Made by a program: the position numbers and the translations under genes. A DNA stretch of 64,000 nucleotides, taken from Dehalococcoidia bacterium (GTDB lineage: Bacteria > Chloroflexota > Dehalococcoidia > Lucifugimonadales > UBA3495). A model generated the notes under the pieces. It saw nothing but the letters and a program-made list of their open reading frames with translations, was not told the origin of the DNA and did no database searches. Below, piece by piece: positions 1 through 64,000 of this stretch; within the stretch, counting starts at the first letter, position 1, and each line of letters opens with the position of its first letter. The stretch lies in contig OZ252223.1 of the NCBI GenBank assembly GCA_965249145.1, forward strand, positions 1,673,757 through 1,737,756, read 5' to 3'.

Positions 1-182
1 GCTGGGTACCAGTATTCGCGGAACCCCGTTGGCGGAATCCGGCCGCGACGGTCTTGGGGGTCGCTGGGCGTCCGGAAGGGAGGAGGGCCATCAACAGGCT
101 GGGTCCCCCGCCGCATATGTTTGTAGCCGCCAGGGTAGCCGGAAAATGGTTTAGCCAACAACTTGCCGAGGCCCATCTCCAT
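1..182 (-). CDS. 5' end (about 60 codons) of a gene running off the window; possibly a Rieske-type oxygenase alpha subunit
   Basis: Own translation from ATG at 182 (AAGGAA just upstream): MEMGLGKLLAKPFSGYPGG...PPTGFREYWYP. The FREYWYP ending resembles the motif preceding Rieske domains. Too short to be sure. Confidence 0.3.
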   Translation of the reverse strand, partial: MEMGLGKLLAKPFSGYPGGYKHMRRGTQPVDGPPPFRTPSDPQDRRGRIPPTGFREYWYP

Positions 183-276
183 TTCCTTGTTGGAACTCGT
201 TGCACGGGGAGGCTCTCATAAAAACGGTTGGGAACATAGGACTCGGGAGACGCCGCCGACCACCGGTGCGGCGGCG

Positions 277-1293
277 CTAGGTCTCGATCCGGTAGACCCC
301 TGCCGCGGTGTCGTGGAACAGGTTAGCCCGTTCGGTGGCACTGTAGCCTTGGGACAGCCGCTTGAAGGCGTTGTACATCACGTTGTAGGAGAAGGACACC
401 TTGTCCGGCGGGAAGTTGCTTTCAAACATGCAGCGGTCCGGCCCGAACTGCTCGATACAGTAGCCCATCCAAGGGGTCATGGATTCTGCCAGTTCCTCGG
501 ACCCGATGGGAATGTCGCGGGTGTGCCAGCCGAACCCCCAGCGGGGCATGCCCATCCCGCCGAGCTTGCAGGTAACGTTGGGGCAACTAGCCACCGCGCT
601 GATGCCCTCCCGCCACGCCGGGATTATCTCGTCGTCCTTATTGGCGTAAATGCCCGTCCGGCTGACCCCGCCGAGGTGGTTGAGAATAATTGGCAGTTCC
701 GGCACCGCCCGGGCGAAGTCGGCCAACTCGGTCAATTGAGGGAACGACAGCATCGAATCCAAAGACAGCCCCATGCGAGCCAAGACCCTGGCGCCGGTCC
801 GGAATGACTCGTTGGCCAAGATTCCCTGGCTTTCCCGGTCGTCAATCGAGGGGTCCGGACTCCAGGTAACGTTGTGGCGGATGCCCTTGAACCGGTTGGG
901 GCTGGCCGCCTGCAGCGCCTCCAACACCGGGGCTACCGCCTCGCCCAGCTTTAGGTCGGCATGACCGACAATAGCTGCCGCGGCCCTGGTTTCGCCGTAG
1001 ACGCCGCTGGCGCTGGCCGCCGCAAGCCCCTGAACGAACTCAACCTCGCCCACTGGCCGGAGCTCGGCGGGACCCGACGCGCGGTACATCGACCGCGCCT
1101 CCACGAATACGGTGGACTGCACGTTGTGTCCACTGTCCAAGTCGCCCATCAATTCGTGGAGCAGGTAGCGCTGGTAGGGGATACTCTGCAGCCGCCGGTC
1201 CCAGAAGTGATGATGGGGATCGCAGAGCGGGATCTCCGGCTCGATGGGAGCCTCCTCGGTTAGAGCCAGCCAGTCATCATTACCAAACGGCAT
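277..1293 (-). CDS. amidohydrolase family protein (amidohydrolase_2 type), paralog 1
   Basis: ORF 277..1338. Likely start is MPFGNDDW at 1293, preceded by GGAGGG. Has the CDPHHHFWD metal-binding N-terminus and the ESNFPPDK C-terminal motif typical of the family. Confidence 0.85.
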   Translation of the reverse strand: MPFGNDDWLALTEEAPIEPEIPLCDPHHHFWDRRLQSIPYQRYLLHELMGDLDSGHNVQSTVFVEARSMYRASGPAELRPVGEVEFVQGLAAASASGVYGETRAAAAIVGHADLKLGEAVAPVLEALQAASPNRFKGIRHNVTWSPDPSIDDRESQGILANESFRTGARVLARMGLSLDSMLSFPQLTELADFARAVPELPIILNHLGGVSRTGIYANKDDEIIPAWREGISAVASCPNVTCKLGGMGMPRWGFGWHTRDIPIGSEELAESMTPWMGYCIEQFGPDRCMFESNFPPDKVSFSYNVMYNAFKRLSQGYSATERANLFHDTAAGVYRIET

Positions 1294-1462
1294 GTCAAGC
1301 CCTCCGAGCCTGGGTGTGATTTTGGGCAATAATACCATAGCCGGGCCCGGCCCCTCGGAGGGTCCGCCACATGAAGGTGGGGAGCAAAGCTCCCTGAAAT
1401 TGGGCGAGGGTTGCTCCCCACTGCATCTACCCGGAGGCGGGCCGGAGGCGAGCTCCGGGCGC

Positions 1463-2023
1463 TTATTCGATCACGCTGGCGCTTCCGTCGGGGTTGATCT
1501 TGACGCCCACGATGGGCGACGCCTTGTCGTTGAACAGGGCCACCGCTTGCCGCTGGTCAGGGTCCGTTACCAGCAGACCCGCACCTCCGCCGATCACCAG
1601 CGCCAACACTCCCATGGTCAAATACGCGGCCCGCCAATGGAGCTCGGCGATCAACAGCGCCGCCAGGGGTGGGACGACCAGGGTTCCAGCGCCGATGCCG
1701 GAGGCGCCAATGCCCGTAGCCAGACCCCTACGCAGGTCGAACCACTTTTGCAACGTGCCAACGGCAGGTACGTAGGCCATCCTAACACCGAGACCGATGC
1801 CAAGGGCAAAGACGATGTACACCTGCCAAATCACGGTGGCGACGCTGGCCGTAACTAGCCCAACGCCGACGAGGGCAGCGCCCACCGGCCACCAATATCC
1901 GAGGCCCGAGGAAGTCGGCGATAGTCCCAGTGGCCGGCCCAATGCCAAACAGGACCGCCACCGAAACAGAAAACGCGAGGGCCACAGCGAGCCTACCCCG
2001 CCCGTCTCAACAACGCGGCTCAT
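1463..2023 (-). pseudogene. MFS transporter remnant (N-terminal half only, frameshifted)
   Basis: The 186-aa ORF carries TM3-TM6-like sequence (GIGLGVRMAYVPAVGTLQKWF..RRGLATGIG) and ends in the central loop. TM1-2-like sequence (ORF 1782..1985) lies in another frame. No C-terminal six-helix half is present. Confidence 0.55.
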
Positions 2024-2062
2024 ACCGTAACAGGACCGTTACTTTTAGCGCTACCTCGGCCC

Positions 2063-3079
2063 CTACACGTCTATCCGGTAGACGCGGGCGGCAGTGTCGT
2101 GGAACATTGCCGCCCTTTCGGTGGGTGAGTAGTCTTTGGTCATGCGCTTGAAGGCGTTGTACATTACGTTATAGGAATAGGACACCTTGTCTGGCGGGAA
2201 GTTGCTCTCCAACATGCACCGGTCCGGGCCGAATTGCTCGATGCAGTACCCCATGAGCGGGGCCAAAGACTCGGCCAGTTCCTCGGAGCCTATGGGCACA
2301 TCGCGCGTATGCCAGTCGAACCCGTATCGGGGCTGACCTATTCCCCCCAGTTTCATCACCACGTTTGGGCACTGGGCCAAAGTGGCGATCCCCTCGCGCC
2401 ACTGGGGCAGCACCTCGTCGTCCCGGTCGCCGTAGGGTCCGACGCGCATCAGCCCGCCGATGTGGTTCGAGATGATGGTGAGCTCAGGCACCGCGTTGGC
2501 GAAGTCCGCCAACTCCGCCAGCTGCGGAAAATGGACCACGTTGTCGTAGACCAGACCGCGGCGTGCCAACACCCGAGCCCCGGCCCGGAACTCGGCGCTG
2601 GCCAGTTGGTGCTGGCTTCCCCGGTCCTCTATCTCCGGGTGGGGGTCCCAACCAACGGAATGCCGAATGCCGCGGAAGCGGTTGGGGCTAGCCTCCTGCA
2701 GGGCGTCCAGCACCCGCTCCACACCGTCACCCAGGCTCAGGTTGGCGTGTCCGATGATCGCCGCCGCTGCCTTGGCCGGACCGTACAGACCGTTGGCGCT
2801 GGCCGCCGCGAGGCCCTGCACGAACTCGACCTCGCCCACGGGCCGTAACTCCTCCGGTCCGTCCAAGCGGTACATCGCTCTCGCCTCCAGGAACACGGTA
2901 GAGCGGACGTTGTGGCCGCTGTTCAGGTCGGCGGCCAACTCGTGGAGCAAATAGCGATGGTAGGGGATGCGGTCCATCCGGAAGTCCCAGAAATGGTGAT
3001 GGGCGTCGCAGATAGGAATCTCCGGTTCCAGGGTCGGTTCGGTGGTCAACGCTAGCCAGTCGTTATCTCCGTACGGCAT
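2063..3079 (-). CDS. amidohydrolase family protein (amidohydrolase_2 type), paralog 2
   Basis: 338 aa, colinear with the 277..1293 product at roughly two-thirds identity by eye (MPYGDNDWLALT..CDAHHHFWD..ESNFPPDKVSYSYNVMYNAFKR). GGAGGC lies upstream of the ATG. Confidence 0.85.
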   Translation of the reverse strand: MPYGDNDWLALTTEPTLEPEIPICDAHHHFWDFRMDRIPYHRYLLHELAADLNSGHNVRSTVFLEARAMYRLDGPEELRPVGEVEFVQGLAAASANGLYGPAKAAAAIIGHANLSLGDGVERVLDALQEASPNRFRGIRHSVGWDPHPEIEDRGSQHQLASAEFRAGARVLARRGLVYDNVVHFPQLAELADFANAVPELTIISNHIGGLMRVGPYGDRDDEVLPQWREGIATLAQCPNVVMKLGGIGQPRYGFDWHTRDVPIGSEELAESLAPLMGYCIEQFGPDRCMLESNFPPDKVSYSYNVMYNAFKRMTKDYSPTERAAMFHDTAARVYRIDV

Positions 3080-3202
3080 AATCGCGCCTCCATATCCGAG
3101 TGTGACGACCCAATCCTACCATAGTGTCCTCTTCCATCTGGACCCTCTTCACTCGCGCCCAGCGTATGTTAGGATGGCGGTATTCTCCCCAAGGGGGCCA
3201 TC

Positions 3203-4297
3203 GTGGCAGACAAGATTCGTCTGGGCATCATAGGCGCCAATGTTCACAGGGGCTGGGCGGTCCGCTCTCACCTTCCGGCGATAGTCGCCAGCCCAGAGTT
3301 CGAGTTGACCGGGGTCTGCACTACCCGCATGGAGAGCGCCGAGGAATCTCGCGCCCAATTCGGGGCCCGGCTGGCCTTCGACGATTATCGTGAGATGCTG
3401 GCCCACCCCGAAATAGACGCCGTCGCCGTGAGCCTGCGAGTGCCATCCCACTACGAGCCCACCGTCGACGCCATCAATGCTGGCAAGCACGTGTACACCG
3501 AATGGCCCCTGGGCCGCACCACCGCCGAGGCTGAAGAGATGGCCGCCCTCGCTCGCGAGAAGGGAGTCCGCAACATGGTCGGCCTTCAGGCCCGGGCCAA
3601 CCCGGCCATCCTCCACCTCCGGGACCTGGTGGCCTCGGGATACGTCGGCGAGGTGATGTCTTGCCACGTTAGCCGCATCTCCGGCGGCGTGCTGGAGCGG
3701 GAGTCCGACCGCACCTGGCAGCGGGACCGCGAGCTTGGGGCCAACACGCTGACCATTCTGTTTGGCCACACCATCGACGCGCTGCGATTCGTGGTAGGGG
3801 ACTTCAGCCACGTCTCATCCGTGGTCAGCACCCAGGCCAAACAGTGGTCCGAGACCGACACCAACCAGCTGGTCGACGTGACCTCGCCGGACAACATCCT
3901 AGTCGGCGGCCGGCTGACAAACGGCGCTGTCGCCTCGGCGCACATCGCCAACAACCCGTGGGCGGGCAGCGGCTACCGCATGGAGATATACGGCCGGGAA
4001 GGGACGCTGACCGCCACCTCCGACGAGTCGCCCAACCACTTCGGCATCACAGTACAGGGCGCCAGGGGCGGCGACCGGCTAGAAGACCTTCCGACCCCGA
4101 CAGGATATACCTGGGTGTTGGAGGGCATGCCAATGGGGGCCGCCTACAACGTCGGCCAGATGTACTACCGGTTCGCCCAAAGCATAAACGCCGGTGAAGC
4201 CTGCCAGCCCGACTTCGACGAGGCAGTGCGGTTGCACCGCTTCATCGACAAAATCCAAGAGGCCTCGGACCAAGGACGGGAAACAGCCGTCGGCTAG
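3203..4297 (+). CDS. Gfo/Idh/MocA family oxidoreductase
   Basis: GTG start after AAGGGGG. N-terminal Rossmann motif IRLGIIGANVHRGWA and the EWPLG motif typical of the family. Confidence 0.85.
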   Translation: MADKIRLGIIGANVHRGWAVRSHLPAIVASPEFELTGVCTTRMESAEESRAQFGARLAFDDYREMLAHPEIDAVAVSLRVPSHYEPTVDAINAGKHVYTEWPLGRTTAEAEEMAALAREKGVRNMVGLQARANPAILHLRDLVASGYVGEVMSCHVSRISGGVLERESDRTWQRDRELGANTLTILFGHTIDALRFVVGDFSHVSSVVSTQAKQWSETDTNQLVDVTSPDNILVGGRLTNGAVASAHIANNPWAGSGYRMEIYGREGTLTATSDESPNHFGITVQGARGGDRLEDLPTPTGYTWVLEGMPMGAAYNVGQMYYRFAQSINAGEACQPDFDEAVRLHRFIDKIQEASDQGRETAVG

Positions 4298-4356
4298 ACG
4301 GCCCCGGTCCGGAAAGCTATTCTCGCGGATTCCGGCCCGCGACATCTGCCGACATT

Positions 4357-5742
4357 ATGCTGCTCACCATCTCCACCACCCATAGGCCCGCGACCGACCT
4401 GGGGTTCCTGCTGCACAAGAACCCCGGCCGGTACCAGTCGTTCCCGCTATCCTTCGGGCGGGCTGATGTCTTCTATCCCGAAGCGGAGGATGACCGCTGC
4501 ACTGCGGCGCTGCTCTTGAAGACCGACCCGGTCCCGTTGGCACGCCCGGGTTCGAGCGGTTGGGCGGAGCACTACGTCAACGACCGCCCCTACGTAGCTT
4601 CGTCTCACTTGAGCGTGGCGATCTCTTCCGTGTTCGGCAGCGCGCTGCGGGGCCAGAGCAAGGACCGCCCCGAGCTTGCCGAAGCCCCCATCCCTCTGGA
4701 AGCACGGATCGAAGTCGTCCCCTCCAAGGAAGGGGCGGGGCTGGTCCGCGACCTGTTCGAGCCTCTGGGCTACTCCGTGGAGACCCAGGGATACGACTTG
4801 GATGAGCGCTTTCCCGATTGGGGGGGCAGCCCCTACTACAGCGTGCGCCTCTCGTCGGCAACCCGTCTCCGCGACCTGCTGGCCCATCTCTACGTGCTGC
4901 TCCCCGTGCTGGACGATGAGAAGCACTACTGGGTCGGCGACGAAGAGGTAGACAAGCTGCTGCGCTTTGGCGAGGGTTGGCTGGCCACCCATCCCCAACG
5001 GGAGCTGGTTTCGCGTCGTTACCTCAAGCACCAGCGCGACCTGACCCGTCGGGCGCTGGCCCAACTGCTCGATTCTGGTCAGTCCGACCCGGTCGCCGCC
5101 GGAGCCCGGCACCAACAGGAAGAGGAACAACTTGAAGCTCCGCTGCGGTTGGGCGAACAACGGCTGCGGGCGGTGCTGGACTCGCTCGGCAGCTTGGGTG
5201 CGGGGCGGGTACTGGACCTCGGATGTGGTGAAGGTAGGCTGATCGGCGAGTTGCTCAAGGAGCCCGCAATCCGCTCGATTACCGGAGTGGACGTTTCTCA
5301 TCGGGCATTGGAAACGGCCCGCACGCGGCTGCGCCTCGATACCCTGCCTGCTTCACAGCGGGAGCGCGTCACCCTCCTGCACGGATCGCTGACCTACCGG
5401 GACCAGCGCCTAGCCGGGTACGACGCGGCGGTCGCCTCGGAGGTCATCGAGCACATCGAACCGTCGCGGCTCGGCGCATTCGAGGAAGTGGTGTTCGGCT
5501 CGGCCAGACCCGGCGCAGTGCTGATTACGACGCCCAACGCGGAATACAACGAGCTCTTCGAGTCCCTGCCCGCCGGGGAGTTCCGCCACCGGGACCACCG
5601 CTTCGAGTGGACCAGGGAGCAGTTCCGGACTTGGGCCCACCAGGTCGCGGTCCGCCGCCATTACAGTGCGCGCTTTGAGGACATTGGACCCGAGCATTCC
5701 TCGCTAGGAACGCCGACCCAGATGGGCGTCTTTACCAGATGA
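4357..5742 (+). CDS. hen1: 3'-terminal RNA ribose 2'-O-methyltransferase Hen1 (bacterial RNA repair)
   Basis: N-terminus MLLTISTTHRPATDLGFLLHKNP matches the bacterial Hen1 N-domain. The C-terminal SAM methyltransferase region reads VLDLGCGEGRL..EVIEHI..RHRDHRFEW. Its stop overlaps the pnkp start (ATGA). Confidence 0.85.
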   Translation: MLLTISTTHRPATDLGFLLHKNPGRYQSFPLSFGRADVFYPEAEDDRCTAALLLKTDPVPLARPGSSGWAEHYVNDRPYVASSHLSVAISSVFGSALRGQSKDRPELAEAPIPLEARIEVVPSKEGAGLVRDLFEPLGYSVETQGYDLDERFPDWGGSPYYSVRLSSATRLRDLLAHLYVLLPVLDDEKHYWVGDEEVDKLLRFGEGWLATHPQRELVSRRYLKHQRDLTRRALAQLLDSGQSDPVAAGARHQQEEEQLEAPLRLGEQRLRAVLDSLGSLGAGRVLDLGCGEGRLIGELLKEPAIRSITGVDVSHRALETARTRLRLDTLPASQRERVTLLHGSLTYRDQRLAGYDAAVASEVIEHIEPSRLGAFEEVVFGSARPGAVLITTPNAEYNELFESLPAGEFRHRDHRFEWTREQFRTWAHQVAVRRHYSARFEDIGPEHSSLGTPTQMGVFTR

Positions 5743-8303
5743 ATATAACCATCCCCGAGCTCTGCCTCGTGGCCTTGGTCGGCCCCAGCGGGTCTGGGAA
5801 GTCCACCTTCGCCGCAAGGCACTTCAAGCCGACCGAAATCGTATCTTCAGACGCCTGCCGCGCCATGGTGGCCGACGACGCCAACGACCAGACCGCGACA
5901 CCCCAGGCCTTCGCGCTTCTGAACTTCATCGCAGCCACGCGCCTGCGGGCCGGACGCCTAACCGTCATCGACGCTACCAGCGTGCAGCCAGCGGCTAGAA
6001 AATCACTGGTGGAACTGGCCAGGGAGCACGATTGTCTGCCGGTTGCCATCGTGCTGGACCTTCCCGAGGCGGTATGCCTGGCCCGCAACCGGGAACGCGC
6101 CGACCGCCAATTCGGCTCGCAGGTCGTTCGCCGCCAAGCCGAACAGCTCAGGCGCTCGCTGCGCGGGCTAAAACGCGAGGGCTTCCGGCAGGTGATTGTG
6201 CTCAACTCTCCGGAGGAGGTCGAAGCAGTCTCCATCGAGCGGGCGCCGATGTGGACTGACCTCCAGCACGAACGCGGGCCCTTCGACATCATCGGCGACG
6301 TCCACGGCTGTTTCGACGAGCTGGTGGAGCTGCTGGAACGCTTAGGTTATCAGGTGTCGAAGCGCGCTGGCGCCGCCGAAGAAACCGCCTTGGCCGCGAC
6401 CCACCCCCAGGGACGCAAGGCCGTCTTCGTGGGCGACCTTGTCGACCGCGGACCGGGCGTTACTGATGTGCTCAGGCTGGTCATGTCCATGGTCGCCAAC
6501 GGCTCGGGATTGTGCGTCGCGGGCAACCACGAGTCCAAGCTGGTACGCAAACTGAAAGGGCGCAACGTACAGGTCTCCCACGGACTGGCCGAGTCTCTGG
6601 CCCAACTGGAGGAGGAGTCCCCGGCGTTCCGACAGCAGGCCACTGCGTTCCTGGACAACTTGATCAGCCACTACGTGCTCGACGGCGGGGAATTGGTGGT
6701 GGCCCACGCCGGGATGAAGCCGGAATACCAGGGCCGTGCATCGGCCCGAGTCCGCAATTTCTGTCTGTACGGCGAGACCACCGGCGAGACCGACGAATTC
6801 GGGCTCCCGGTCCGTGCCGACTGGGCCGCCAACTATAGGGGCCGGGCCATGGTGGTCTACGGGCACACGCCGGTCGCCAGTCCCGCTTGGGTCAACCGCA
6901 CAATCAACATCGACACTGGCTGCGTGTTCGGCGGCACCCTGACCGCGCTGCGTTACCCGGAGGGAGAGTTGGTATCGGTCCCGTCAGTGCGGGTCTACTA
7001 TGAGCCAGCCAGACCCTTGGCCGAACCCGGCGCACCGGCCGACCAAGCGGAGGAACGGTCCGCGGACCTTCTCGACATTAACGACATTCTCGGCAAGCGC
7101 ATCGTGTCCACCTCACTGCGGGGCAACGTCACGGTCCGGGAAGAGCACACGGCCGCGGCCCTCGAAGTGATGAGCCGCTTCGCCCTTGACCCCCGCTGGC
7201 TAGTGTATCTACCGCCGACGATCTCCCCGTGCGAGACCTCCGGGCTCCCCGGCATGCTGGAGCACCCTTCGGAGGTTTTCGGCTACTTTCGAAATCAGGG
7301 CGTGTCCCGGGTTGTCTGCGAGGAGAAGCACATGGGCTCCCGGGCCATTTTGGTGATAGCCCAGGACGAAGGGGTCATCGAGAGGCGCTTCGGGACGGTC
7401 GGCCAAGGCATCGGGGCTTGCTACACTCGCACCGGCCGACGGTTCTTCGATGACCGGGGCTTGGAGGCGCAGTTCCTCGAACACGTTGGCGCGGCGGTCA
7501 CGGACTCCGGTCTATGGGAGCATCTTGGGACCGACTGGATTGTGCTGGACTGCGAGATCATGCCCTGGTCGGTGAAGGCCCAGGAGCTGCTCCGGGAGCA
7601 ATATGCGGCGGTGGGCGCGGCGGCAAAAGCCAGCCTGACGGCGGCGCGGTCCGTGCTCGAGCAGACAGCGTCCCGCGGCATCGACACGGGCGGCGCCCTT
7701 TCGGACCTAGAGGACCGGCTGCGGCTCGCCCGGCTTTACAGTGACTCCTACGCCCGGTACTGCTGGCCCGTGGCTTCGCTGGCCGATATTCGGCTTGCGC
7801 CGTTCCATCTGCTGGCCAGCGAAGGCCGGGTGCACACGGACCAAGACCATCTCTGGCATATGGGAGCGGCGTCCCGCCTGGCCGACGCCAACCCGGCGTT
7901 GTTCCAGCCAACCCGGCACCGGGTGGTGGAACTCGGGGGCCCGGAGGAGGCTGAAGCGACCCTCTGGTGGGAGGAAATGACGGGCGCGGGCGGCGAGGGC
8001 ATGGTGGTGAAGCCGCTGGATTTCGTCGCCACCGGCAGGCGCGGCCTGGTACAGCCTGCTATCAAGTGCCGGGGCCCGGAATACCTGCGGATCATTTATG
8101 GGCCGGAATATACCCTGCCGGGCAACCTCGAACGTCTGCGGTCCCGCAGTCTTTCGGCGAAGCGTTCCCTGGCGCTGCGGGAGTTCGCCCTCGGCCTGGA
8201 AGGACTGCGGCGTTTCGTGGGCCGCGAACCCCTGTACCGGGTCCACGAGTGCGCCTTCGCCGTTCTTGCACTGGAAAGCGAGCCAGTGGACCCGCGCCTG
8301 TGA
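5739..8303 (+). CDS. pnkp: polynucleotide kinase-phosphatase Pnkp (kinase / metallophosphatase / ligase-like adenylyltransferase)
   Basis: 854 aa. P-loop GPSGSGKST at the N-terminus, calcineurin-type phosphatase motifs DIIGDVHGC and GDLVDRG..GNHE, and a C-terminal nucleotidyltransferase region with EEKHMGSR. Confidence 0.85.
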   Translation: MNITIPELCLVALVGPSGSGKSTFAARHFKPTEIVSSDACRAMVADDANDQTATPQAFALLNFIAATRLRAGRLTVIDATSVQPAARKSLVELAREHDCLPVAIVLDLPEAVCLARNRERADRQFGSQVVRRQAEQLRRSLRGLKREGFRQVIVLNSPEEVEAVSIERAPMWTDLQHERGPFDIIGDVHGCFDELVELLERLGYQVSKRAGAAEETALAATHPQGRKAVFVGDLVDRGPGVTDVLRLVMSMVANGSGLCVAGNHESKLVRKLKGRNVQVSHGLAESLAQLEEESPAFRQQATAFLDNLISHYVLDGGELVVAHAGMKPEYQGRASARVRNFCLYGETTGETDEFGLPVRADWAANYRGRAMVVYGHTPVASPAWVNRTINIDTGCVFGGTLTALRYPEGELVSVPSVRVYYEPARPLAEPGAPADQAEERSADLLDINDILGKRIVSTSLRGNVTVREEHTAAALEVMSRFALDPRWLVYLPPTISPCETSGLPGMLEHPSEVFGYFRNQGVSRVVCEEKHMGSRAILVIAQDEGVIERRFGTVGQGIGACYTRTGRRFFDDRGLEAQFLEHVGAAVTDSGLWEHLGTDWIVLDCEIMPWSVKAQELLREQYAAVGAAAKASLTAARSVLEQTASRGIDTGGALSDLEDRLRLARLYSDSYARYCWPVASLADIRLAPFHLLASEGRVHTDQDHLWHMGAASRLADANPALFQPTRHRVVELGGPEEAEATLWWEEMTGAGGEGMVVKPLDFVATGRRGLVQPAIKCRGPEYLRIIYGPEYTLPGNLERLRSRSLSAKRSLALREFALGLEGLRRFVGREPLYRVHECAFAVLALESEPVDPRL

Positions 8304-8333
8304 CCGGAAAACGCGCGAAAGAAAACTCCGAAG

Positions 8334-8362
8334 TTGACGGTATTTGCCGCTAGTAATAGCAT
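8334..8362 (+). promoter_or_regulatory. candidate sigma70-type promoter for the LLM/amidohydrolase operon
   Basis: TTGACG (8334-8339), a 17-nt spacer, then TAGCAT (8357-8362), about 45 nt upstream of the ATG at 8409. Confidence 0.3.
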
Positions 8363-8408
8363 TAGTGGCGAAAGAAGCCTGATCCCCAAGGATTTATGGA
8401 GGGCGAAC

Positions 8409-9527
8409 ATGGACTTTGGACTATTTAACACTTGGAATGCCTTGTACTCGGGCGGCATGGTCCCATGGGACCCCGAATACCGCGGCGGGAAGCTGCTGGA
8501 GGAAGAAGCCTACACCAAGAACTACGAGGAGATCGACGCGGTCGAGGAAATGGGCTGGGACTACATCTGGCTCGGCGGAGGCCACTTCTCCAAGCAGGCC
8601 AGCATGGACCCTCAGGTGCTCATGCTCTCCGCCGTGATCGCCGAACGCACCAAGAACATCAGGATCGGGTCGTCCATCCACCGCCCGGTCATGAAGCAAT
8701 CAGGAGAGACGGTATCGGGGTCAGCGCTGCCACATGAACGATACGGGTTTGATAACCTGTTGCTCGAAGACCCGATCCAGACTGCGGAACAGGTCGCCAT
8801 AGTAGACCAGGTCAGCCAAGGGCGGTTCATCTACGGCGCGGGCGGGCGCACTCGCGGCTCCGACAGCCGCCGGGAGCAGTTCTTCGAGTACCTGGAGGTC
8901 ATGAAGCAGCTGTGGACCGAGGACAATTTCTCCGGGTTCGAAGGCAAGTATTACAACTACCCGGCGTTCTACGAGCCGTACCTCGCGATCCCGAAGCCCT
9001 ATCAGAAGCCCTACCCGCCCATGCTGTTGCCCGTGGACAGCCAGGAGAGCTTCGTGCCCATGGGCGCCCAGGGCTATCGGATAGCCATCGGCGCCGGAAG
9101 CTCCCCTCACAACCTCAGAGGGTCTGAGGTCCTGAAGGAAGATGTGAAGAGCTACCGCAAAGCCTGGCAGGATGCCGGCCACCCCGGCGACCCGACTACC
9201 GTGGTACGCATACCCACCTTGGTGGCAGCAACCAAAGAGGAGGCCACGCGCCAGACCGACAATCTCATGAGTCTCGCCAGGCAGTACTACTCCGGCAGGG
9301 TGGGCATCGGGAGCACCGACGCGGGCGCGGCGAGCCCCGACGCTACCGAGGAAGTGAACCTGTTCGGCACCCCGGAAGAGGTGGTCGAGAGGATACACAT
9401 GCTCCGGGAAGATTTCAGCACCGACGAAATTATGTTCGAGGTCAACTGGACGTCCTCGGTGCCCCGCGACGTGGTGATGAATACCATGCGGCTCATCACC
9501 GACAAAGTGATTCCAGAGTTCAAGTAA
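8409..9527 (+). CDS. LLM-class flavin-dependent oxidoreductase (luciferase-like monooxygenase)
   Basis: ORF 8334..9527. The internal ATG at 8409 (MDFGLFNTWN) is preceded by GGAGGG. Has the typical LLM N-terminus and GWDYIWLGGGHF motif. Confidence 0.8.
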   Translation: MDFGLFNTWNALYSGGMVPWDPEYRGGKLLEEEAYTKNYEEIDAVEEMGWDYIWLGGGHFSKQASMDPQVLMLSAVIAERTKNIRIGSSIHRPVMKQSGETVSGSALPHERYGFDNLLLEDPIQTAEQVAIVDQVSQGRFIYGAGGRTRGSDSRREQFFEYLEVMKQLWTEDNFSGFEGKYYNYPAFYEPYLAIPKPYQKPYPPMLLPVDSQESFVPMGAQGYRIAIGAGSSPHNLRGSEVLKEDVKSYRKAWQDAGHPGDPTTVVRIPTLVAATKEEATRQTDNLMSLARQYYSGRVGIGSTDAGAASPDATEEVNLFGTPEEVVERIHMLREDFSTDEIMFEVNWTSSVPRDVVMNTMRLITDKVIPEFK

Positions 9528-9570
9528 CCCAGCCGTCACCGACCCACCCGTCACCAATAGGAGGTCCAAA

Positions 9571-10959
9571 TTGCCGGTCCAGAGCTTCAGGCCAATGGCC
9601 AAGGATTTCCCGACCTTCGACTGCGACGCCCACATCGTGGAGCCAGCCAAAGTCTGGGAACGGGCCGCCGACAGCCTCACCAAGGACGAACTAGAGGCGT
9701 TGAAAGCGACCATGTGGTACGACACCGACTCGAACCAGTTGTTGGTCAACGGCAAGGCCGACATCAACGGCTCCTCGCCGACGCCTAGGACCGGCCCAGG
9801 GTCGATCGACATCGTCCGGCTGGCTGGCCCCGGCCTCAAGCACGACATCCAGCGCGCCTTCAACGTGCGCAACCTGCGCGGCGAAACCGCCTTGAACCAA
9901 GAACAGGCCGACTACCTGGCCCACCTCGGCGCTGATGAGCCAGGGCCCCGGCTGCGGGATATGGACGTCCAAGGCATCGACCAAGTGATGATCATTCCCA
10001 CCAGCATCGACACCTATCCATGGTTGCAGAACGCCTTGGGCGCGCGGGCCATGTGCAAGGCCTACAACGATTGGGCCTATGACTACACCCGCGAAGACCC
10101 GGATCGGCTCTTCTTCGCCGCCCTGATCCCAATGCAGAACCCACAGTACGCCGCTGAAGAGATCTACCGTGTGGCGGAACGGGGCTGCCGGGTAGCGCTG
10201 GTCCGTCCCATGGACGCCATGGGCAACTACCCGATCCAGCCCAAGTACGAGACCGTGTGGAACGCCTTGGAAGACACGGGCATGGTCTACGGGATGCACC
10301 CCTTCCCCGCCACCGGGGTCGCCAAACCGGCGGGGTACTCCGACCAGTATTCCGGCGCCGAACTGATCAGGAAGACCATCTCCACCTCGGGCCTGCCCCA
10401 CACCTTCCTGGGCAACGTGCAAGCCTTCCAAGCCGAGGCCGCCCTCTGGGTGTCCATGGTGCTGATGTCGGGCTTCTTCGAGCGCCACCCCAAAATCCGC
10501 GCCGCGGTCTTCGAGGCGTCCTCCACCTGGCTCAGCTTCCTGCTGGACGAATGCGACAAGACCTATAGGCTCTACCGGAACGACCGTCGGCTGCCCACAC
10601 TGAAGCGCATGCCCAGCGAGACCTTCTTCGAGCATTGCGTCACCGGGTTCGAGGGCGACGAGGCGCCTCCGTCCCGCCTTCCCGAGTTCTACCGCGACAT
10701 CCTCGCTTGGGCCTCCGACGTCTACCACCACGACGGAGACGATGCCTGGAGGGCCATCGAGACCATGGAGGAATGCGAGCTGCCCATCGGCGACCAAGCC
10801 CGCTTCCTCGGGACCAACGCCCGCAAGCTCTACAACATCGACGCGCCCACCAGCTTCATCCGCGACCGGGTGACCGAGATCCACCGCCCGGACTGGTGGC
10901 CCGACGAGGACGAAATCCAAGAGGCCCTCAAACCCGAGTCCTCCGTGACTCGCTGGTAG
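9571..10959 (+). CDS. amidohydrolase family protein
   Basis: TTG start 6 nt after GGAGG. FDCDAHIVEP metal-binding N-terminus. 462 aa. Confidence 0.8.
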   Translation: MPVQSFRPMAKDFPTFDCDAHIVEPAKVWERAADSLTKDELEALKATMWYDTDSNQLLVNGKADINGSSPTPRTGPGSIDIVRLAGPGLKHDIQRAFNVRNLRGETALNQEQADYLAHLGADEPGPRLRDMDVQGIDQVMIIPTSIDTYPWLQNALGARAMCKAYNDWAYDYTREDPDRLFFAALIPMQNPQYAAEEIYRVAERGCRVALVRPMDAMGNYPIQPKYETVWNALEDTGMVYGMHPFPATGVAKPAGYSDQYSGAELIRKTISTSGLPHTFLGNVQAFQAEAALWVSMVLMSGFFERHPKIRAAVFEASSTWLSFLLDECDKTYRLYRNDRRLPTLKRMPSETFFEHCVTGFEGDEAPPSRLPEFYRDILAWASDVYHHDGDDAWRAIETMEECELPIGDQARFLGTNARKLYNIDAPTSFIRDRVTEIHRPDWWPDEDEIQEALKPESSVTRW

Positions 10960-10977
10960 CCCGCGGGACCGAAAACT

Positions 10978-12258
10978 ATGACTAGCTCCATTGGCTTCGA
11001 GGTCTTCGACGGCGACTCCCACGTGGTGGAACCCCGGGAGGTGTGGGAGAAATACTTGGACCCCGAGTACCGGGTCCTCGGGAAGCATGCCCTGTGGCGC
11101 GAGGAAGGCCAGTTCGACTCCTACCTCAAGGTCAACGGGCAGGTGTTCCGCGACACGGCGAACCCCAACATCCCCCGTCACGCCATCTGGAAGCCGGGAA
11201 TGACCTGGGACTCCGTTGGCGAATTGGACCCGGACGTCCGGCACCCGATGAGCGAAGGCGCTTTCGACCCGCAGGCGAGACTGCGAGACATGGACGCGAT
11301 GGGCATCGGCCAAGCGTTCCTGTATCCCACCTGGTTTGCCGAGGGCTTCCACTTGGTGTCGGACCCGGACGTTTCCTACGCCTTGGCGCGGGCCTACAAC
11401 GACTGGATCGCCGACTTCTGCCAAGCCGCCCCGGACCGGCTCTTCGCGGCGGCGATGGTCCCCTTGGGCAACATGGACTTCGCCTTGGCCGAGTTGCGCC
11501 GGGCCGCCGAGGTCCGGTGTTTTCGCGGCGCGTTCATCCGCCCGATGTTCATGGAGGACCGGTACCTGACCCACCCCTACTACGACCCCCTGTGGGCCGA
11601 ATTGGAGCGGCTGGGCATCGCCGCCGCCGTGCACCCCGCCGCCGGGCTGTGGAACCCGGAGTGGACGTCCCACGGGCCCTTCGTGGAGAAGGTCAAGGGC
11701 CGGCTCAACCAGACCGCCGCCCAGGGTGGCGGTGGCGGAGGTCCGCAGGCTGGCGGCAGCATTGGGGACCGGAACCGCGTGTCCGGCGCGACCGGGATGG
11801 TGGAATTGGGCCATCCGCTGGCCCCGCTACTATCCCATTGGCTCGACAACCACCTGTTCGTCGCCTCCACCCTCATCGGCTACACCGTGATGCAACGCTA
11901 CCCCGATATGCGGGTGGTGGTGGCCCACGGCAAGGCCTCTTGGATGGACGAAGTCTTGGAGAAGATGGAGGCCTCGACCCGGGTCATCCCACTGCTGCAT
12001 TACTACCCGGTCCGCACCGACCCCGAGGAGATGTGGGAGGAAGGCCGCGTGATGCTGGGCTTCGACGCCGAGGAGCGGCTCATCCAAGAACTGCCGCACT
12101 CCTTCGAGAAGAAGATCGTCTGGGGCTCCCGCTACCCCCACCACGACACCACCGGGGCCCAGGACGCGGCACAAACCCTGACTCAGGCGGGCGTGCCCCG
12201 CCCCGTCATCGCCCGGATGATGGGCGAGAACGCCCGGGAGCAGTTCGGAGTAGGCTAG
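10978..12258 (+). CDS. amidohydrolase family protein
   Basis: FDGDSHVVEPREVWEKYLDPEY N-terminus and GSRYPHHD near the C-terminus. Same family as the upstream gene. Confidence 0.8.
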   Translation: MTSSIGFEVFDGDSHVVEPREVWEKYLDPEYRVLGKHALWREEGQFDSYLKVNGQVFRDTANPNIPRHAIWKPGMTWDSVGELDPDVRHPMSEGAFDPQARLRDMDAMGIGQAFLYPTWFAEGFHLVSDPDVSYALARAYNDWIADFCQAAPDRLFAAAMVPLGNMDFALAELRRAAEVRCFRGAFIRPMFMEDRYLTHPYYDPLWAELERLGIAAAVHPAAGLWNPEWTSHGPFVEKVKGRLNQTAAQGGGGGGPQAGGSIGDRNRVSGATGMVELGHPLAPLLSHWLDNHLFVASTLIGYTVMQRYPDMRVVVAHGKASWMDEVLEKMEASTRVIPLLHYYPVRTDPEEMWEEGRVMLGFDAEERLIQELPHSFEKKIVWGSRYPHHDTTGAQDAAQTLTQAGVPRPVIARMMGENAREQFGVG

Positions 12259-12334
12259 CAGAAACCCACCGGCCGCAATGTTGTTCTGCAATAATTTCGC
12301 CCTGCTGCTATTATGGTATGCAGGGTGAATCAAT

Positions 12335-14173
12335 TTGAGTGACTTCCACAACACCGCAGTACGCAATCTGGCCATAATTGCTCACGTCGACCACGGCAAG
12401 ACCACCTTGGTCGACGCGCTGCTCAAGCAGGGTCAAGTCTTCCGCGCCCACCAGCAGGTGGGCGCCCTGATCATGGACACCAACCCCTTGGAACGGGAGC
12501 GGGGCATCACCATCTTGGCCAAGAACGCCTCGCTCTCCTACGGCGGCGTGCGGATCAACATCATTGACACGCCGGGCCACGCCGACTTCAGCGGTGAGGT
12601 GGAGCGGGTGATGAACATGGCCGACGGTTGCCTGCTGCTGGTGGACGCCGTCGACGGCCCTATGCCCCAGACCACCTACGTGCTGCGCCAAGCCCTCCGG
12701 CAGAACGTCACCCCCATGGTGGTCATCAACAAGATCGACCGCCCCGAGGCCCGGGTTGCCGAGGTTGTCGAGATGGTGCAGGACCTGTTCTTGGAGCTGG
12801 CCACCAGCGCCGAACAACTCGACTTCCCGGTGCTATTCACGTCGGCCCGCCAAGGTTACGCCACCACCGACCCCAACACGCCCGGCTCCGACATGCAGCC
12901 GCTGTTCGACGCCATCCTGGAGTCGGTGCCCCCGCCCTCGGGCGACCCCGGCGCACCGTTGCAGATGCTGGTCGCGGCGCTGGACTACGACAACTACTTG
13001 GGGCAGGTGGCCATTGGCCGGATCACCAACGGCGCCCTGCGTCTCCGGGACGACGTCGTCCTGCTCGACCGCAACGGCAACGCCAGCACCCACAACCTAG
13101 AGCGCATCTTCGTCTTCCGCGGCATGGAGCGATTGGAGGTGCCAGAGGCGTTTGCCGGGGACATCGTGGCCGTGACTGGCCCTGAAGGGGTGTCCATCGG
13201 CGACACCATCACCTCGCCGGAGTGCCCCGCGGCCCTGCCGTCCATCGACATCAACGAGCCCACGGTGCGGATGACCTTCGGCGTCAGCACCTCGCCCTTC
13301 ATGGGGCGGGAGGGCGACCACTGCACCTCCCGGAACCTGCACGAGCGGCTGCTGCGAGAACTGCGCACCAACGTCAGCCTGCGCGTGGAGAACACCGCCA
13401 GCCCCGACGTGTTCGTCGTCGCGGGGCGGGGCGAGTTGCACCTTTCGATATTGGTGGAGACGATGCGCCGGGAGAACTACGAGTTCCAGGTTTCCCGGCC
13501 CTCCCCGGTCCTCAAGATAATCGACGGCGCGGTACACGAGCCCTACGAGGTCCTGAACATCAGCACCCACGAAGACCACGTCGGTATGCTGACCGAATAC
13601 CTCTCGGCCCATTTGGCCCAGCTCCGGGACATGCGCTACGGCGACGACGGCTACGTCCACCTGGAGTACAGGATACCCACCCGGGGCCTGATCGGCTTCA
13701 ACGCCTTCTTCCTTCGCACCACCCGGGGCGACGGGGTAAAGAACAGCATATTCACGTCCTACGAGCCGATGCAGGGCGAGATAAAGTCCCAGCGGGGCGG
13801 CGCATTGGTGGCGGCGGAGGGCGGGGCGGCGGTGACCTACGGCCTGCTCAACGCCCAAGGGCGGGGCGACACCTTCATCGATCCGGGCGTCATGGTCTAC
13901 GAGGGCATGATCGTCGGCGTCCAACGTCGGGAGGCTGACATCGAGATCAACGTCTGCAAGGAAAAAAAGCTGACCAACATGCGCTCCTCGACGGCCGACG
14001 TGGCCAAGCGGCTCAACGCCACGGTCCGGATGAGCTTGGAAGAAGCCTTGGGGTTCATCGCCGACGACGAACTGGTGGAGGTCACACCCCGGAACCTCCG
14101 CCTCCGCAAGGCGGAACTGTCCGCCCTAGACCGCAAGCGCCAACGCCGCGACGGTCCCCGAGCCCGCGACTGA
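12335..14173 (+). CDS. typA: translational GTPase TypA/BipA
   Basis: [23 protein letters not shown]1 motif and DTPGHADF G3 motif. 612 aa, colinear with BipA. TTG start after AGGGTGA. Confidence 0.95.
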
Positions 14174-14214
14174 CCAAGCCGTCACCGGCCCTAAAAGCCG
14201 TAGGAGAGAAAACT

Positions 14215-14242
14215 GTAGGGGCGCTTCGCGAAGCGCCCCTAC
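14215..14242. terminator. bidirectional hairpin between convergent typA and the adhesin pseudogene
   Basis: Perfect 28-nt palindrome GTAGGGGCGCTTCGCGAAGCGCCCCTAC, followed by GTGTATTT. Confidence 0.65.
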
Positions 14243-14300
14243 GTGTATTTGCGGTTGGTCCGGCCCAGTCCGCGTTGGCGGTCGCGCGAACCAGCCGGTG

Positions 14301-17236
14301 TTAGCGGCGGCGGGTCAAGACCGCAGCGCCTCCGACCACCACCACTACCGCCACCACGATGACGACGATGGCCCAGACCGGGAATCCGCCGCCCTCTTCC
14401 TCCACCGTTGGCGTGGGCGTAGGCTGCTGCACCTGGGTTGGCGGAGGCGGCTCGACCGTCTCCGCAGGCGGCGCCGGAGTTGGGGCCGGAGTGGCCGTCG
14501 GCACCGGGGCACGGGTGGGAGTCGACGTGGGCTCCGGCGACGGCGCTGGGGTGGGTGTTGCCGTCGGCGCGATTGACGGCGGGACGGTAGGCCCAACGGT
14601 CGGGACCAATGTCGGTGTGACGACGGTCGGCGGCGGTTCCGTCGGGGGCGGAGGCGCGGCCTCGACGGTCACCTTGAAGACCTGTTCCGCAACGCCGCCG
14701 CTGGGGTCGCTAGCCGTCACCGTGATCGTAGCGTCCCCGCCGGACACCGGGACCACGGCGATCGAGCCGTCGCCACGTTTTCGTCCGACGAGCTAGCGTC
14801 GTAGGTCAAGGGGTCGTCATTGGGATCGCTGAAATACTCGGCGAGCGAGATTTCGACTCCGGAGTCACCGGCCGTCAGCGCTTGGGCGGGGACCTATCCT
14901 TCCGCCACCGGGGTTGCTGGACCTCCATCGGCTCCACGGTGACGACGAAGACCTGTTTGGTAGTCCGGCCCGTCGGGTCGGCGGCGTACACCGTGATGGT
15001 AACCATGCCGGGGGACTCAGGGAACACCGCGATCCGGTCCCCATTGATCTTGTTTACTGTCGCCACGGCTTTGTCCGAGGAACTGACGTTGTATGCCAGT
15101 CCCAGGTCGTCCAGGTCTCCGGAATACCCCGTCACGTCGATCACCGCCGGCGACCCATCCACGTGCAGGACCTGGTCCGGAATAACACCAATGGGATACG
15201 GGGTCTCGCCCGGCCCCGGCGGCGGCGGAGCGCCGCCCCCGCCACCGCCACCGCCGGGATGGTTACCGCGTATTGGCTGAAGCTGGTGATGCCGGTCACG
15301 ACGATGCTATCGCCGACTATCGTGTAACATTCTATAGTGACTTCCCCGTTGGAACACGCGGGGACCGTTTGCCAACCCCCAGAGGAGTCGCTGCGCTTGC
15401 TAACCCTAATGGCACCCTCGGGATTCGATAGAGTCACCGGTACTTCCTTACGCAAGCGCGTGTTCTGGTTGAATCGTATGGGTTCACCGTAGGTGTCGTA
15501 GAGCTGCACCGAGATACAGTCGTGTACCGTGCGGCCCGCGATTCCGGTGCAGCCACTAAACCGGACCACGTGCTGGAAGTGGCCGGTCTGCGTCGGCACC
15601 GCTCCGCCGGAGATGGTCACTTGGGTGTCCCCATCGGGGCTGGTGACCGTAGTGTCCACGAAGGGGCTTGCAACCCTTGCCGAGCCACCGACCAGCGTCG
15701 CCGTAGTGAACAGGTAGGCCGCGCCCATCTTGGTGCCGCGTTCGTCGGCGCCGACAGCGCCCACGACCAGCAGTTTGCCATCCATGGCAATGGACCTTCC
15801 GTCGTAAATGCCCCGGTTGTCGGTGAAGGCCAAGCCGAACCGGTCGTCCGCATCTCCGTCGTGGGCCAGCAGAACGTAGCGAACAGCGGAGCTTGCGGCC
15901 TTCCGGAACACCTCCACTGAGCCCGCGTTGCCGTTGTCCGGCTGGCTGCGGCGGGACACGGCGATGTAGTCTCCGCTGACCGCAACGCTATAGCCGGACT
16001 CGTCTCCGGTGTTAGGCCCAAGGCCGGCCAACTTGTCTGCTTGGCTCCATTGGCTGCCTGAACCAGTGAACACGTAGGCCGCTCCAGGACCCGTGCTGGC
16101 TTGATGCTCACCGACGACGATCGTGCCTCCGTCGATGTCCACCGATCAGCCAAACCCGTCTCCGTCCTCAGTGCCTTCTCCATTTAGGGTCGCTGCGGGC
16201 TCCACTGGCTGGGTGGCGCTTGCCCAGCCACCGGCCGGTTTGGTGAAGAAGTATACCGTCTCCTTGGCAGGTGCGCCGATGACCACTTTGGCCCCGTCGA
16301 TGGCAATTGACCTGCCGAAGAAGTCCCCCGCAGCCCTCATAATTCCATCGCCTGTGCTCGGCCCCTGCAGGGTAGGAGTCGCCTCGGTGGCGGTGACCCA
16401 ACCGCCAGTCTCGGGCTCAACGAACACATAGGCCCCGCCGATGTCTGTGAGTGTATCTCCGCCGTTAGTCTCATCCCGGAACGCAGCGCCCACCACGACG
16501 CCCGTATCTTCACGGTATAGACGAAATCTTCCTCGAGAACAAAGTCCCCCGAAGGAGTTAGCGCCAGCGCCTTTAGGTTGGGAATCTTGTAGCTTGTGGC
16601 CTTGCCTCCCTCGGCCACCTAGGAAGCCGCTTGCTAGGATATCTTTCCAAGCATCCGGGGTACCATCATTTTCCTTAAGCTGGTACTGGTACCTGGTGAT
16701 GGTTCCGTCGTGAGGGTTGTCCCACGACAGGGCTATGGAGCCGATCTGAGTCACATTCCCGGTTACGGTCTCACTAACGTCACCGGCCTTGACCCACTGG
16801 ACCTCAAAGAAGTAGGTGTTGTTGAGGTCCAGGCCGTTGACCTTGTGGCTGGTGGTCGTGACCGTAGCGCCTTTCAATCGTGTTCCAAGCCACTTCCACG
16901 AAATCACCGTAACCGCCGAAATCTCCGGATATGGTTCGCCCGGTGTCCACCGGACCCTGCTCTCCAGCAGCCTTCACCGGCCGTACTTCGAATACGTTAA
17001 GCAAATGAGGATTAACTCCCAAGATTGTTGTGGTATTGGCGGTGGCCGCATAGGCCTCGGTGATGCCGGTGTCCATCCAAGTCATAAGTATCCCCGCCGT
17101 CAACGCTGTGGTGGTATTGCCATCCGGTAGCCTCCGAGTCCTCTGGCCAGGTCAGCACGGCTATCCCCGTCTTCGTGTGGCGGTACTGGTATCCTGTAAT
17201 GTCGCTGTCGCTCGGGTCTGTCCAGGACAGAATGAC
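14301..17236 (-). pseudogene. large cell-surface adhesin-like gene, disrupted (FN3 repeats, FG-GAP repeats, Ig/cadherin-like domains, Pro/Thr linker, C-terminal TM anchor)
   Basis: Colinear minus-strand ORF pieces are 16804..17103, 16146..16907, 15141..16142, 14875..15162 and 14301..14756. Motifs include LSWDNPHDGTITRYQYQ (FN3), DFFGRSIAIDG and GAAYVF (FG-GAP), and FSDPNDDPLTYDASSSDENVAT (Ig-like). The anchor reads WAIVVIVVAVVVVVGGAAVLTRRR. There is an in-frame TGA at 16146-16148 and at least four frame changes. Confidence 0.7.
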
Positions 17237-17240
17237 CTAG

Positions 17241-18421
17241 GAATCCTCTGAAAAAGGGCCGTCATCGTTAGGGGTGGTGATAGGATGCGGGGGTAGGAGA
17301 GAGGAACCGGGGAGGGGTGCAGATGCGGGGAGCGAGCTTTTCGGACTTGGAATACGAAGGGAAGAAGCGGAAGACGCGAAGGGAACTGTTCTTGGAGCGG
17401 ATGGACGGGCTGATCCCCTGGCGGCGGTTGGAGGAGAGGATCGAGCCCTTCTACCCCAAGGAGGGACGGGGCCGAAGGCCCTACCCGTTGCCGGTGATGC
17501 TTAGGGTCCACTGCGTCCAGCTTTTCTACAACCTGAGCGACCCCGACATGGAGGACCTGCTCTACGAGGCCGAGTCGGTTAGGCGTTTCGTGGGGGTCAG
17601 GCTGTCCGACGCCCTACCCGACGAGAGCACCATCCTGCACTTCCGCCATCTCTTGGAGAGGCACAATCTGGGGAAGGCCCTCTTTGAGGCGATTGGCGAG
17701 CACCTGGAGGCGCAGGGGCTCCGGCTCAGGGAGGGGACGATAGTGGACGCCGCCATCATCGAGGCACCGTCGTCGACCAAGAACCGCCGGGGTGAGCGGG
17801 ACCCGGAGATGCACCAGGTAAAGAAGGGCAACGAGTGGCATTTCGGGATGAAGCTGCACATCGGTGTGGACGCCCAGAGCGGGGTGGTACGCAGCGTGTC
17901 GGTCACGGCGGCCAACCGACACGACGTTACGGAGGCCCACCGGTTGCTGCACGGCGGGGATCGGCGGGTGTGGGGGGATGCCGGGTACAAGGGGATCTAC
18001 AAGCGTGAGGAGACCCGTGGGTTGGCTGTGGAGTGGCGGGTGGCGATGCTGCCGGGGCAGCGCAGGAAACTGGACCCGGGCAGCCCGGATGCGGCGTGGG
18101 AGCGGGCCAAGGCGTCGGTCCGGGCCAAGGTGGAGCACCCGTTCTTACGGGTAAAACGGCAATTTGGCTACGCCAGGGTGCGTCACCGGGGTTTGGCCAA
18201 GAACGGGGAGCGGCTGGCGCTGCTGCTGGGGTTGGGCAACCTGATCACCGCCCAGCGCCATCCGGCGGCCTGACCGGGGGAGCAGTGCGCCCTCTATCCC
18301 GGTGAGAGTCCCCGGTAGGGGAACCAAGAGCCTTTCCCAGACCAAAGCTCTCTTCAGATAGCCGTCCTCAAGACCCTCGCCCGGTCTGACAGCCCATCAG
18401 GCCGGGTTGTTCAGAGAATTC
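17241..18421 (+). mobile_element. IS5-family insertion sequence (IS5 group)
   Basis: Termini are GAATCCTCTGAA (left) and TTCAGAGAATTC (right), flanked by CTAG at 17237-17240 and 18422-18425. The inverted match can be extended to 20 bp (17233-17252 versus 18410-18429, 1 mismatch) because CCTAGG is palindromic. It encodes one DDE transposase. Confidence 0.8.
17317..18273 (+). CDS. IS5 family DDE transposase
   Basis: 318 aa. Has the N-terminal DUF772-like region (YPLPVMLRVHCVQLFYNLSD), the DDE core (IVDAAIIEAP .. GDAGY) and the C-terminal VEHPFLRVKRQFGYARVRHRGLAKN motif. Confidence 0.9.
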   Translation: MQMRGASFSDLEYEGKKRKTRRELFLERMDGLIPWRRLEERIEPFYPKEGRGRRPYPLPVMLRVHCVQLFYNLSDPDMEDLLYEAESVRRFVGVRLSDALPDESTILHFRHLLERHNLGKALFEAIGEHLEAQGLRLREGTIVDAAIIEAPSSTKNRRGERDPEMHQVKKGNEWHFGMKLHIGVDAQSGVVRSVSVTAANRHDVTEAHRLLHGGDRRVWGDAGYKGIYKREETRGLAVEWRVAMLPGQRRKLDPGSPDAAWERAKASVRAKVEHPFLRVKRQFGYARVRHRGLAKNGERLALLLGLGNLITAQRHPAA

Positions 18422-18880
18422 CTAGGTCACCGTGCTGCTGGGCGTGGCAGTGAAGCCGGTGGGCTTGGCGGGCGGGGCCAACTCTGGGGCGCCGGACGCA
18501 GTGTTGGACACGGGGCCTTCCCCACCGTCGGTCACCGCACGGATGCGGAAGTAGTAGGTGGTGCCGTTGGTCAGGCCGGTGACCGGATAAGGCAGGGCGT
18601 TGTCCTCGCCGGGAGCGCTGTGGGGAATGGTCTTCCAGGTCTCGCCCTGGAAATTGTCTACGTCGTTCAAGCCGGGACGCACCGTCACCGGGCCGCCTTC
18701 CTCCTCCACGAACACGCGAACCTGGAAGGAGTGGGAGGTGCTCAGGTCTATTCCTTCAACCTCGTAGATGGTGGTGGTGGCCCCGCTGCCGAGAACGCTG
18801 GCCCAATCGGACCAAGTGGTCTCGCCGTCGGTGCTGCTTGCGGTTTCTGTAGGGTCGATCCTTTCTGCGACGGCCTTGGT
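18422..18880 (-). pseudogene. upstream FN3-repeat fragment of the same adhesin gene, separated from the rest by the IS5 element and lacking an N-terminus
   Basis: ORF 18422..19015. Only the part from about TDGETTWSDWASV onward looks like FN3 (GLTNGTTYYFRIRAVTDGGEGP). It ends at the TAG created at the IS junction. No signal peptide or credible start. Confidence 0.55.
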
Positions 18881-18889
18881 TTGGCAGCG

Positions 18890-19151
18890 GGCGGTCTCGG
18901 TGGAGGACGACGGGGCCCTGACGTCCGACCTGCCGGACTTCCAGGTGGAGCTCCGCGACCGGACTGGGGCTATGGTGGGCCGAAGTGACGACCCGGCCAA
19001 CAACGTGGAGCACATCTACCTGCCCGGCAGCCTGACCATCGGCCAGAGCTACACGATCACGGTCAGCCTGAAGACCCCCGCAGCCCCCACCCACTACGGC
19101 CTAGCCTGGCAGAGCTGCACCGACGCCCTCAAGGAAAGTCTTAGGCGCTAG
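18890..19151 (+). pseudogene. 3' fragment of a gene encoding a PPC / P-domain-like C-terminal domain (peptidase-associated)
   Basis: The tail of ORF 18768..19151 reads DFQVELRDRTGAMVGRSDDPANNVEHIYLPGSLTIGQSYTITVSL..HYGLAW. This fits the pre-peptidase C-terminal domain pattern. The upstream part of the ORF is antisense to FN3 sequence. Confidence 0.35.
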
Positions 19152-19228
19152 AAGGCAGAAAACCGGGGGTGGCAGGCGGAGATGGTACACTCCCAACCGC
19201 ATATATGTGTGTATCAAGGAGGGACCCC

Positions 19229-20011
19229 ATGCGATTGGAAGGAAAGGTCGCGCTGATTAGCGGCGGCGCGCGGGGGCAGGGCGCGGCCGAGGCCCGGTTG
19301 TTCGTCCAAGAGGGCGCGGCTGTGGTCATCGGCGACATCCTCGACGAGGAGGGGATGCGCCTTGAAGCGGAGATACGCGAACTCGGCGGGCAGGCCACCT
19401 TCGTCCATCTGGACGTCACCGACTCCAGCCAGTGGTCCAGCGCGGTGAACGAGGCGGTCAGCCGCTACGGTAAGCTGGACATCTTGGTCAACAACGCCGG
19501 GATCGGCAGCACCAACATCGGCGGCGTCGACGCCCCGCGCATCCACGACGCCCCGGAGGAAGTCTGGGACCAGATCATGGACGTGAACGGCAAGGGCGTT
19601 TTTCTGGGCACCCGCGCCGCCCTTCCCGCCATGCTGGCCGCGGGCGGAGGGAGCATCGTCAACATTTCGTCCATCGCCGGGTTGGTCGGCCTCGGCCCAG
19701 GCTCAGGGGCCGGGTCGGCTTATGCCAGCTCCAAGGGCGCGGTGCGGCTGCTGACCAAGTCGACGGCGGTGCAGTACGCCCGGGAAGCCATCCGCTGCAA
19801 CTCGGTGCATCCCGGCTACATCGACACCGCGATGACCGAGCGGATGATGTCGCAACCGGGCATGCGGGAGCAGCGGGAGGCGGCGACTCCCATCGGGCGC
19901 ATAGGCACCGTGGACGACATCGCCAACGGAGTCCTGTTCCTAGCCTCGGACGAGGCCTCCTTCATGACCGGCAGCGAACTGGTAATCGACGGCGGCTTCA
20001 CAGCCCAGTAG
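19229..20011 (+). CDS. SDR family oxidoreductase
   Basis: ATG at 19229 after AAGGAGGG. Has the TGxxxGxG-type motif ISGGARGQG, then NNAG and the YASSK catalytic motif. Confidence 0.85.
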   Translation: MRLEGKVALISGGARGQGAAEARLFVQEGAAVVIGDILDEEGMRLEAEIRELGGQATFVHLDVTDSSQWSSAVNEAVSRYGKLDILVNNAGIGSTNIGGVDAPRIHDAPEEVWDQIMDVNGKGVFLGTRAALPAMLAAGGGSIVNISSIAGLVGLGPGSGAGSAYASSKGAVRLLTKSTAVQYAREAIRCNSVHPGYIDTAMTERMMSQPGMREQREAATPIGRIGTVDDIANGVLFLASDEASFMTGSELVIDGGFTAQ

Positions 20012-20092
20012 CGGGATCAAACGCCGAGAGCGCAGAGTTATTTGGGTCTCATCGAAAAACTCGGCGTGCTCGGCGCCCTCGGCGTTAGTCAA

Positions 20093-21085
20093 TCAATAAA
20101 GGTGGCAGGCTACGGGGTGGCCAGGCACGGTCTCCCGGTATTCGGGGATTTCCTCCCGGCAGCGGTCCATCACGAAGGGGCAACGCGGGTGGAAGGTGCA
20201 GCCGGAGGGAGGGTTCAGCGGCGAGGGCACCTCTCCCGATAGGACCACCTCTTCGCGCTGGCGGCGCGGGTCGGCGGGCAACGACGCCGAGATCAGGGCC
20301 CTGGTGTAGGGATGCATTGGGTCTGCGAACAACGCTTCCGGCGCCCCTTCTTCCACGATCTTGCCCAGGTACATTACCCCCACCCGGTGGCTCATGTAGC
20401 GCACGGTCGCCAGATTGTGGGCGATGAGCAGGTAGCTAAGATCGAAGTCCCTTTGTAGCTGCTTGAGCAGGTTGAGGATCTGGGCCCGAATCGAAACGTC
20501 CAGCGCCGAGACCGGCTCGTCCAGCACGATGAGCTTGGGCCGGGTGGATAGGGCCCGGGCGATGGCGATGCGCTGGCGCTGGCCCCCGCTGAACTCGTGG
20601 GGATAGCGCTCGCCGTGGAAGGGGTCCAGCCCCACGACCTCCAAGAGCTCGTTGACCCGGGTGCGGGCCTCCTGCTTGGTGACCCGCTGGTGCGTGGTGA
20701 GCGGTTCGGCGACGATTGACTCCACCCGCATCCGGGGGTTGAGCGAGCTCCAAGGGTCTTGAAATACCGCTTGGACCGACGCCTGAAAGCGCTTCCGCTC
20801 TTCCCGATTCACCTGGGCCATTGATTGTCCCTCGAAGAAGACGGCGCCCTCGGTGGTCGGCTCTACCAACAGCACCATGCGGGAGGTGGTGGTCTTGCCG
20901 CAGCCCGATTCGCCAACCAAGCTGTAGGTCTTGCCCTCGGGAATGGCGAAGGAGACGCCGTCGACAGCTTTGACCGTTCCCACGGTGCGCTGGAGCACCA
21001 ACCCGGTGGTGACCGGGTAGTGCTTCTTGACCCCTTCTAGGCGGACCAGGTCCACCCCGTTGTCGACGTGGCTAGTTTGCGTCAT
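20093..21085 (-). CDS. ABC transporter ATP-binding protein (oligopeptide/dipeptide type, OppF/DppF-like)
   Basis: Walker A GESGCGKTT, signature FSGGQRQR, Walker B LIVLDEP. Start taken at MTQTSHV (21085), overlapping the upstream gene end. Confidence 0.9.
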   Translation of the reverse strand: MTQTSHVDNGVDLVRLEGVKKHYPVTTGLVLQRTVGTVKAVDGVSFAIPEGKTYSLVGESGCGKTTTSRMVLLVEPTTEGAVFFEGQSMAQVNREERKRFQASVQAVFQDPWSSLNPRMRVESIVAEPLTTHQRVTKQEARTRVNELLEVVGLDPFHGERYPHEFSGGQRQRIAIARALSTRPKLIVLDEPVSALDVSIRAQILNLLKQLQRDFDLSYLLIAHNLATVRYMSHRVGVMYLGKIVEEGAPEALFADPMHPYTRALISASLPADPRRQREEVVLSGEVPSPLNPPSGCTFHPRCPFVMDRCREEIPEYRETVPGHPVACHLY

Positions 21086-22052
21086 CTCGTAACCAGCAGC
21101 GGGCAATGTGGCCCGGCTCGATTCGGAATTCCGGCGGGTATTCCCCGCACCGGTCGAAGGCGTAGGCGCAACGAGGGGCGAAGCTGCAACCTGGGGGTAG
21201 GGTATCCAAGGACGGGGGCTGGCCTTCAATGGAAGGCAGAAAATCGACTTGGTCGTCCAGATCGGGCACCGAACGCAACAGCGCCTCGGTGTAGGGATGC
21301 GACGGGTTGTCGAACAACTGGATGACGTCGGCCTGCTCGACGATCTTGCCGGCGTACATCACCGCCACCCGGTCGCACATACGGGCCACTATTCCGAAAT
21401 CGTGGGTGATGAAGATGATCGCAGTCCCGGTTTGGGCTTGGATTTCCTTCAGGAGTTCAAGGTATTGGAGCTGGATGGTGGCGTCCAGAGAAGTTGTGGG
21501 TTCGTCGGCGATCAGCACGTTGGGTCCGCGTGACATGGCGATTGCGCCAACCACCCGCTGTCGCATCCCGCCGCTCATCTGGTGGGGAAAAGACGCCAAC
21601 CGGCGCTCCGGCGCGGGGATGCGGACGCTGCTCAGGATGTCCATCGCCCGCTGTTTCAGGCTTGACCTGGACTGACGGGAGTCCATCCTGAGCGTCTCGT
21701 AAACTTGGTCGCCGATGGTAAACACCGGGTTGAGGGAGGTCGACGGGTCCTGCATCACCATGCAGATGCCCTTGCCGCGGATCTCCCGCATCTCGGAATC
21801 GCTCTTCCGCAGCAGGTCTTCGCCCTGGTAGAGGACCCGGCCGCCGACAATGCGTCCAGCGGGTTTTGGCACGAGGCCGAGGATCGACCAAGCGGTCATG
21901 CTCTTGCCGGAGCCCGATTCACCGACGATCCCCAGGGTCTCGCCGGGATGCAACTCGAAGCTAATCCCGTCGACGGCCTTGACCACGCCGGAGCGGCTGA
22001 AGAAATGGGTCTGCAGGTCTTCGACGCGAAGTATTGGCTCGCCTTCTGCCAT
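21072..22052 (-). CDS. ABC transporter ATP-binding protein (OppD/DppD-like)
   Basis: Walker A GESGSGKS, signature MSGGMRQR, Walker B LIADEPTT, and the C-terminal oligopeptide-type extension. Confidence 0.9.
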   Translation of the reverse strand: MAEGEPILRVEDLQTHFFSRSGVVKAVDGISFELHPGETLGIVGESGSGKSMTAWSILGLVPKPAGRIVGGRVLYQGEDLLRKSDSEMREIRGKGICMVMQDPSTSLNPVFTIGDQVYETLRMDSRQSRSSLKQRAMDILSSVRIPAPERRLASFPHQMSGGMRQRVVGAIAMSRGPNVLIADEPTTSLDATIQLQYLELLKEIQAQTGTAIIFITHDFGIVARMCDRVAVMYAGKIVEQADVIQLFDNPSHPYTEALLRSVPDLDDQVDFLPSIEGQPPSLDTLPPGCSFAPRCAYAFDRCGEYPPEFRIEPGHIARCWLRDDAN

Positions 22053-22066
22053 CCCGTATCCTACCT

Positions 22067-22957
22067 TTAGACTTGGGCCCGGCGCAGCCTGGGGTCGAGG
22101 GTATCGCGCAGCCAGTCACCAAAGAAGTTGAAGGCCAACACCACCACCGTGATAGCCACCCCCGGGAAAAGCGAAAGCCACCAGACGTCTAACAGGATGT
22201 CACGGCCTTCCGCCACCATTATGCCCCACGCCGGGTCTCCGGGGGCGAGCCCCAGACCCAAGAAACTCAGGGCGGCTTCCAAGAGAATTATCTGTCCCAC
22301 CAGCAAGCTGGAAATAACGGTCAAGGTGTTGACCACGTTGGGGAAGATGTGACGCCATATAATCACCCGGGTACTGACCCCGGTGATTCGGGCCAAGGTG
22401 ACGAAGTCCTGCGATTTAGCGGCCAGCACGTCACCTCTGACCATACGAGCGAACCGGGCCCAGAAGGTGAGGGCTACCGCCAATATGATGTTAATCGTGC
22501 CAGTGCCCAGGAACACGACTATCACCATTGCCAGCAGGATCGTCGGGAACCCCAGGGCGGCATCGACACACCGCATGATGAGAGCGTCGACCCACCCGCC
22601 CCAATAGCCGGAAATCAGGCCCAACAACGTCCCAACCGCTGCACCGGCCAACAGGGACACGAAAGTGATAATGACGGTAGTGCGCGCGCCGTAAATCAGG
22701 CGGGTGAGAACATCCCGCCCCAGGCTATCGGTGCCCAAGAGATGCGAGGAAACCTCTCCCGGAGCCATGTGTTTGTTCAGGACGTTGATATCCTTGGGGT
22801 CGTGCGGAGCGATTAGCTCAGCAAAGGCGGCACAGACCAGGATGAGAAGCAGAATAAATATTGGAATCCATGGCAAACGGGCCTGACGGAGCCGCGTAAT
22901 CCCCCGCCACAGGCTCGCGCCCTTAACTTCCAGTGCGTTTGGTGTGGTTGCAGCCAT
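22067..22957 (-). CDS. ABC transporter permease (DppC/OppC-like)
   Basis: Six-TM BPD-type permease with the EAA-like loop (ITGVSTRVIIWRHIFPN). Confidence 0.9.
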   Translation of the reverse strand: MAATTPNALEVKGASLWRGITRLRQARLPWIPIFILLLILVCAAFAELIAPHDPKDINVLNKHMAPGEVSSHLLGTDSLGRDVLTRLIYGARTTVIITFVSLLAGAAVGTLLGLISGYWGGWVDALIMRCVDAALGFPTILLAMVIVVFLGTGTINIILAVALTFWARFARMVRGDVLAAKSQDFVTLARITGVSTRVIIWRHIFPNVVNTLTVISSLLVGQIILLEAALSFLGLGLAPGDPAWGIMVAEGRDILLDVWWLSLFPGVAITVVVLAFNFFGDWLRDTLDPRLRRAQV

Positions 22958-22960
22958 CCT

Positions 22961-23887
22961 TTAGACTGTCGTGTACCGAATCCTGGGATCCACGTACGCG
23001 TAGAGTATGTCGATCACCAGTGAAAGGGCGATGTAGAAGAACCCGGATGCCAAAACGGCAGCTTGTACGACCGGGAAGTTCCTGGCCAGAACCCCGTCGA
23101 GAAGCATACGCCCGATGCCGGGCCAAGCGAACACCACCTCCACGACGATGGCGCCGTTGAGCAAACCGGCAAGGCTGATGCCTCCGAACGTGAGCAGGGG
23201 GACCAAGGAATTTCTGAGGGCGTGCTTCCATAGCACCAGCCGCTCATGAAGCCCCTTCACCCGAGCGAACTTGATGAATTCGCTGTCAAGGACCTCCAAC
23301 ATGCTGGAGCGGCCCAAGCGCATCATGCCAGCCATGATGGACCAAGCAAGCACGAAGGCGGGAAGCACGAAGGTGTCGGGACCGCCACGACCGAACGTGG
23401 GCAGGACTTTGAATATCGCGCCAAAAACCAGGATGAGCATGATGGCCACCCAGAATTGCGGGGCCGCCATGCCCAACACGGCGAACAGCTTGGATCCCTT
23501 GTCGAAGATGGAATCGCGCTTGATAGCGGAGAGGATTCCCAGCGGCACGCCAAACAATACGGCCAGTCCCATTCCAGCGGCCGCCAGTTGCAGCGTGGCT
23601 GGGAGCCGGGCGGCCAGCAGGTCCCGTGCGGGGCGGCGGTCCGTGATGGATGTTCCAAAGTCTCCCTGGATCGCGTTCTTCAGGAAGAGACCATATTGGA
23701 CGTAGAGGGGTTTATCCAACCCAAGCTGCTTTCTTATTGCCTCGTAGTCTTCCTTAGCCGAGGCGTCGATGGGCATCAGGTATATCGCTGGGTCTCCCGT
23801 CAAATGCACGCTGAAAAAGACGATGACGGTGAGCGCCAAGAGAGTGAAAATCCCTTGTCCCAGTCTTGTTATGATGTATCGTTGCAT
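22961..23887 (-). CDS. ABC transporter permease (DppB/OppB-like)
   Basis: MQRYIITRLGQGIFTLLALTVIVF N-terminus typical of DppB-type permeases. KGLHERLVLWKHALRN loop. Confidence 0.9.
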   Translation of the reverse strand: MQRYIITRLGQGIFTLLALTVIVFFSVHLTGDPAIYLMPIDASAKEDYEAIRKQLGLDKPLYVQYGLFLKNAIQGDFGTSITDRRPARDLLAARLPATLQLAAAGMGLAVLFGVPLGILSAIKRDSIFDKGSKLFAVLGMAAPQFWVAIMLILVFGAIFKVLPTFGRGGPDTFVLPAFVLAWSIMAGMMRLGRSSMLEVLDSEFIKFARVKGLHERLVLWKHALRNSLVPLLTFGGISLAGLLNGAIVVEVVFAWPGIGRMLLDGVLARNFPVVQAAVLASGFFYIALSLVIDILYAYVDPRIRYTTV

Positions 23888-23970
23888 TAGTCTATGGGTC
23901 TATTCACCGGCGAATTTCTACGATTCATAAACCTGTCCCTCCTTTACATGGGAGGTACAGCAAGTGAGAA

Positions 23971-23991
23971 GGGCGAGGACAGGCCTCGCCC
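23971..23991 (-). other. intra-operon hairpin between the binding-protein and permease genes
   Basis: GGGCGAGG / CCTCGCCC 8-bp stem with a 5-nt loop, just 3' of the binding-protein stop. Could act as an attenuator or mRNA stabiliser. No strong U-tract. Confidence 0.35.
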
Positions 23992-24021
23992 TTGCGGTTG
24001 GTTTGCCGGGTCTTCGGTGGT

Positions 24022-25806
24022 CTACTCGTCGATTTCGATGGTCCAAACGCCGGTCAAATAGGCGACCAAGGGCCAGGGCCGCCAGCCTTGAATCCTCGGC
24101 GAGACACCCCAAAGGGAATGGGTTATCCCGGTGGTCCACTCGTAGTGTTCCTCGCGCAGGAACATCCACGTGTCCGCCAAGATATCCTGTCTCTTGGTCG
24201 GGTCAACGACTGCCGTGGCCGCCAACACCCGATCCCTGATGTCTTCCCGGAATCCCGCGATGTGGGCCGCTCGGTCGAAGTGGCCGTAGAGGGCCAACAT
24301 ACCGCCTGCGGTGTCCCAGCGGCTCTCGTTGGGCCGCAAGAGGAACTCGCCCTCCATCTGGCCACCGAACCAACGTTCCCGGGTCGCCACTTCCTCTCCA
24401 ACCCTCACCTCGGCCTCGATGCCGAGGTTGTCCCTCCAGAATTGGGCAATCAGTTGGGCTTGCTCCGGCAGGAACGGCACGTCACCGGCGACCCAGGTGT
24501 TGATGATCTGCTTGGGCAGTCCCTGGCCTCCAGGGTAACCCGCATCGGCCAGCAACTGCCGGGCCTTTGCCGGGTCGTATGGGAAGGGGTCCAAACCCGG
24601 CGAGTAGCCAAGGCTGCTGGGGAACACAAAGCTGAACCCCTTGACCTCAGCCACGTCCTTTCCGTAGAGCTGTCCAACGATCAACTCTTTGTCGACCGCG
24701 TAGTCCATGGCCTGCCGGAATGCCTTCTTGTTGCACGGGAGTTCCGTATTGTGGCAGCCTGGCATGAAAATCCACATGTAGGCAGCCTCTTTGGAGATTA
24801 CCACCCGGTTGCCCGAATCTTCGATCCGGTTCTTCACCTGAAGGTTGGCATCGATGATATCGGCGTCACCGGCAACGAGAGCGGCGACCCTGGTGCTGGC
24901 TTCAGGGACCAGGCGCATGTGCAGGGTGGTGAAGTTGGGGCTCCTCGAAGGGTTCCAGTAGTCGTCGAAGCGCTCCATAACCATCTCGTCGTTAAACGTG
25001 TGGCTGACAAGCCGGAACGGGCCGGCGCCTATGGGGGCGGCGTCGTAGCCGTTCCGTCCCACCTCCTCAAAGTATGCCTTTGGGAGGATCGCGCCGTTGT
25101 TATTGGTGGCCATGTCGGTGAGGATGAAGGGGAGATAGGCGAAGGGTTCGGAATGGGTCAGCTTGAAGCTTTCAGGGCCCAGCGCCTCGATCTTTTCGGT
25201 TCCCCTGGCGACCGTCAGAACATTCTGGCCGCCGTCGGTCTTGGCCTCCTCCCCATAAGTGCTGTTCATGGTGAAGACCGCGTCGTCGATGGTGACCTCT
25301 TCGCCGTTGTGGAACTTGATTCCCTCGCGAATTGTAAAGATCCAGGACAGTCCGTTGGGCGCGACCTCCCACTTGGTGGCGACGCCGGGCAGGATTTCGA
25401 CATTCTCGCTACCGACCATCCAGTAGGAATGGAGCTGCCGGTTATAACCCATCACCTCGCCCCAAGCCCAGGTCGTGAACAACTCCGGCCCCCAGACCGT
25501 ATTGAGCACGGTCACCGTGCCGGGATGAACTTCGACCATCGCGGGTGCGGTGGTAGCCGCCGGGGCCGGGGTGGGAGCTACGGTTGCGCCAGGCGCGGCC
25601 GTGGCGACTGGACCGGCAGTAGCGCCAGGCGCCGCGGTCGCGGCAGGGGCGGTAGTAGCTTGAGGAGCGCCAGTAGCCGCTGGGGCAGTGGTCGCGGCCG
25701 ACCCCGAGTCGTCGGCATCGTCGCCGTTACACGCCACCACGATAATCGTAGCGAATATGAAAAAGAGGAACAATAATCTGGGAGAGAGGAGCCGGAATCG
25801 TTTCAT
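24022..25806 (-). CDS. ABC transporter substrate-binding lipoprotein (family 5, peptide/nickel type)
   Basis: Start at MKRFRLLSP (25806). Lipobox-like IVVAC is followed by an Ala/Thr/Pro-rich linker, then an SBP_bac_5-like body. Confidence 0.9.
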   Translation of the reverse strand: MKRFRLLSPRLLFLFFIFATIIVVACNGDDADDSGSAATTAPAATGAPQATTAPAATAAPGATAGPVATAAPGATVAPTPAPAATTAPAMVEVHPGTVTVLNTVWGPELFTTWAWGEVMGYNRQLHSYWMVGSENVEILPGVATKWEVAPNGLSWIFTIREGIKFHNGEEVTIDDAVFTMNSTYGEEAKTDGGQNVLTVARGTEKIEALGPESFKLTHSEPFAYLPFILTDMATNNNGAILPKAYFEEVGRNGYDAAPIGAGPFRLVSHTFNDEMVMERFDDYWNPSRSPNFTTLHMRLVPEASTRVAALVAGDADIIDANLQVKNRIEDSGNRVVISKEAAYMWIFMPGCHNTELPCNKKAFRQAMDYAVDKELIVGQLYGKDVAEVKGFSFVFPSSLGYSPGLDPFPYDPAKARQLLADAGYPGGQGLPKQIINTWVAGDVPFLPEQAQLIAQFWRDNLGIEAEVRVGEEVATRERWFGGQMEGEFLLRPNESRWDTAGGMLALYGHFDRAAHIAGFREDIRDRVLAATAVVDPTKRQDILADTWMFLREEHYEWTTGITHSLWGVSPRIQGWRPWPLVAYLTGVWTIEIDE

Positions 25807-26229
25807 CAAGTACACCAACTTCCAGCGATGCATTGCGATCGCTGTCGGGGATAGCGAGTATTTTAGGTTAGGGGCCAGATAGTGTCAAATACGGACCGCC
25901 TTCTTTCCGGAGCCATCTGGGACTCAGAGCCACGGCGTCAGCCTTTGCCGGATGACGGGAGTGGGTGTGGCGGCACGGCCTCAAGACGTGCGTAGGGGTG
26001 GTTAGCGTCAACCGGCGGATGGCCGCAAGGCGACGGGCGAACTGGCCGCTACCCGAGACCGGCTAGCGGGCGGAGGGCGGTCATTTCTTGGACCAGTTCG
26101 GTCACGTCTATGCCGCCGGTGACTTGGGTCACCTTCGCGCCGGCCAGCAGGAAAGAGCAACTGGCTGCGAGCCGAAGAAGTCCAGGACTCCCGGAATCTG
26201 TGGGCCTCTACTTAAGAGAGGACCACGGA

Positions 26230-26565
26230 TTAGTTCTCTTCCGCTGCGACTCCGGCGGCGGCGGGCTCCGGCGCTCCCCCCGCCACTACGTCCTCTTGCT
26301 TTGCATCCCTAATGGTCATCGTGTTTGGGTCGTCGCGGACCGGCTCCTTCCAAGAGAGCCGCACCCCGAGGGTCCCGCTGCCCCGAGTGGAGCCTGCTTC
26401 CAGATCGAACTTTATCGGGCCGGCGAATTCCAAGTTGATGGCGGTACCGGCCGAGGCGAGCTGGGCGCTCCCCGAACGCAACTGTCGGGCTAACGCTTCA
26501 AGGTAGTCGGCTGCGGTGTCGGGCTCGATGGAAGTGGAGAACGCGAAGCTCTTATCTTCTGGCAT
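26230..26565 (-). CDS. amphi-Trp domain-containing protein (small, function unknown)
   Basis: From MPEDKSFAFSTS: AADYLEALARQLRSG...LGVRLSWKE matches my recollection of the amphi-Trp domain pattern. GAGG lies upstream of the ATG. Confidence 0.55.
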   Translation of the reverse strand: MPEDKSFAFSTSIEPDTAADYLEALARQLRSGSAQLASAGTAINLEFAGPIKFDLEAGSTRGSGTLGVRLSWKEPVRDDPNTMTIRDAKQEDVVAGGAPEPAAAGVAAEEN

Positions 26566-27019
26566 GGTGCCTAAACCTCGTGAACGGTGGGTTTGGTTCA
26601 ATCGGCGGACCCGGGGGTCTAAGACGGTCCTAATCTGACCTCATCGCTTCCTTTCCGCCGCCTCTTCCGCCCCACCTCGCACTTGGTCTTCGACTTAGCC
26701 ATACTGCCATCCAGCGCGACTTTAAGGGCGATCGAATGATAACTTTTGAGACGCCGGACGGTCAACCACCCGTACTAGGCAACACTCCACTTATGTATTC
26801 AATGCCCATGTGCTGTCGCCTTCGGGATTCCGTGGTCTTCGGGTCCTAGACCAGGGCGTTCTTGGCCCGGCTTGGCGCCGGATGACGTCATTTCCCACCA
26901 GCGCTGTATCAAGTACAATCTCACCAAGACGAATGGCGCCGCCCCCAGCCCTCCGACGCTGGGGCGTTTTTGTTTGGCATGCAACAGATTCACAGGCAGG
27001 CAGCAGTGGAAAACCCAGC

Positions 27020-28285
27020 TTGGTAGACGATAGCCCGCAGGGCTCGGCGGTCAGTTCCTACCGCCGCCGGTTCCTCGGTCCGTGGCGAGTTGCGGACTTC
27101 CGCTGGTATTGGGCCGGCTCCGGTTGCCAGTCGTTGTCCCAAGGCATGCAGTTCCTGGTGCTGGTTTGGATGGTGCAGGAAATCGCCACTCTTGGGGCGG
27201 TGGGCTGGCTCGTCTTCCTGTACGGTGTCCCCAATGTGGCGGTCCTGATCGTCGCGGGAGTCATAGCCGACCGGATGAACCGGAAGCTGCTCCTGATGGT
27301 CACACAAGGTGGGGTGGGGCTGGTCATCGGCGGTCTGGCTGTTCTGGCGCTCTTCGACCTCGCGGCCTTGGTCTACATCTACCTGGCTGCGGCCCTCCTC
27401 GGCATCCTGCAGGGACTCAACCAGCCAGCCCGGGTGACGGTGCTCTCCGACCTGATGGACGAGCGGACCCTGTTGGACGCGGTGGCCCACTTCAACGCGG
27501 CGGTCCACATCGGACGGATCGTGGGCCCCTTCCTCATCGGGGAGATGATCGACCTGTGGGGGACCACCCCGGCCCTATTCGTCAACGCCGGGTTCTACGG
27601 GCTGAGCGTAGTCTTCCTGGTTTTCATCCGCACCACCTTCTCCCGTCCGGTACAGGTCGCGAGGCAGTCCTTGCTACGAAACCTGGTGGACGGAATAGTG
27701 GTAATCAAGGACAGCCCGGTGCTGCTAACGGTGATCGTAATCACCTGCGCCTGGGGCGGCTTCGGCATGTCGCACCTGCAGGTGATACCGGCATTCGCCA
27801 AAGAACAGCTTAGCGGAGACGCTGGCGCCGCCGGGTTGCTGTTGACCGCTTCGGGCGTCGGTTCGCTGATCGGCAACCTGTCGCTGACGTTCATCGGGCG
27901 GGAGTGGCTGTACCGCTGGCTGCTGGTCTGCATCCTCATGTTCGCGGCGAGCCTGACCGCCTTCGCTTGGTCGACGTCATTCTGGGTGGCTTGGTCGCTG
28001 TTCGTGGTGGTGGGAATCGTGAGCTTGGGAACGGTATGGCCTTTGGCGACCACCATCTTGCAGCTGGCGACGCCGAATGAGGTCCGGGGGAGAGTGATGG
28101 GCTTCCTACACCTCACCCCCGGCTTCCATTACTTGGGTGCGCTGCCTCTTGCCTATGCAATCGGGTTCCTTGGCTGGGGTATCTCGATCAGCGTGGCCGC
28201 TGGCTTGTGCTTGGCCGTCACCATCTGGTTCGGCGTGGCCCGTAAGTCCGGCCGGCAGCTGATCGCCGTTCCCGCCGCGGCCTAG
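27020..28285 (+). CDS. MFS transporter (MFS_3 / enterobactin-exporter-like)
   Basis: ORF 26810..28285. The conserved part begins near FRWYWAGSGCQSLSQGMQF, with 12 predicted TM segments. The start is uncertain; the in-frame TTG at 27020 was chosen. Confidence 0.7.
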   Translation: MVDDSPQGSAVSSYRRRFLGPWRVADFRWYWAGSGCQSLSQGMQFLVLVWMVQEIATLGAVGWLVFLYGVPNVAVLIVAGVIADRMNRKLLLMVTQGGVGLVIGGLAVLALFDLAALVYIYLAAALLGILQGLNQPARVTVLSDLMDERTLLDAVAHFNAAVHIGRIVGPFLIGEMIDLWGTTPALFVNAGFYGLSVVFLVFIRTTFSRPVQVARQSLLRNLVDGIVVIKDSPVLLTVIVITCAWGGFGMSHLQVIPAFAKEQLSGDAGAAGLLLTASGVGSLIGNLSLTFIGREWLYRWLLVCILMFAASLTAFAWSTSFWVAWSLFVVVGIVSLGTVWPLATTILQLATPNEVRGRVMGFLHLTPGFHYLGALPLAYAIGFLGWGISISVAAGLCLAVTIWFGVARKSGRQLIAVPAAA

Positions 28286-28405
28286 ACTGGAGGTTTGAAT
28301 CTGGATTCACAGGATTCTTGGCTTCCCTGGATTTTGGTTCGCCGCGCCAAGGCCTCCTGTGAATCCTTTCATCCCGGATCGAAAGGGGTCCGGGCGGCGT
28401 CCGCG

Positions 28406-28434
28406 TTGACAGGCCATGACTCCCTCTCTACACT
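28406..28434 (+). promoter_or_regulatory. candidate promoter of the molybdenum hydroxylase operon
   Basis: TTGACA (28406-28411), a 17-nt spacer, then TACACT (28429-28434), 33 nt upstream of the ATG at 28467. Confidence 0.35.
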
Positions 28435-28466
28435 CGCGATTAGCCCACTCTGGCGGTAAACAGCCC

Positions 28467-29390
28467 ATGAAGCGCTTTGAGTACCTGGAGGCGCGGACGC
28501 TGCGGCAGGCCATTGGCCTGTTGCAGCGCCACGGCTCCCAAGCCCGTATCGTGGCGGGCAGCACCGACTTCTTGGTGCGTTGGCGGGCCGGCTTTTGGGA
28601 GCCCGGCTACGTCGTGAACATCCAGCACATCCCCGGCATGAGCCGCATTACCTACAGCGCCCGCAATGGCTTGAGAATGGGGGCCTTGGTCACCATCCAA
28701 GCCATCGAACAGCACCCGGCCATCCGTCGGCGCTTTCCGGCTTTGGCTGCCGCGGCTGCCTCTTTCGCTGGGGTGCAGGTGCGCAACCTGGCCACCGTCG
28801 GCGGAAATATCTGCAACGCCTCCCCTTCCGGCGACACCATACCGGCGCTGCTGGCCTTCGGCGCCGAGTGCCGCCTGTCGGGACCCGACGGCCACCGGTG
28901 GGTCGAGATAGACAAGCTGTTCACCGGCCCCGGCCGGACCGTGCTGGCCCCCGACGAGATTCTGACCGAGGTCCGGCTGCCACCACCGCCGCCCAACACT
29001 GGCTCGCTCTACATCAAGCACAGCCCGCGCGGCGCGATGGACATCGCCACCGTGGGGGTCGCGTCATCGGTCACTACTCAAGGGCGCTCCAACGTCTGCG
29101 TCGAGGCGCGCATCGCCTTGGGCGCGGTGGCGCCGACTCCGCTTCGGGCCTACGCCGCGGAGGACCTGTTGCGGGGGCGAGAGCTGACCTCGGAACTGAT
29201 ACAGGCGGCGGCGCAACAAGCCATGTCTACCGCCACCCCCATCGACGACATTCGCGGCACCGCCCAACACCGGCGCGAGATGTCCGGCGTGCTGACCCGG
29301 CGGACACTGGAGCGGGCGGTCGAGATCGCCTCAGGCGGGGCCATCGGCTACGACGATCACCGTCGGCTAGCGGTCCAGGCAGCGTTCTGA
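28467..29390 (+). CDS. xanthine dehydrogenase family FAD-binding subunit (CoxM-like)
   Basis: MKRFEYLEARTLRQAIGLL, then AGSTDFLV and GGNICNASPSGD motifs of the FAD_binding_5 / CO_deh_flav_C family. Confidence 0.85.
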   Translation: MKRFEYLEARTLRQAIGLLQRHGSQARIVAGSTDFLVRWRAGFWEPGYVVNIQHIPGMSRITYSARNGLRMGALVTIQAIEQHPAIRRRFPALAAAAASFAGVQVRNLATVGGNICNASPSGDTIPALLAFGAECRLSGPDGHRWVEIDKLFTGPGRTVLAPDEILTEVRLPPPPPNTGSLYIKHSPRGAMDIATVGVASSVTTQGRSNVCVEARIALGAVAPTPLRAYAAEDLLRGRELTSELIQAAAQQAMSTATPIDDIRGTAQHRREMSGVLTRRTLERAVEIASGGAIGYDDHRRLAVQAAF

Positions 29391-29406
29391 CGAGAGGGTT
29401 GTATAG

Positions 29407-29883
29407 ATGAAGAGAGTGTTGCAAATCACGGTCAACGGTGTCGGGCGGACCATCCTGGTCGAGCCGTTCTACTCTTTGCTGGACGCCGTACGCGACGAAC
29501 TGCACCTGACCGGCACCAAGAAGGGCTGCGACGAGGGCGACTGCGGCGCTTGCACCTTGTTGCTCAATGGGGAGCCGGTAACGTCGTGCTTGGTGCTGGC
29601 CCACAGCGCCCACGACTCGGAGGTCACCACCATCGAGGGGCTGGCAGCCGACGGCGAGCTGCACCCGGTGCAGCGAAGCTTCGCCGAGCACGGCGGGCTG
29701 CAATGCGGCTACTGCACGCCAGGGTTGATCATGGCCACAGTGGGACTGCTAAACAACAACCCGGACCCGACGGTGGAAGAGGTGAAGTTCGGTCTCGGCG
29801 GCAACCTGTGCCGCTGCACCGGCTATTCCAAGGTGGTGGAAGCGGCGATGTCGGCCGTCGATAGCATGAAGGAGACGGAGTAG
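29407..29883 (+). CDS. (2Fe-2S)-binding subunit (CoxS-like)
   Basis: Has the CDEGDCGACT and QCGYCTPG..CRCTGY cysteine clusters. Confidence 0.9.
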   Translation: MKRVLQITVNGVGRTILVEPFYSLLDAVRDELHLTGTKKGCDEGDCGACTLLLNGEPVTSCLVLAHSAHDSEVTTIEGLAADGELHPVQRSFAEHGGLQCGYCTPGLIMATVGLLNNNPDPTVEEVKFGLGGNLCRCTGYSKVVEAAMSAVDSMKETE

Positions 29884-29888
29884 CAGAA

Positions 29889-32171
29889 ATGGCAGAGTTC
29901 AACGTTCTGGGCAAGAACCACGTACGCCTCGACGCTTTCGACAAAGTCACTGGGCATGCCACCTACGCGGGAGACGTCTACCTGCCCGAAATGCTCATGT
30001 GCAAAGTGCTCACCAGCACCCGCAGCCACGCCCGCATCGTCAGCATCGACACCTCGGCCGCCGAGGCGCTGCCCGGCGTTCGCGGGGTGATCACCGGCAA
30101 GGACTTCCCCGACGTTTTCTTCGGCTCCGGCGCGCTGCGGGACAGGCGGGTCATGGCCCGCGACACCGTGTTCTACATCGGCGAGCCGGTGGCAGCTGTG
30201 GCTGCCGACGACGAGATTACGGCGGTCGAGGCGCTGGGTCTGATCAAGGTCGAGTACGAAGACTTGGAACCGGTGGTCGACCCACTGGCCTCGATTTCCG
30301 AGACCGCGCCCGACGTCCATCCCGACCTTCCGGAATTCGAGGGCTACGGCTTCGCCCTCGGCGGCAACAACTGCACCATGCTGGACGCCGACCGGGGCGA
30401 AGTTGATCAGGCCTTCGCGGATGCCGACCACATCATCGAGGAGACCTATCACACCCAGCCCATCAACCAAGGCTTCTTGGAACCGATGGCCTGCGTGGCC
30501 AACCTGGAAGCCAACGGCCGCCTGACGGTGTGGGCCTCCACCCAGGGCCCTTACCAAGTGCGGGCCCAACTGGCTTCGGTGCTGGACATGTCCATCGGCA
30601 ACATCAAGATCATCGCCATGGAACTGGGCGGCGGATTCGGAGCCAAGCTTCGGCTAGCCTTGGAGGCCTTCCCGGCCCTGCTGTCCATGAAGACCAACCG
30701 GCCTGTCAAGCTGGTCAACACCCGCGAGGAAACTTTCACCCTGAACGGCCCCCGGCTGGAGACCAACATCTACCTGAAGACAGCGGTCAGCAACGACGGC
30801 AGGATCACGGCCCGGGAAGCCCGCAGCGTCTTCGACGTGGGCGCTTACCTGGGCGCGGGGCCCAACTCCGGAGTTGGCCACGGCCTGGGCGCCTACAACA
30901 TCCCGAACTTCCGGCTGCGTTCCTACGGCGTGTACACCAACAAGGTGTACGTCGGTTCCTATCGCGCCTCGGGTGTGGCCGATATGACCTTCGCCGTCGA
31001 GTCGCACATGGACGTCATCGCTCACAAACTGGGCATGGACCCGATGCTGTTTCGGGAGAAGAACGCCCTGAAGGAAGGCGACATCAGCGTGAGCGGCGCG
31101 CCGATCCCTCGCCACGGCTTGGCCGAAGTGATGGACGCCCTTAAGGAGAAGATGGAGCTGCCCAAGAAGTTAGCCTCCTCCGACCGGGAGGCACGCGGGG
31201 TGGGCGTGGCCGTCGGTGAGTGGCGCAGCGGCAGCGGCCCCTCCACGGCGTCGATCAGCGTGAACGAGGACGGCACTGTCGGGCTGCTGACCGGCTCGGT
31301 GGACATCTCAGGCAGCGACACGTCGTTGGCCCAGATCGCCGCCGAGGTCTTGGGCTTGGAGCTGGAGCAGGTGGTGGTCGCCAAGCGCGACACTGACTTG
31401 GCCCCGTTCACCGGCCCCAGCGGCGGCAGCCGCATAGTCTATAGCCAGGGCAAGGCCGTGCAGATGGCCGCCGAGGACGCCAGGGACAAGCTGCTGGCGC
31501 TGGCCGCCGAACGCTTGGGTGTTCAGGCCGAAGCCCTTGAATGCAGCGGCGGCACGGTTTACGTTATGGACAATCCGCCCCAGTCGATGGGCTTGAGCCA
31601 GCTGGCCCGCATGAGCCTAAGTTCCCGTGGCGGCCCCATCGTCGGCGCCGCTTCTCTCTCCAGCATGCCCTACAACCCGGTGTTCAACGCCCAAGGCGCG
31701 GAGGTGGTGGTGGACCGGGAAACCGGCCAGGTGCGGGTGACCCGTTTTGTGCAGGCCCAGGACGTCGGTCTGGCGGTAAACCCGATGGGTGTGGAAGGCC
31801 AGCTAGAAGGCGGAGCGGTCCAGGGCATCGGCCGGGCGCTGAGCGAGGAGATTATCATCGACCCGCAGACCGGCCAAGTGCGGAACCCGTCGCTGGCCAC
31901 CTACTTGATGCCGCTGGCCATCGACATGCCGGACATCGAGACCATATTGGTGGAAGTGCCCAGCGAGGACGGTCCCTTCGGTCTGCGGGCGGTCGCTGAA
32001 CCGCCGGGCTTCGGCCCGCCGGCGGCCATTGCCAACGCGATCTACGACGCCGTTGGAGTCCGTATCCGCACGTTGCCGCTGAGCGCGGAGCGGGTACTGG
32101 CAGCAATGCAGGGCAGGGAGTACGACGACTACAACATGGACGTGGAGGCCCTGCGCGCCGCCGAAGCCTAG
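29889..32171 (+). CDS. xanthine dehydrogenase family molybdopterin-binding large subunit
   Basis: 760 aa with aldehyde oxidase/XDH a/b-hammerhead and Mo-binding domains. The active-site loop reads VGSYRASGV rather than the CO-dehydrogenase VAYRCSFR signature. Confidence 0.9.
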   Translation: MAEFNVLGKNHVRLDAFDKVTGHATYAGDVYLPEMLMCKVLTSTRSHARIVSIDTSAAEALPGVRGVITGKDFPDVFFGSGALRDRRVMARDTVFYIGEPVAAVAADDEITAVEALGLIKVEYEDLEPVVDPLASISETAPDVHPDLPEFEGYGFALGGNNCTMLDADRGEVDQAFADADHIIEETYHTQPINQGFLEPMACVANLEANGRLTVWASTQGPYQVRAQLASVLDMSIGNIKIIAMELGGGFGAKLRLALEAFPALLSMKTNRPVKLVNTREETFTLNGPRLETNIYLKTAVSNDGRITAREARSVFDVGAYLGAGPNSGVGHGLGAYNIPNFRLRSYGVYTNKVYVGSYRASGVADMTFAVESHMDVIAHKLGMDPMLFREKNALKEGDISVSGAPIPRHGLAEVMDALKEKMELPKKLASSDREARGVGVAVGEWRSGSGPSTASISVNEDGTVGLLTGSVDISGSDTSLAQIAAEVLGLELEQVVVAKRDTDLAPFTGPSGGSRIVYSQGKAVQMAAEDARDKLLALAAERLGVQAEALECSGGTVYVMDNPPQSMGLSQLARMSLSSRGGPIVGAASLSSMPYNPVFNAQGAEVVVDRETGQVRVTRFVQAQDVGLAVNPMGVEGQLEGGAVQGIGRALSEEIIIDPQTGQVRNPSLATYLMPLAIDMPDIETILVEVPSEDGPFGLRAVAEPPGFGPPAAIANAIYDAVGVRIRTLPLSAERVLAAMQGREYDDYNMDVEALRAAEA

Positions 32172-32238
32172 TACCGGCTTAAACGCAGGGAGCGCCGGGT
32201 AACCAGAGAAAATCTCGGCGTTCTCTGCGGTTGGGTAA

Positions 32239-33453
32239 CTACCCAGGGATGTCGTCGTAGTAGTGCTCTTCCGAGATCACCCGGCCCTCCCGGAACGCCG
32301 CGATGTCTTCCTCGCTGTAGCCCAGAATCCCCGCCAAGACGTCCTCGTTGTGCTCCCCTACCTGCGGCGTCGTCCCAATGTTCACCGGCGTCCTCGAGAA
32401 GTGCCAGTAGTCCCCCGATACCGCGATCTCTCCCGCCAAGAAGTCCGGCACCTCCACCATCGCCCGCCGCTCCCACGGGTGCGGGTCCTCCGCCGCCTGC
32501 GGTATCGTGTTCACCGGCGCCGCCACCACGTCGTGCTCCGTGAAGTGGGCGATGGCCTGCTCCATGGTCTTCTCCGAAAGCAGCTCGTTCATCGCCTGGT
32601 TCACCAGCTCCTTGTTGTTCTGCCGTTCGTGCCTCGTGTTGAACCTCGGGTCCTCCAGCCATTCCGGCTTCCCCAGGGCGTTGCACACCCGGTGCCAGTG
32701 GTGCTGGTCTCCCGCCGACACCAAGACCCATCCCTCCTTGCACGGGTAGATACCCGAGGGCGGCGCCGTCGTGTCCCCGCGCTTGGGAGCTATTTTGGTC
32801 CCGTGGTACGCCGTGACCGGTATCTCCGTCAGCGAGTACCCGGTGTCCGCCAAGCACACGTCCATCGACTGCCCCAGTCCCGACACCTCTCTTTCGTGCA
32901 GCGCCGCCAGGGTCCCGATGGCCGCGTGCAAGGCCGTGATCCGGTCGATGATCGGCACCCCCGTCCGGATCGGCGGCATCCCCTCCTCTCCCGTCACCAT
33001 CGTTATCCCCGACATCGTCTGCCCGATCGGGTCGTAGCCAATCTGGTCAGAGTAGGGCCCAAACTGCCCGTAGGCCGACACGTTCACCATGATGATCCGC
33101 GGGTTCAGCTCCTTCAGCGCCTCGTACCCGAACCCCATCTTCTCGATCGTCCCCGGCCGGAAGTTCTGCAACACCACGTCCGACACCTTCACCAGCTCCC
33201 TTAACACCTCCTTGGCCTCCTCCTTCCGAAGGTCCATCGACAGGGACTTCTTCCCCGAGTTGTACTGCACCCAGTACGAGCTCTGCTTCTTCACCCACGG
33301 CCCGTGGTAGCGCGTCTCCTCCCCGCCCAGCCGCTCGATCTTGATCACCTCGGCCCCCATCCGGGCCAGTACCTGGGCGCACCTGGGGCCCGCTTGGTGC
33401 CGCCCCAGATCGATTACCCGCACGTTTTCCAACGGATGGTTCAGTGCCGCCAT
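32239..33453 (-). CDS. CoA transferase, family III (CaiB/BaiF)
   Basis: VRVIDLGRHQAGPRCAQVLARMGAEVIKIE N-terminus is typical of the family. 404 aa. Confidence 0.9.
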   Translation of the reverse strand: MAALNHPLENVRVIDLGRHQAGPRCAQVLARMGAEVIKIERLGGEETRYHGPWVKKQSSYWVQYNSGKKSLSMDLRKEEAKEVLRELVKVSDVVLQNFRPGTIEKMGFGYEALKELNPRIIMVNVSAYGQFGPYSDQIGYDPIGQTMSGITMVTGEEGMPPIRTGVPIIDRITALHAAIGTLAALHEREVSGLGQSMDVCLADTGYSLTEIPVTAYHGTKIAPKRGDTTAPPSGIYPCKEGWVLVSAGDQHHWHRVCNALGKPEWLEDPRFNTRHERQNNKELVNQAMNELLSEKTMEQAIAHFTEHDVVAAPVNTIPQAAEDPHPWERRAMVEVPDFLAGEIAVSGDYWHFSRTPVNIGTTPQVGEHNEDVLAGILGYSEEDIAAFREGRVISEEHYYDDIPG

Positions 33454-33550
33454 CTTCGGTCTCCCTTCTCGTCTCTCGTTCAGGCTTGCCCGGTTCGCGC
33501 CATTCTACGTCTGCCCCGCGCGCACGGGCAAGTGCGCCCACACTCTCCAC

Positions 33551-33616
33551 GTAATTCTTGGGTAACGGGGCGGTAACGGTAGCGTAATTGGGGGGTAATT
33601 CTGGGGTAACAGGCGC
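33551..33616. repeat. six GTAAY motifs phased at exactly 11 bp
   Basis: GTAAT/GTAAC start at 33551, 33562, 33573, 33584, 33595 and 33606. The array lies in the divergent intergenic region between the CoA-transferase gene and the Zn-ribbon mini-gene. Confidence 0.85.
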
Positions 33617-33679
33617 GGCTTTAGAGTTGGTGTACGGCCACTGAAGAGTGGCCACCGGGCACCAAGGAGGGGCAAGCGC

Positions 33680-33883
33680 ATGTTCTGGTTGAAGGGCTGC
33701 CGACGCTGCGAGGGAGACGTGTACCAGGGCGAGGACATCGCCGGAAAATACCTGGCCTGCATCCAGTGCGGCCACTACCTTTCGGACTTGGAGACGAGTC
33801 AGCTGATGGGCAAATGGCCCGTGCTCGTTCCTAAAGCCAGCTTACCCGGCGAGCGCCGCGGCCCAATGCAGGCCGTGGCGTGA
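33680..33883 (+). CDS. small zinc-ribbon protein (CxxC...CxxC)
   Basis: MFWLKGCRRCEGDVYQGEDIAGKYLACIQCGHYL. AAGGAGGGG lies upstream. Its stop overlaps the hpt GTG start (GTGA). Confidence 0.5.
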   Translation: MFWLKGCRRCEGDVYQGEDIAGKYLACIQCGHYLSDLETSQLMGKWPVLVPKASLPGERRGPMQAVA

Positions 33884-34407
33884 GGGATGGCTGGTCCCTA
33901 TACCTGACCCGGGCCGAAATCGCCGACGGGGTAAAACGCCTCGCCCGCGAAATCGACCGCGACTTCCAGGGCCGGCGCCCGCTGCTGGTGGCGGTGCTGA
34001 AGGGTTCGTTCGTATTTGCAGCGGACCTGGTCCGGGAGTTGGAGGGGCCGGTGTCCATCGATTTCGTCCGCGCCAGTAGCTACCGAGGCACGGAGTCCAG
34101 CGGCGGTGTGGCATTGTCGCTGGACGGGGTGGAGGTGTTAGGACGGGACGTTCTGGTCTTGGAGGACATCGTGGACACTGGCATCACCGCCCTGCGCTTG
34201 ATGGAGACCCTGGGGCAGGCCGGACCCGTATCCCTGAAACTCTGCGCGCTGCTTGACAAGCCGTCCCGGCGGCTGGTGCGGATTGCCCCCGACTACGTGG
34301 GCTTCACCATCCCCGACCACTTCGTCGTCGGCTACGGGCTTGACCTAGACCAAGAGTGGCGGCAGCTGCCCGACATCTATCGCCTTGATGAGGGTCCGGC
34401 GGCATGA
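33880..34407 (+). CDS. hpt: hypoxanthine phosphoribosyltransferase
   Basis: LVAVLKGSFVFAADLVREL and the PRPP-binding motif VLVLEDIVDTGITA. 175 aa. Confidence 0.9.
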   Translation: MRDGWSLYLTRAEIADGVKRLAREIDRDFQGRRPLLVAVLKGSFVFAADLVRELEGPVSIDFVRASSYRGTESSGGVALSLDGVEVLGRDVLVLEDIVDTGITALRLMETLGQAGPVSLKLCALLDKPSRRLVRIAPDYVGFTIPDHFVVGYGLDLDQEWRQLPDIYRLDEGPAA

Positions 34408-34592
34408 AGGCGCTGACCGGACCGCCCAACACCGCGGCTTCTTCCCTGGCTTCACTTTTCCAGTTTCTAAAATTAATTCAAAACTCTTCTTAAAATTCGT
34501 TGACATAAGGGGGTTGCCGTCGGTAACGTCAACTTGTCGGCGTCATTAGGTTTGGGCGCTGGCATCACCACCGGGCTTAGAGAGGTCGCCCA

Positions 34593-34766
34593 ATGGTAAT
34601 GGAACGAGACCAAGCGCAGATGGTTGCGGAATTGCCCGCCCCTCCGGTCTGTCGGCATCACTGGATCATCGAGCCAGCCAGCGGCCGGTTCAGCCGAGGA
34701 GAGTGCCAGATCTGCCATCAGGTTAAGGAATTTCAGAACTCCATAACCGAGGCAGAAGCGGAATAG
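34593..34766 (+). CDS. 57-codon Cys/His-rich mini-ORF (below the 60-aa ORF-track cutoff)
   Basis: Own translation: MVMERDQAQMVAELPAPPVCRHHWIIEPASGRFSRGECQICHQVKEFQNSITEAEAE. AGAGAGG lies about 8 nt upstream. It ends 42 nt before the tubulin-like gene. Confidence 0.45.
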   Translation: MVMERDQAQMVAELPAPPVCRHHWIIEPASGRFSRGECQICHQVKEFQNSITEAEAE

Positions 34767-34808
34767 CCTTCAGCAACCAGCGCCAGAACTCACGGGAGGT
34801 GTGGAGAT

Positions 34809-35927
34809 ATGAGGGTACTGTGGTTAGGGTTCGGACAAGCTGGAGGCAAAATCGCCGACGCGATGATGGCAACGCGGCGACGTGTCTATAACGCCATCGC
34901 CATCAATACCGAGGAGGCCGACCTGGCCGGGCTACGCCACATCCGGCGCCGTGTCCTGATCGGTAAGTATGCGCTCCAGGGCCGGGGAGTGGGCTCCGAC
35001 ATCGACCTTGGCGCATCGATCGCCGAGAAAGCCCTTTCTCAGATGATGGACAAGGTGGACGAGGTGGTCCGCGTCCACGACCCGGAAGCAATCTGGATCG
35101 CAGCCGGTCTGGCCGGAGGCACCGGCGCCGGCGGGTCCTTCGTGTTGGCCAACGAGTTGAAGCGCATCTACCGGGCGATTCCGGTGTTCGGGCTGGGCGT
35201 AGTGCCTTCGGTATCGGGCATGCCCGGTGACAAAGAGGCGCTTAGCCTGTCCAATGCCATCAAGAGTTTCGAGCTCTGGAGTCACTACTTCAACAACATC
35301 ATGCTGGTCGACAACCAACAGTTTGAAAACAACATGGTTAGTCGCGAGTCGGTGGAAAACATCTATCAGCGGATCAACAACCACTTGGCCCACATGCTGA
35401 CCACCCTACTCACCGCTGGCGAGATACGCCCCGCCCCTCAAGAGGTCTTTAGTTCCTCCGAGGTTAAGGCGACCCTGGGGCTGATCGGCGACGTGTCCAC
35501 CATTGGGTTCTGCCGGGAGAACATCAAGATGAAGAGCAAGTTCTGGAGGCCCGGTATCGACCCGGGCACCCACGAACTGGAAAGCATAATCGAGCGCAGC
35601 GTGGCCAGTTCCGCGCTGACTTTCCCCGCCGACGTTAGCGGGGCCCGCAATGCCTCGCTGATCGTCCACGGCAAGCCCAAGCACCTCTTCACCCAGTCGA
35701 TCAACCGCGGCAAGGCGCGGCTGGAAGAGCTGACCAGGGTGGGCAAGGTACGCTACGGCGACTATCCCGACCGCAACACGCAGCAGCTTTCGGCCATCAC
35801 GATGGTATCGGGGATCACCGACTTCTCCCGCTTGGACGAGATGCGCCGACGGGTCCAAGAGCTCACCAGCTCCCGCCCAACCAACGGCCACGCCCACATC
35901 GACACAAGAGACCGGGTGGTCGTCTAA
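34809..35927 (+). CDS. tubulin/FtsZ-superfamily GTPase, CetZ-like
   Basis: GFGQAGGK (aa 7-14) forms a T1-like loop. The tubulin signature AGGTGAG is at aa 102-108 (nt 35112-35132). LVDNQQF and SSSEVKATLG are also present. Colinear resemblance to archaeal CetZ as I recall it (IGFGQAGGK, GVGxDxxLGAxIAE, LKRIY, GLG, GDYP). GGAGG RBS. Confidence 0.8.
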   Translation: MRVLWLGFGQAGGKIADAMMATRRRVYNAIAINTEEADLAGLRHIRRRVLIGKYALQGRGVGSDIDLGASIAEKALSQMMDKVDEVVRVHDPEAIWIAAGLAGGTGAGGSFVLANELKRIYRAIPVFGLGVVPSVSGMPGDKEALSLSNAIKSFELWSHYFNNIMLVDNQQFENNMVSRESVENIYQRINNHLAHMLTTLLTAGEIRPAPQEVFSSSEVKATLGLIGDVSTIGFCRENIKMKSKFWRPGIDPGTHELESIIERSVASSALTFPADVSGARNASLIVHGKPKHLFTQSINRGKARLEELTRVGKVRYGDYPDRNTQQLSAITMVSGITDFSRLDEMRRRVQELTSSRPTNGHAHIDTRDRVVV

Positions 35928-35956
35928 GGTCTTGGGCCAGGATTCGGAAGATTAGA

Positions 35957-36004
35957 GGATCTCCAGGATAGCTCTGCGCCTTCGGGCCACAATCCTGGAG
36001 ATCC
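35957..36004. terminator. hairpin between the convergent CetZ-like and cyclase genes
   Basis: 13-bp perfect inverted repeat GGATCTCCAGGAT (35957-35969) / ATCCTGGAGATCC (35992-36004). No clear U-tract. Confidence 0.45.
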
Positions 36005-36026
36005 GGTTATCTGGATGGCTCTGATT

Positions 36027-36944
36027 CTAGAGGATGGCTATCGGATTTACCGGCGAGCCGGTGCCCCCGACCACCCGTAGCGGGTTCACCGTGAGCATGA
36101 ACTCGTAACGGCCCTCTTCCGCGCAAGCTTCGGCCAGCGGTTGGAGCAGCGCATTGTCCAGCAGTCCGATTCCGTAGGCGAAAATGGAGCCGTGGACCGC
36201 CCAAGCTAGCTCGTAGCCGTTTGGCGTGTGGTCCATCATGTCCCAAACCAGCAAACAGGCGTCGGACTGCCGAATGAACTTCAGACAGCTCATGTGCAGG
36301 CCGGGGCGTTCCAAGGGGTTGCTGCCCCAGATTGCATTGCCGTCGGCGTTCCAGCTCTCGCGTCCTCCGTAGACGACCAAAGCGTCACCGGCACGGACTT
36401 CGACGCCTTGTTCGTTGGCGATGTCTTCCAACTCCCAACCATGTATCGGCTTGTCCATAGTGACGTAGGGCTCCCCCCGGTGCTTGGGCACGTCGAGCAA
36501 CACGCCGCGGGTGGTCAGACCGTCCTTCCAGTGCTCAACCGAACCCCAGCGGGCCCCGTCCATGGTGATGGTGTCTTCGGGACGGCGGCCATTCCACATA
36601 CCGTTCTCGTTCCAGACGTGGCACAGAGCGTCCAGATGGGTGGTGGCGGTGCCGTGGTATGAGATGCCGTAGTAATCGGCCGAAAAGCCCGACGTCTCGC
36701 TCCGGGGAACAACCTTCATGTAGTGATGGGCGGGGTTCGGATTGTTGGGGGCCGGAATCGTCGGGAATTCGCGGCTCAACGAAACGGCGCGGCCCGATTT
36801 CACCAGACCCGCGGCTTCAACTCGTTTTTCCGGCGTGATCATGTTTACCGCGCCCACTTGGTCGTCGTCGCCCCAACGGCCCCAATTGCGGTCGTCACTC
36901 AGGTAAGCAAGGACCTCTTCCCTGGTCGGAATGGTGCGCTCCAT
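36027..36944 (-). CDS. cyclase family protein (kynurenine formamidase-like)
   Basis: Start at MERTIPTREE. The WGRWGDDDQVGAVN motif is typical of the putative cyclase family. Confidence 0.85.
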   Translation of the reverse strand: MERTIPTREEVLAYLSDDRNWGRWGDDDQVGAVNMITPEKRVEAAGLVKSGRAVSLSREFPTIPAPNNPNPAHHYMKVVPRSETSGFSADYYGISYHGTATTHLDALCHVWNENGMWNGRRPEDTITMDGARWGSVEHWKDGLTTRGVLLDVPKHRGEPYVTMDKPIHGWELEDIANEQGVEVRAGDALVVYGGRESWNADGNAIWGSNPLERPGLHMSCLKFIRQSDACLLVWDMMDHTPNGYELAWAVHGSIFAYGIGLLDNALLQPLAEACAEEGRYEFMLTVNPLRVVGGTGSPVNPIAIL

Positions 36945-36955
36945 CGATCTGCTCC

Positions 36956-37405
36956 TCAAGACAGTTTTGAAATGCCGGTGGATTCGCCCAAGCAGGTAAA
37001 AAAGCGGTCCATCATCTGCCGGGCCACGCTTTCCATCATCCGTTGCCCCACCCGTGCCAGCAGTCCACCAGCCTGGGAGTCGCTTTCGACTCGGACTGTG
37101 GTCACCTCGCCGTTGGCCGTCAAGGTGACTACGGCGTCGCCGTTGACGAACCCTGCGGTGCCGCGGCTTTGCACCAGCAGACGGTACGACTTATACGGCT
37201 CTTGGTCGCGCATACTAACTTTGGCGTTGAAGTTACCCCGCACCGGACCGAGAGACACCGTCATGGTGGCCTCGTAATCGTCGTTACCGACGGCTTCGAG
37301 ACTCTGGCAGCCCGGGATGCAACCGCGCAGTGACTCCAGACCGGTCATCGCCTGCCAGACCTGCTCTGGCGGAGCGTTGAATTGGTAGTTGCCTGAAAGT
37401 TTCAT
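36956..37405 (-). CDS. SRPBCC / CoxG family protein
   Basis: MKLSGNYQFNAPPEQVWQAM...GLLARVGQRMMESVARQMMDRFF matches the CoxG pattern. Confidence 0.85.
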   Translation of the reverse strand: MKLSGNYQFNAPPEQVWQAMTGLESLRGCIPGCQSLEAVGNDDYEATMTVSLGPVRGNFNAKVSMRDQEPYKSYRLLVQSRGTAGFVNGDAVVTLTANGEVTTVRVESDSQAGGLLARVGQRMMESVARQMMDRFFTCLGESTGISKLS

Positions 37406-37408
37406 CTG

Positions 37409-38650
37409 CTACATCCGTTCGTCGGCCAACAACAGGAGCTCCAGGAGGGCCTGGGCCCCGTTGGCGCAGTCTTCGGGAGTAGAATACTCCTCAATGGCAT
37501 GGCTGATGCCGTTGACGCTGGGCACGAAGAGCATGGCCATCGGCGCGATCTCCGCAATGGCCTGGGCGTCGTGGCCCGCGCCGCTGGGCACGTGCTCCCA
37601 GGAAAAACCGCCGCGCTCGGCAGCCTCGCCGGCCAAGGCCTGCATCTCGTCAGTGATGGGCACCGACTGCGTGAACCGGTGGCGATTGAGCGTGACTTCA
37701 ACGTTGTCCTCACTCGCGGTACGGCTAGCCAGCCGCCGCAACTCCTGCTCCGCCGCTTCCAGGGAAGCCATGTTCACGTCTCGGAACTCCAAGCCGATGC
37801 TGGCCCGGCCTGGGATGACATTGACCGCGTTGGGGTGGGCCTGCACCGTCCCAACGGTGGCGACCCGGCAGATCTCGTCCCGGGCCGCCATGTTCTGCAC
37901 CTCCAGCACCAGCTTGGAGGCGCTGACCAAAGCGTCGCGGCGCTCCGACATCGGCGTGGTCCCGGCGTGGTTGGCCATTCCGTCGACATCGACCTCGAAC
38001 ACAGCCCGTCCGGTGATACCGGTGACGACGCCGATTGGGGTGCCGGAGCGGTAGAGCATGGGACCCTGTTCGATGTGCAGCTCGAAGTAGGCGGCCAATT
38101 CTCCGGGACGGCGGGCTGCGGTTTCGACGCGGGATAGGTCACCGCCTATATCGGCCATCCGGGTCGATAACGATACGCCATCGTCGTCCACCGCGGCCAA
38201 GTCTTCGGGCTCCAGCATGCCCGCCATGGCCCGGCTGCCGATGAGCCAGCGGTGAAAGCGAGTGCCCTCCTCGTTGGTAAACACGATGGCCTCGATGGGA
38301 TGGCGGGAAACGTGACCCTGGTCGGCCAGGGTCTGGACGACCTCCACGGCGCCCATGACGCCCAACGCGCCGTCGTACTTGCCGCCCAACGGCACTGTGT
38401 CGGTGTGAGAGCCCATGGCGATGGCGGGCAACCCGGCCACCGATCCTTCCTTGCGGCCTATGATGTTCCCGGCGGCATCGATTCGGACTTCCAACCCAGC
38501 TTGGCGCATCAGGCCCATGGTGTATTCCCGGCTTTCGACGTCGGCAGGGGAGAAGGCCAGCCGGTCCATACCCTCCGGGGTTTCGCCGAATTTCCCCAAC
38601 TCATCGAGAGTCCGGTTGAGCCGAGCCGAGTTGATTGAGAAGCGGGGCAT
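37409..38650 (-). CDS. M20-family Zn-dependent amidohydrolase (allantoate amidohydrolase / N-carbamoyl-L-amino-acid hydrolase type)
   Basis: Start ATG at 38650 (MPRFSINSARL) after GAGGTG. MGSHTDTVPLGGKYDGALGV motif. Confidence 0.85.
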   Translation of the reverse strand: MPRFSINSARLNRTLDELGKFGETPEGMDRLAFSPADVESREYTMGLMRQAGLEVRIDAAGNIIGRKEGSVAGLPAIAMGSHTDTVPLGGKYDGALGVMGAVEVVQTLADQGHVSRHPIEAIVFTNEEGTRFHRWLIGSRAMAGMLEPEDLAAVDDDGVSLSTRMADIGGDLSRVETAARRPGELAAYFELHIEQGPMLYRSGTPIGVVTGITGRAVFEVDVDGMANHAGTTPMSERRDALVSASKLVLEVQNMAARDEICRVATVGTVQAHPNAVNVIPGRASIGLEFRDVNMASLEAAEQELRRLASRTASEDNVEVTLNRHRFTQSVPITDEMQALAGEAAERGGFSWEHVPSGAGHDAQAIAEIAPMAMLFVPSVNGISHAIEEYSTPEDCANGAQALLELLLLADERM

Positions 38651-38695
38651 ATTGCGCACCTCTTTGTTGGGGCTTCGACGTTGGGGAGGGCGTTC

Positions 38696-39466
38696 CTAGC
38701 GCCGCCGACGGGACCTCAGCTCCCGAATCATGGTTTCGACGGCTGAGCGGTCGACGCCCAGCTGGACCGAGACCTCGATGTCACGCACCGCCAACGCGTC
38801 TTCCCCAAGCATGGTGCGGGCGATGGCGCGGTTCACGTAAGCAACGGCGAACGTCGGTTCCAGCCGGATGGCGTAGTCGAGATCGGGGACCGCCAGGTCC
38901 AATTGGCCCAGGTCTATGTAGGCGTCGGCGCGGTTGTTGTAAGCCTCGGGAAAGCGTTTGTTGATCCGAATGGCCTGACTGAAGTCATTGATGGCTGCTG
39001 GCAGCCGTCCCGCCTGTTTGTGGGCGTAGCCCCGGCCACTGAAGGCTGCGGCAAACTTGGTATTAAGGCGAATGGCCCTCGAAAGGTCCAGAATGGCGTT
39101 GTCAAAATACCCCATCGCCTCGGCTGGCGAATCGGGCGCTTCCTCTTTCTTCTTGGCCCCCAGGGAGATGTTGGCATGGCCCCGGGTGCTGTAGGCCACC
39201 GCCATGTCCGGCGAAAGTTCGATGGCCCGGTCCGCGTCGCGCAGAGCTGCCTCGGCATCCCCAAGCACCAGGTGAGCGTTGGCCCGGTTGTTGTAGGCGG
39301 GCACCAGTGCAGGGTTGAGATTGATGGCCTCGGTGTAAGCGAGTAACGCCTCCTCGAACTGCCCGCGCCGCTGCTGACGCACTCCGTAGTCGTACCATTT
39401 CTCCGGCTCTGGCTTCCCCAGGGAACCGGGAAGGAAACGGGCCAAGATACCCTTAACGTCCGGCAT
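38696..39466 (-). CDS. tetratricopeptide repeat protein
   Basis: Repeated AYxNRGxA / AIxLxP TPR units across 256 aa. Confidence 0.8.
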   Translation of the reverse strand: MPDVKGILARFLPGSLGKPEPEKWYDYGVRQQRRGQFEEALLAYTEAINLNPALVPAYNNRANAHLVLGDAEAALRDADRAIELSPDMAVAYSTRGHANISLGAKKKEEAPDSPAEAMGYFDNAILDLSRAIRLNTKFAAAFSGRGYAHKQAGRLPAAINDFSQAIRINKRFPEAYNNRADAYIDLGQLDLAVPDLDYAIRLEPTFAVAYVNRAIARTMLGEDALAVRDIEVSVQLGVDRSAVETMIRELRSRRRR

Positions 39467-39866
39467 TCCTGATCCGTATCTGTTCTATCTGAAGCTCGAC
39501 AGACACCCGGTCTGCACCAAGGGAGACCGCCTGTTCCAGGTCAGCGAGGGCATCATCGTCACGGCCAATGACGGTGTACATCATACCCCGGTTGACGTAG
39601 GCGTCGCGAAAGCCAGGGTTGTTTCTGATAGCTATGCTAAAGTCCAGGATGGCCCGTTCTGGAGCGCCTATGGCTAGGAAGAGGACGCCGCGATGGTAAA
39701 AGACCTTGTCGTTGTTGCGGTCGATCCCGGCGGCGCGGTTGAAGTACCACAAAGCCCTGGTGGGATGGCCCCAACGGGCGTAAAACAGGCCCCAGCTGCA
39801 GTAAAAAAAGCAGAGGCCCGCCTTGAGCCAGCGGTAGAGGTTCCCCAAGACCGACAGCAAAGCCAT
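39453..39866 (-). CDS. TPR protein with N-terminal hydrophobic segment
   Basis: 137 aa. Has TPR units (AYVNRGMMY) and overlaps the downstream TPR gene by 14 nt. Confidence 0.7.
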   Translation of the reverse strand: MALLSVLGNLYRWLKAGLCFFYCSWGLFYARWGHPTRALWYFNRAAGIDRNNDKVFYHRGVLFLAIGAPERAILDFSIAIRNNPGFRDAYVNRGMMYTVIGRDDDALADLEQAVSLGADRVSVELQIEQIRIRNAGR

Positions 39867-39880
39867 TTAAACCGGCACCT

Positions 39881-41053
39881 TCATACCAACACCCGGAAGC
39901 CGTAGCCCGGCAGGTTCAACTCCCCTTCGGCGAAACGCGACATTCGGAGGGGGCGTATGTCTATTGTAGTAGCCCGGCCGTCCAACACCAACTCGGACAT
40001 GAGGAGGCCCACCGCCGGGGATAGCTTGAAGCCGTGCCCGCTGAAGCCGGAGCATAGATAGAGGCCGTCGATTCCGTCCACACGGTCCATCACCGGATGG
40101 GAGTCGGGGGTCGAGGTATAGAGTCCGGCGTAGCCGGTACTGTACTCGGCGTCCGCCATAAGCGGGATGCGCCGGGCCAGCCGGGTCCAGATTTCCTGGA
40201 TGAACGACTGGCTGGCCCGCTGGGCGTAGATTTCAGGGTCTTCCACTTCCTGCTCGATGTTTCCGTTGCCCACCAGCGTAAGGTCGGTGCTTTCAGGGCG
40301 GAAGTAGGTGAGGTTGGCGATGTCGCCACCGCCAGGGTGGTAGGGCAGGCGGTCCAGCGGTCGCTTCAGGTGGACCACCTCGTGCCGGGTAGCGATCAGG
40401 GGCAGATCTATGCCGTGACCAATGAGGAAACGGCGGCTCCAAGGGCCAGTGGCCACGATGGCCCGCCCGGTCTCGATGCGCCCGGCGCCGGTCACCACCG
40501 CCGTGACCCGCCCGGCCTCGGCCTCGACCGAAACCGCGGGCGACTGCAGCCGGATGCGCGCACCCAACTCCCGTGCCCGTGCGGCGAAAGCGAGCGCCGT
40601 GCCCGAGGGGTCCGCGTGGCCAGACAGCGGCTCATAGGCGATACCGGCGCAGTCGTCCAGGTAGAACCCCGGCGCGAGCTCGGCGGCAGCTTCCCGGTCG
40701 ATCTCGACGGTCTCGATGCCAACGCCTTGCTGCAGGGCCAAGTTGCCCCGGAAGGATTCCGCCGCCGGCTCGTCGGCAAAGACCAAGTAGCCAGTGTTGG
40801 TGTAGCCGCATTCGCCGCCGATTCGGTCGTCGAACTCCCGGAATACCTGGAGGGAATGCCAGGCCATTCGAGCATGGACCTCGGTGGAGTAGTGCATCCG
40901 CACCGCGCCGGAGGAGCGGCCCGTCGAGCCCGAGCCCAACACATCACGCTCCAACAGCAGAGTGTCGGTCATGCCGCGGGCGGCCAGATGGTACAGGATG
41001 CTGCACCCCATAACCCCGCCGCCGATGATTACCGCTTCGGCGGTCTCGGTCAT
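39881..41053 (-). CDS. FAD-dependent oxidoreductase (DAO / sarcosine oxidase beta-like)
   Basis: AVIIGGGVMGCSILYHLA dinucleotide-binding motif. 390 aa. Confidence 0.85.
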   Translation of the reverse strand: MTETAEAVIIGGGVMGCSILYHLAARGMTDTLLLERDVLGSGSTGRSSGAVRMHYSTEVHARMAWHSLQVFREFDDRIGGECGYTNTGYLVFADEPAAESFRGNLALQQGVGIETVEIDREAAAELAPGFYLDDCAGIAYEPLSGHADPSGTALAFAARARELGARIRLQSPAVSVEAEAGRVTAVVTGAGRIETGRAIVATGPWSRRFLIGHGIDLPLIATRHEVVHLKRPLDRLPYHPGGGDIANLTYFRPESTDLTLVGNGNIEQEVEDPEIYAQRASQSFIQEIWTRLARRIPLMADAEYSTGYAGLYTSTPDSHPVMDRVDGIDGLYLCSGFSGHGFKLSPAVGLLMSELVLDGRATTIDIRPLRMSRFAEGELNLPGYGFRVLV

Positions 41054-41152
41054 GGCTGGCTGGTTCTCCGAGATTTGCCCATGTTCACCGACAGTATATA
41101 ATGTGCCGCAATTCTACCAGCCGTCAGTAAATCCCGTGCTTGGAGGACAACG

Positions 41153-42523
41153 ATGGGAGCTACCGAGACCATTGCCAAGTGGATCGTCGACACCAACTAC
41201 GAAGACATCCCACCCGACGCGATACGCGTCGCCAACGAGTCCTGCTTCGACCTGTTGGGAGTGATCCTGGCCGGTTCGGTGCAGCCGGTGGGGCAGATCA
41301 TCCAGCAGTACGTGTCGGAACAGGGGGCGGCCTGCCAAGCCACCGTGCTGTCCGGCGGGACCCAGAGCACCATGGCCAACGCCGCGCTGGCCAACGGCAC
41401 CATGGGCCATGCCCTTGATTACGATGACTTCGGCGGTTTCGGGCATCCGACCGTCGCCATCTTCCCGGCGCTGCTGGCCATCGGCGAGCACACCGGCGCC
41501 ACCGGGCGCGACCTGCTGGAAGCCTACGTTGTAGGCTGCGAAGTCGGGCTGGCCCTGCAGCATGCCACCAAGTACAAGCAGATGGACAAGGGCTTCCACG
41601 CCACCGCGGTCATCGGCCGGTTGGCCTGCGCCGCCGCCTGCGCCAAGCTGCTCAAGCTGGACGAGCGCCAGACCACCATGGCCTTGGGCATGGCCGGCTC
41701 GATGGCTTCGGGCCTGATCCACAACTTCGGCACCATGACCAAGCCGCTGCACGCTGGGCTGGTGGGCCGCGATGGCGTGACCGCCGTTCAACTGGCCGAA
41801 ATGGGCCTCACCGCTGGCGACCAAGTGGTAGAACACCCCTTCGGCTTCGCCTCGGTGGTCTTGGGCGAGGGCATCTATGACCTCGACGAGATGGCCGACA
41901 ACCTGGGCAAACCTTACCGCGTTCAGGACGCGCTGATCATCAAGAAGTACCCCTGCTGCGGCGGCAACCACGCCATGCTGGACAGCCTGTTCAGCCTGAT
42001 GCGGGACAACGAGTTCACCTTCGACGACGTGGCCAACGCCGAGGTGGACCAGTCCTACTACTCGGTGGTGATGCTCTACCAAGAACCGGACGACGACCTC
42101 AAGGGCAAATTCAGCGCCAAATACAACGTCGCCGCCGCCTTGGTTGACGGCGAGGTGAAGATCGATACCTTCACCCAAGAGAAGATCGACGACGCGGTCA
42201 TCGGCGAAACCATGGACAAGGTCCGCACCCGGGTGATGGCCAAGTCCGAGGAGCTGCTGACCAACTCCGAACACGGCCTCAAGGTGAAAATCACCCTAAA
42301 GGACGGCCGGGAGTTCGAGCACACCACCGCCCGGGCCGACATCCTGGGGAGCCAGGGCAACCCCTGGGGCTTCGAGAACATCCAGGCCAAGTTCCGGGAG
42401 AACGTGGCGTTGGTGCTGAACGACAACGACGTGAACCAAGCGGTCCAAGCTTGGTCCGACATTCCCGAGGTCACCAACATCGCCGAGCTGGTACGCAGTA
42501 CCTTGGTGGCGACCAAGGCCTAA
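41153..42523 (+). CDS. MmgE/PrpD family protein
   Basis: IAKWIVDTNYEDIPPDAI N-terminus and HALDYDD motif. 456 aa. Confidence 0.9.
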   Translation: MGATETIAKWIVDTNYEDIPPDAIRVANESCFDLLGVILAGSVQPVGQIIQQYVSEQGAACQATVLSGGTQSTMANAALANGTMGHALDYDDFGGFGHPTVAIFPALLAIGEHTGATGRDLLEAYVVGCEVGLALQHATKYKQMDKGFHATAVIGRLACAAACAKLLKLDERQTTMALGMAGSMASGLIHNFGTMTKPLHAGLVGRDGVTAVQLAEMGLTAGDQVVEHPFGFASVVLGEGIYDLDEMADNLGKPYRVQDALIIKKYPCCGGNHAMLDSLFSLMRDNEFTFDDVANAEVDQSYYSVVMLYQEPDDDLKGKFSAKYNVAAALVDGEVKIDTFTQEKIDDAVIGETMDKVRTRVMAKSEELLTNSEHGLKVKITLKDGREFEHTTARADILGSQGNPWGFENIQAKFRENVALVLNDNDVNQAVQAWSDIPEVTNIAELVRSTLVATKA

Positions 42524-42560
42524 AACCAACCCCGCGCTGGCATCGGCGCGCCGGGAATAG

Positions 42561-42592
42561 AGAAACCCCCGGACTTTGGTCTGGGGGTTTCT
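42561..42592. terminator. intrinsic terminator hairpin (bidirectional)
   Basis: AGAAACCCCC (42561-42570) / GGGGGTTTCT (42583-42592), a 10-bp stem with a 12-nt loop, between the convergent prpD-like gene and hicA. Confidence 0.7.
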
Positions 42593-42597
42593 TGCGA

Positions 42598-42844
42598 TTA
42601 CCTAATGAGACCGAGACGTCTCAGATCCTCCTCGGTCCAGCCTGCCTGCACATCAATAATGCTTTGCAATGTGCGAAATGCGAATGTGTCACCCCTTCGC
42701 GTGAAGGCCACGGTGACCCGTCGGCCGTCGGTAACGGTGGTGGCTTCCCCTTTGGCGGACGAACTCGAAGCCGTCCCGCTCCAACGCCCGTACAATCTCC
42801 CCAGCGGTAATCGACCGGAGGAGACTGTAATTGATGTTGGTCAC
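42598..42844 (-). pseudogene. hicA: HicA-family toxin gene with a 1-nt frameshift
   Basis: The frame from GTG at 42844 gives MTNINYSLLRSITAGEIVRALERDGFEFVRQRGSHHRYR. The rest (GRRVTVAFTRRGDTFAFRTLQSIIDVQAGW) is in the adjacent frame (ORF 42598..42795). Confidence 0.6.
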
Positions 42845-43080
42845 AGGGTTACAGCAACAACCTCATCCGGAGAATTATCAACGGCCCCGATAACGGGAAC
42901 CGGCTGGCCCTCATCCACAAACTCCTCAACGATCATCTCGAGCACTTCGTGGATATTCTTGCGGGCCTCGGCCTTCGTGTAGCCCCAAGTGGAACCGCCA
43001 ATTTTCTCCAGCTCCGGGCAGAATGCCCGCCAACCGTCTTCATCGGCTTCTATGACCACTCGAAATCGATAAGTTCCCAT
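42841..43080 (-). CDS. hicB: HicB-family antitoxin
   Basis: YRFRVVIEADEDGWRAFCPELEKIGGSTWGYTKAEARKNIHEVLEM fits the HicB/UPF0150 N-domain. Its stop overlaps the hicA start (GTGA). Confidence 0.75.
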   Translation of the reverse strand: MGTYRFRVVIEADEDGWRAFCPELEKIGGSTWGYTKAEARKNIHEVLEMIVEEFVDEGQPVPVIGAVDNSPDEVVAVTL

Positions 43081-43098
43081 GTCGGCGCTTTGTTAACC

Positions 43099-43527
43099 CT
43101 ACGGCTCGACTCGAATGGAGTCGCCTACCTTGATCGCCCCGCCGTTGATGACGGTGGCCAGCATGCCGCGGCGGTGGTTCAGTTCGGACTGCAGGCCTTG
43201 GCGGATGGCGTCCATCTTGCCGCAGGGCTCGCACTCGCCGACGATTTCCATCGTCACCTCGTCGCCGATGAAGACCACCTGTCCGGCCTGCGCCTGCGAA
43301 AGGTCGAGCCCGCTAACCGTGATATTCTCCTTAATCTGGCCGGGGACGAGGCCGAAATGGGCCAGCGTCTCGTTGTCCATGATCAACACCTGCCGCATGT
43401 TGCCCTCCCGGCAACTGCGGTCTCCCTCCAGGCCGAGGCCGGACAGGGCGGTGGCGCCTTGCACCGGGTCTGACGGGGTCTCCTTGACCCGCGCGATGTG
43501 CAGGTTGGTGATGCTCCCTTGCTGCAT
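43099..43527 (-). CDS. MOSC domain-containing protein
   Basis: 142 aa with GLEGDR and the CEPCGKM motif typical of MOSC. Confidence 0.85.
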   Translation of the reverse strand: MQQGSITNLHIARVKETPSDPVQGATALSGLGLEGDRSCREGNMRQVLIMDNETLAHFGLVPGQIKENITVSGLDLSQAQAGQVVFIGDEVTMEIVGECEPCGKMDAIRQGLQSELNHRRGMLATVINGGAIKVGDSIRVEP

Positions 43528-43740
43528 GGTGACTCGCCTCCCGTGCTATGCTAATCTGGGCCTTCAGTTGAAGTGCCAGCCGCCTGGAATCGCCGCAGTC
43601 GGCCCTATTAGCCCCGATTATAACAGCCCTTTCTCCTGCGGGAGAATTTCGAACCAACCTCTATTCCATGAGGAGAGGGCATCGGCGAGTGACCCACATG
43701 GTTTCCAGGCTGGGGATTACTGTTACAAAGGAGGAGGACC

Positions 43741-44313
43741 ATGGTACAGCAGGGACCCAACCCTATCGAGGTTTATGAAGGCGCTGTACAGTCGATGCAG
43801 CGAATAGTCGACGGAGTAAGAGCCGACCAAATGAACGCGCCGACCCCTTGCACCGAATGGAACGTGCAAGCCTTGATTAATCACAATATCAAGGTGTCCC
43901 AGTTCTTTAACGGCATTCTGACCGGAACGGGCGGCGTCAATCCCATGGATGTGGGCGGAGCGCTGCCTTCGGAGGGAGCCTCGTCCGCCTTCGAAGCAGC
44001 CACCAGCGGCTTGCTTACATCGGTCAAATCCATAGACCTGGAAACTGTGGTGGAAGCGCCCTTCGGCTCGATGCCCGCTGGCCAATTCATCATGATTCCC
44101 TTTGGGGACATGTTGATACACCAATGGGATTTGGCCAAGGCCACCAGCCAGAACACCTCCCTGGACAGCGGCCTGGCTGAAGTGTGCTTTGGGATTGTCG
44201 TCGGGATGCTAGAAGGAGGCCGCGACCCCAACAATTTCGCGGCTGCCATCGAAGTGCCAGTCACCGCCAGCATCCAGCACAGGCTACTGGCGTTTACCGG
44301 ACGCCAACCTTAG
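43741..44313 (+). CDS. TIGR03086-type DinB/mycothiol-maleylpyruvate-isomerase-N-like protein
   Basis: APTPCTEWNVQALINH motif. AAAGGAGGAGG RBS. Confidence 0.75.
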   Translation: MVQQGPNPIEVYEGAVQSMQRIVDGVRADQMNAPTPCTEWNVQALINHNIKVSQFFNGILTGTGGVNPMDVGGALPSEGASSAFEAATSGLLTSVKSIDLETVVEAPFGSMPAGQFIMIPFGDMLIHQWDLAKATSQNTSLDSGLAEVCFGIVVGMLEGGRDPNNFAAAIEVPVTASIQHRLLAFTGRQP

Positions 44314-44387
44314 TCTTATCGGCAATAAGCACGTTAATCCTCTCGGCGGCCCGGACGCCCGGCAACCGTTTGACCCACAGGTGACCT

Positions 44388-45248
44388 ATGACGGATTACG
44401 AATTCATCCAGACCGAAAACCGGGACGGGGTGCTGGTGCTCACCATGCATGACCCGCCCACGCGAAACGCCCTGGGCCCCGACATGGCTAACGAGATCAT
44501 CGAGGAGCTCGACCGCTTCGAGGATGATCCGGCCTGCCGGGTGTTGCTGATCACCGGCACCGAGCCGTCGTTCTGCTCCGGGGCCAACGTGCGCGGCTTC
44601 AACCAGCGCATCGAGGCCCGGGAGTCGGGGGATGGCGAAGGCGAGGCCGACCCGTTGCCTTGGGGCAAGATGGAGACTCGCTACGCCAGCCGGGGCCAGA
44701 AGGTCGCGTTCGGTGGCCAGGCCAGCCGCATCCCACTGCGCATCCACAAGCTGCAGAAGCCGTCCATCGCGGCCGTCAACGGTCACGCGATGGGCGTTGG
44801 CATGGGCGTGGCCTTGGCCTGCGACATTCGCTACGCCGCCGAGAAGGCCGTCTTTTCCGAAGCCTTCTCCCGCATGGGGCTGATCCCTGGCGACGGCAGT
44901 TCCTGGCAGCTGCCCCGCTTGATCGGCATGAGCAACACGCTGCTATTGCAGTACACCGGCGACCGTATCGACGGCACGGAGGCCCACCGCCTTGGCATCG
45001 TCAGCAAGGTGCTACCCGACGGCGAAATGATGGAATCAACCATGGAATTGGCTGGCCGGTTGGCCAAGGGCCCAACCCAGTCGCTGGCGCTGATCAAATA
45101 CTTGGTGCACCGCAGCCTGGAGATGGACTTCGAGGACAGTTTGGACCTGGCCCACGTGGCCCAAGAGCAGGTCCGCAAGACCGAAGACCACAAGGAGGCA
45201 GTCCAAGCCTTCCTCGAAAAACGCCCGCCCGACTTCAAGGGGCGCTAG
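44388..45248 (+). CDS. enoyl-CoA hydratase/isomerase family protein
   Basis: LTMHDPPTRNAL, FCSGANV and AAVNGHAMGVGMGVALACD crotonase motifs. Confidence 0.9.
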   Translation: MTDYEFIQTENRDGVLVLTMHDPPTRNALGPDMANEIIEELDRFEDDPACRVLLITGTEPSFCSGANVRGFNQRIEARESGDGEGEADPLPWGKMETRYASRGQKVAFGGQASRIPLRIHKLQKPSIAAVNGHAMGVGMGVALACDIRYAAEKAVFSEAFSRMGLIPGDGSSWQLPRLIGMSNTLLLQYTGDRIDGTEAHRLGIVSKVLPDGEMMESTMELAGRLAKGPTQSLALIKYLVHRSLEMDFEDSLDLAHVAQEQVRKTEDHKEAVQAFLEKRPPDFKGR

Positions 45249-45257
45249 AGGGCGGCC

Positions 45258-46415
45258 GTGCCGGACGACCTGCTTGGTCGCGCCCATGCCCTCCTACCCG
45301 AAATACGGGACATGGGCGACGAGATCGACGAGGCGCGGCGGTTGCCGGAGCGGCTGGTAACCAAACTGGCGGACGCCGGGTTCTTCAAGATGACGCTGGG
45401 CGATGAACGCGGCGGCCTCGAAGCCGACCCGTTAACCGCCTGCCGGGTGCTGGAAGCTCTTTCCAGCGCCAACCCGTCGGTGGGCTGGGTGGCGATGATC
45501 ATCGCCTCGACGGTCTACTGGGTGGCGGCAGGGCTGCCGGACGACGAGGCGGAGCAGGTGTTTTCGCCCGGTCCGCCGCCCAACATCGCCGGGACACTGG
45601 TACCCCACGGGCAAGCGGTCAAGACCGATGGCGGCTGGCGGGTGAGCGGACAATGGCCCTTCGGCAGCGGCTGCCAGCACTCTCGATGGTTGGTCAGCGG
45701 CAGCTGGCTCTACGACGGCGAAGACCCCATGCTCGACGAACAGGGGCAACGCCGGTGGCTGGTGTTCCTGACCCCTACTGCCGAATGCGCCATCCTGGAT
45801 ACTTGGTATACCACTGGCCTGCGCGGCACCGGCAGCCACGATTACGCCATGGACGACGTGTTCGTGCCCGCCGGGTTCAGCTTTCCCCACCCGCTGATGT
45901 CGCCACCGGTGCGCCCGGGACCCCAGTATGCCTACCCGGCAATCTCGGTGGCCATGTTGGCGTCGGTCTCCTTGGGGACGGCGCGGGGGGCGGTGGACTC
46001 GCTGATCGAGCTCTTCGGCGGCAAGGTGGACCGCCGCAGCGGTCGTCCGGTTGCCTCGGCCTTCGACAAGCAGGCGGAGCTGGGTGCGGCGGAGGCGTTG
46101 GTGGGCAGCGGCCAAGCCTACCTGCACGAGACCTTGGAGGCGGTATGGGGGCTGGTCGAGCGGGGCGAGCCGCTGCCCCAAGAGCTCCGGGCCCGGATGC
46201 GGCTGGCCGCCACCAACGCAATGTCGGCGTCGGTGGCGGCGGTGGACCAGGCCTACGCCGCGGCCGGGGCCAGCTCGATCTACGTGTCGTCGAGCTTGGA
46301 ACGATACTTCCGGGACGTCCACACCGCGGCGGCCCACGCCTTCGTGCGCCCGGCGACGCTGGCCGACGGCGGCGCCATGCTGTTGGGACTGCGCCCGTCG
46401 CTGCCAGTATTCTAG
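45258..46415 (+). CDS. acyl-CoA dehydrogenase family protein
   Basis: GTG start. 385 aa with ACAD N-terminal, middle and C-terminal organisation (TTGLRGTGSHDYAMDDVFVP). Confidence 0.85.
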   Translation: MPDDLLGRAHALLPEIRDMGDEIDEARRLPERLVTKLADAGFFKMTLGDERGGLEADPLTACRVLEALSSANPSVGWVAMIIASTVYWVAAGLPDDEAEQVFSPGPPPNIAGTLVPHGQAVKTDGGWRVSGQWPFGSGCQHSRWLVSGSWLYDGEDPMLDEQGQRRWLVFLTPTAECAILDTWYTTGLRGTGSHDYAMDDVFVPAGFSFPHPLMSPPVRPGPQYAYPAISVAMLASVSLGTARGAVDSLIELFGGKVDRRSGRPVASAFDKQAELGAAEALVGSGQAYLHETLEAVWGLVERGEPLPQELRARMRLAATNAMSASVAAVDQAYAAAGASSIYVSSSLERYFRDVHTAAAHAFVRPATLADGGAMLLGLRPSLPVF

Positions 46416-46458
46416 GGGGCGCTAAAAGGTCTGGAGAGCGCTGAACGGAGGAATCACT

Positions 46459-46821
46459 ATGGCTGATGAGTCTCAAAGGGCCTCAGCCCTACATGCTCAA
46501 GGGAAGACATACTTCGATGCTGCAAGCAGTGACCATGAACATGCTGCCATATTCAAGCCGGACCTGGCCAGCGCATTGCAAATGGTTCGCCGATACGACG
46601 AAGCAGTCTCCCTTTACGAACAATCCTCCGGCGACCAGGGCGAGCTTGAGTCGTTCGCGAGCAACGAATTGGCCGAGCTCCAAGAGCGTAGGCGGCAATG
46701 GCTGGTTCCAATGGATGGGCCGCATTTGACGTCCGACGATGAGCGACTCCTCAAGATTGCAGCCCCGATGATCGCCAAGTACCCCGCGATAGTCCATCCC
46801 TATACATATGATGTGGGTTGA
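46459..46821 (+). CDS. hypothetical protein; possibly the N-terminal part of a split HExxH protein
   Basis: 120 aa at the first lower-G+C sequence after the core genes. GGAGGA RBS. Overlaps the next ORF by 14 nt in another frame. Confidence 0.4.
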   Translation: MADESQRASALHAQGKTYFDAASSDHEHAAIFKPDLASALQMVRRYDEAVSLYEQSSGDQGELESFASNELAELQERRRQWLVPMDGPHLTSDDERLLKIAAPMIAKYPAIVHPYTYDVG

Positions 46822-47071
46822 TGATTCGAGAGATTCACTGCTACGAATCCGGGAAATACAGAATGAACAAGGCACCCCCGCGGATCAGTGGCTAGAGTCA
46901 TTGGACGGGTGGGAAGCGTTAGGGTTGATCATCGGCAGCTCCCACTGGATTCTAGTCAAAAGCGTGTGGAGGAATGCGGAAGAGTCCGAGTTGTGCGGCT
47001 TGCTTAGCCACGAGCTTGCTCATGAGGAACTTAAAGATACCTTCAGGGAGCACCTAGTTGACCGTCGCTAA
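46808..47071 (+). CDS. hypothetical HExxH-motif protein, truncated-looking
   Basis: 87 aa with LLSHELAHEEL 17 residues from the stop. No downstream third metal ligand. Confidence 0.4.
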   Translation: MMWVDDSRDSLLRIREIQNEQGTPADQWLESLDGWEALGLIIGSSHWILVKSVWRNAEESELCGLLSHELAHEELKDTFREHLVDRR

Positions 47072-47091
47072 AGGATTCGGGGCGGAACTAT

Positions 47092-47123
47092 TTAATTCTG
47101 TCCAACTAACCTGGTCCACCTCA
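47092..47123 (+). repeat. 32-bp direct repeat, copy 1
   Basis: TTAATTCTGTCCAACTAACCTGGTCCACCTCA matches 56833-56864 at 31 of 32 positions. Confidence 0.85.
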
Positions 47124-47335
47124 GTTCAGGTAAGCAATCGCTAATGCCCGTATCCTTGACGCAGGCGTCACACACTGTCGGATGACGCCTCAAGTGAAGC
47201 AACCAACCCGGATCACCAAATGGAATCTTTTTTCTCACGACCCAAACCAGAGCAGAAGGGCCGATCGTACGAGTCGCCCATTAGTCATCGTCCCAACGAT
47301 GCTCTCGGCAGGTGTAGCTTCGGACGCACGCTAGG

Positions 47336-48700
47336 ATGAATTTTCACCGGACCGCGCGCGATGATGCTCGGGCGGGCGGGGGTGATGACCTTGATTTGGC
47401 TTCACCGATTGATCGCCCCGCGCCATCGCTAGGTGGCTTGCTGCTCGTCTCCCTGTTGGTGATGTTGAACCTGCCGATGACCTTCACCTTACTTACCGGA
47501 ACAGACCCATACGGCTTCTTCACACTAGAGTCCGTATCGGCCTATCCTCTGCCGCTCGTTCTGTCTACCGGGCTGAGTTCGGCCCTTGCCCTTGTGGGGT
47601 ACGTTGGTTATCGCTGGCTGCGGAGGCGTCAGCTGTGGTTCACAGGAGTTCATTGGAGTCCGATCGCGAGGGGCGCGGTATTGTGTGGGCCGCCTGTGCT
47701 TCTCGCATACCTACCGATCATCGTCCTATCGAGCCACGGGTGGAAGCCAACTCATTTGGCGTTGGGAGCGGTGATTGCCGGAGCGCTAGCCGTCACCCAC
47801 TGCCTTAGAGACGAGGAGATGCACCTGGATCCAGCGATGGGCAGATACTGGTTCATCTGCATTCTAGGCTCGATCCTTGTGTTCCTCGTCCTCTGCATTG
47901 GCGCAATGATCGTGCTGTACGAGGTCGAGCAGTTCCCCGCGTCCGGCAATATCCTGTGGGCATGGGAATACCGCTGGTCAGAACTAGGGTATCCCCCAGA
48001 AGAGTATGACACACGGCACCGCGACGGTCTCCTGGCCTTTACGGCGATTGGAGTGGGTTTCATGATCGCGGCGCTCGGTGGGAGCATGATGGCGGCGCTC
48101 CTCAGGTGGACGCGTTCGCCCGACTCGGTAATCTCGAATTCACTGGACACTCACCGGCTTCAGGACGCCCCTCCGTGGGTCACGGAAATCGGTAGTCAAC
48201 TGGATGCGCTCGAACCACCCGCTCCGGGTGAATCCAGGTATGCCGCTCTTTTCAGCGGCTACAGGATCGACATCACTGGCAGCCAGTACGAGTGCTTGGC
48301 CGCTCTCAAGGATGATCTGCTGAACGGCGTCGATTTGATTGTCGACAGGGTCGCGGGCGACGTTTTCGTTCAGAGCGCCGGGACTTGGACACGGCTCGAC
48401 TTCCGCGTCCGAGGTCGATCGGGCGGCACATGGAGCGGTCCGTTCTTGCTATTATGCATATTGGCACGGCACCCAGGCCGGAGATTCGCGAGCGCCGAGC
48501 TGCGGGTCCTTCTGGAGTCCGAGCTTGCCGACCGGGCTTGGTTCAACGTGGGTGACTTCATCGCACAGCTTCAGCGGAGACGTCGTCTCCCTGTAGGGCG
48601 AGATGAAAGGGGTTCATTCTTACAAGAGAGTATCAGGGTATGCCTATTGGAGCATCAACGGAAACCGGTTGAGCGCCATCCCGAGCAAGCCAACGAGTAG
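47336..48700 (+). CDS. polytopic membrane protein with C-terminal OmpR/PhoB-type winged-helix-like domain
   Basis: 454 aa. Several hydrophobic helices in the first ~260 aa. The C-terminal FLLLCILARHPGRRFASAELRVLLES...VGDFIAQLQRRRR resembles the trans_reg_C pattern. The start is uncertain. Confidence 0.55.
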   Translation: MNFHRTARDDARAGGGDDLDLASPIDRPAPSLGGLLLVSLLVMLNLPMTFTLLTGTDPYGFFTLESVSAYPLPLVLSTGLSSALALVGYVGYRWLRRRQLWFTGVHWSPIARGAVLCGPPVLLAYLPIIVLSSHGWKPTHLALGAVIAGALAVTHCLRDEEMHLDPAMGRYWFICILGSILVFLVLCIGAMIVLYEVEQFPASGNILWAWEYRWSELGYPPEEYDTRHRDGLLAFTAIGVGFMIAALGGSMMAALLRWTRSPDSVISNSLDTHRLQDAPPWVTEIGSQLDALEPPAPGESRYAALFSGYRIDITGSQYECLAALKDDLLNGVDLIVDRVAGDVFVQSAGTWTRLDFRVRGRSGGTWSGPFLLLCILARHPGRRFASAELRVLLESELADRAWFNVGDFIAQLQRRRRLPVGRDERGSFLQESIRVCLLEHQRKPVERHPEQANE

Positions 48701-48891
48701 TTGTAACAACCACAGCAGTCACTGGTAATAGTTGCGACCCACTCCGCCCTTGGAAGGAGGGCCGGAATTCGTAGCCATTCCACCTCTACGCCTATCCTAT
48801 CCCTGTCCTACCTCTGTTAGGGTTCTTTGTCCCTTCTCCGGTCAGCAATAATTCCCTGCAGGCTTTGTTCCTCGAGTTAAGCCAAGGGGGT

Positions 48892-49179
48892 ATGGCCGTG
48901 AACGATATTGTGCTTCAGAACGCAGCGGAGTACGACCGGCGTAAGGGTACCCTGGTCTTGACCAGAGAGGGGATCCACTTCGTCGAAATCAGCCGCACCG
49001 GGTCCGGACAAGCCTTGTTCTACGTTCCCAGTGAGGACCTCGCTGCGGAGCTTGAAGGGATGTTTAGCAAGCGAGTCAAAGTAATCAATACAAGTGATGA
49101 TGAGACGCACGTTGTTAAGGTGGCGAACGCCGAAGGATGGGTGCGGACAATCGCGACCTTGAAATTGGAGGCCCGATAA
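48892..49179 (+). CDS. small PH/GRAM-like domain protein 1
   Basis: ATG at 48892 after AAGGGGG. KGTLVLTREGIHFVE strand motif and a C-terminal helix WVRTIATL. Confidence 0.5.
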   Translation: MAVNDIVLQNAAEYDRRKGTLVLTREGIHFVEISRTGSGQALFYVPSEDLAAELEGMFSKRVKVINTSDDETHVVKVANAEGWVRTIATLKLEAR

Positions 49180-49502
49180 TGGCGATTTACCGAGGTGGCG
49201 AGAGACTCATAAAAGAAGCATCGGCGAGGGAGGCGGACATCAACGTCTCCGGGACCCTCTCCCTCACCAATCAGCGGTTGATCTTCGAGAGGGTAGAGGG
49301 CTTGTTTAGCAAGAAACGGAGCACCCATTTCGATATCGCGCTGGACTACATACGGGGTGTTGCAACAGAAGGCTTTTTTTCCAAGTCGCTGACCGTGGAA
49401 ATATCGGATGGCGGAGAATTTGTCCAGTACAAGTTCTCGATTCCCGGGGCTGAAGAGTGGGAGGCTGAAATCAGGACCGCTGTGCAACAGTACGATGATT
49501 GA
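49179..49502 (+). CDS. small PH/GRAM-like domain protein 2
   Basis: The ATG overlaps the upstream stop (TAATG). SGTLSLTNQRLIFERVEGLFSKK..HFDIALDYIRGV and a C-terminal helix EEWEAEIRTAV. Confidence 0.55.
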   Translation: MAIYRGGERLIKEASAREADINVSGTLSLTNQRLIFERVEGLFSKKRSTHFDIALDYIRGVATEGFFSKSLTVEISDGGEFVQYKFSIPGAEEWEAEIRTAVQQYDD

Positions 49503-49702
49503 GTAGCGGACGGCGGAGTCCCCGGGGTGGATGGTCTTGCTCTCGGAGAAAATCTTGCATCTTAGCGACTGACCCATCACCGCCGATTTGGTTACCCGCG
49601 CCGGACCCTCATGTCTACGGTCCGCTCGGTACCACGGTCAACCGCGAGCTCAGCCAATGCATGTGCCGAACAAATGTATGGGATTAAGGGACAGGAGGCG
49701 TC

Positions 49703-50230
49703 ATGCCATTAACCTTGGCTCCAGGAGAAACAACACGCCATGAGGCAAGGGGTAAGAAACTGAGAGTTTGGGTAACAAACCGGCGCCTTGTCGTCGAAGA
49801 GTCAGGACTGGGAGGCTCTGCTCTTACCTCGCTGCCCCTGGAGAAGATTGACCATGTTCTGTACGCCCGCACCAGTAGGCTCAGATGGCTAGTGATTGGG
49901 GCGATTCTCGGTATCGTTGGCCTTGTTACGCTCAGTGAAAATAGTAATGGCGGTGGGGGGTTAATCGCTGTCGGCGCAGTCTTTGTGATCATTTACTTCC
50001 TGAGCCGCAGGCAACGAGTGGTATTCGCGACACAGGGGAGCGAGATTAGCTTGGAAGCCAAGGGTTTTGGGGCAAACGCGATCGAGAGTTTCCTTTCCGC
50101 TGTCGAATCGGCCCGTCAGGCCCACCCTCAGGTAGCTGCGGCACCCAGGCCGGCGCCCGAGACACGCGGCCCCGAGACACGCGGCCCAAGGCCATCGGCT
50201 TCTCCCCCCAGAGTCGAGGTGGCCGAGTAG
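49703..50230 (+). CDS. PH-like protein with an inserted transmembrane hairpin and Pro-rich tail
   Basis: AGGAGG RBS. KLRVWVTNRRLVVEE..LPLEKIDHVLY, then two hydrophobic helices, then VVFATQGSEISLEAK and the helix IESFLSAVESA. A tandem PETRG PETRG is also present. Confidence 0.55.
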   Translation: MPLTLAPGETTRHEARGKKLRVWVTNRRLVVEESGLGGSALTSLPLEKIDHVLYARTSRLRWLVIGAILGIVGLVTLSENSNGGGGLIAVGAVFVIIYFLSRRQRVVFATQGSEISLEAKGFGANAIESFLSAVESARQAHPQVAAAPRPAPETRGPETRGPRPSASPPRVEVAE

Positions 50231-50251
50231 GCAGAGGATAGTCAGCGCATT

Positions 50252-50677
50252 ATGTTTGACTGGTTTTACAGGCTTGAGTACGAGTTCTACTACCATACCT
50301 ACGACTGGCTCTCTTTCGTGTATGAATGGATTCCGGCCAGGTATGTTTTCATTATCGTGCTACTGCTCATCGGGAGCGCCATATTCTACCTGGCCAGGCG
50401 ATTCCGAGGTGGGGGTCCCATTGGGTTCGGGAGCATGGGGACAGCCGGAAGAATTGACCGGAACTCTCCCCAAGAAGGGCAGCCCAATCCGACACCGGCC
50501 GCCATAGCTGTTGAACCACCACCGCTGGATGAGCTGGAGCAGCAGATCCTGGAGCGAGTGATCGCGGGCGCCAACCAGTTATCGGTCTCGAGTCTGGCGG
50601 AGGAGTTGGAGGTCCCGGCTGAGGAGATTCGGGCTGCCCTCGACGGCTTGGCAGAGAAAGGGCACATCATGCTGTGA
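50252..50677 (+). CDS. single-pass membrane protein with C-terminal winged-helix-like domain
   Basis: TM segment YVFIIVLLLIGSAIFYLA. The C-terminal LEQQILERVIAGANQLSVSSLAEELEVPAEEIRAALDGLAEKGHI resembles a MarR/wHTH unit. Confidence 0.5.
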   Translation: MFDWFYRLEYEFYYHTYDWLSFVYEWIPARYVFIIVLLLIGSAIFYLARRFRGGGPIGFGSMGTAGRIDRNSPQEGQPNPTPAAIAVEPPPLDELEQQILERVIAGANQLSVSSLAEELEVPAEEIRAALDGLAEKGHIML

Positions 50678-50949
50678 AGCATGTTGGGCCACCTTAAAAA
50701 TTTCCTCCGCGATGATCGTTGTCGTAGGTAGGCGCGTCCTGAATAGTCGTCACCAGTTTCGAATGGACGATCCGGGGGTCCTCCGACGCGCCTGGACTCC
50801 CTAGATAGCTCTTCAGTAGGGATGACGGCCATGGATGGAATTCCATGCACGAGACCGCAGTCTTGGGTCTATATCCAACTCGCACCGGCTGACGGAACTC
50901 GGACTAGGGGTGGGACTGGCCGAACTGGGATCGTTAAAGGGGGTTATTG

Positions 50950-52128
50950 ATGGCTCTGCGAACAGCATGGGCTCAGCTAATTCGGCGCTTGGCTTACGGG
51001 GTCTTGGCTGCCTTGACCGCCGGCGGCCTTGCCGCCTGCGGTGGGGGTTCTACAGCCGGGGATGGAATCGCGGGGCTGTTGGCGCTGGTTCCCGACACCT
51101 CCGAAACCCGTCAGTTCGTCGCCGTCAATGATTACGCCAAGGCCCGCGACGCCTTCGCCATACCCCTGCCGGGCGACAGCGCCGACGAAGAGGATATATC
51201 CGACTACATAGCGGCGGTCCTTTCGGGTCAGACAGGGGTGATGCCGGGTCCATGGATCAGCGGCTTCAGCGAGCACGGATTTGCCTTCCCTGACAACCGC
51301 GAACATCTGGGGTTCGACGTGCGAAATGTCGAATTCAGCATCATGGCAGGATTCCCTCCCGGTGTTTTGGAGGTGGTCAAAGGGCGATTCAATCCGCAGG
51401 CTACGGAGCGGGTCATCGAAGGATGCTCGGAATGTCCTCCTCCGGAAAGAAAGGAAGTCGAGGGGACCGAATTCTACAGCTGGTTCGGAGACCACGAGAT
51501 GTCTCTCCAAGACCGCCTCAGACCCCCCGCGTTCGATGCACTGGGCAGAGGCGGGCGGATCGCGGTGCTGGATTCTCTGGTCTTCCGGACCGTGGAGACC
51601 CCTGGAATGAGAGCCTTAATTCGGACGTTCCGGGGGAAGGAAGACTCGTTGGCAGATGATTCGGACCTGGCATTGGCCGCTGAGAAGATGGACAGTCTCG
51701 AAGTCTATTCCGGGCTGCTGATTGGCGACACGGCGTCCCTTGGCGCGGATGCCGTGATTGAAGGCCTCTGCGCCAACGTCAGCTCGCGGGAGTGCCGTCA
51801 GATCGAGGATGCGATTACCGGGGGAGTCGGCCCACTTGACGAATATGAGGCTCTGGGGGCCGGGGTTGGAAGAGACGAGGATGGCACGTTCAACGCCGTG
51901 ATTTTCGTGTACGGCAGCGAGGATGCCGCGAAGCGCAATGCCCGGCAATTCGAGGAGCTGCTAGAGCAAGGAGAAAGCATCCTCGCTCGCCGCTCATGGA
52001 GCGAGATCGTGCTCGATGCCGATGTGTGGGCGGAAGACAGGACTGTCATAGGAAAGCTGAGGTCGATAAGCCCGGCACTCTGGGTGCAGGCAGTACATGC
52101 TCGGGACTCGCTGTATATGCACGAATAG
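50950..52128 (+). CDS. hypothetical lipoprotein
   Basis: ATG at 50950 after AAGGGGG. Signal peptide with lipobox LAACGG. No recognised domain. Confidence 0.6.
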   Translation: MALRTAWAQLIRRLAYGVLAALTAGGLAACGGGSTAGDGIAGLLALVPDTSETRQFVAVNDYAKARDAFAIPLPGDSADEEDISDYIAAVLSGQTGVMPGPWISGFSEHGFAFPDNREHLGFDVRNVEFSIMAGFPPGVLEVVKGRFNPQATERVIEGCSECPPPERKEVEGTEFYSWFGDHEMSLQDRLRPPAFDALGRGGRIAVLDSLVFRTVETPGMRALIRTFRGKEDSLADDSDLALAAEKMDSLEVYSGLLIGDTASLGADAVIEGLCANVSSRECRQIEDAITGGVGPLDEYEALGAGVGRDEDGTFNAVIFVYGSEDAAKRNARQFEELLEQGESILARRSWSEIVLDADVWAEDRTVIGKLRSISPALWVQAVHARDSLYMHE

Positions 52129-52134
52129 CCACTG

Positions 52135-52449
52135 ATGGCTAGAGCCCATGTCTATAGCGGAGCCGACGGGACCCACTGCGCCTCCGGCGACACCCAGCCT
52201 AGCGGCCACGGGGCCACCGTTCAGGCTCTGGGTGACATCGCCAATTTTAACCTTGAACTCGCCGATGCTGTTGCAGCGTACCCTTGGGTAAGAGACGGGA
52301 TCAGTGGGCGAGCGGGCCGGGCTGTCGAGAGTCTCAAGGGTATGGGGTCAAATTACAGTGCACTGGCCCAACTGTTGGAACAACCATGGTTCACTGACGG
52401 AATTGATGACGAAGAATTCGTATTTATCGGGATCCCGGACGTTGCGTAG
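52135..52449 (+). CDS. hypothetical protein, probably a fragment
   Basis: 104 aa with PWVRDGI / PWFTDGI repeat units. A further in-frame-shifted remnant (YYSGLVESHYALANTPPGLEDDF...) follows up to about 52590. Confidence 0.35.
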   Translation: MARAHVYSGADGTHCASGDTQPSGHGATVQALGDIANFNLELADAVAAYPWVRDGISGRAGRAVESLKGMGSNYSALAQLLEQPWFTDGIDDEEFVFIGIPDVA

Positions 52450-52831
52450 GATACTACTGGCTTGAACTATTATTCGGGTTTGGTTGAAAGCCACTATGCT
52501 CTAGCCAACACTCCGCCCGGGCTTGAAGACGATTTTCGCGATGTGTACGGTCGGATCCATGGCGGACCGTACGCCGACCCGGAGAAGTAGTGCTGTGCCG
52601 ACCAAGTTCTGAAGTGTTGATACGTCCGTTCCGGTCGCCTGAAGTGCAGAATGAAGTGCCCCACGGTTATGTACACCAAAGGCCGACTCTGCCTCGCTTC
52701 TCAAGCCGATGCTAGGGTCGTCTGCACTAGAAACCCGGACGGAAACCCCTTGTTTTGAAGAGTGAATCCGGCATCAGGAGCGGCGCGGTCACGGCTGTCC
52801 CGCGAGCCCACCCTAACCGGGCAGGGCCCGG

Positions 52832-54478
52832 TTAGGCGGCACGGTTCGGGGTTCCCGCCCCGGTATTGGCGCCTATTCCCGCCTTGGCCGCGATCAGGGT
52901 CAGGTTCGCCACCGTGGACGCCAGGTATAGCTGGAACCGGGTCTTGATGCGACCGAAGTAGCGGGACTGACGGACCCCCAACTGGACCATCCGGGCCAGC
53001 CGGTGCTCCACCACGACCCGTCGCCGTCGATACTCGGCAAAGGCTTCGCTCTGCTGGAGGGCGCGTGCCTCCTGCAAAAGGGCTTCTTGGGGGTGTAGCC
53101 GCACCGTCCGGCCGATGCCCGGTCCCGCCGCGACACATTGGGCCCGCAGCGGGCACGCTCCACACACCGCCCCGCCGAACTGGAAACCTTCCAGCTTGTG
53201 ATTTCGGCCCGTCAAGTCGGTCCGCCGCTCCGCCTTGCGCATCTTGCCGGTAACCTGCCCAGCCGGACAGGTGCAGGTCCCAGCCTCCAGGTCAATCCTG
53301 AAGTCCTCCTTGGGGAAGTGGGACCTGTTGGGACGTCCGGGCACCTTGGCAATCAGCCGGCGTCCGGCGTCGGCGAAAGCCTGACGGGTGCCTCCATCTC
53401 CGTACGCCGTGTCGCCCATGGCCTCCGCCACCGGCACACCGGTGCTGGCCTCGCTCTGCTCCACCAGTTCCAGCGCGCCGGCGCTGTCCCAAGCGTTGCC
53501 GGCCAGAACGTCCACGGCGGTGATCAGTTGGGAATCGGTGTCCACCACCACCGCCGCCTTGTGCCCGTCGAACCGCTTGCTGCTGCTCTTGTGGCCGTGG
53601 CGCATCTCCGGGTCGTGGACCGACAATATCCGGTCCTTGCTCACCCCTGTCTTTAGGCCAACTTCCCCACCGGACCGTTCCACGTCCTGGAGCAGCAACT
53701 GCCCCAGCAGCTCCGCCGCGTTCACGATTCCCTGCCGCTCAACGCTCTCCTCAGGCAATTCCCGCCGCGCCTGCCGCGCCAGTCCCAACAGCCGGTCCGC
53801 GTCAGCCACGATCGATGCCAGCAGGGACGCCCGCGCCCGCTGGTCCGCCCAGTCGATGGCCGCCTCACCCTTCACGCTGGAGCCGGTGTACCGCCCATAG
53901 TCGTGGAATTCAGCCCACTCTTTGACGGAGGACTTCTCCACGGCTGCCAGCGCCCGCAACAGCTTGACGATCCCGTCCGCCACCAGGTTGCAGGTATCCT
54001 TGACTGCGCCCCGGCCCAGGATGTACGTCGTGTCCAATGCCACCCTCATGCCACGTCTTTTCAGGTAGCCGGACTTCCGGGCCAGCCGCAGGCTGGATTC
54101 GAATACCTGGCGCACCTTGTCGTGGAGGACCAACTGCGCGCGGAATACCTGTAGCGTGCTCTTGGCGAAGGGCCGGTCTTCAACCTCAATCCCCAAGGCC
54201 ACTTTCCAACGGATGTCGAAGTCGGCCCTGGCCTTGGCTTCGGCGTCGCTCACCTTGTCGTAGCACTGGAGCAGAAGCGCCGTCGCCAGCTGGCTGGGCG
54301 GCACGCTCTCGCGCCCGTTGTCGGGACAGTAGAACTCGGCAAAGTCAGCATCCCGGAACAACTGCCCACGCAGCGAGGCCAGCACACCGTAGAAGGTGTC
54401 CCGCCCCACATGGTCGAGGTACAACCGGTCGGCTTCCCAGAGGCCCCTTTGATCAGACCGCTCTCCCAGCATCCCCAC
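52832..54478 (-). CDS. DDE transposase, IS5/IS1182 superfamily (DUF772-type N-terminus, Cys motif, DDE_Tnp_1-type C-terminus)
   Basis: 548 aa, apparently intact. NGRESVPPSQLATALLLQCYDKVSDAEA, CGACPLRAQC and VVVEHRLARMVQLGVRQSRYFG motifs. Element ends are unresolved (see findings). Confidence 0.85.
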   Translation of the reverse strand: MGMLGERSDQRGLWEADRLYLDHVGRDTFYGVLASLRGQLFRDADFAEFYCPDNGRESVPPSQLATALLLQCYDKVSDAEAKARADFDIRWKVALGIEVEDRPFAKSTLQVFRAQLVLHDKVRQVFESSLRLARKSGYLKRRGMRVALDTTYILGRGAVKDTCNLVADGIVKLLRALAAVEKSSVKEWAEFHDYGRYTGSSVKGEAAIDWADQRARASLLASIVADADRLLGLARQARRELPEESVERQGIVNAAELLGQLLLQDVERSGGEVGLKTGVSKDRILSVHDPEMRHGHKSSSKRFDGHKAAVVVDTDSQLITAVDVLAGNAWDSAGALELVEQSEASTGVPVAEAMGDTAYGDGGTRQAFADAGRRLIAKVPGRPNRSHFPKEDFRIDLEAGTCTCPAGQVTGKMRKAERRTDLTGRNHKLEGFQFGGAVCGACPLRAQCVAAGPGIGRTVRLHPQEALLQEARALQQSEAFAEYRRRRVVVEHRLARMVQLGVRQSRYFGRIKTRFQLYLASTVANLTLIAAKAGIGANTGAGTPNRAA

Positions 54479-54622
54479 CCCTTACCTTCCCGTATCATCC
54501 CAAGTATAGCCGCTCCGGCTGCCGCCACTTTCCGGCCGGGTCTCTAGGAGTCTGTCCGACGATTCGGTAGTGGTTGGCGATGGCGGTGGGTGGGCCGGTG
54601 CGAAGTGACGGCTGCGGGCCGG

Positions 54623-55165
54623 TGACCGGCAGGGTGCAGGTCCCGGTTAATTGGTTTACTGGCCGCGGAGCCTACGCGGCATACGCCGGGTTGGCCCGCC
54701 ACAGCTTCAGCAGGTTGTGGGTCAGGGCCACCAGGGTGAATTCGCCGGCCACCTTGCCTATGCCCCGGAGCAGGAATTGCCTAAAGCCCCGGACCTGTTT
54801 GATCAGCCCGAAAACCGGCTCGGTGATGGCCTTGCGCCGGGCGTAGACCGCCTTCCCCTCTGGGGTCTGCAGCTTGGCCCGCATCGCGGCCCTGAGGGGC
54901 GTACGGGTCCGCACCCGGCCGCCGCTGACCGGCAGGGTGCAGGTCCCGGTTATTGGTTTACTGCCTACGCGGCATACGCCGGGTTGGCCCGCCACAGCTT
55001 CAGCAGGTTGTGGGTCAGGGCCCCAGGGTGAATTCGCCGGCCACTTGCCTATGCCCCGGAGCGCCTAAAGCCCCGGACCTGTTTGATCAGCCCGAAAACC
55101 GGCTCGGTGATGGCCTTCGGGCGTAGAGCTGCAGCTTGGCCCGCATCGCGGCCCTGAGCGGGTCC
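54623..55165. repeat. tandem direct duplication (about 303-bp unit) of the transposase 3' end; the second copy is decayed
   Basis: TGACCGGCAGGGTGCAGGTCCCGGTTA occurs at 54623 and 54926. Copy 2 follows copy 1 colinearly but carries several small deletions. Confidence 0.8.
54672..54995 (-). pseudogene. IS1182 transposase C-terminal fragment
   Basis: RRKAITEPVFGLIKQVRGFRQFLLRGIGKVAGEFTLVALTHNLLKL is the conserved C-terminal DDE_Tnp_1_6-type motif. Confidence 0.7.
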
Positions 55166-56270
55166 GCAGCCGCTCCCGGTAGTGTCTCTCCCTTCCCGTC
55201 GCTCGATCCTCTTTCCAGCCAATAGCCCCAGGTCCCGTTCGCTGCCCCGCATCGGCGGTGAAACGTTGGGGACGCCGCTCCCCCTCGAGCAGTCCCAGGC
55301 TGGCCAGGTTCCGCTCCATCAGTTCCAGCACGGGTGCCAGCCGGGGGCTGTCGGCGCTCTGGGCGCTCACCTCCTGGGCCACGATCACCCCGCTCTCCTC
55401 CTCCACCAGCACCTGGGCGTTGTACCCTTGCACCCAGCCGTGGGAACTCTTCATGATCCGGCTGTCCGGGTCGGTGAAGTTGCTCTGCTCCTTGGGGCCG
55501 GGCACCGCCTTGGCCGCCGCCTCTTCGGTCTCGGCCTCGCTGGCTCCCCTGGCTTCGGCCCGGCCCTTGGCCCTGGCCTTGGCCTTGGCACGCTCTTCAA
55601 GCCTCGCCTTGGCCTCCCTCAGCTTGGCCAGACGGCTCTCCCGTCTCTGCAGCTCTGCGGGCAGCTCGTCCTCCCGGTACTCCGGGCCGAACTCCTCGTC
55701 CTCGGCCTCGTCAATCTCCTGGGCCCGGCGCAGCATCTCCTTTACCTCGGTCTCCAGCCGCAGCCCGGTCTCCAAGATCCGCCCGTAGCTCATCGCCTTG
55801 TGCTTGGACGCGTTGGCCTGGTACTTGCTACCGTCCAATGAGAGGTGTCCCAGCTTGAGCAACCCCGCCTCCCGGCACAGCCGCAATACCTCCAAGAACA
55901 GCCCCTCAAAGGCTTCCAAGTGGTTCTTCCGAAAGTCGGACACCGTGCGGAAATCGGGGAACTGGCCTCCGGAGAGCACCCTAAAGGCCACGTCGCTCTC
56001 ACAGGCCGAGGCTATCTTCCGGGAACTGTAGACCCCCCGGCAGTAGCCGTAGAGCAGCACGGTCAAAAGCATCCGGGGATGATAGGCCCGGGGGCCCCGG
56101 CCCTTCCGGTAGCGCCGGGTGATCTTCTTCAGGTCCACCATCCCCACCGCCTCTTCCAAAAACAGGGCCAGGTGCCCCTTGGGCAGCCACTGCCGGGGCT
56201 CTTGCGGCAACAGATAGGTTTGGTCCAGCGAGTAGTCCCGAAATCCCTTGGCCATCTTCCACCTCCCCAC
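55065..56270 (-). pseudogene. IS1182 transposase N-terminal and coiled-coil part, truncated after the ADAG motif
   Basis: MAKGFRDYSLDQTYLLPQEPRQWLPKGHLALF..FTDPDSRIMKSSHGWVQGYNAQ..FTADAG, then out-of-family sequence. The central catalytic part is missing. Confidence 0.75.
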
Positions 56271-56454
56271 TACGGCGCCCTCAGTCTATCCGCCGGGCTA
56301 ATGCCGCCAACACCCCCCTCAAACCCGGTCAATCAGGAAATATCGGACAGACTCCTAGAGACCCGGGAAGTCCAAAACACCAAAGCCGAGGCTAAGCATG
56401 GAATAAGTGTCGTGAAGCCTATCTTATGAGTCGCCTACTAAGCATCGGAGTTCG

Positions 56455-56701
56455 ACCTGAGCTACGTCACCCTGCGGGACCACGCCTTCGAGGTGACGGG
56501 AGGTCAGGTGGTGAACGCCCAGCGGTGGAGCGGCCCGGCAACATCCGCTGGCGAACCACCGTTAGGCCCCACTCGGACGCCGCCGTAACGGTGGTTCTGC
56601 CCCCGACGGAGGACTGCGACGCGCAGGGAGCCGTCCGCACGGGCAACGGCGGGGAGCTGTCCAATAAGGTGGAGTTGACCGTCGCCGGGCCGGACGGGTA
56701 G
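56455..56701 (+). pseudogene. frameshifted 3' remnant of a secreted repeat-protein gene
   Basis: Frame a gives LSYVTLRDHAFEVTGGQVVNAQR. Frame b gives NIRWRTTVRPHSDAAVTVVLPPTEDCDAQGAVRTGNGGELSNKVELTVAGP. No start codon or N-terminal part. Confidence 0.3.
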
Positions 56702-56832
56702 GCCCACCACTTTACCTGCGCGCATTTGCGCGATGCTCTCCCGTAGAGCGCAACCGAGGGCTGAGAAGGCCGTCCGGTGTTCGGGCTCTCCTCGATACCA
56801 TCGGCCGTTCTTCTTTGGCCACCCACTCTGCC

Positions 56833-56864
56833 TTAATTCTGTCCAACTAACCGGGTCCACCTCA
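56833..56864 (+). repeat. 32-bp direct repeat, copy 2
   Basis: TTAATTCTGTCCAACTAACCGGGTCCACCTCA. In this copy TCTGTCCAA (56839-56847) can also pair with TTGGACAGA (56867-56875). Confidence 0.85.
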
Positions 56865-56986
56865 CTTTGGACAGACACCCCAGTTTGATGACACCTCGAG
56901 AACTGGCCCGCGTCCTCAGGAAATGAGAACTCAGGAGCGGGGGGCAAAACCCCCATCGCACATATATTTTGGACCGAAACTAAGAC

Positions 56987-57015
56987 TTGACTCTTGCCTT
57001 CTGGCTACATATAAT
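56987..57015 (+). promoter_or_regulatory. near-consensus sigma70 promoter upstream of the 23S rRNA gene
   Basis: TTGACT (56987-56992), exactly 17 nt, then TATAAT (57010-57015). An A/T-rich stretch (CATATATTTT) lies upstream. Confidence 0.6.
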
Positions 57016-57234
57016 CATTCCTTGCAAGAGGTAAGGCATCGGCTTGATGGAAATGGTCACCTGAAATAACAAGCTTCCTCAGGGATACCTGGACGGCGGT
57101 TCGGGAATACCCGGACCGCCGTTTCTCTTGTGGCACCTTAAAAAGAGAATAGGGAACAAACGAAGTCCTGCAATAACCGTAAGGACAACGGGTCCCGGCT
57201 GGAGCCGGGAAAAAAGTTTGGAGTTCCTTGCGTG

Positions 57235-60304
<3,070 letters not shown>

Positions 60305-60389
60305 ACGCAATGAATTTCAAACTTTGGCAGCACTTCTAAGTTCCCTGTTCTCTTCGCCAGCCCCGCGCCCGCAGGGTTGGCCGCAGCGT

Positions 60390-60464
60390 CGCGGGGTGGA
60401 GCAGTGGCAGCTCGTCGGGCTCATAACCCGAAGGTCGTTGGTTCGAGTCCAACCCCCGCTACCA
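60390..60464 (+). tRNA. initiator tRNA-Met (CAT)
   Basis: CGCGGGGTGGAGCAGTGGCAGCTCGTCGGGCTCATAACCCGAAGGTCGTTGGTTCGAGTCCAACCCCCGCTACCA. Nearly colinear with E. coli tRNA-fMet. Has three G-C pairs closing the anticodon stem, a 1:72 mismatch (C-U), and an encoded CCA. Confidence 0.9.
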
Positions 60465-60861
60465 AACCCCACATCTGGTAGACAAGCACCGATCACCTCC
60501 GCCGTGGCATATCGTTCCAGCCCAATCGCGCGATAGCCGAATTCAGGCCTTTCTGGTGGGGGAAGCATCTGCATTTCAAGCGATGTGGAACCCCGTGTGG
60601 GGGTCGTTATCCATAGCCGCCATGGGTTCCGGCACACTCCTTAGCGATTAGAGGCGCAACCCAAACCCCAACACACGGGTCCTTGATTTTGTTCAGTTCG
60701 GCGGGCCTAACGGCACTGTAGACCGAAAGTGGGTGATTAACCTGTAAGTGCGGCGCTACCATCGATTTCGTCGACCGTTCGGTAGTGAGAGACCGATTTT
60801 CCAGTGAGCCTTCCTTCCAGCACCCTCAAGTTCCTATGAGCCGTCTTGCAAGGTCTGCGCC

Positions 60862-61105
60862 TCACCCATCATGATATTGGGCAAAGTGGAGGAGGACGCC
60901 GGACGGGTCCCACACGAAAGTAACGAGAGCGCCGTAAGACTGCTCTTGTGGTTCGCGGACTCGGGTGTGCTGGTAACCACCGCCTTCTATTATTCTGGAC
61001 GCGTGTTTGAACCACGCCTGGGCGTCGTCCACTGGCTTATCCTACCACCTCTTGCGAATCGCCCGGGAACCGGGCATTTCCCGGAACTCGGTCAGGAAGC
61101 GACTG
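60862..61105 (-). pseudogene. VOC/glyoxalase-family remnant with an in-frame TAG
   Basis: Own translation: ..FLTEFREMPGSRAIRKRW*DKPVDDAQAWFKHASRIIEGGGYQHTRVREPQEQSYGALVTFVWDPSGVLLHFAQYHDG. The C-terminal half fits the VOC pattern. No start codon. Confidence 0.35.
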
Positions 61106-61329
61106 GATCATCGGAGTACCATAAGTGAAGACCGGGCCGGGACGGCCCTTCCTAGCTTTGGATGGTATGAACGCCGGGCTGCGTTACTGCCGGGAAAAGG
61201 TCGCGCGGTGGTGTTTGGTTTGACCCTAATTTTCCTGCTTGCTACACTCGGGCGACTAGCGAAGCTGTAGACCGCACTTGCCCGCTGGGTAGGCAACCGC
61301 CCAAGTTCCACAACCGGAGGAGGAGAGTT

Positions 61330-62232
61330 ATGCCAGTGGAAAAAGTACGCACTTTCTGGGAGAAAACCAGGGCAGAACTGGATGAAGTACCTATGAACGC
61401 CTCATTGGCGGAGGTGGAGGACGCCGACGTTCTCACCATGGAAGGTCGCATCAAGACGCGGACCATTTACCGGGTAGTCATGGCCAGCTTCCAAGGTGTC
61501 AACATAAGGGCCTGGTACACCCTGCCTACTGGGACGCCTCCAGCCACCGGTTGGCCCGCAATCATGGAAGTGCCTGGTTACGGTGGGACCATGCCCTTGC
61601 CGGCCCACCTTTCTCAATACGGCTATGCCACCCTGTCTTTGTACCCTAGAGGTCAAGGTGAGAGCTTGAAGGAGTGGGAGATTGAGACCGGCACAAGGGT
61701 GGTCTACAACCTGACCGACAAGGAGCGGTACTACTACCGAGGCGCCTACATGGACTGTGTCCGAGGAGTGGACTTTCTCGAGAGCCGCCCGGAGATCGAC
61801 TCCCAACGCATCGGAGTCTGGGGCTTTAGCCAGGGAGGCGGGCTTACCCTAGCGACGGCGTCGTTAGACCATCGAGTTACTGCGGCCGTAGCCGGTGTTC
61901 CGTGGCTATGCAACTTCCCGGTGGCCGCCACCGTCACCACCGCCCCCTACGTCGAACTCCACCATTGGCTGGAGGAACATCCCGACGACCGGGAACAGGC
62001 CATGTCTACGCTGACTTACTTCGATCAGCTAAGCTTGGCCGACGGTATCGACTGCCCCGTGCTGGTGGGTGGGTCCATAATCGATGAGGTACATCCATTG
62101 AGCACGGTTATGCCGGTATTCGAGAACATTCCCTCAATGAAATCCATCATCGTCTATCCCGACTTGGAGCACGAATACCGCACCGACTTCACCCACCACG
62201 GCAAGGCCTGGATGGACCGATACTTAAGATAG
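61330..62232 (+). CDS. acetylxylan esterase / cephalosporin-C deacetylase family (AXE1) alpha/beta hydrolase
   Basis: GGAGGAGGAG RBS. GFSQGGG nucleophile elbow and the YPDLEHE region. 300 aa. Confidence 0.85.
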   Translation: MPVEKVRTFWEKTRAELDEVPMNASLAEVEDADVLTMEGRIKTRTIYRVVMASFQGVNIRAWYTLPTGTPPATGWPAIMEVPGYGGTMPLPAHLSQYGYATLSLYPRGQGESLKEWEIETGTRVVYNLTDKERYYYRGAYMDCVRGVDFLESRPEIDSQRIGVWGFSQGGGLTLATASLDHRVTAAVAGVPWLCNFPVAATVTTAPYVELHHWLEEHPDDREQAMSTLTYFDQLSLADGIDCPVLVGGSIIDEVHPLSTVMPVFENIPSMKSIIVYPDLEHEYRTDFTHHGKAWMDRYLR

Positions 62233-62553
62233 CAGCCGCTGGTGCGCACTACACTAAATGTAATAAGCAAGACCGAATCTGACACTCTTGGACCACGCTC
62301 GTGGACCGCAGATAAGCAGGAAGCATGATGGAGATAGGGGCACGATTATCGATGGTCCCGTATTCCCCTCCGGCTATAAACACTAAGGTCCAGTGGAGCG
62401 AGGGCTAGTTAGGTGTTCTGCACAAAACTGGACTCAGAGAGTGCCCAAGGCGACCCTAACGCTGTACGTGGGCGAGGGTAGCGTGAGTGGGCCGGAGCTC
62501 CGCCAGCCGCGCCCGCAACTTTGGGCAGCGGATAGTTCAGAGGAGGCCTAGCC

Positions 62554-63525
62554 GTGAAGTACGGAATCATGTTGCCTTCACGAGGCGACTTGGCCCGCCC
62601 CGACAACATTATCCCCATTGCCAAGAAGGCGGACGAGCTCGGCTTTGCAGTCATGATGTTTCCGGACCATATCGTCCTGCCCAATCAGGTTGATTCGCCC
62701 TACCCCTACACCCAGTCCGGCATTTTTCCGGCTACGGATACCAATGAGGCCACAGAGCAGCTAACTATGCTCGCCTTTCTGGCGGGTCAAACGGAGTCCA
62801 TAAGGCTAGTTACCAGCGTGATGATCGTGCCCCACCGGCCCCCCGTCCTCACCGCCAAGATACTGTCCACCATCGACATGCTGTCAAACGGCCGGGTAAC
62901 CGTGGGCGTCGGAGTTGGCTGGCTGCAAAAGGAGTTCGAAGCGCTGCAAACGCCGCCCTTCGAGGAACGAAGCGCGGTTACCGACGAATACATCCGGATA
63001 TTCAAAGAACTCTGGACCAGCGAGTCTCCGAGCTTTGAAGGAAAGTACTGTAGTTTTTCCGACCTGTCCTTCCTGCCCAAGCCGGTGCAGAAGCCGCATC
63101 CCCCCATCTGGGTGGGCGGCGAGAGCCGCCGGGCCCTGCGCCGCGCCGCCGAGCTAGGCGACGGTTGGCAACCGATCGGGACCAACAACCAGTTTCCTTT
63201 AGCTGCTCCAGAGCAGATCGCTGCTGCCATGAGAAGATTGGACCGGTACGTAGAACGAGCTGGCAGGCCCCAGGGTTCGGTGGAGGTTATATGCAGGATG
63301 CATGGTTATAACCTCGAGACCGACGGCGGAAGGCCTGACTCCCCCGACCGGCCAACCTTCACCGGCAGCGCCGGGCAGATAGCGTCGGACATTCGGCGGT
63401 ATGAGGAAATGGGAGCTAGCCACTTGATCGCCGCCTTCGTACCAGTCGCTCAATTGGCCAACAGTCAGGAAGAGATGGTCCGGGACATGGAGCTATTGGC
63501 CGATCAGGTCTGGCCCAAGGTGTGA
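62554..63525 (+). CDS. LLM-class F420-dependent oxidoreductase
   Basis: GTG start after GAGGAGG. MKYGIMLP.., DHIV and GRVTVGVGVGW motifs typical of the TIGR03619-like group. Confidence 0.85.
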   Translation: MKYGIMLPSRGDLARPDNIIPIAKKADELGFAVMMFPDHIVLPNQVDSPYPYTQSGIFPATDTNEATEQLTMLAFLAGQTESIRLVTSVMIVPHRPPVLTAKILSTIDMLSNGRVTVGVGVGWLQKEFEALQTPPFEERSAVTDEYIRIFKELWTSESPSFEGKYCSFSDLSFLPKPVQKPHPPIWVGGESRRALRRAAELGDGWQPIGTNNQFPLAAPEQIAAAMRRLDRYVERAGRPQGSVEVICRMHGYNLETDGGRPDSPDRPTFTGSAGQIASDIRRYEEMGASHLIAAFVPVAQLANSQEEMVRDMELLADQVWPKV

Positions 63526-63583
63526 CCTTGGTTCGTTCGGGACGCCGCTCCAACGTGCCTGGTCTCGGGGTGCTAGTCCTTGA

Positions 63584-63892
63584 TAGTGCCTCGCGTATTG
63601 CATCCAAGTCCGCCAAAATCACTTCGCCCCGGTCCCTGGAGCCCTGCGCCACGATGTCGGCTTCCGCCTCTTCCCGCTCGGTAAGCTCGGCGCCCTCGAT
63701 TCGGGAATTCGCTGCGGCTTCCAGTCTCGGTTGTTCTTCCTGAATCTGCTCGACCCATTGCGAAATAAATGGGAGTTCGCTGAGGAGCCGGGCCGCCGCC
63801 TTTGCTTCGACCAAGGGAACCAAAATCTCGGCCGGGTCATACCGGACCGACTGGACGGGTTGGATGTAGCGGCTGATTGACTCCGTGCTCAT
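63584..63892 (-). pseudogene. Fic-family N-terminal domain fragment
   Basis: ORF 63416..63892. The first ~100 aa fit Fic_N (..LEAAANSRIEGAELT..). No HPFxxGNGR core follows, and the ORF tail is read-through overlapping the convergent LLM gene. Confidence 0.4.
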
Positions 63893-64000
63893 ACGAAGCC
63901 GAGTTTCGCCTCGTTTACATTTCGTTTCTCGAATTTAGCTACAATTCTATCAGTCGATCCCGATTTCATTTCGCCCCCGCTTCCACCTCGGTTTCCGTTC

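Follow-up and report, generated by a model that had tools for sequence, protein, structure and literature searches.

Genes and features at the locus

The window (the whole 64,000-nucleotide stretch of DNA that was analysed) contains on its forward strand an open reading frame at 34809..35927, which starts with ATG, encodes 372 amino acids and, judging by its sequence, is a working-looking copy of CetZ in a marine SAR202-type (Dehalococcoidia) bacterium. The first-pass annotation had singled out this frame because of its motifs, all of which were found at the residues it had given: GFGQAGGK at 7-14, AGGTGAG at 102-108, LVDNQQF at 166-172, SSE at 216-218 and GDYP at 317-320. The CetZ motif set that it had listed is also present, except that 'IGFGQAGGK' reads LGFGQAGGK here. 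The N-terminal part of the protein is a tubulin/FtsZ-type GTPase domain (aa 1-175, 34809..35333, forward strand), matched by the Pfam Tubulin profile (PF00091) across aa 3-174 (5.3e-20, 73 bits). On the same strand, it harbors the T1 loop GFGQAGGK (nt 34827-34850), the T4 signature AGGTGAG (nt 35112-35132) and LVDNQQF (nt 35304-35324). Residues G7, G9, G103, G104, G106, G108 and N169 do not vary in an alignment of 67 members of the bacterial clade described below, and the AF2 model, with a pLDDT of 89.5 for the whole protein, reaches 91-98 in the GTPase-domain region.

The second domain (aa 180-349, 35346..35855, forward strand) is of the CetZ type. It matches Pfam CetZ_C (PF21011) at 4.8e-28 over profile positions 2-178 of 180, scoring 98.2 bits where 21.6 is the cutoff. 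Within it lie GDYP (nt 35757-35768, forward strand) and SSE (nt 35454-35462, forward strand), which had been proposed to sit at the site of the T7-loop catalytic Glu. Indeed, E218 aligns with E218 of CetZ1 (4b46), the position being counted from the phmmer alignment, and it is invariant among 17 aligned sequences and reaches at least 90% conservation when 67 are aligned. The last structured element according to DSSP on the AF2 model is a C-terminal helix (aa 340-354, 35826..35870, forward strand), a region conserved throughout the clade (consensus DFSRLDQMRKRV-EL). It is followed by a disordered tail (aa 355-372, TSSRPTNGHAHIDTRDRVVV, together with the stop codon at 35871..35927, forward strand), delimited from AF2 pLDDT, which falls below 50 for residues 358-372, and from a comparison of tails. 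Most close orthologues have a tail that terminates in a semi-conserved peptide, ...D-[GS]-V-[VP]-E-P-[ST]-x-[VI], of which the window tail is a divergent variant that retains the hydrophobic terminus alone. A frameshift was considered as the cause of this divergence and rejected, as none was found. The earlier remark that the protein lacks the FtsZ C-terminal peptide thus holds in the sense that no peptide of FtsZ type is present, but most close orthologues possess a conserved terminal peptide of their own.

Immediately 5' of cetZ, on the same strand, lies a conserved small open reading frame (sORF) of 57 amino acids (MVMERDQAQMVAELPAPPVCRHHWIIEPASGRFSRGECQICHQVKEFQNSITEAEAE, 34593..34766) with a Cys/His core that reads C-x-HHW-[IV]-I-[ED]-x3-G-x4-G-x-C-x2-C-x4-[EDQ]-F-x-[NK]-S. 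A single copy occupies this position at 36/36 loci (window included), these being the loci with a CetZ at least about 69% identical; loci L044-L047 carry the sORF upstream of cetZ too. Mean pairwise differences at codon positions 1, 2 and 3 amount to 0.18, 0.11 and 0.46, dN/dS is 0.096, and C20, H22, H23, W24, C38 and C41 show no variation across 53 sequences. The family comprises at least 1349 clusters, and all source names that bear an organism refer to Chloroflexi, SAR202 or Dehalococcoidia. No Pfam domain occurs among the 120 family matches listed, and the sORF itself gave DUF5817 as its sole, sub-threshold match against Pfam (E = 0.02). In the AF2 model the core forms three strands at pLDDT 81-85; Foldseek returned nothing significant from the PDB, with zinc fingers and ribbons appearing at E >= 0.2. 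We regard the product as a putative zinc-binding (zinc-ribbon-like) protein that is a candidate for partnering or regulating the CetZ-like protein.

The two genes are separated by a spacer of 42 nt (34767..34808, forward strand), in which the sequence reads a Shine-Dalgarno GGAGG (34795-34799) that lies 9 nt ahead of the ATG of cetZ, at a position conserved in aligned upstream regions. Neither a sigma-70-like promoter nor a convincing terminator was found between sORF and cetZ or around the pair, and the two are probably co-transcribed as a two-gene operon. An RNA element in the spacer was also considered and dismissed: the stem-loop conserved at related loci shows weak covariation (-0.5 kcal/mol), has no Rfam match and is missing from the window.

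Every sORF-bearing locus has the C-terminal tail, and the proteins of sORF-less loci, 350-353 aa long, lack it; this co-occurrence is phylogenetically confounded because each feature has a single origin. The CetZ of the SAR202-type subclade has gained a tail of ~20 residues with a conserved terminal peptide, and the small Cys/His protein would be a dedicated partner (an adaptor, an anchor or an assembly regulator) that possibly contacts CetZ by docking on this tail. Given that the window tail is devoid of the consensus terminal peptide, the docking idea is weakened for the window gene. We found no published account of the sORF-cetZ pairing or of a lineage-specific C-terminal tail peptide.

Relation to CetZ, FtsZ and other tubulin-superfamily proteins

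The first-pass annotation had considered the protein CetZ-like rather than a canonical FtsZ, and had suggested a profile search, a structure comparison, a phylogeny, a composition check and a survey of related genomes. Its observation is confirmed and its interpretation supported: profiles, closest sequences and closest structures all favor CetZ. CetZ_C and Tubulin were matched, but the protein failed the FtsZ equivalog model TIGR00065, reaching 63.3 bits where 295.2 are required and matching the GTPase half alone, and the Pfam search of the 372-aa protein gave neither an FtsZ_C (PF12327) nor a Tubulin_C match. In phmmer searches of the PDB, 4b46 (CetZ1) was matched over the full length at 1.1e-55 and 4b45 (CetZ2) at 8.7e-36, whereas any FtsZ stood at ~1e-8 and all non-CetZ entries at 3.5e-08 or weaker. 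CetZ1 and CetZ2 were also ranks 1 and 2 when the AF2 model was compared by Foldseek (TM 0.80-0.90, 30-33% identity), against a TM of ~0.71 and 14-18% identity for FtsZ.

Compared to Haloferax volcanii CetZ1 (HVO_2204) and CetZ2 (4b46 and 4b45, both with PF00091 and PF21011), the window protein shares the fold and the two-domain architecture, is likewise without an N-terminal extension, and has in common the T1 and T4 loops, the T7 Glu and a C-terminal helix followed by a disordered tail. Nonetheless, it is only about 33-37% identical to archaeal CetZ. Further differences concern the tail, which in the bacterial proteins is non-acidic and ends in a ...VPEPSxV-type peptide, whereas haloarchaeal proteins end in ...ELxSLF/Y; the upstream sORF, of which no counterpart lies beside cetZ at the one haloarchaeal locus examined (L042); and the host, which in the case of the bacterial clade is a bacterium that has FtsA/FtsZ as well. 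With bacterial FtsZ the window protein has the superfamily, the GTPase fold and presumably the polymerisation chemistry in common, but it has neither FtsZ_C nor the FtsZ-type C-terminal peptide. Within the tubulin/FtsZ superfamily CetZ makes up the third main branch, and the functional literature labels it archaea-specific (PMC9856176, PMC11621097). The protein departs from this description in its host, and the criterion concerned is taxonomic, not molecular; the archaea-specific label had already been contradicted by one published survey (PMC9871819).

Chromosomal location, distribution and origin

The surroundings of the gene are bacterial, as had been claimed. We located in the window a bacterial LSU rRNA (57235-60305, 2674 bits), a tRNA-Met (60390-60464) and TypA/BipA (12335-14173). 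Across 30-41 kb neither tetranucleotide composition nor GC3 shows a break, the cetZ region having a tetranucleotide z of +0.2 to +0.3 and a neighbor-like GC3 of 0.81. Moreover, orthologues occur in at least 37 Dehalococcoidia/SAR202/Chloroflexota species genomes, on bacterial contigs of 1.5-4.5 Mb and on a closed 4.1-Mb chromosome (OZ240213.1), and in these 37 independently assembled genomes they are always flanked by bacterial genes. The suspicion that an archaeal fragment was joined to a bacterial contig by faulty assembly or binning draws on nothing beyond the archaeal reputation of the CetZ family. The continuous composition and the orthologues on megabase contigs and a chromosome exclude such a mis-assembled fragment, the low identity to any archaeal CetZ also speaks against it, and we consider its probability negligible. 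The window cetZ is a native chromosomal gene of a SAR202-type member of the Dehalococcoidia (Chloroflexota). It is also under strong purifying selection, with a median dN/dS of 0.108 over 386 cetZ-like pairs.

The same observations bear on the idea that the protein forms a DNA-segregation filament of a plasmid, a prophage or another mobile element, as TubZ or PhuZ do. TubZ is indeed among the weaker matches (4ei7, RepX, labeled Bacillus cereus TubZ by Foldseek; 3.5e-08 by sequence, TM 0.76 by fold), and transposase genes are found elsewhere in the window and near cetZ in one related locus (L001). However, CetZ_C is matched over the whole C-terminal domain, the composition is native, dozens of species keep the gene at a stable place in the chromosome between housekeeping or catabolic genes, and the recurrent neighbor families include no TubR-like centromere-binding partner and no phage gene. 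TubZ/RepX, PhuZ and BtubA/B (the latter matched at about 0.007-0.009 in the PDB phmmer search) all are tubulin-superfamily proteins found in bacteria outside a division role, but they have different C-terminal domains, the window locus is neither plasmid nor phage, and the window gene is without the paired A/B subunit of BtubA/B. A segregation filament is thus very improbable.

In a neighbor-joining (NJ) distance tree, the only type of tree built and with a single FtsZ outgroup, the bacterial CetZ-like sequences form one clade with a bootstrap of 98-100 of 100. The clade falls among archaeal CetZ and far from Dehalococcoidia FtsZ, on a long separate stem; its position relative to CetZ1 and CetZ2 is unstable, as it lies inside the most recent common ancestor of the two in 14/60 NJ replicates. 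Among named outgroups, archaeal CetZ of Halogeometricum and a Thermococci protein come nearest, and the best candidate for an archaeal sister group receives <=13% bootstrap, so that both the donor and, strictly speaking, the direction of transfer are argued by parsimony from how the family is distributed over taxa. The named CetZ-like matches all come from Dehalococcoidia/SAR202. Most probably, cetZ would have been acquired once, from a euryarchaeon, by an ancestor of these bacteria and inherited vertically since. BtubA/B is another case that is regarded as inter-domain transfer.

The first-pass annotation had offered a choice between inter-domain transfer and an undescribed bacterial clade. 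The clade is real but has in part been noted before, since Santana-Molina et al. (2023; PMC9871819) reported CetZ-like sequences in Chloroflexota-Dehalococcoidia, in one passing sentence, as 'sparse paraphyletic groups'. Both sets are bacterial, come from Dehalococcoidia and are matched by the CetZ C-terminal HMM, and they are very probably the same proteins. That paper contains no analysis of their context, partners, selection or function. In contrast to the paraphyly it mentions, we find one well-supported clade that spans at least 37 species genomes and carries the sORF in one subclade.

Possible roles of a bacterial CetZ

Food for interpretation comes from the cell biology of the host lineage. 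SAR202 bacteria have no peptidoglycan genes and possess an S-layer-like coat (PMC10444878; PMC11994032), and SAR202 and Dehalococcoidales retain mraZ-mraW-ftsA-ftsZ (PMC10608941; PMC11994032), which is also what we rely on for the retention of FtsZ/FtsA in SAR202. In Haloferax, CetZ1 is needed for the rod shape and for the motility machinery to be assembled (PMC13644373, PMC11621097). On balance, and slightly in preference to doubt, we favor the reading that the window encodes a genuine and functional CetZ, native to a SAR202-type bacterium, that serves as an archaeal-type, GTP-driven cytoskeleton of cell shape and envelope. Like Haloferax CetZ1, the protein would bind GTP through its T1-T6 loops and polymerise head to tail, E218 in the T7 loop of one subunit completing the GTPase site of the next. 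The result would be dynamic filaments beneath the cell envelope, which may set or remodel the cell shape and organise envelope-associated machinery. Polymerisation and cellular role are what we infer from the sequence and its relatives. Because the SAR202 cell lacks peptidoglycan, bears an S-layer-like coat and keeps FtsZ/FtsA, an additional, archaeal-style cytoskeleton is most likely, and not a division ring.

Alternatively, the protein could be a division-associated paralogue that co-assembles with the FtsZ/FtsA ring or modulates it, comparable to the two FtsZ paralogues of archaea. The earlier statement that the gene is not in a dcw-type neighborhood is true of the window. Nonetheless, in a deeper subclade (L004/L035, L036 and L037) cetZ lies ~1.5 kb from mraZ-rsmH-ftsA-ftsZ, so that canonical ftsZ-ftsA and cetZ share one contig, an adjacency that fits a division-related role equally well. 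In a homology search with the FtsZ of L004, the cetZ-bearing contigs recovered among the best 120 matches were those of this subclade, SAR202 FtsZ lying outside these 120. Additionally, SAR202 bacteria are without ftsW, ftsI and mur genes (PMC11994032; PMC10608941), and their division must therefore proceed without wall synthesis. However, neither the window nor any of the 36 SAR202-type loci shows the ftsZ-ftsA adjacency. It is confined to three species that are related to each other (CetZ identity 69-84%) and may simply have inherited it, and since these genomes are close relatives we gave it less weight as evidence of function. In these loci cetZ and ftsZ-ftsA are moreover convergent and form no common operon, and in Haloferax it is FtsZ1/FtsZ2 that act in division, while CetZ1 acts in rod shape and motility (PMC11459167, PMC11621097). 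We therefore hold a role in division to be unlikely, although worth keeping in mind.

Another conceivable role is that of a dedicated scaffold that serves the machinery of the archaellum or of type IV filaments, in which cetZ was acquired with the archaellum cluster, or recruited for it, and contributes to polar positioning or assembly. Dehalococcoidia and Anaerolineae received a complete archaellum locus from Methanotecta, and SAR202 members carry it (PMC12488501; PMC10444878), loss of CetZ1 in Haloferax impairs the assembly of archaellum-base and chemosensory proteins (PMC13644373), and in Thermococcales and certain Halobacteria cetZ adjoins regulons for type IV pili (PMC9856176). The best-scoring archaeal relatives of the window protein are haloarchaeal CetZ1-type proteins. 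Halobacteria are part of the Methanotecta. Against this role, no arl or che gene occurs within about 8-10 kb of cetZ at any of the loci examined or among about 30 window ORFs scanned, and none of the named CetZ-like matches comes from Anaerolineae, which are recipients of the archaellum as well. Archaellum genes are further restricted to certain SAR202 groups (PMC11994032), and no candidate for the donor lineage of cetZ exceeds 13% bootstrap. An origin or recruitment of this kind appears rather improbable, somewhat more so than a part in division.

A broader version of the preferred reading, in which CetZ is a cytoskeleton of shape and envelope, is more speculative, and we regard it as unlikely. 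CetZ filaments would shape an S-layer-bounded cell and help to place the archaellum or chemosensory machinery, in the manner of Haloferax CetZ1, and SAR202 would later have evolved an accessory of its own, the zinc-ribbon-like product of the sORF docked on the newly acquired tail peptide of CetZ; the wall-less Dehalococcoidia would then have imported a working module of archaeal cell biology and not the archaellum alone. If this were true, no other organism would be known to have a dedicated partner that binds CetZ, and the sORF product would be comparable to the adaptors of the FtsZ C-terminal peptide. In the CetZ literature we found a description of MinD-dependent localisation and no direct binding partner, and the linked small Cys/His protein is a concrete candidate for such an interaction partner.

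A conserved and clearly functional CetZ lineage in bacteria means that the family passed from one domain of life into another and was long retained, in bacteria that lost peptidoglycan in favor of an S-layer-like coat and also took archaella from archaea. These organisms provide an independent natural experiment on what CetZ filaments require in order to function, namely a wall-less envelope and neither an archaeal membrane nor archaeal partners. They also add a cytoskeletal item, of which we found no mention in the archaellum literature, to the archaeal genes acquired by Chloroflexota.

As for the genes beside cetZ, those in the window are hpt, a cyclase, CoxG and an M20 peptidase, and what is conserved beside the gene at SAR202-type loci are TPR proteins and enzymes of catabolism (cyclase, CoxG, M20 peptidase); a link by neighborhood to genes of cell shape, the envelope or motility did not emerge across the loci compared. 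The basal members of the clade (P0118, P0121, P0122 and P0124; 35-43% identity) lie on short contigs, where their neighbors (MetRS, a kinase, APH and an amidohydrolase) are non-diagnostic.

Identity and origin of the CetZ protein

We found the open reading frame (ORF) in which the first-pass annotation had seen a bacterial CetZ at 34809-35927 (+); starting at ATG, it codes for a 372-aa product, and a GGAGG Shine-Dalgarno sequence lies 9 nt upstream. The motifs quoted for it lie at residues 7-14 (GFGQAGGK), 102-108 (AGGTGAG), 166-172 (LVDNQQF), 216-218 (SSE) and 317-320 (GDYP). The family profiles agree: Pfam CetZ_C (PF21011) matches at 4.8e-28 (98 bits vs a cutoff of 21.6, nearly the entire profile covered) and the Tubulin/FtsZ GTPase domain at 5.3e-20, whereas the NCBIfam FtsZ equivalog scores 63 bits, far below its cutoff of 295, and over the GTPase half only. 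Among all PDB sequences, the top match is full-length Haloferax volcanii CetZ1 (4b46; 1.1e-55), followed by CetZ2 (4b45; 8.7e-36). FtsZ, TubZ/RepX and BtubA/B all match at 3.5e-08 or weaker, and a TubZ-like segregation filament is effectively excluded. The SSE glutamate, proposed as the T7 equivalent, aligns exactly with E218 of CetZ1 (4b46), which we take to be the T7 catalytic residue, its mutation presumably giving a GTPase-defective protein. A GTPase-defective CetZ mutant has been described (PMC13644373). A confident AlphaFold2 model (mean pLDDT 89.5, pTM 0.88), for which 67 sequences of the clade were the input, is disordered only at residues 358-372. In Foldseek searches of the PDB, CetZ1 and CetZ2 rank first (TM 0.80-0.81 by query and 0.90 by target, 30-33% identity), ahead of FtsZ structures (TM ~0.71, 14-18% identity). 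The product displays all testable molecular features that define CetZ and is a bona fide member of the family in a bacterium.

The surroundings are bacterial, as had been claimed: the window carries a bacterial LSU rRNA gene (57235-60305; 2674 bits), a tRNA-Met gene (60390-60464) and TypA/BipA (12335-14173), besides genes for an Opp-type ABC transporter and for numerous paralogous enzymes of catabolism (amidohydrolases, luciferase-like monooxygenases, family III CoA-transferase, MmgE/PrpD). A chimeric contig had been raised as a concern. Tetranucleotide profiles (4-kb windows) run continuously across 30-41 kb, matching the window-wide profile like other regions (z = +0.2 to +0.3), and the GC3 of cetZ (0.81) lies within that of its neighbours (0.72-0.91). 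A word-indexed search returned 147 relatives of the protein, ~118 of them at 51-78% identity; all organism-bearing source names were Chloroflexi or Dehalococcoidia, and several relatives lie on contigs of 1.5-4.5 Mb. A scan limited to a single genome for each GTDB species found a CetZ-like gene in 37 genomes labelled Dehalococcoidia, Chloroflexota or 'SAR202 cluster', which stem from many separate studies and include the 4.1-Mb chromosome OZ240213.1; it also gave one haloarchaeon. An assembly artefact is effectively excluded.

Identity falls sharply outside the bacterial clade: in an exhaustive representative search, three sequences from short contigs (35-43% identical) were followed by archaeal CetZ, at 36% for Halogeometricum and 34% for a member of the Thermococci. 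A distance tree built from 110 full-length sequences, including CetZ representatives and one Dehalococcoidia FtsZ, recovers the clade as monophyletic in 98-100 of 100 bootstrap replicates and places it among archaeal CetZ, far from the FtsZ. No candidate sister group exceeds 13% bootstrap, and only 14 of 60 replicates nest the clade within the common ancestor of CetZ1 and CetZ2, which argues for a CetZ branch that is deep and separate. Given the wide occurrence of CetZ in Euryarchaeota and its restriction, within Bacteria, to Dehalococcoidia, a single ancient archaeon-to-bacterium transfer would be most parsimonious. The median dN/dS of cetZ (0.108 over 386 locus pairs) and the conservation of E218 and of the glycines in T1 and T4, all invariant or nearly so across the clade, point to a maintained, functional gene. 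At one related locus (L039, CAXXFI010000002.1, a 1.65-Mb contig), the cetZ-like gene (~8001-8994) is split into ORFs of 133 and 226 aa, with the small upstream gene intact; the cause is either recent pseudogene formation or an indel error in the long reads.

A small upstream gene and the CetZ tail

Alignment of the 450 nt upstream of cetZ in 40 loci uncovered a conserved block with substitutions mostly at third codon positions. In the window it is a 57-aa Cys/His gene at 34593-34766 (+), hereafter sORF, ending 42 nt before cetZ. An HMM finds one copy, always immediately upstream and co-directional, in 36 of 36 loci with CetZ at least ~69% identical to the window's (the window included), and no copy in the deeper subclades with upstream sequence (L003/L031, L033, L035-L038, L043, L048/L049) or at the haloarchaeal locus. 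Divergent homologues, looked up independently, again sit directly upstream of a Tubulin plus CetZ_C gene, and the window's own sORF protein is recorded on a 3.42-Mb contig. Mean pairwise differences at codon positions 1/2/3 (0.18/0.11/0.46) and a dN/dS of 0.096 show that sORF encodes a real protein. Its invariant residues are C20, H22, H23, W24, G31, S34, G36, C38, C41, F47, N49 and S50; the core (C-x-HH...C-x2-C), which looks zinc-ribbon-like, lies between an N-terminus that is acidic and variable and a C-terminus that is also acidic. At 90% identity the family comprises at least 1349 clusters. Among the matches listed, organism-bearing source names are only Chloroflexi, SAR202 and Dehalococcoidia, all are 'hypothetical', and none of 120 has a Pfam domain. 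The sole profile match is a sub-threshold DUF5817 (E = 0.02). The AF2 model (three short strands, core pLDDT 81-85) resembles no known structure significantly; zinc fingers and ribbons lead the insignificant matches. None of the papers we found mentions this gene.

The C-terminal tail of CetZ tracks sORF presence. In the sORF-bearing subclade CetZ has roughly 373 aa, running ~20 residues past the last helix to a semi-conserved end (e.g. ...TDSVVEPSVI or ...DGVPEPSTV); at loci without sORF it has 350-353 aa and stops right after the helix. The correlation is phylogenetically confounded because each arose only once. These tails are unlike those of haloarchaeal CetZ1-type proteins, which have an acidic linker and a terminal ...ELxSLF/Y. 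By analogy with adaptors on the FtsZ C-terminal peptide, the sORF protein might dock on the CetZ tail. The window's tail (...HIDTRDRVVV) is off consensus, and a search for a frameshift as the cause found none.

Several related loci (L007, L008, L009, L010, L013-L018, L020-L022, L025, L040) have a longer sORF-cetZ spacer, of 140-230 nt against the window's 42 nt (L007, ~3440-3616, for example). A conserved stem-loop in this spacer, GUGCGGUCCGG-CCAGCC-UU-GGCUGG-...-GGGCCGACAC, stops immediately ahead of the Shine-Dalgarno sequence (24 pairs by RNAalifold, covariation term only -0.5 kcal/mol). The stem-loop has no Rfam match and might regulate cetZ translation as a hairpin in the 5'-UTR. Further upstream in the window, a 67-aa zinc-ribbon-like ORF with two Cys pairs (GCRRCEG...ACIQCGH; 33680-33883 (+)) ends at the hpt start; it has no Pfam match and is unrelated in sequence to sORF.

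Gene neighbourhood and possible function

In SAR202-type (sORF-bearing) loci, sORF-cetZ is followed on the opposite strand by a cyclase-family protein, CoxG, an M20 peptidase and TPR proteins, an order that probably reflects descent rather than function since the genomes are close relatives. In a deeper subclade (L004/L035, L036, L037; CetZ 51-55% identical to the window's) the order is MeaB-like GTPase and cetZ, then in convergent orientation a 265-aa Ig-like protein, a 99-aa protein, ftsZ, ftsA, rsmH and mraZ; an FtsZ homology search, with matches on contigs of identical length, confirmed the co-location. These loci prove that a CetZ-like gene occurs alongside a canonical pair of FtsZ and FtsA. 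A division-associated role for CetZ, a rival reading, would draw on this adjacency, which may simply be inherited since the three genomes share 69-84% CetZ identity.

The MeaB-like G3E GTPase (PF03308, 5.3e-88; 2769-3746 in L035) is directly upstream of cetZ and co-directional in all three species. After ftsZ lie two conserved uncharacterised genes (~99 and ~265 aa), the longer with a weak Ig-like Big_6 match. TPR genes occur within ~4 kb downstream of cetZ in SAR202-type loci (245-aa and 134-aa genes; in the window at 38696-39466 (-) and 39453-39866 (-)) and two positions upstream in deep-subclade L004 (762-2363 (-)) and L036 (533-561 aa). TPR proteins are common and this proximity may be chance, yet the pattern spans the deepest split of the clade.

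It is near-certain that this is a native, functional bacterial CetZ, predicted to bind and hydrolyse GTP and to polymerise through the conserved T7/E218 interface. As for its role, only context and analogy guide the choice among shape, division and archaellum-scaffold readings. The dcw and peptidoglycan genes were lost in the common ancestor of SAR202 and Dehalococcoidales, which keep adjacent mraZ-mraW-ftsA-ftsZ, identified with TIGR00065 (PMC10608941). SAR202 have S-layer-type envelopes and make neither peptidoglycan nor LPS; ftsZ, ftsA and ftsK are kept, ftsW and ftsI are not (PMC11994032; PMC10444878). We consider it moderately likely that in such wall-less, S-layer-coated cells, still dividing with FtsZ/FtsA, CetZ would form an additional cytoskeleton beneath the envelope that shapes the cell or organises the envelope, with the zinc-ribbon-like sORF protein as a lineage-specific accessory.

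Alternatively, CetZ might be a dedicated scaffold for the archaellum or a type IV filament. Haloferax requires CetZ1 to change from plates to rods and to assemble archaellum-base and chemosensory proteins (PMC13644373), type IV pilus regulons adjoin cetZ genes in Thermococcales and in certain Halobacteria (PMC9856176), and a complete archaellum locus passed in parallel from Methanotecta archaea to Dehalococcoidia and Anaerolineae, including Litorilinea, which encodes peptidoglycan synthesis (PMC12488501). No archaellum or chemotaxis genes were found within ~8-10 kb of cetZ at any locus examined, or among ~30 window ORFs scanned. All named CetZ-like matches are Dehalococcoidia and none Anaerolineae, so the distribution, within limited sampling, fits a correlation with wall loss somewhat better than one with the archaellum.

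The observation stands, and its interpretation as a bacterial CetZ is supported overall; that the clade was undescribed holds only in part. Santana-Molina et al. noted Chloroflexota-Dehalococcoidia CetZ-like sequences in one sentence of a 2023 survey, their CetZ C-terminal HMM matching at ~1e-10 (PMC9871819); context, partners and possible meaning are unpublished. We found no other relevant paper linking CetZ with Chloroflexi, Chloroflexota or Dehalococcoidia. A diversity review surveying only archaea terms CetZ 'specific to the archaea' (PMC9856176), a 2024 paper opens by calling it 'archaea-specific' (PMC11621097), and the Chloroflexota archaellum papers list Mbh hydrogenase, malate dehydrogenase and A-type ATP synthase as archaeal acquisitions, with CetZ, tubulin and cytoskeleton unmentioned (PMC12488501; PMC10444878). 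Our analysis adds that the clade is both monophyletic and widespread, is native, and evolves under strong purifying selection; that it coexists with FtsZ/FtsA; that it occurs in lineages reported to lack peptidoglycan, some with archaella of archaeal origin; and that in SAR202-type members a small Cys/His gene is tightly linked to cetZ, whose product has a matching tail peptide.

Other features of the window

Three long ORFs have no Pfam match at E <= 1e-5 (9691-11814 (-), 707 aa; 47336-48700 (+), 454 aa; 50947-52128 (+), 393 aa); some may be spurious, as is common in high-GC DNA, and others uncharacterised proteins. A 94-nt tRNA-Thr(GGT) called by ARAGORN at 1514-1607 (-), where the Rfam tRNA model is silent at gathering score, may be intron-containing, otherwise atypical or a false positive. 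The tRNA-Met(CAT) gene lies within 85 nt after the 23S rRNA gene. At Rfam gathering thresholds there is no 16S rRNA in the 57 kb upstream of the 23S and no 5S rRNA anywhere in the window, and the arrangement looks unlinked or atypical. Of three DUF772/DDE-type transposase genes (17317-18273 (+), 52832-54478 (-), 55065-56270 (-)), two lie a short way upstream of the 23S gene; related loci L001 and L002 also have IS110 and DDE transposases on the flanks of their cetZ region. Finally, Hen1 (Hen1_L plus methyltransferase, 7.8e-108; 4357-5742 (+)) and Pnkp (kinase-phosphatase-ligase, PNKP_ligase 4.3e-174; 5739-8303 (+)), overlapping at their ends, form a bacterial RNA repair system.

Follow-up and report, generated by a model that had tools for sequence, protein, structure and literature searches.

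The window analysed here is a 64,000-nt stretch of the 3.42-Mb genome of a Dehalococcoidia bacterium. Positions 46440-52720 of this window hold nine open reading frames (o1-o9), all on the plus strand as originally predicted, and are adjoined by two IS elements. The features are listed below, with the evidence for each in parentheses.

46459-46821, plus strand: o1, 120 aa (list of open reading frames; GC3 0.60)
46808-47071, plus strand: o2, 87 aa (sequence; sub-threshold Pfam matches)
47336-48700, plus strand: o3, 454 aa, core gene of the module (alignment, AlphaFold, Foldseek, hydropathy)
48892-49179, plus strand: o4, 95 aa, soluble (AAGGGGG Shine-Dalgarno motif ahead of the ATG at 48892; hhalign to the o5 family)
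49179-49502, plus strand: o5, 107 aa, soluble, GRAM/PH-like (sub-threshold Pfam matches; homologue at locus L045)
49703-50230, plus strand: o6, 175 aa, PH/DUF6232-like, core gene of the module (sub-threshold Pfam matches, gene order, topology)
50252-50677, plus strand: o7, 141 aa, core gene of the module (Pfam, gene order, topology)
50950-52128, plus strand: o8, 392 aa, intact lipoprotein with lipobox LAAC (homologues, AlphaFold, Foldseek)
52129-52590, plus strand: pseudogene remnant that includes o9 at 52135-52449 (translation, BLASTP, HMM matches)
52832-54478, minus strand: first IS transposase, DUF772 + DDE_Tnp_1_6, IS1182/IS5-like (Pfam; GC3 0.82, host-like)
54536-56366, strand not assigned: second IS element, bounded by perfect terminal inverted repeats of 24 nt (repeat search; Pfam on 55065-56270 and 54672-54995)

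Composition and gene content of the island

The interval is a real, compositionally foreign island in the Dehalococcoidia chromosome. Its G+C content is 57.5%, against a mean of 63.4% (sd 1.2, minimum 60.5%) for windows of equal length upstream of position 57000. In 300-nt windows, the G+C fraction falls from 0.69-0.73 (45800-46400) to 0.51-0.61 over the island and returns to 0.65-0.68 from about 52700, where the IS elements start. GC3 is 0.59-0.69 in the island reading frames, compared with 0.77-0.91 in most core genes and 0.86 in the neighbouring enoyl-CoA hydratase and acyl-CoA dehydrogenase genes. Both G+C content and codon usage deviate from those of the host, as is characteristic of horizontally acquired islands. 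The composition drop described in the original prediction is genuine, its estimate of 48-57% G+C being somewhat too low. The transposase at 52832-54478 forms the right border of the low-G+C segment, and a stretch of about 293 bp, duplicated in tandem inside the second IS element, breaks its transposase; the IS elements and gene remnants noted originally at this end are real. A search for an integrase, tRNA or att-like repeat flanking the island found none, leaving the IS elements as the only such features. The interval is probably a segment of the flexible genome.

None of the nine reading frames reaches a curated Pfam or NCBIfam cut-off, in line with the earlier statement that no confident functional family is present. 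The description of the genes as tightly packed applies to o4 and o5, which overlap as TAATG, and to o6 and o7, which lie 21 nt apart, but not to four spacers of about 190-270 nt, which suggest several transcription units. Revised starts were assigned to o4 (48892), o5 (49179) and o8 (50950), each preceded by a Shine-Dalgarno-like motif. No operator-like motif common to the four intergenic spacers of the window was found, and no promoter or terminator signal rose above chance; both results count against a regulatory reading.

The first two genes overlap by 14 nt in different frames. The o1 protein has weak TPR-like Pfam matches (E 0.01-0.16), and no homologue of it was found in the 80 related loci searched. 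The o2 protein carries a HELAH motif near its C-terminus, with only 15 residues after the motif, and matches Peptidase_M48 (E 0.043) and PhageMetallopep (E 0.057) below cut-off; the related loci searched yielded no homologue. The motif of the split HExxH protein in the original prediction is present; o2 may be a metallopeptidase, or it may have been separated from o1 by a frameshift.

At the other end of the island, o8 is a lipoprotein, as proposed. It combines a lipobox signal peptide with an alpha/beta/alpha fold, as TP0453-like lipoproteins do; its AlphaFold model (pLDDT 90.6) has a TP0453-like alpha/beta fold and is matched to TP0453 by Foldseek (E 1.6e-6, probability 1.0, TMt 0.58). Its 33 homologues, of about 390-420 aa and from Chloroflexi/SAR202, occur in unrelated gene contexts without o3; linkage to o3 is not conserved, and o8 is either cargo or a hitch-hiker. 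The adjoining remnant derives from a gene for a repeat-plus-HExxH lipoprotein, of which only the final 'Y.WL.DG....E' repeats and the very tail at the C-terminus are left. It lacks the signal peptide, the HExxH domain of about 200 aa and the majority of the repeats, and has an in-frame TAG at 52447. In BLASTP against an 885-aa protein encoded downstream of the o3 homologue at related locus L001, the repeats match with E 5e-14 and the tail is 73% identical (E 4e-11), the gap corresponding to L001 residues 656-857. The prediction that o9 is a gene fragment was thus correct, and the reading frame continues past the TAG to 52590.

The o3, o6 and o7 proteins and their conservation

Hydropathy and positive-inside counts predict that o3 has six TM helices, with both termini inside and two conserved loops outside, and place on the cytoplasmic side an OmpR/PhoB-like winged helix at about residues 301-440. 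In the AlphaFold model (pLDDT 78), the six TM helices lead into a beta-sheet with three helices and a wing after it. All credible Foldseek matches are OmpR/PhoB-type DNA-binding domains (SaeR, PhoP, PhoB, NsrR and ToxR; TMt 0.49-0.63), the E-values being above 0.05 with the whole protein as query. A profile built on the o3 family alignment (A1) weakly matches ArlR DNA-binding domains among PDB sequences, and Pfam gives no Trans_reg_C sequence-profile match for o3. The missing Trans_reg_C match and these E-values weigh against the regulatory reading. The predicted polytopic protein ending in an OmpR-like winged helix is upheld by the model and the fold matches. An assignment of o3 as an OmpR/PhoB two-component response regulator was rejected, as a Response_reg match is absent and the interval contains no kinase.

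The o3 family is restricted to Dehalococcoidia. Its 62 homologues share 38-75% identity with o3, and none of them has a Pfam domain; their GC3 elsewhere is about 0.72 and that of the window copy is 0.67, values that differ from those of the window's core genes. An exhaustive HMMER search returned only 226 cluster representatives, and most matches below the top 50 or so carry the o3 TM module C-terminally. When ten such or longer matches were scanned with Pfam, six gave weak N-terminal XRE-type HTH matches, one of them above the gathering score, and the same N-terminal motif is found in the paralogues at loci L055-L068. Because of these fusions, DNA-binding domains appear to be the recurrent partner of the o3 TM module, which supports o3 as a membrane-integrated one-component regulator. 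We class o3 as a putative transcription regulator of this kind.

In o6, a TM hairpin splits a PH/DUF6232-like domain, with both ends cytoplasmic according to the predicted topology. The protein matches DUF6232 with 23.6 bits (E 7.6e-5), below the gathering cut-off of 27.4 bits; the same match occurs in 10 of 14 members of the o6 family, always below cut-off, and some members also match bPH_3 (E 0.01-0.03). The o7 chain is predicted to start outside with an N-terminus rich in aromatic residues, to cross the membrane by a single TM helix and to run through a Pro-rich linker into a winged helix-turn-helix in the cytoplasm. The o7 protein of the window matches GntR (E 3e-5), and 10 of 11 family members match GntR, HTH_11 or MarR_2 (best E about 1e-7), in agreement with its earlier description as a TM protein with a winged helix.

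Two further proteins lie between o3 and o6. The o5 protein, translationally coupled to o4, has sub-threshold matches to bPH_1 (E 0.03), GRAM (E 0.05), Vps36-GLUE and bPH_3. A homologue at locus L045, 46% identical and directly after an o3 homologue, matches GRAM with E 4e-4, and a 'G.L.LTN.RL.F' strand motif is common to o5, this homologue and the o6 family. No Pfam PH match was obtained for o4 itself, nor a homologue of it in the related loci; it aligns with the o5 family over 69 columns (hhalign E 3e-4) and, judging from sequence, is probably a diverged, GRAM/PH-like o5 paralogue. Of the three PH/GRAM-like proteins originally named, o5 and o6 thus have sub-threshold support of their own, and o4 has it only through o5.

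The o6 family is found downstream of o3 homologues at 14 loci (the window and 13 others), the o7 family at 15 and both together at 8, counts that are to be read with the phylogenetic non-independence of these loci in mind. The gene order is always o3, o6, o7, at o3 identities of 43-75%, and the gap between o6 and o7 is 14-21 nt in eight loci. A search started from o6 returned three homologues, all three in o3 loci. All three genes are intact in the window and retain the family-invariant residues. Loci L080 and L012 have the same o3...o6-o7 backbone as the window, L080 also with the repeat protein downstream. The proposal of a co-occurring cassette therefore holds for o3, o6 and o7, whose order is repeated in other genomes, but not for nine genes as one system, since o1, o2 and o4 are without homologues in the related loci and those of o8 lie apart from o3.

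Among the large co-oriented proteins encoded downstream of o3 homologues, 21 of 78 have a lipobox, compared with 16 of 152 controls (p = 0.002), and LRR, RCC1, SBP_bac_5, VWA and S8 or M1-like domains occur in these proteins. About one quarter of the o3 loci have no obvious co-oriented cargo. Some relatives carry several o3 copies, about 95% nucleotide-identical, ahead of unrelated cargo in one genome; the 200-bp spacer that follows these copies is conserved too, as is a lipoprotein leader in some cases. Both observations count against a regulatory reading, several near-identical copies being odd for dedicated regulators.

Possible roles of the module

With middling confidence, we regard o3, o6 and o7 as a membrane module that regulates neighbouring lipoprotein genes within a segment of the flexible genome. 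A signal from the envelope or from outside is most likely sensed by the two conserved extracytoplasmic loops of o3, and DNA is most likely bound by its cytoplasmic C-terminal OmpR/PhoB-like winged helix; with sensing loops and a cytoplasmic winged helix in one protein, o3 would be a membrane-integrated one-component transcription regulator. As co-inherited partners, o6 and o7 probably adjust the activity of o3 or work together with it at the membrane. The o4 and o5 proteins would be additional and GRAM/PH-like, their genes having been inserted after o3 and ahead of o6. The probable targets are the variable large-lipoprotein genes that the module typically precedes; in the window, this cargo would consist of the TP0453-like lipoprotein o8 and the decayed repeat-plus-HExxH lipoprotein.

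It is unlikely that no system exists and that the island is a patchwork of unrelated lineage-specific genes that gathered and decayed next to the 23S rRNA gene, at a recombination hot spot rich in IS elements, the o3-o6-o7 order being merely inherited among relatives. The lack of o1, o2 and o4 homologues in the related loci, the scattered contexts of o8 homologues, the pseudogene, the two adjoining IS elements and the long spacers all fit such a patchwork. However, the order of o3, o6 and o7 is kept down to 43% o3 identity while the flanking genes differ, and the exclusive recovery of o3-linked loci from o6, the preserved o6-o7 spacing and the intactness of the three genes likewise argue against it. 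The module could also be a complex that does not act on DNA and helps to export, anchor or quality-control the adjacent large lipoproteins. Each of the three proteins sits in the membrane and exposes domains to the cytoplasm, lipid or peptide binding is frequent among PH-like domains, and near-identical o3 copies with their conserved spacer precede unrelated cargo, where a duplicated identical regulator within one genome is hard to rationalise. Nevertheless, this role is quite doubtful: the OmpR/PhoB fold is overwhelmingly DNA-binding, the XRE-type HTH fusions of the TM module in paralogues point to DNA binding as the common denominator, and nothing in o3, o6 or o7 bears the signature of an ATPase, a protease or a transporter.

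An anti-phage defence or exclusion role for the cassette, as cargo of a mobile element, is very improbable. Defence had been among the functions first envisaged, and the foreign composition, the adjoining IS elements, the serine recombinase and HTH_17 gene that immediately precede the o3 homologue at L080, and the Mrr, Uma2, PIN or AAA_14/DUF4143 genes beside other related loci are compatible with it. The searches gave it no support: PADLOC-DB v2 returned no defence-system match, only generic winged-helix similarity of o7 (E 0.006-0.04), PHROG had no match for the island, no relative of o3 was found in 2.9 million viral contigs or in plasmids, the region was unmatched in phage DNA, and the interval contains no nuclease, NTPase or toxin-like effector.

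A bolder form of the regulatory reading, offered as speculation with little weight, is that o3, o6 and o7 constitute an unrecognised membrane-embedded gene-control device of probably host-associated Dehalococcoidia. A conserved 'head', made up of the regulator gene, the conserved spacer after it and, in some cases, a lipoprotein leader that is conserved as well, might serve as a fixed platform for expression and recombination behind which diverse surface lipoproteins with eukaryote-like LRR and RCC1 repeats are swapped, driving cell-surface variation.

Comparison with known systems

Dehalococcoidia/SAR202 bacteria are abundant and uncultivated, and to our knowledge almost nothing is known of how they sense their environment and control surface proteins. 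If o3 is a membrane-integrated transcription factor, it represents a concrete candidate regulator for large LRR, RCC1, SBP and protease lipoproteins. Several Pfam-less families are now defined well enough for profiles and surveys, namely the o3 TM module, the 'Y.WL.DG' repeat-plus-HExxH lipoproteins and the o8 family; the same applies to o3/o6/o7, the remaining island being decay and hitch-hikers.

TP0453 of Treponema pallidum (PDB 3k8g-3k8j), which shows membrane-insertion behaviour, is like o8 a lipoprotein and has a matching fold, whereas sequence identity is about 10%, o8 is about 140 residues longer and its host belongs to the monoderm-like Chloroflexota. The bacterial PH/GRAM and DUF6232 families are matched consistently below threshold by o5, its L045 homologue and the o6 family; unlike those families, no o5 or o6 member reaches the gathering score, and a TM hairpin lies within the o6 domain. 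The XRE-HTH + 6TM paralogues (for example L055-L063, P0175, P0186, P0212) contain a six-TM module homologous to that of o3 (profile positions about 13-250, E 1e-15 to 1e-30) and, like o3, are predicted to be membrane-tethered DNA-binding proteins. They differ in having an N-terminal XRE-type HTH instead of a C-terminal winged helix and in their conserved core context by amidohydrolase and LytB/IspH genes, without o6, o7 or lipoprotein cargo.

In regulators of the ToxR/CadC class (background in PMC5430869, PMC7888679), the DNA-binding domain is N-terminal, one TM helix crosses the membrane and the sensor domain lies in the periplasm at the C-terminus. By fold only, o3 resembles them in combining a membrane anchor/sensor with a cytoplasmic OmpR/PhoB-type winged helix in a single polypeptide, with neither receiver domain nor kinase; the ToxR DNA-binding domain (8b4d_C) is among its Foldseek matches, and small membrane partners are encoded alongside in both cases (ToxS and TcpH; compare o6 and o7). 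In contrast to this class, o3 has the reverse domain order and ends in the winged helix, six TM helices replace one, two conserved loops stand in place of a periplasmic domain, Trans_reg_C is unmatched at the sequence level and the family is Dehalococcoidia-restricted. The partners differ as well: one is PH-like and has a TM hairpin, the other is a further winged-helix protein tethered to the membrane. The module thus appears to be a taxonomically narrow variant of membrane-bound transcription factor, and if the mechanism we infer for o3 is correct, its polytopic sensor module would extend the small ToxR/CadC class by a new architecture.

Composition and borders of the interval

Positions 46440-52720 hold nine open reading frames (ORFs; o1 to o9 from left to right), every one on the + strand, and have a G+C content of 57.5% against 63.4±1.2% (minimum 60.5%) in equal-length windows before position 57000. 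In 300-nt windows, the drop is sharp at the stop codon of an acyl-CoA dehydrogenase gene, 43 nt ahead of the o1 start, and the recovery at about 52700 coincides with the start of an IS element. The island ORFs have GC3 values of 0.59-0.69, the flanking pair of core genes 0.86 and most genes of the window 0.77-0.91. These sliding G+C and codon-usage values bear out the lower composition claimed in the original prediction, which also rightly ended the island at two IS elements and assigned no ORF to a confident functional family: in Pfam, NCBIfam and PADLOC all nine stay below the curated cut-offs, and at 90% identity every one of them is a singleton. The original description was largely accurate. 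The tight packing it reported holds for o4/o5 (TAATG overlap) and o6/o7 (21-nt gap) and fails for four spacers of about 190-270 nt, the ORF spacing being uneven.

Features of the interval and its right border
47336-48700, + strand: o3, the central gene (homologues, AlphaFold model, Foldseek)
50950-52128, + strand: o8, an intact lipoprotein gene (homologues, model, Foldseek)
52129-52590, + strand: o9, a pseudogene remnant (comparison with an 885-aa protein of locus L001)
52832-54478: first IS, an IS1182/IS5-like transposase, at the right border
54536-56366: second IS element, bounded by perfect 24-nt inverted repeats and internally duplicated

The duplication in the second IS is a tandem one of about 293 bp (e.g. 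54670-54729 = 54963-55022) and breaks the transposase into pieces. No integrase, tRNA or att-like repeat was found at the borders searched, and a comparison of the flanking acyl-CoA dehydrogenase with metagenomes for insertion-site synteny gave no close relative (best 59% identity, on a 1.7-kb contig). Because o3 homologues in other loci have a GC3 of about 0.72 that matches their own flanks, the window copy looks like an import into a higher-GC3 genome.

Two more low-G+C stretches occur in the window (61330-63525 and 22000-24000; G+C 0.57-0.59, GC3 0.70-0.74), whose ORFs include one for an acetyl-xylan-esterase-like hydrolase, one for a luciferase-like monooxygenase and two more. Beyond the IS pair, 57235-60464 contains a 23S rRNA gene and then tRNA-Met (60390-60464); as the 23S gene has neither 16S upstream nor 5S downstream inside the window, the rRNA genes are apparently unlinked. 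ARAGORN also reports a 94-nt tRNA-Thr (GGT) at 1514-1607 (-), which may be unusual or false, since the Rfam tRNA model is silent there at gathering score.

Fold, topology and relatives of o3

The o3 protein has 62 homologues of 38-75% identity, and no Pfam domain was found in any of them. In their alignment the N-terminal membrane region is strongly conserved, the linker after it varies, and the C-terminal domain of about 140 aa is again conserved. The relatives of o3 are labelled exclusively as Dehalococcoidia, SAR202 or Chloroflexota MAGs. In the AlphaFold model (pLDDT 78), six transmembrane (TM) helices within residues 31-259 lead into a beta-sheet, three helices and a beta-hairpin wing. 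Credible Foldseek matches in the PDB are all OmpR/PhoB-family DNA-binding domains, including those of BaeR, CosR, SaeR, PhoP, PhoB, NsrR, AdeR and ToxR, with target-normalised TM-scores up to 0.63 and an rmsd of 3.2-4.0 Å over about 106 columns; the E-values exceed 0.05 because the whole protein served as query. The o3 profile also weakly matches ArlR DNA-binding domains among PDB sequences, and the TM part has no credible Foldseek match in the PDB. Model and matches thus agree with the predicted polytopic membrane protein ending in an OmpR-like winged helix. Hydropathy and the positive-inside rule (K+R 10 on even loops vs 3 on odd loops) give an N-in/C-in topology, which therefore places the winged helix in the cytoplasm. 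The most conserved pair of loops, 'TGxDxYGFFT...P.P' and 'GN..W.W...W.DLGYP.EE', faces outward.

The family is small: 1.84 billion representatives, searched exhaustively with HMMER, returned only 226 proteins in all at E ≤ 1e-3. In most matches under the top ~50, the TM module is C-terminal, and six of ten scanned proteins of this kind or longer show N-terminal XRE-type HTH matches in Pfam (HTH_31/HTH_3; only one above gathering score). Judged from these matches, the o3 TM module is joined in some proteins to an N-terminal DNA-binding domain and in others to an unrelated C-terminal one, and it is mainly for this reason that o3 is given the putative role of a membrane-tethered DNA-binding regulator.

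Proteins of about 460 aa that join an N-terminal XRE-type HTH to the six-TM module of o3 are encoded in loci L055-L063 (~9390-10790 each), and these SAR202/Dehalococcoidia paralogues are conserved beside amidohydrolase and LytB/IspH genes. In L079 (6732-9733), an AAA_14/DUF4143 ATPase gene and the start of the o3 homologue share 4 nt. The same ATPase precedes ~235-aa proteins in about ten other loci (L064-L073, ~8720-10700), and the similarity of these proteins to o3 is confined to the first ~80 residues of o3.

The o3-o6-o7 order and its neighbours

Neighbours were surveyed by iterative HMM search of the ORFs in 70 loci with o3 relatives, plus six obtained by exact look-up. Besides the window, 13 loci have an o6 homologue downstream of the o3 homologue and 14 have an o7 homologue there, with both together in seven. 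In the surveyed loci the order o3, o6, o7 is invariable, with 14-21 nt between o6 and o7, and it is kept even at 43-46% o3 identity to the window copy and with unrelated flanks. A search with o6 alone found three homologues, all inside o3 loci (L012, L079 and L080); L012 and L080 repeat the window's o3...o6-o7 backbone around unrelated intervening genes, and L080 also has a repeat-protein gene downstream of it. The sole o5 homologue in the survey directly follows the o3 homologue of L045, and none was found there for o1, o2, o4 or o8. The nine-gene system of the original prediction is only partly right, since the conserved module comprises three genes: the survey supports o3-o6-o7 and speaks against o1, o2, o4 and o8. 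Going by its genome labels, this module is taxonomically narrow. In L080 (1-4298), the o3 homologue is immediately preceded by genes for a serine recombinase/resolvase pair and for an excisionase-like HTH_17 protein, and on that contig the module may be riding on an integrative element.

Members of the o7 family have an aromatic N-terminus, after which one TM helix and a Pro-rich linker lead to a helix-turn-helix of about 50 aa; hydropathy and the positive-inside rule give an N-out/C-in topology. GntR, HTH_11 or MarR_2 matches in 10 of 11 members (best E ~1e-7) substantiate the predicted TM-plus-winged-helix protein. In the o6 family, a TM hairpin separates a conserved N-terminal half ('PGE...VTNRRLV...LPLE.ID') from the C-terminal half, and both termini are cytoplasmic; 10 of 14 members match DUF6232, all under the gathering score, and some match bPH_3. 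For o5, matches to bPH_1, GRAM, Vps36-GLUE and bPH_3 have E 0.03-0.07, and its L045 homologue matches GRAM (E 4e-4). The o4 protein aligns with the o5 family (hhalign E 3e-4, 69 columns), and o5 resembles o6 marginally (E 1e-3 to 1.5e-2), within the N-terminal hairpin. The predicted trio of PH/GRAM-like proteins o4, o5 and o6, which draws on sub-threshold matches, is therefore no more than plausible. Profiles of o5 and o6 gave no meaningful match to PDB sequences. An ESCRT-II-like reading of the Vps36-GLUE match and winged helices was set aside as generic PH-fold similarity (E 0.04-0.08), and F192, a 175-aa protein of L030/L033, proved to be another lipoprotein rather than an o6 analogue (hhalign E 0.2).

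The 33 homologues of o8, from Chloroflexi, are stand-alone proteins of about 400 aa, and the confident o8 model (pLDDT 90.6) matches the Treponema pallidum lipoprotein TP0453 (E 1.6e-6), in keeping with the lipoprotein predicted. Because these homologues occur in unrelated gene contexts without o3, o8 is left out of the module and treated as putative cargo (a gene downstream of the module) or a hitch-hiker. The predicted fragment o9 is indeed a remnant, of a repeat-plus-HExxH gene. In L001, the o3 homologue is followed by an 885-aa protein that opens with a signal or TM segment and continues with VEVIKEV repeats, then a PT-rich linker, ~36-aa repeats ('Y.WL.DG....E'), an HETAH...E domain and a conserved tail. 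Together with its in-frame continuation beyond TAG 52447, o9 corresponds to the final repeats of this protein (E 5e-14) and, at 73% identity, to its extreme tail; about 200 residues with the HExxH domain are absent, and so is everything N-terminal. A single frame, 50947-52590, takes in o8, then o9 and then the remnant of the C-terminal tail, divided by TAG at 52126-52128 and 52447-52449 and closed by TAG at 52588-52590. This common frame would allow o8 and o9 to be one interrupted gene, a reading rejected on the stand-alone o8 homologues, because of which the shared frame is probably coincidence and not read-through.

Downstream genes in relatives are mainly large lipobox proteins with low-complexity linkers, and their extracellular domains include LRR, RCC1, SBP_bac_5, VWA, subtilase S8, AhpC/TSA, PPC/CARDB and M1-like HExxH. 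Lipobox ORFs of at least 300 aa make up 21/78 of co-oriented downstream genes vs 16/152 of other neighbours (Fisher p = 0.002), an enrichment that is indicative only because the loci are non-independent and the regular expression is crude. The single-linkage cluster 'F4' (27 loci) was discarded as one cargo family, being heterogeneous and linked up through lipoprotein leaders and low-complexity linkers; the genuine repeat-plus-HExxH family is confined to about five loci and the window remnant. Its Pfam-less lipoproteins (L001:12013-14670, L001:17698-20223, L018:11579-13831, L024:6668-9226, L015:4337-6208) share VEVIKEV repeats, a PT linker, ~36-aa repeats ('Y.WL.DG....E'), an HExxH...E domain and the tail 'GLEDEFRDLYRRLHGGPYAD', with a Peptidase_M1 match in one member only (E 2e-4). 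In a related MAG clade (L005-L012 and L018, ~9400-11650 each), the o3 homologue is present in several copies per genome, which are ~95% nucleotide-identical to one another and to those of other species representatives, as are 0.4-0.6 kb upstream and ~200 bp downstream. Past this spacer homology ends abruptly and the cargo is unrelated, some cargos having in common the leader 'MTRWLAYGILTVALACLLAGCNGDS'.

Regulatory reading and known systems

No evidence was found for a defence, phage, plasmid or RNA-element reading. The defence role suggested by the original prediction was not upheld, as PADLOC gave no specific match. PHROG had no match either, no relative of o3 was found in viral contigs or plasmids, and the region lacks a phage DNA match; Rfam, searched permissively, revealed no structured RNA or riboswitch in the long spacers, and fold z-scores were -0.1 and +0.5. 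A promoter and terminator scan, which is uninformative for this phylum, stayed below chance expectation.

Around the observed folds, fusions, gene order and decay, the best-supported reading is that o3 is a putative membrane-integrated one-component regulator with two co-inherited membrane partners, o6 and o7, and that this regulator would act on neighbouring genes for envelope or surface proteins; DNA binding, signal sensing, target genes and partner roles are predicted parts of it. Against a simple regulator model count the window's four spacers, in which no shared operator motif was found, some o3 loci without co-oriented cargo, and the clade in which near-identical o3 copies and their 200-bp spacer precede unrelated cargo. 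Because of this last pattern, a conserved head with swappable cargo would also be allowed. As a putative regulator, o3 is nearest in working to ToxR/CadC-type regulators (PMC5430869, PMC7888679); however, compared with their defining architecture, its domain order is inverted, its anchor is polytopic and the periplasmic domain is absent. Unlike response regulators, o3 has no receiver domain, and for that reason it is not counted as one.
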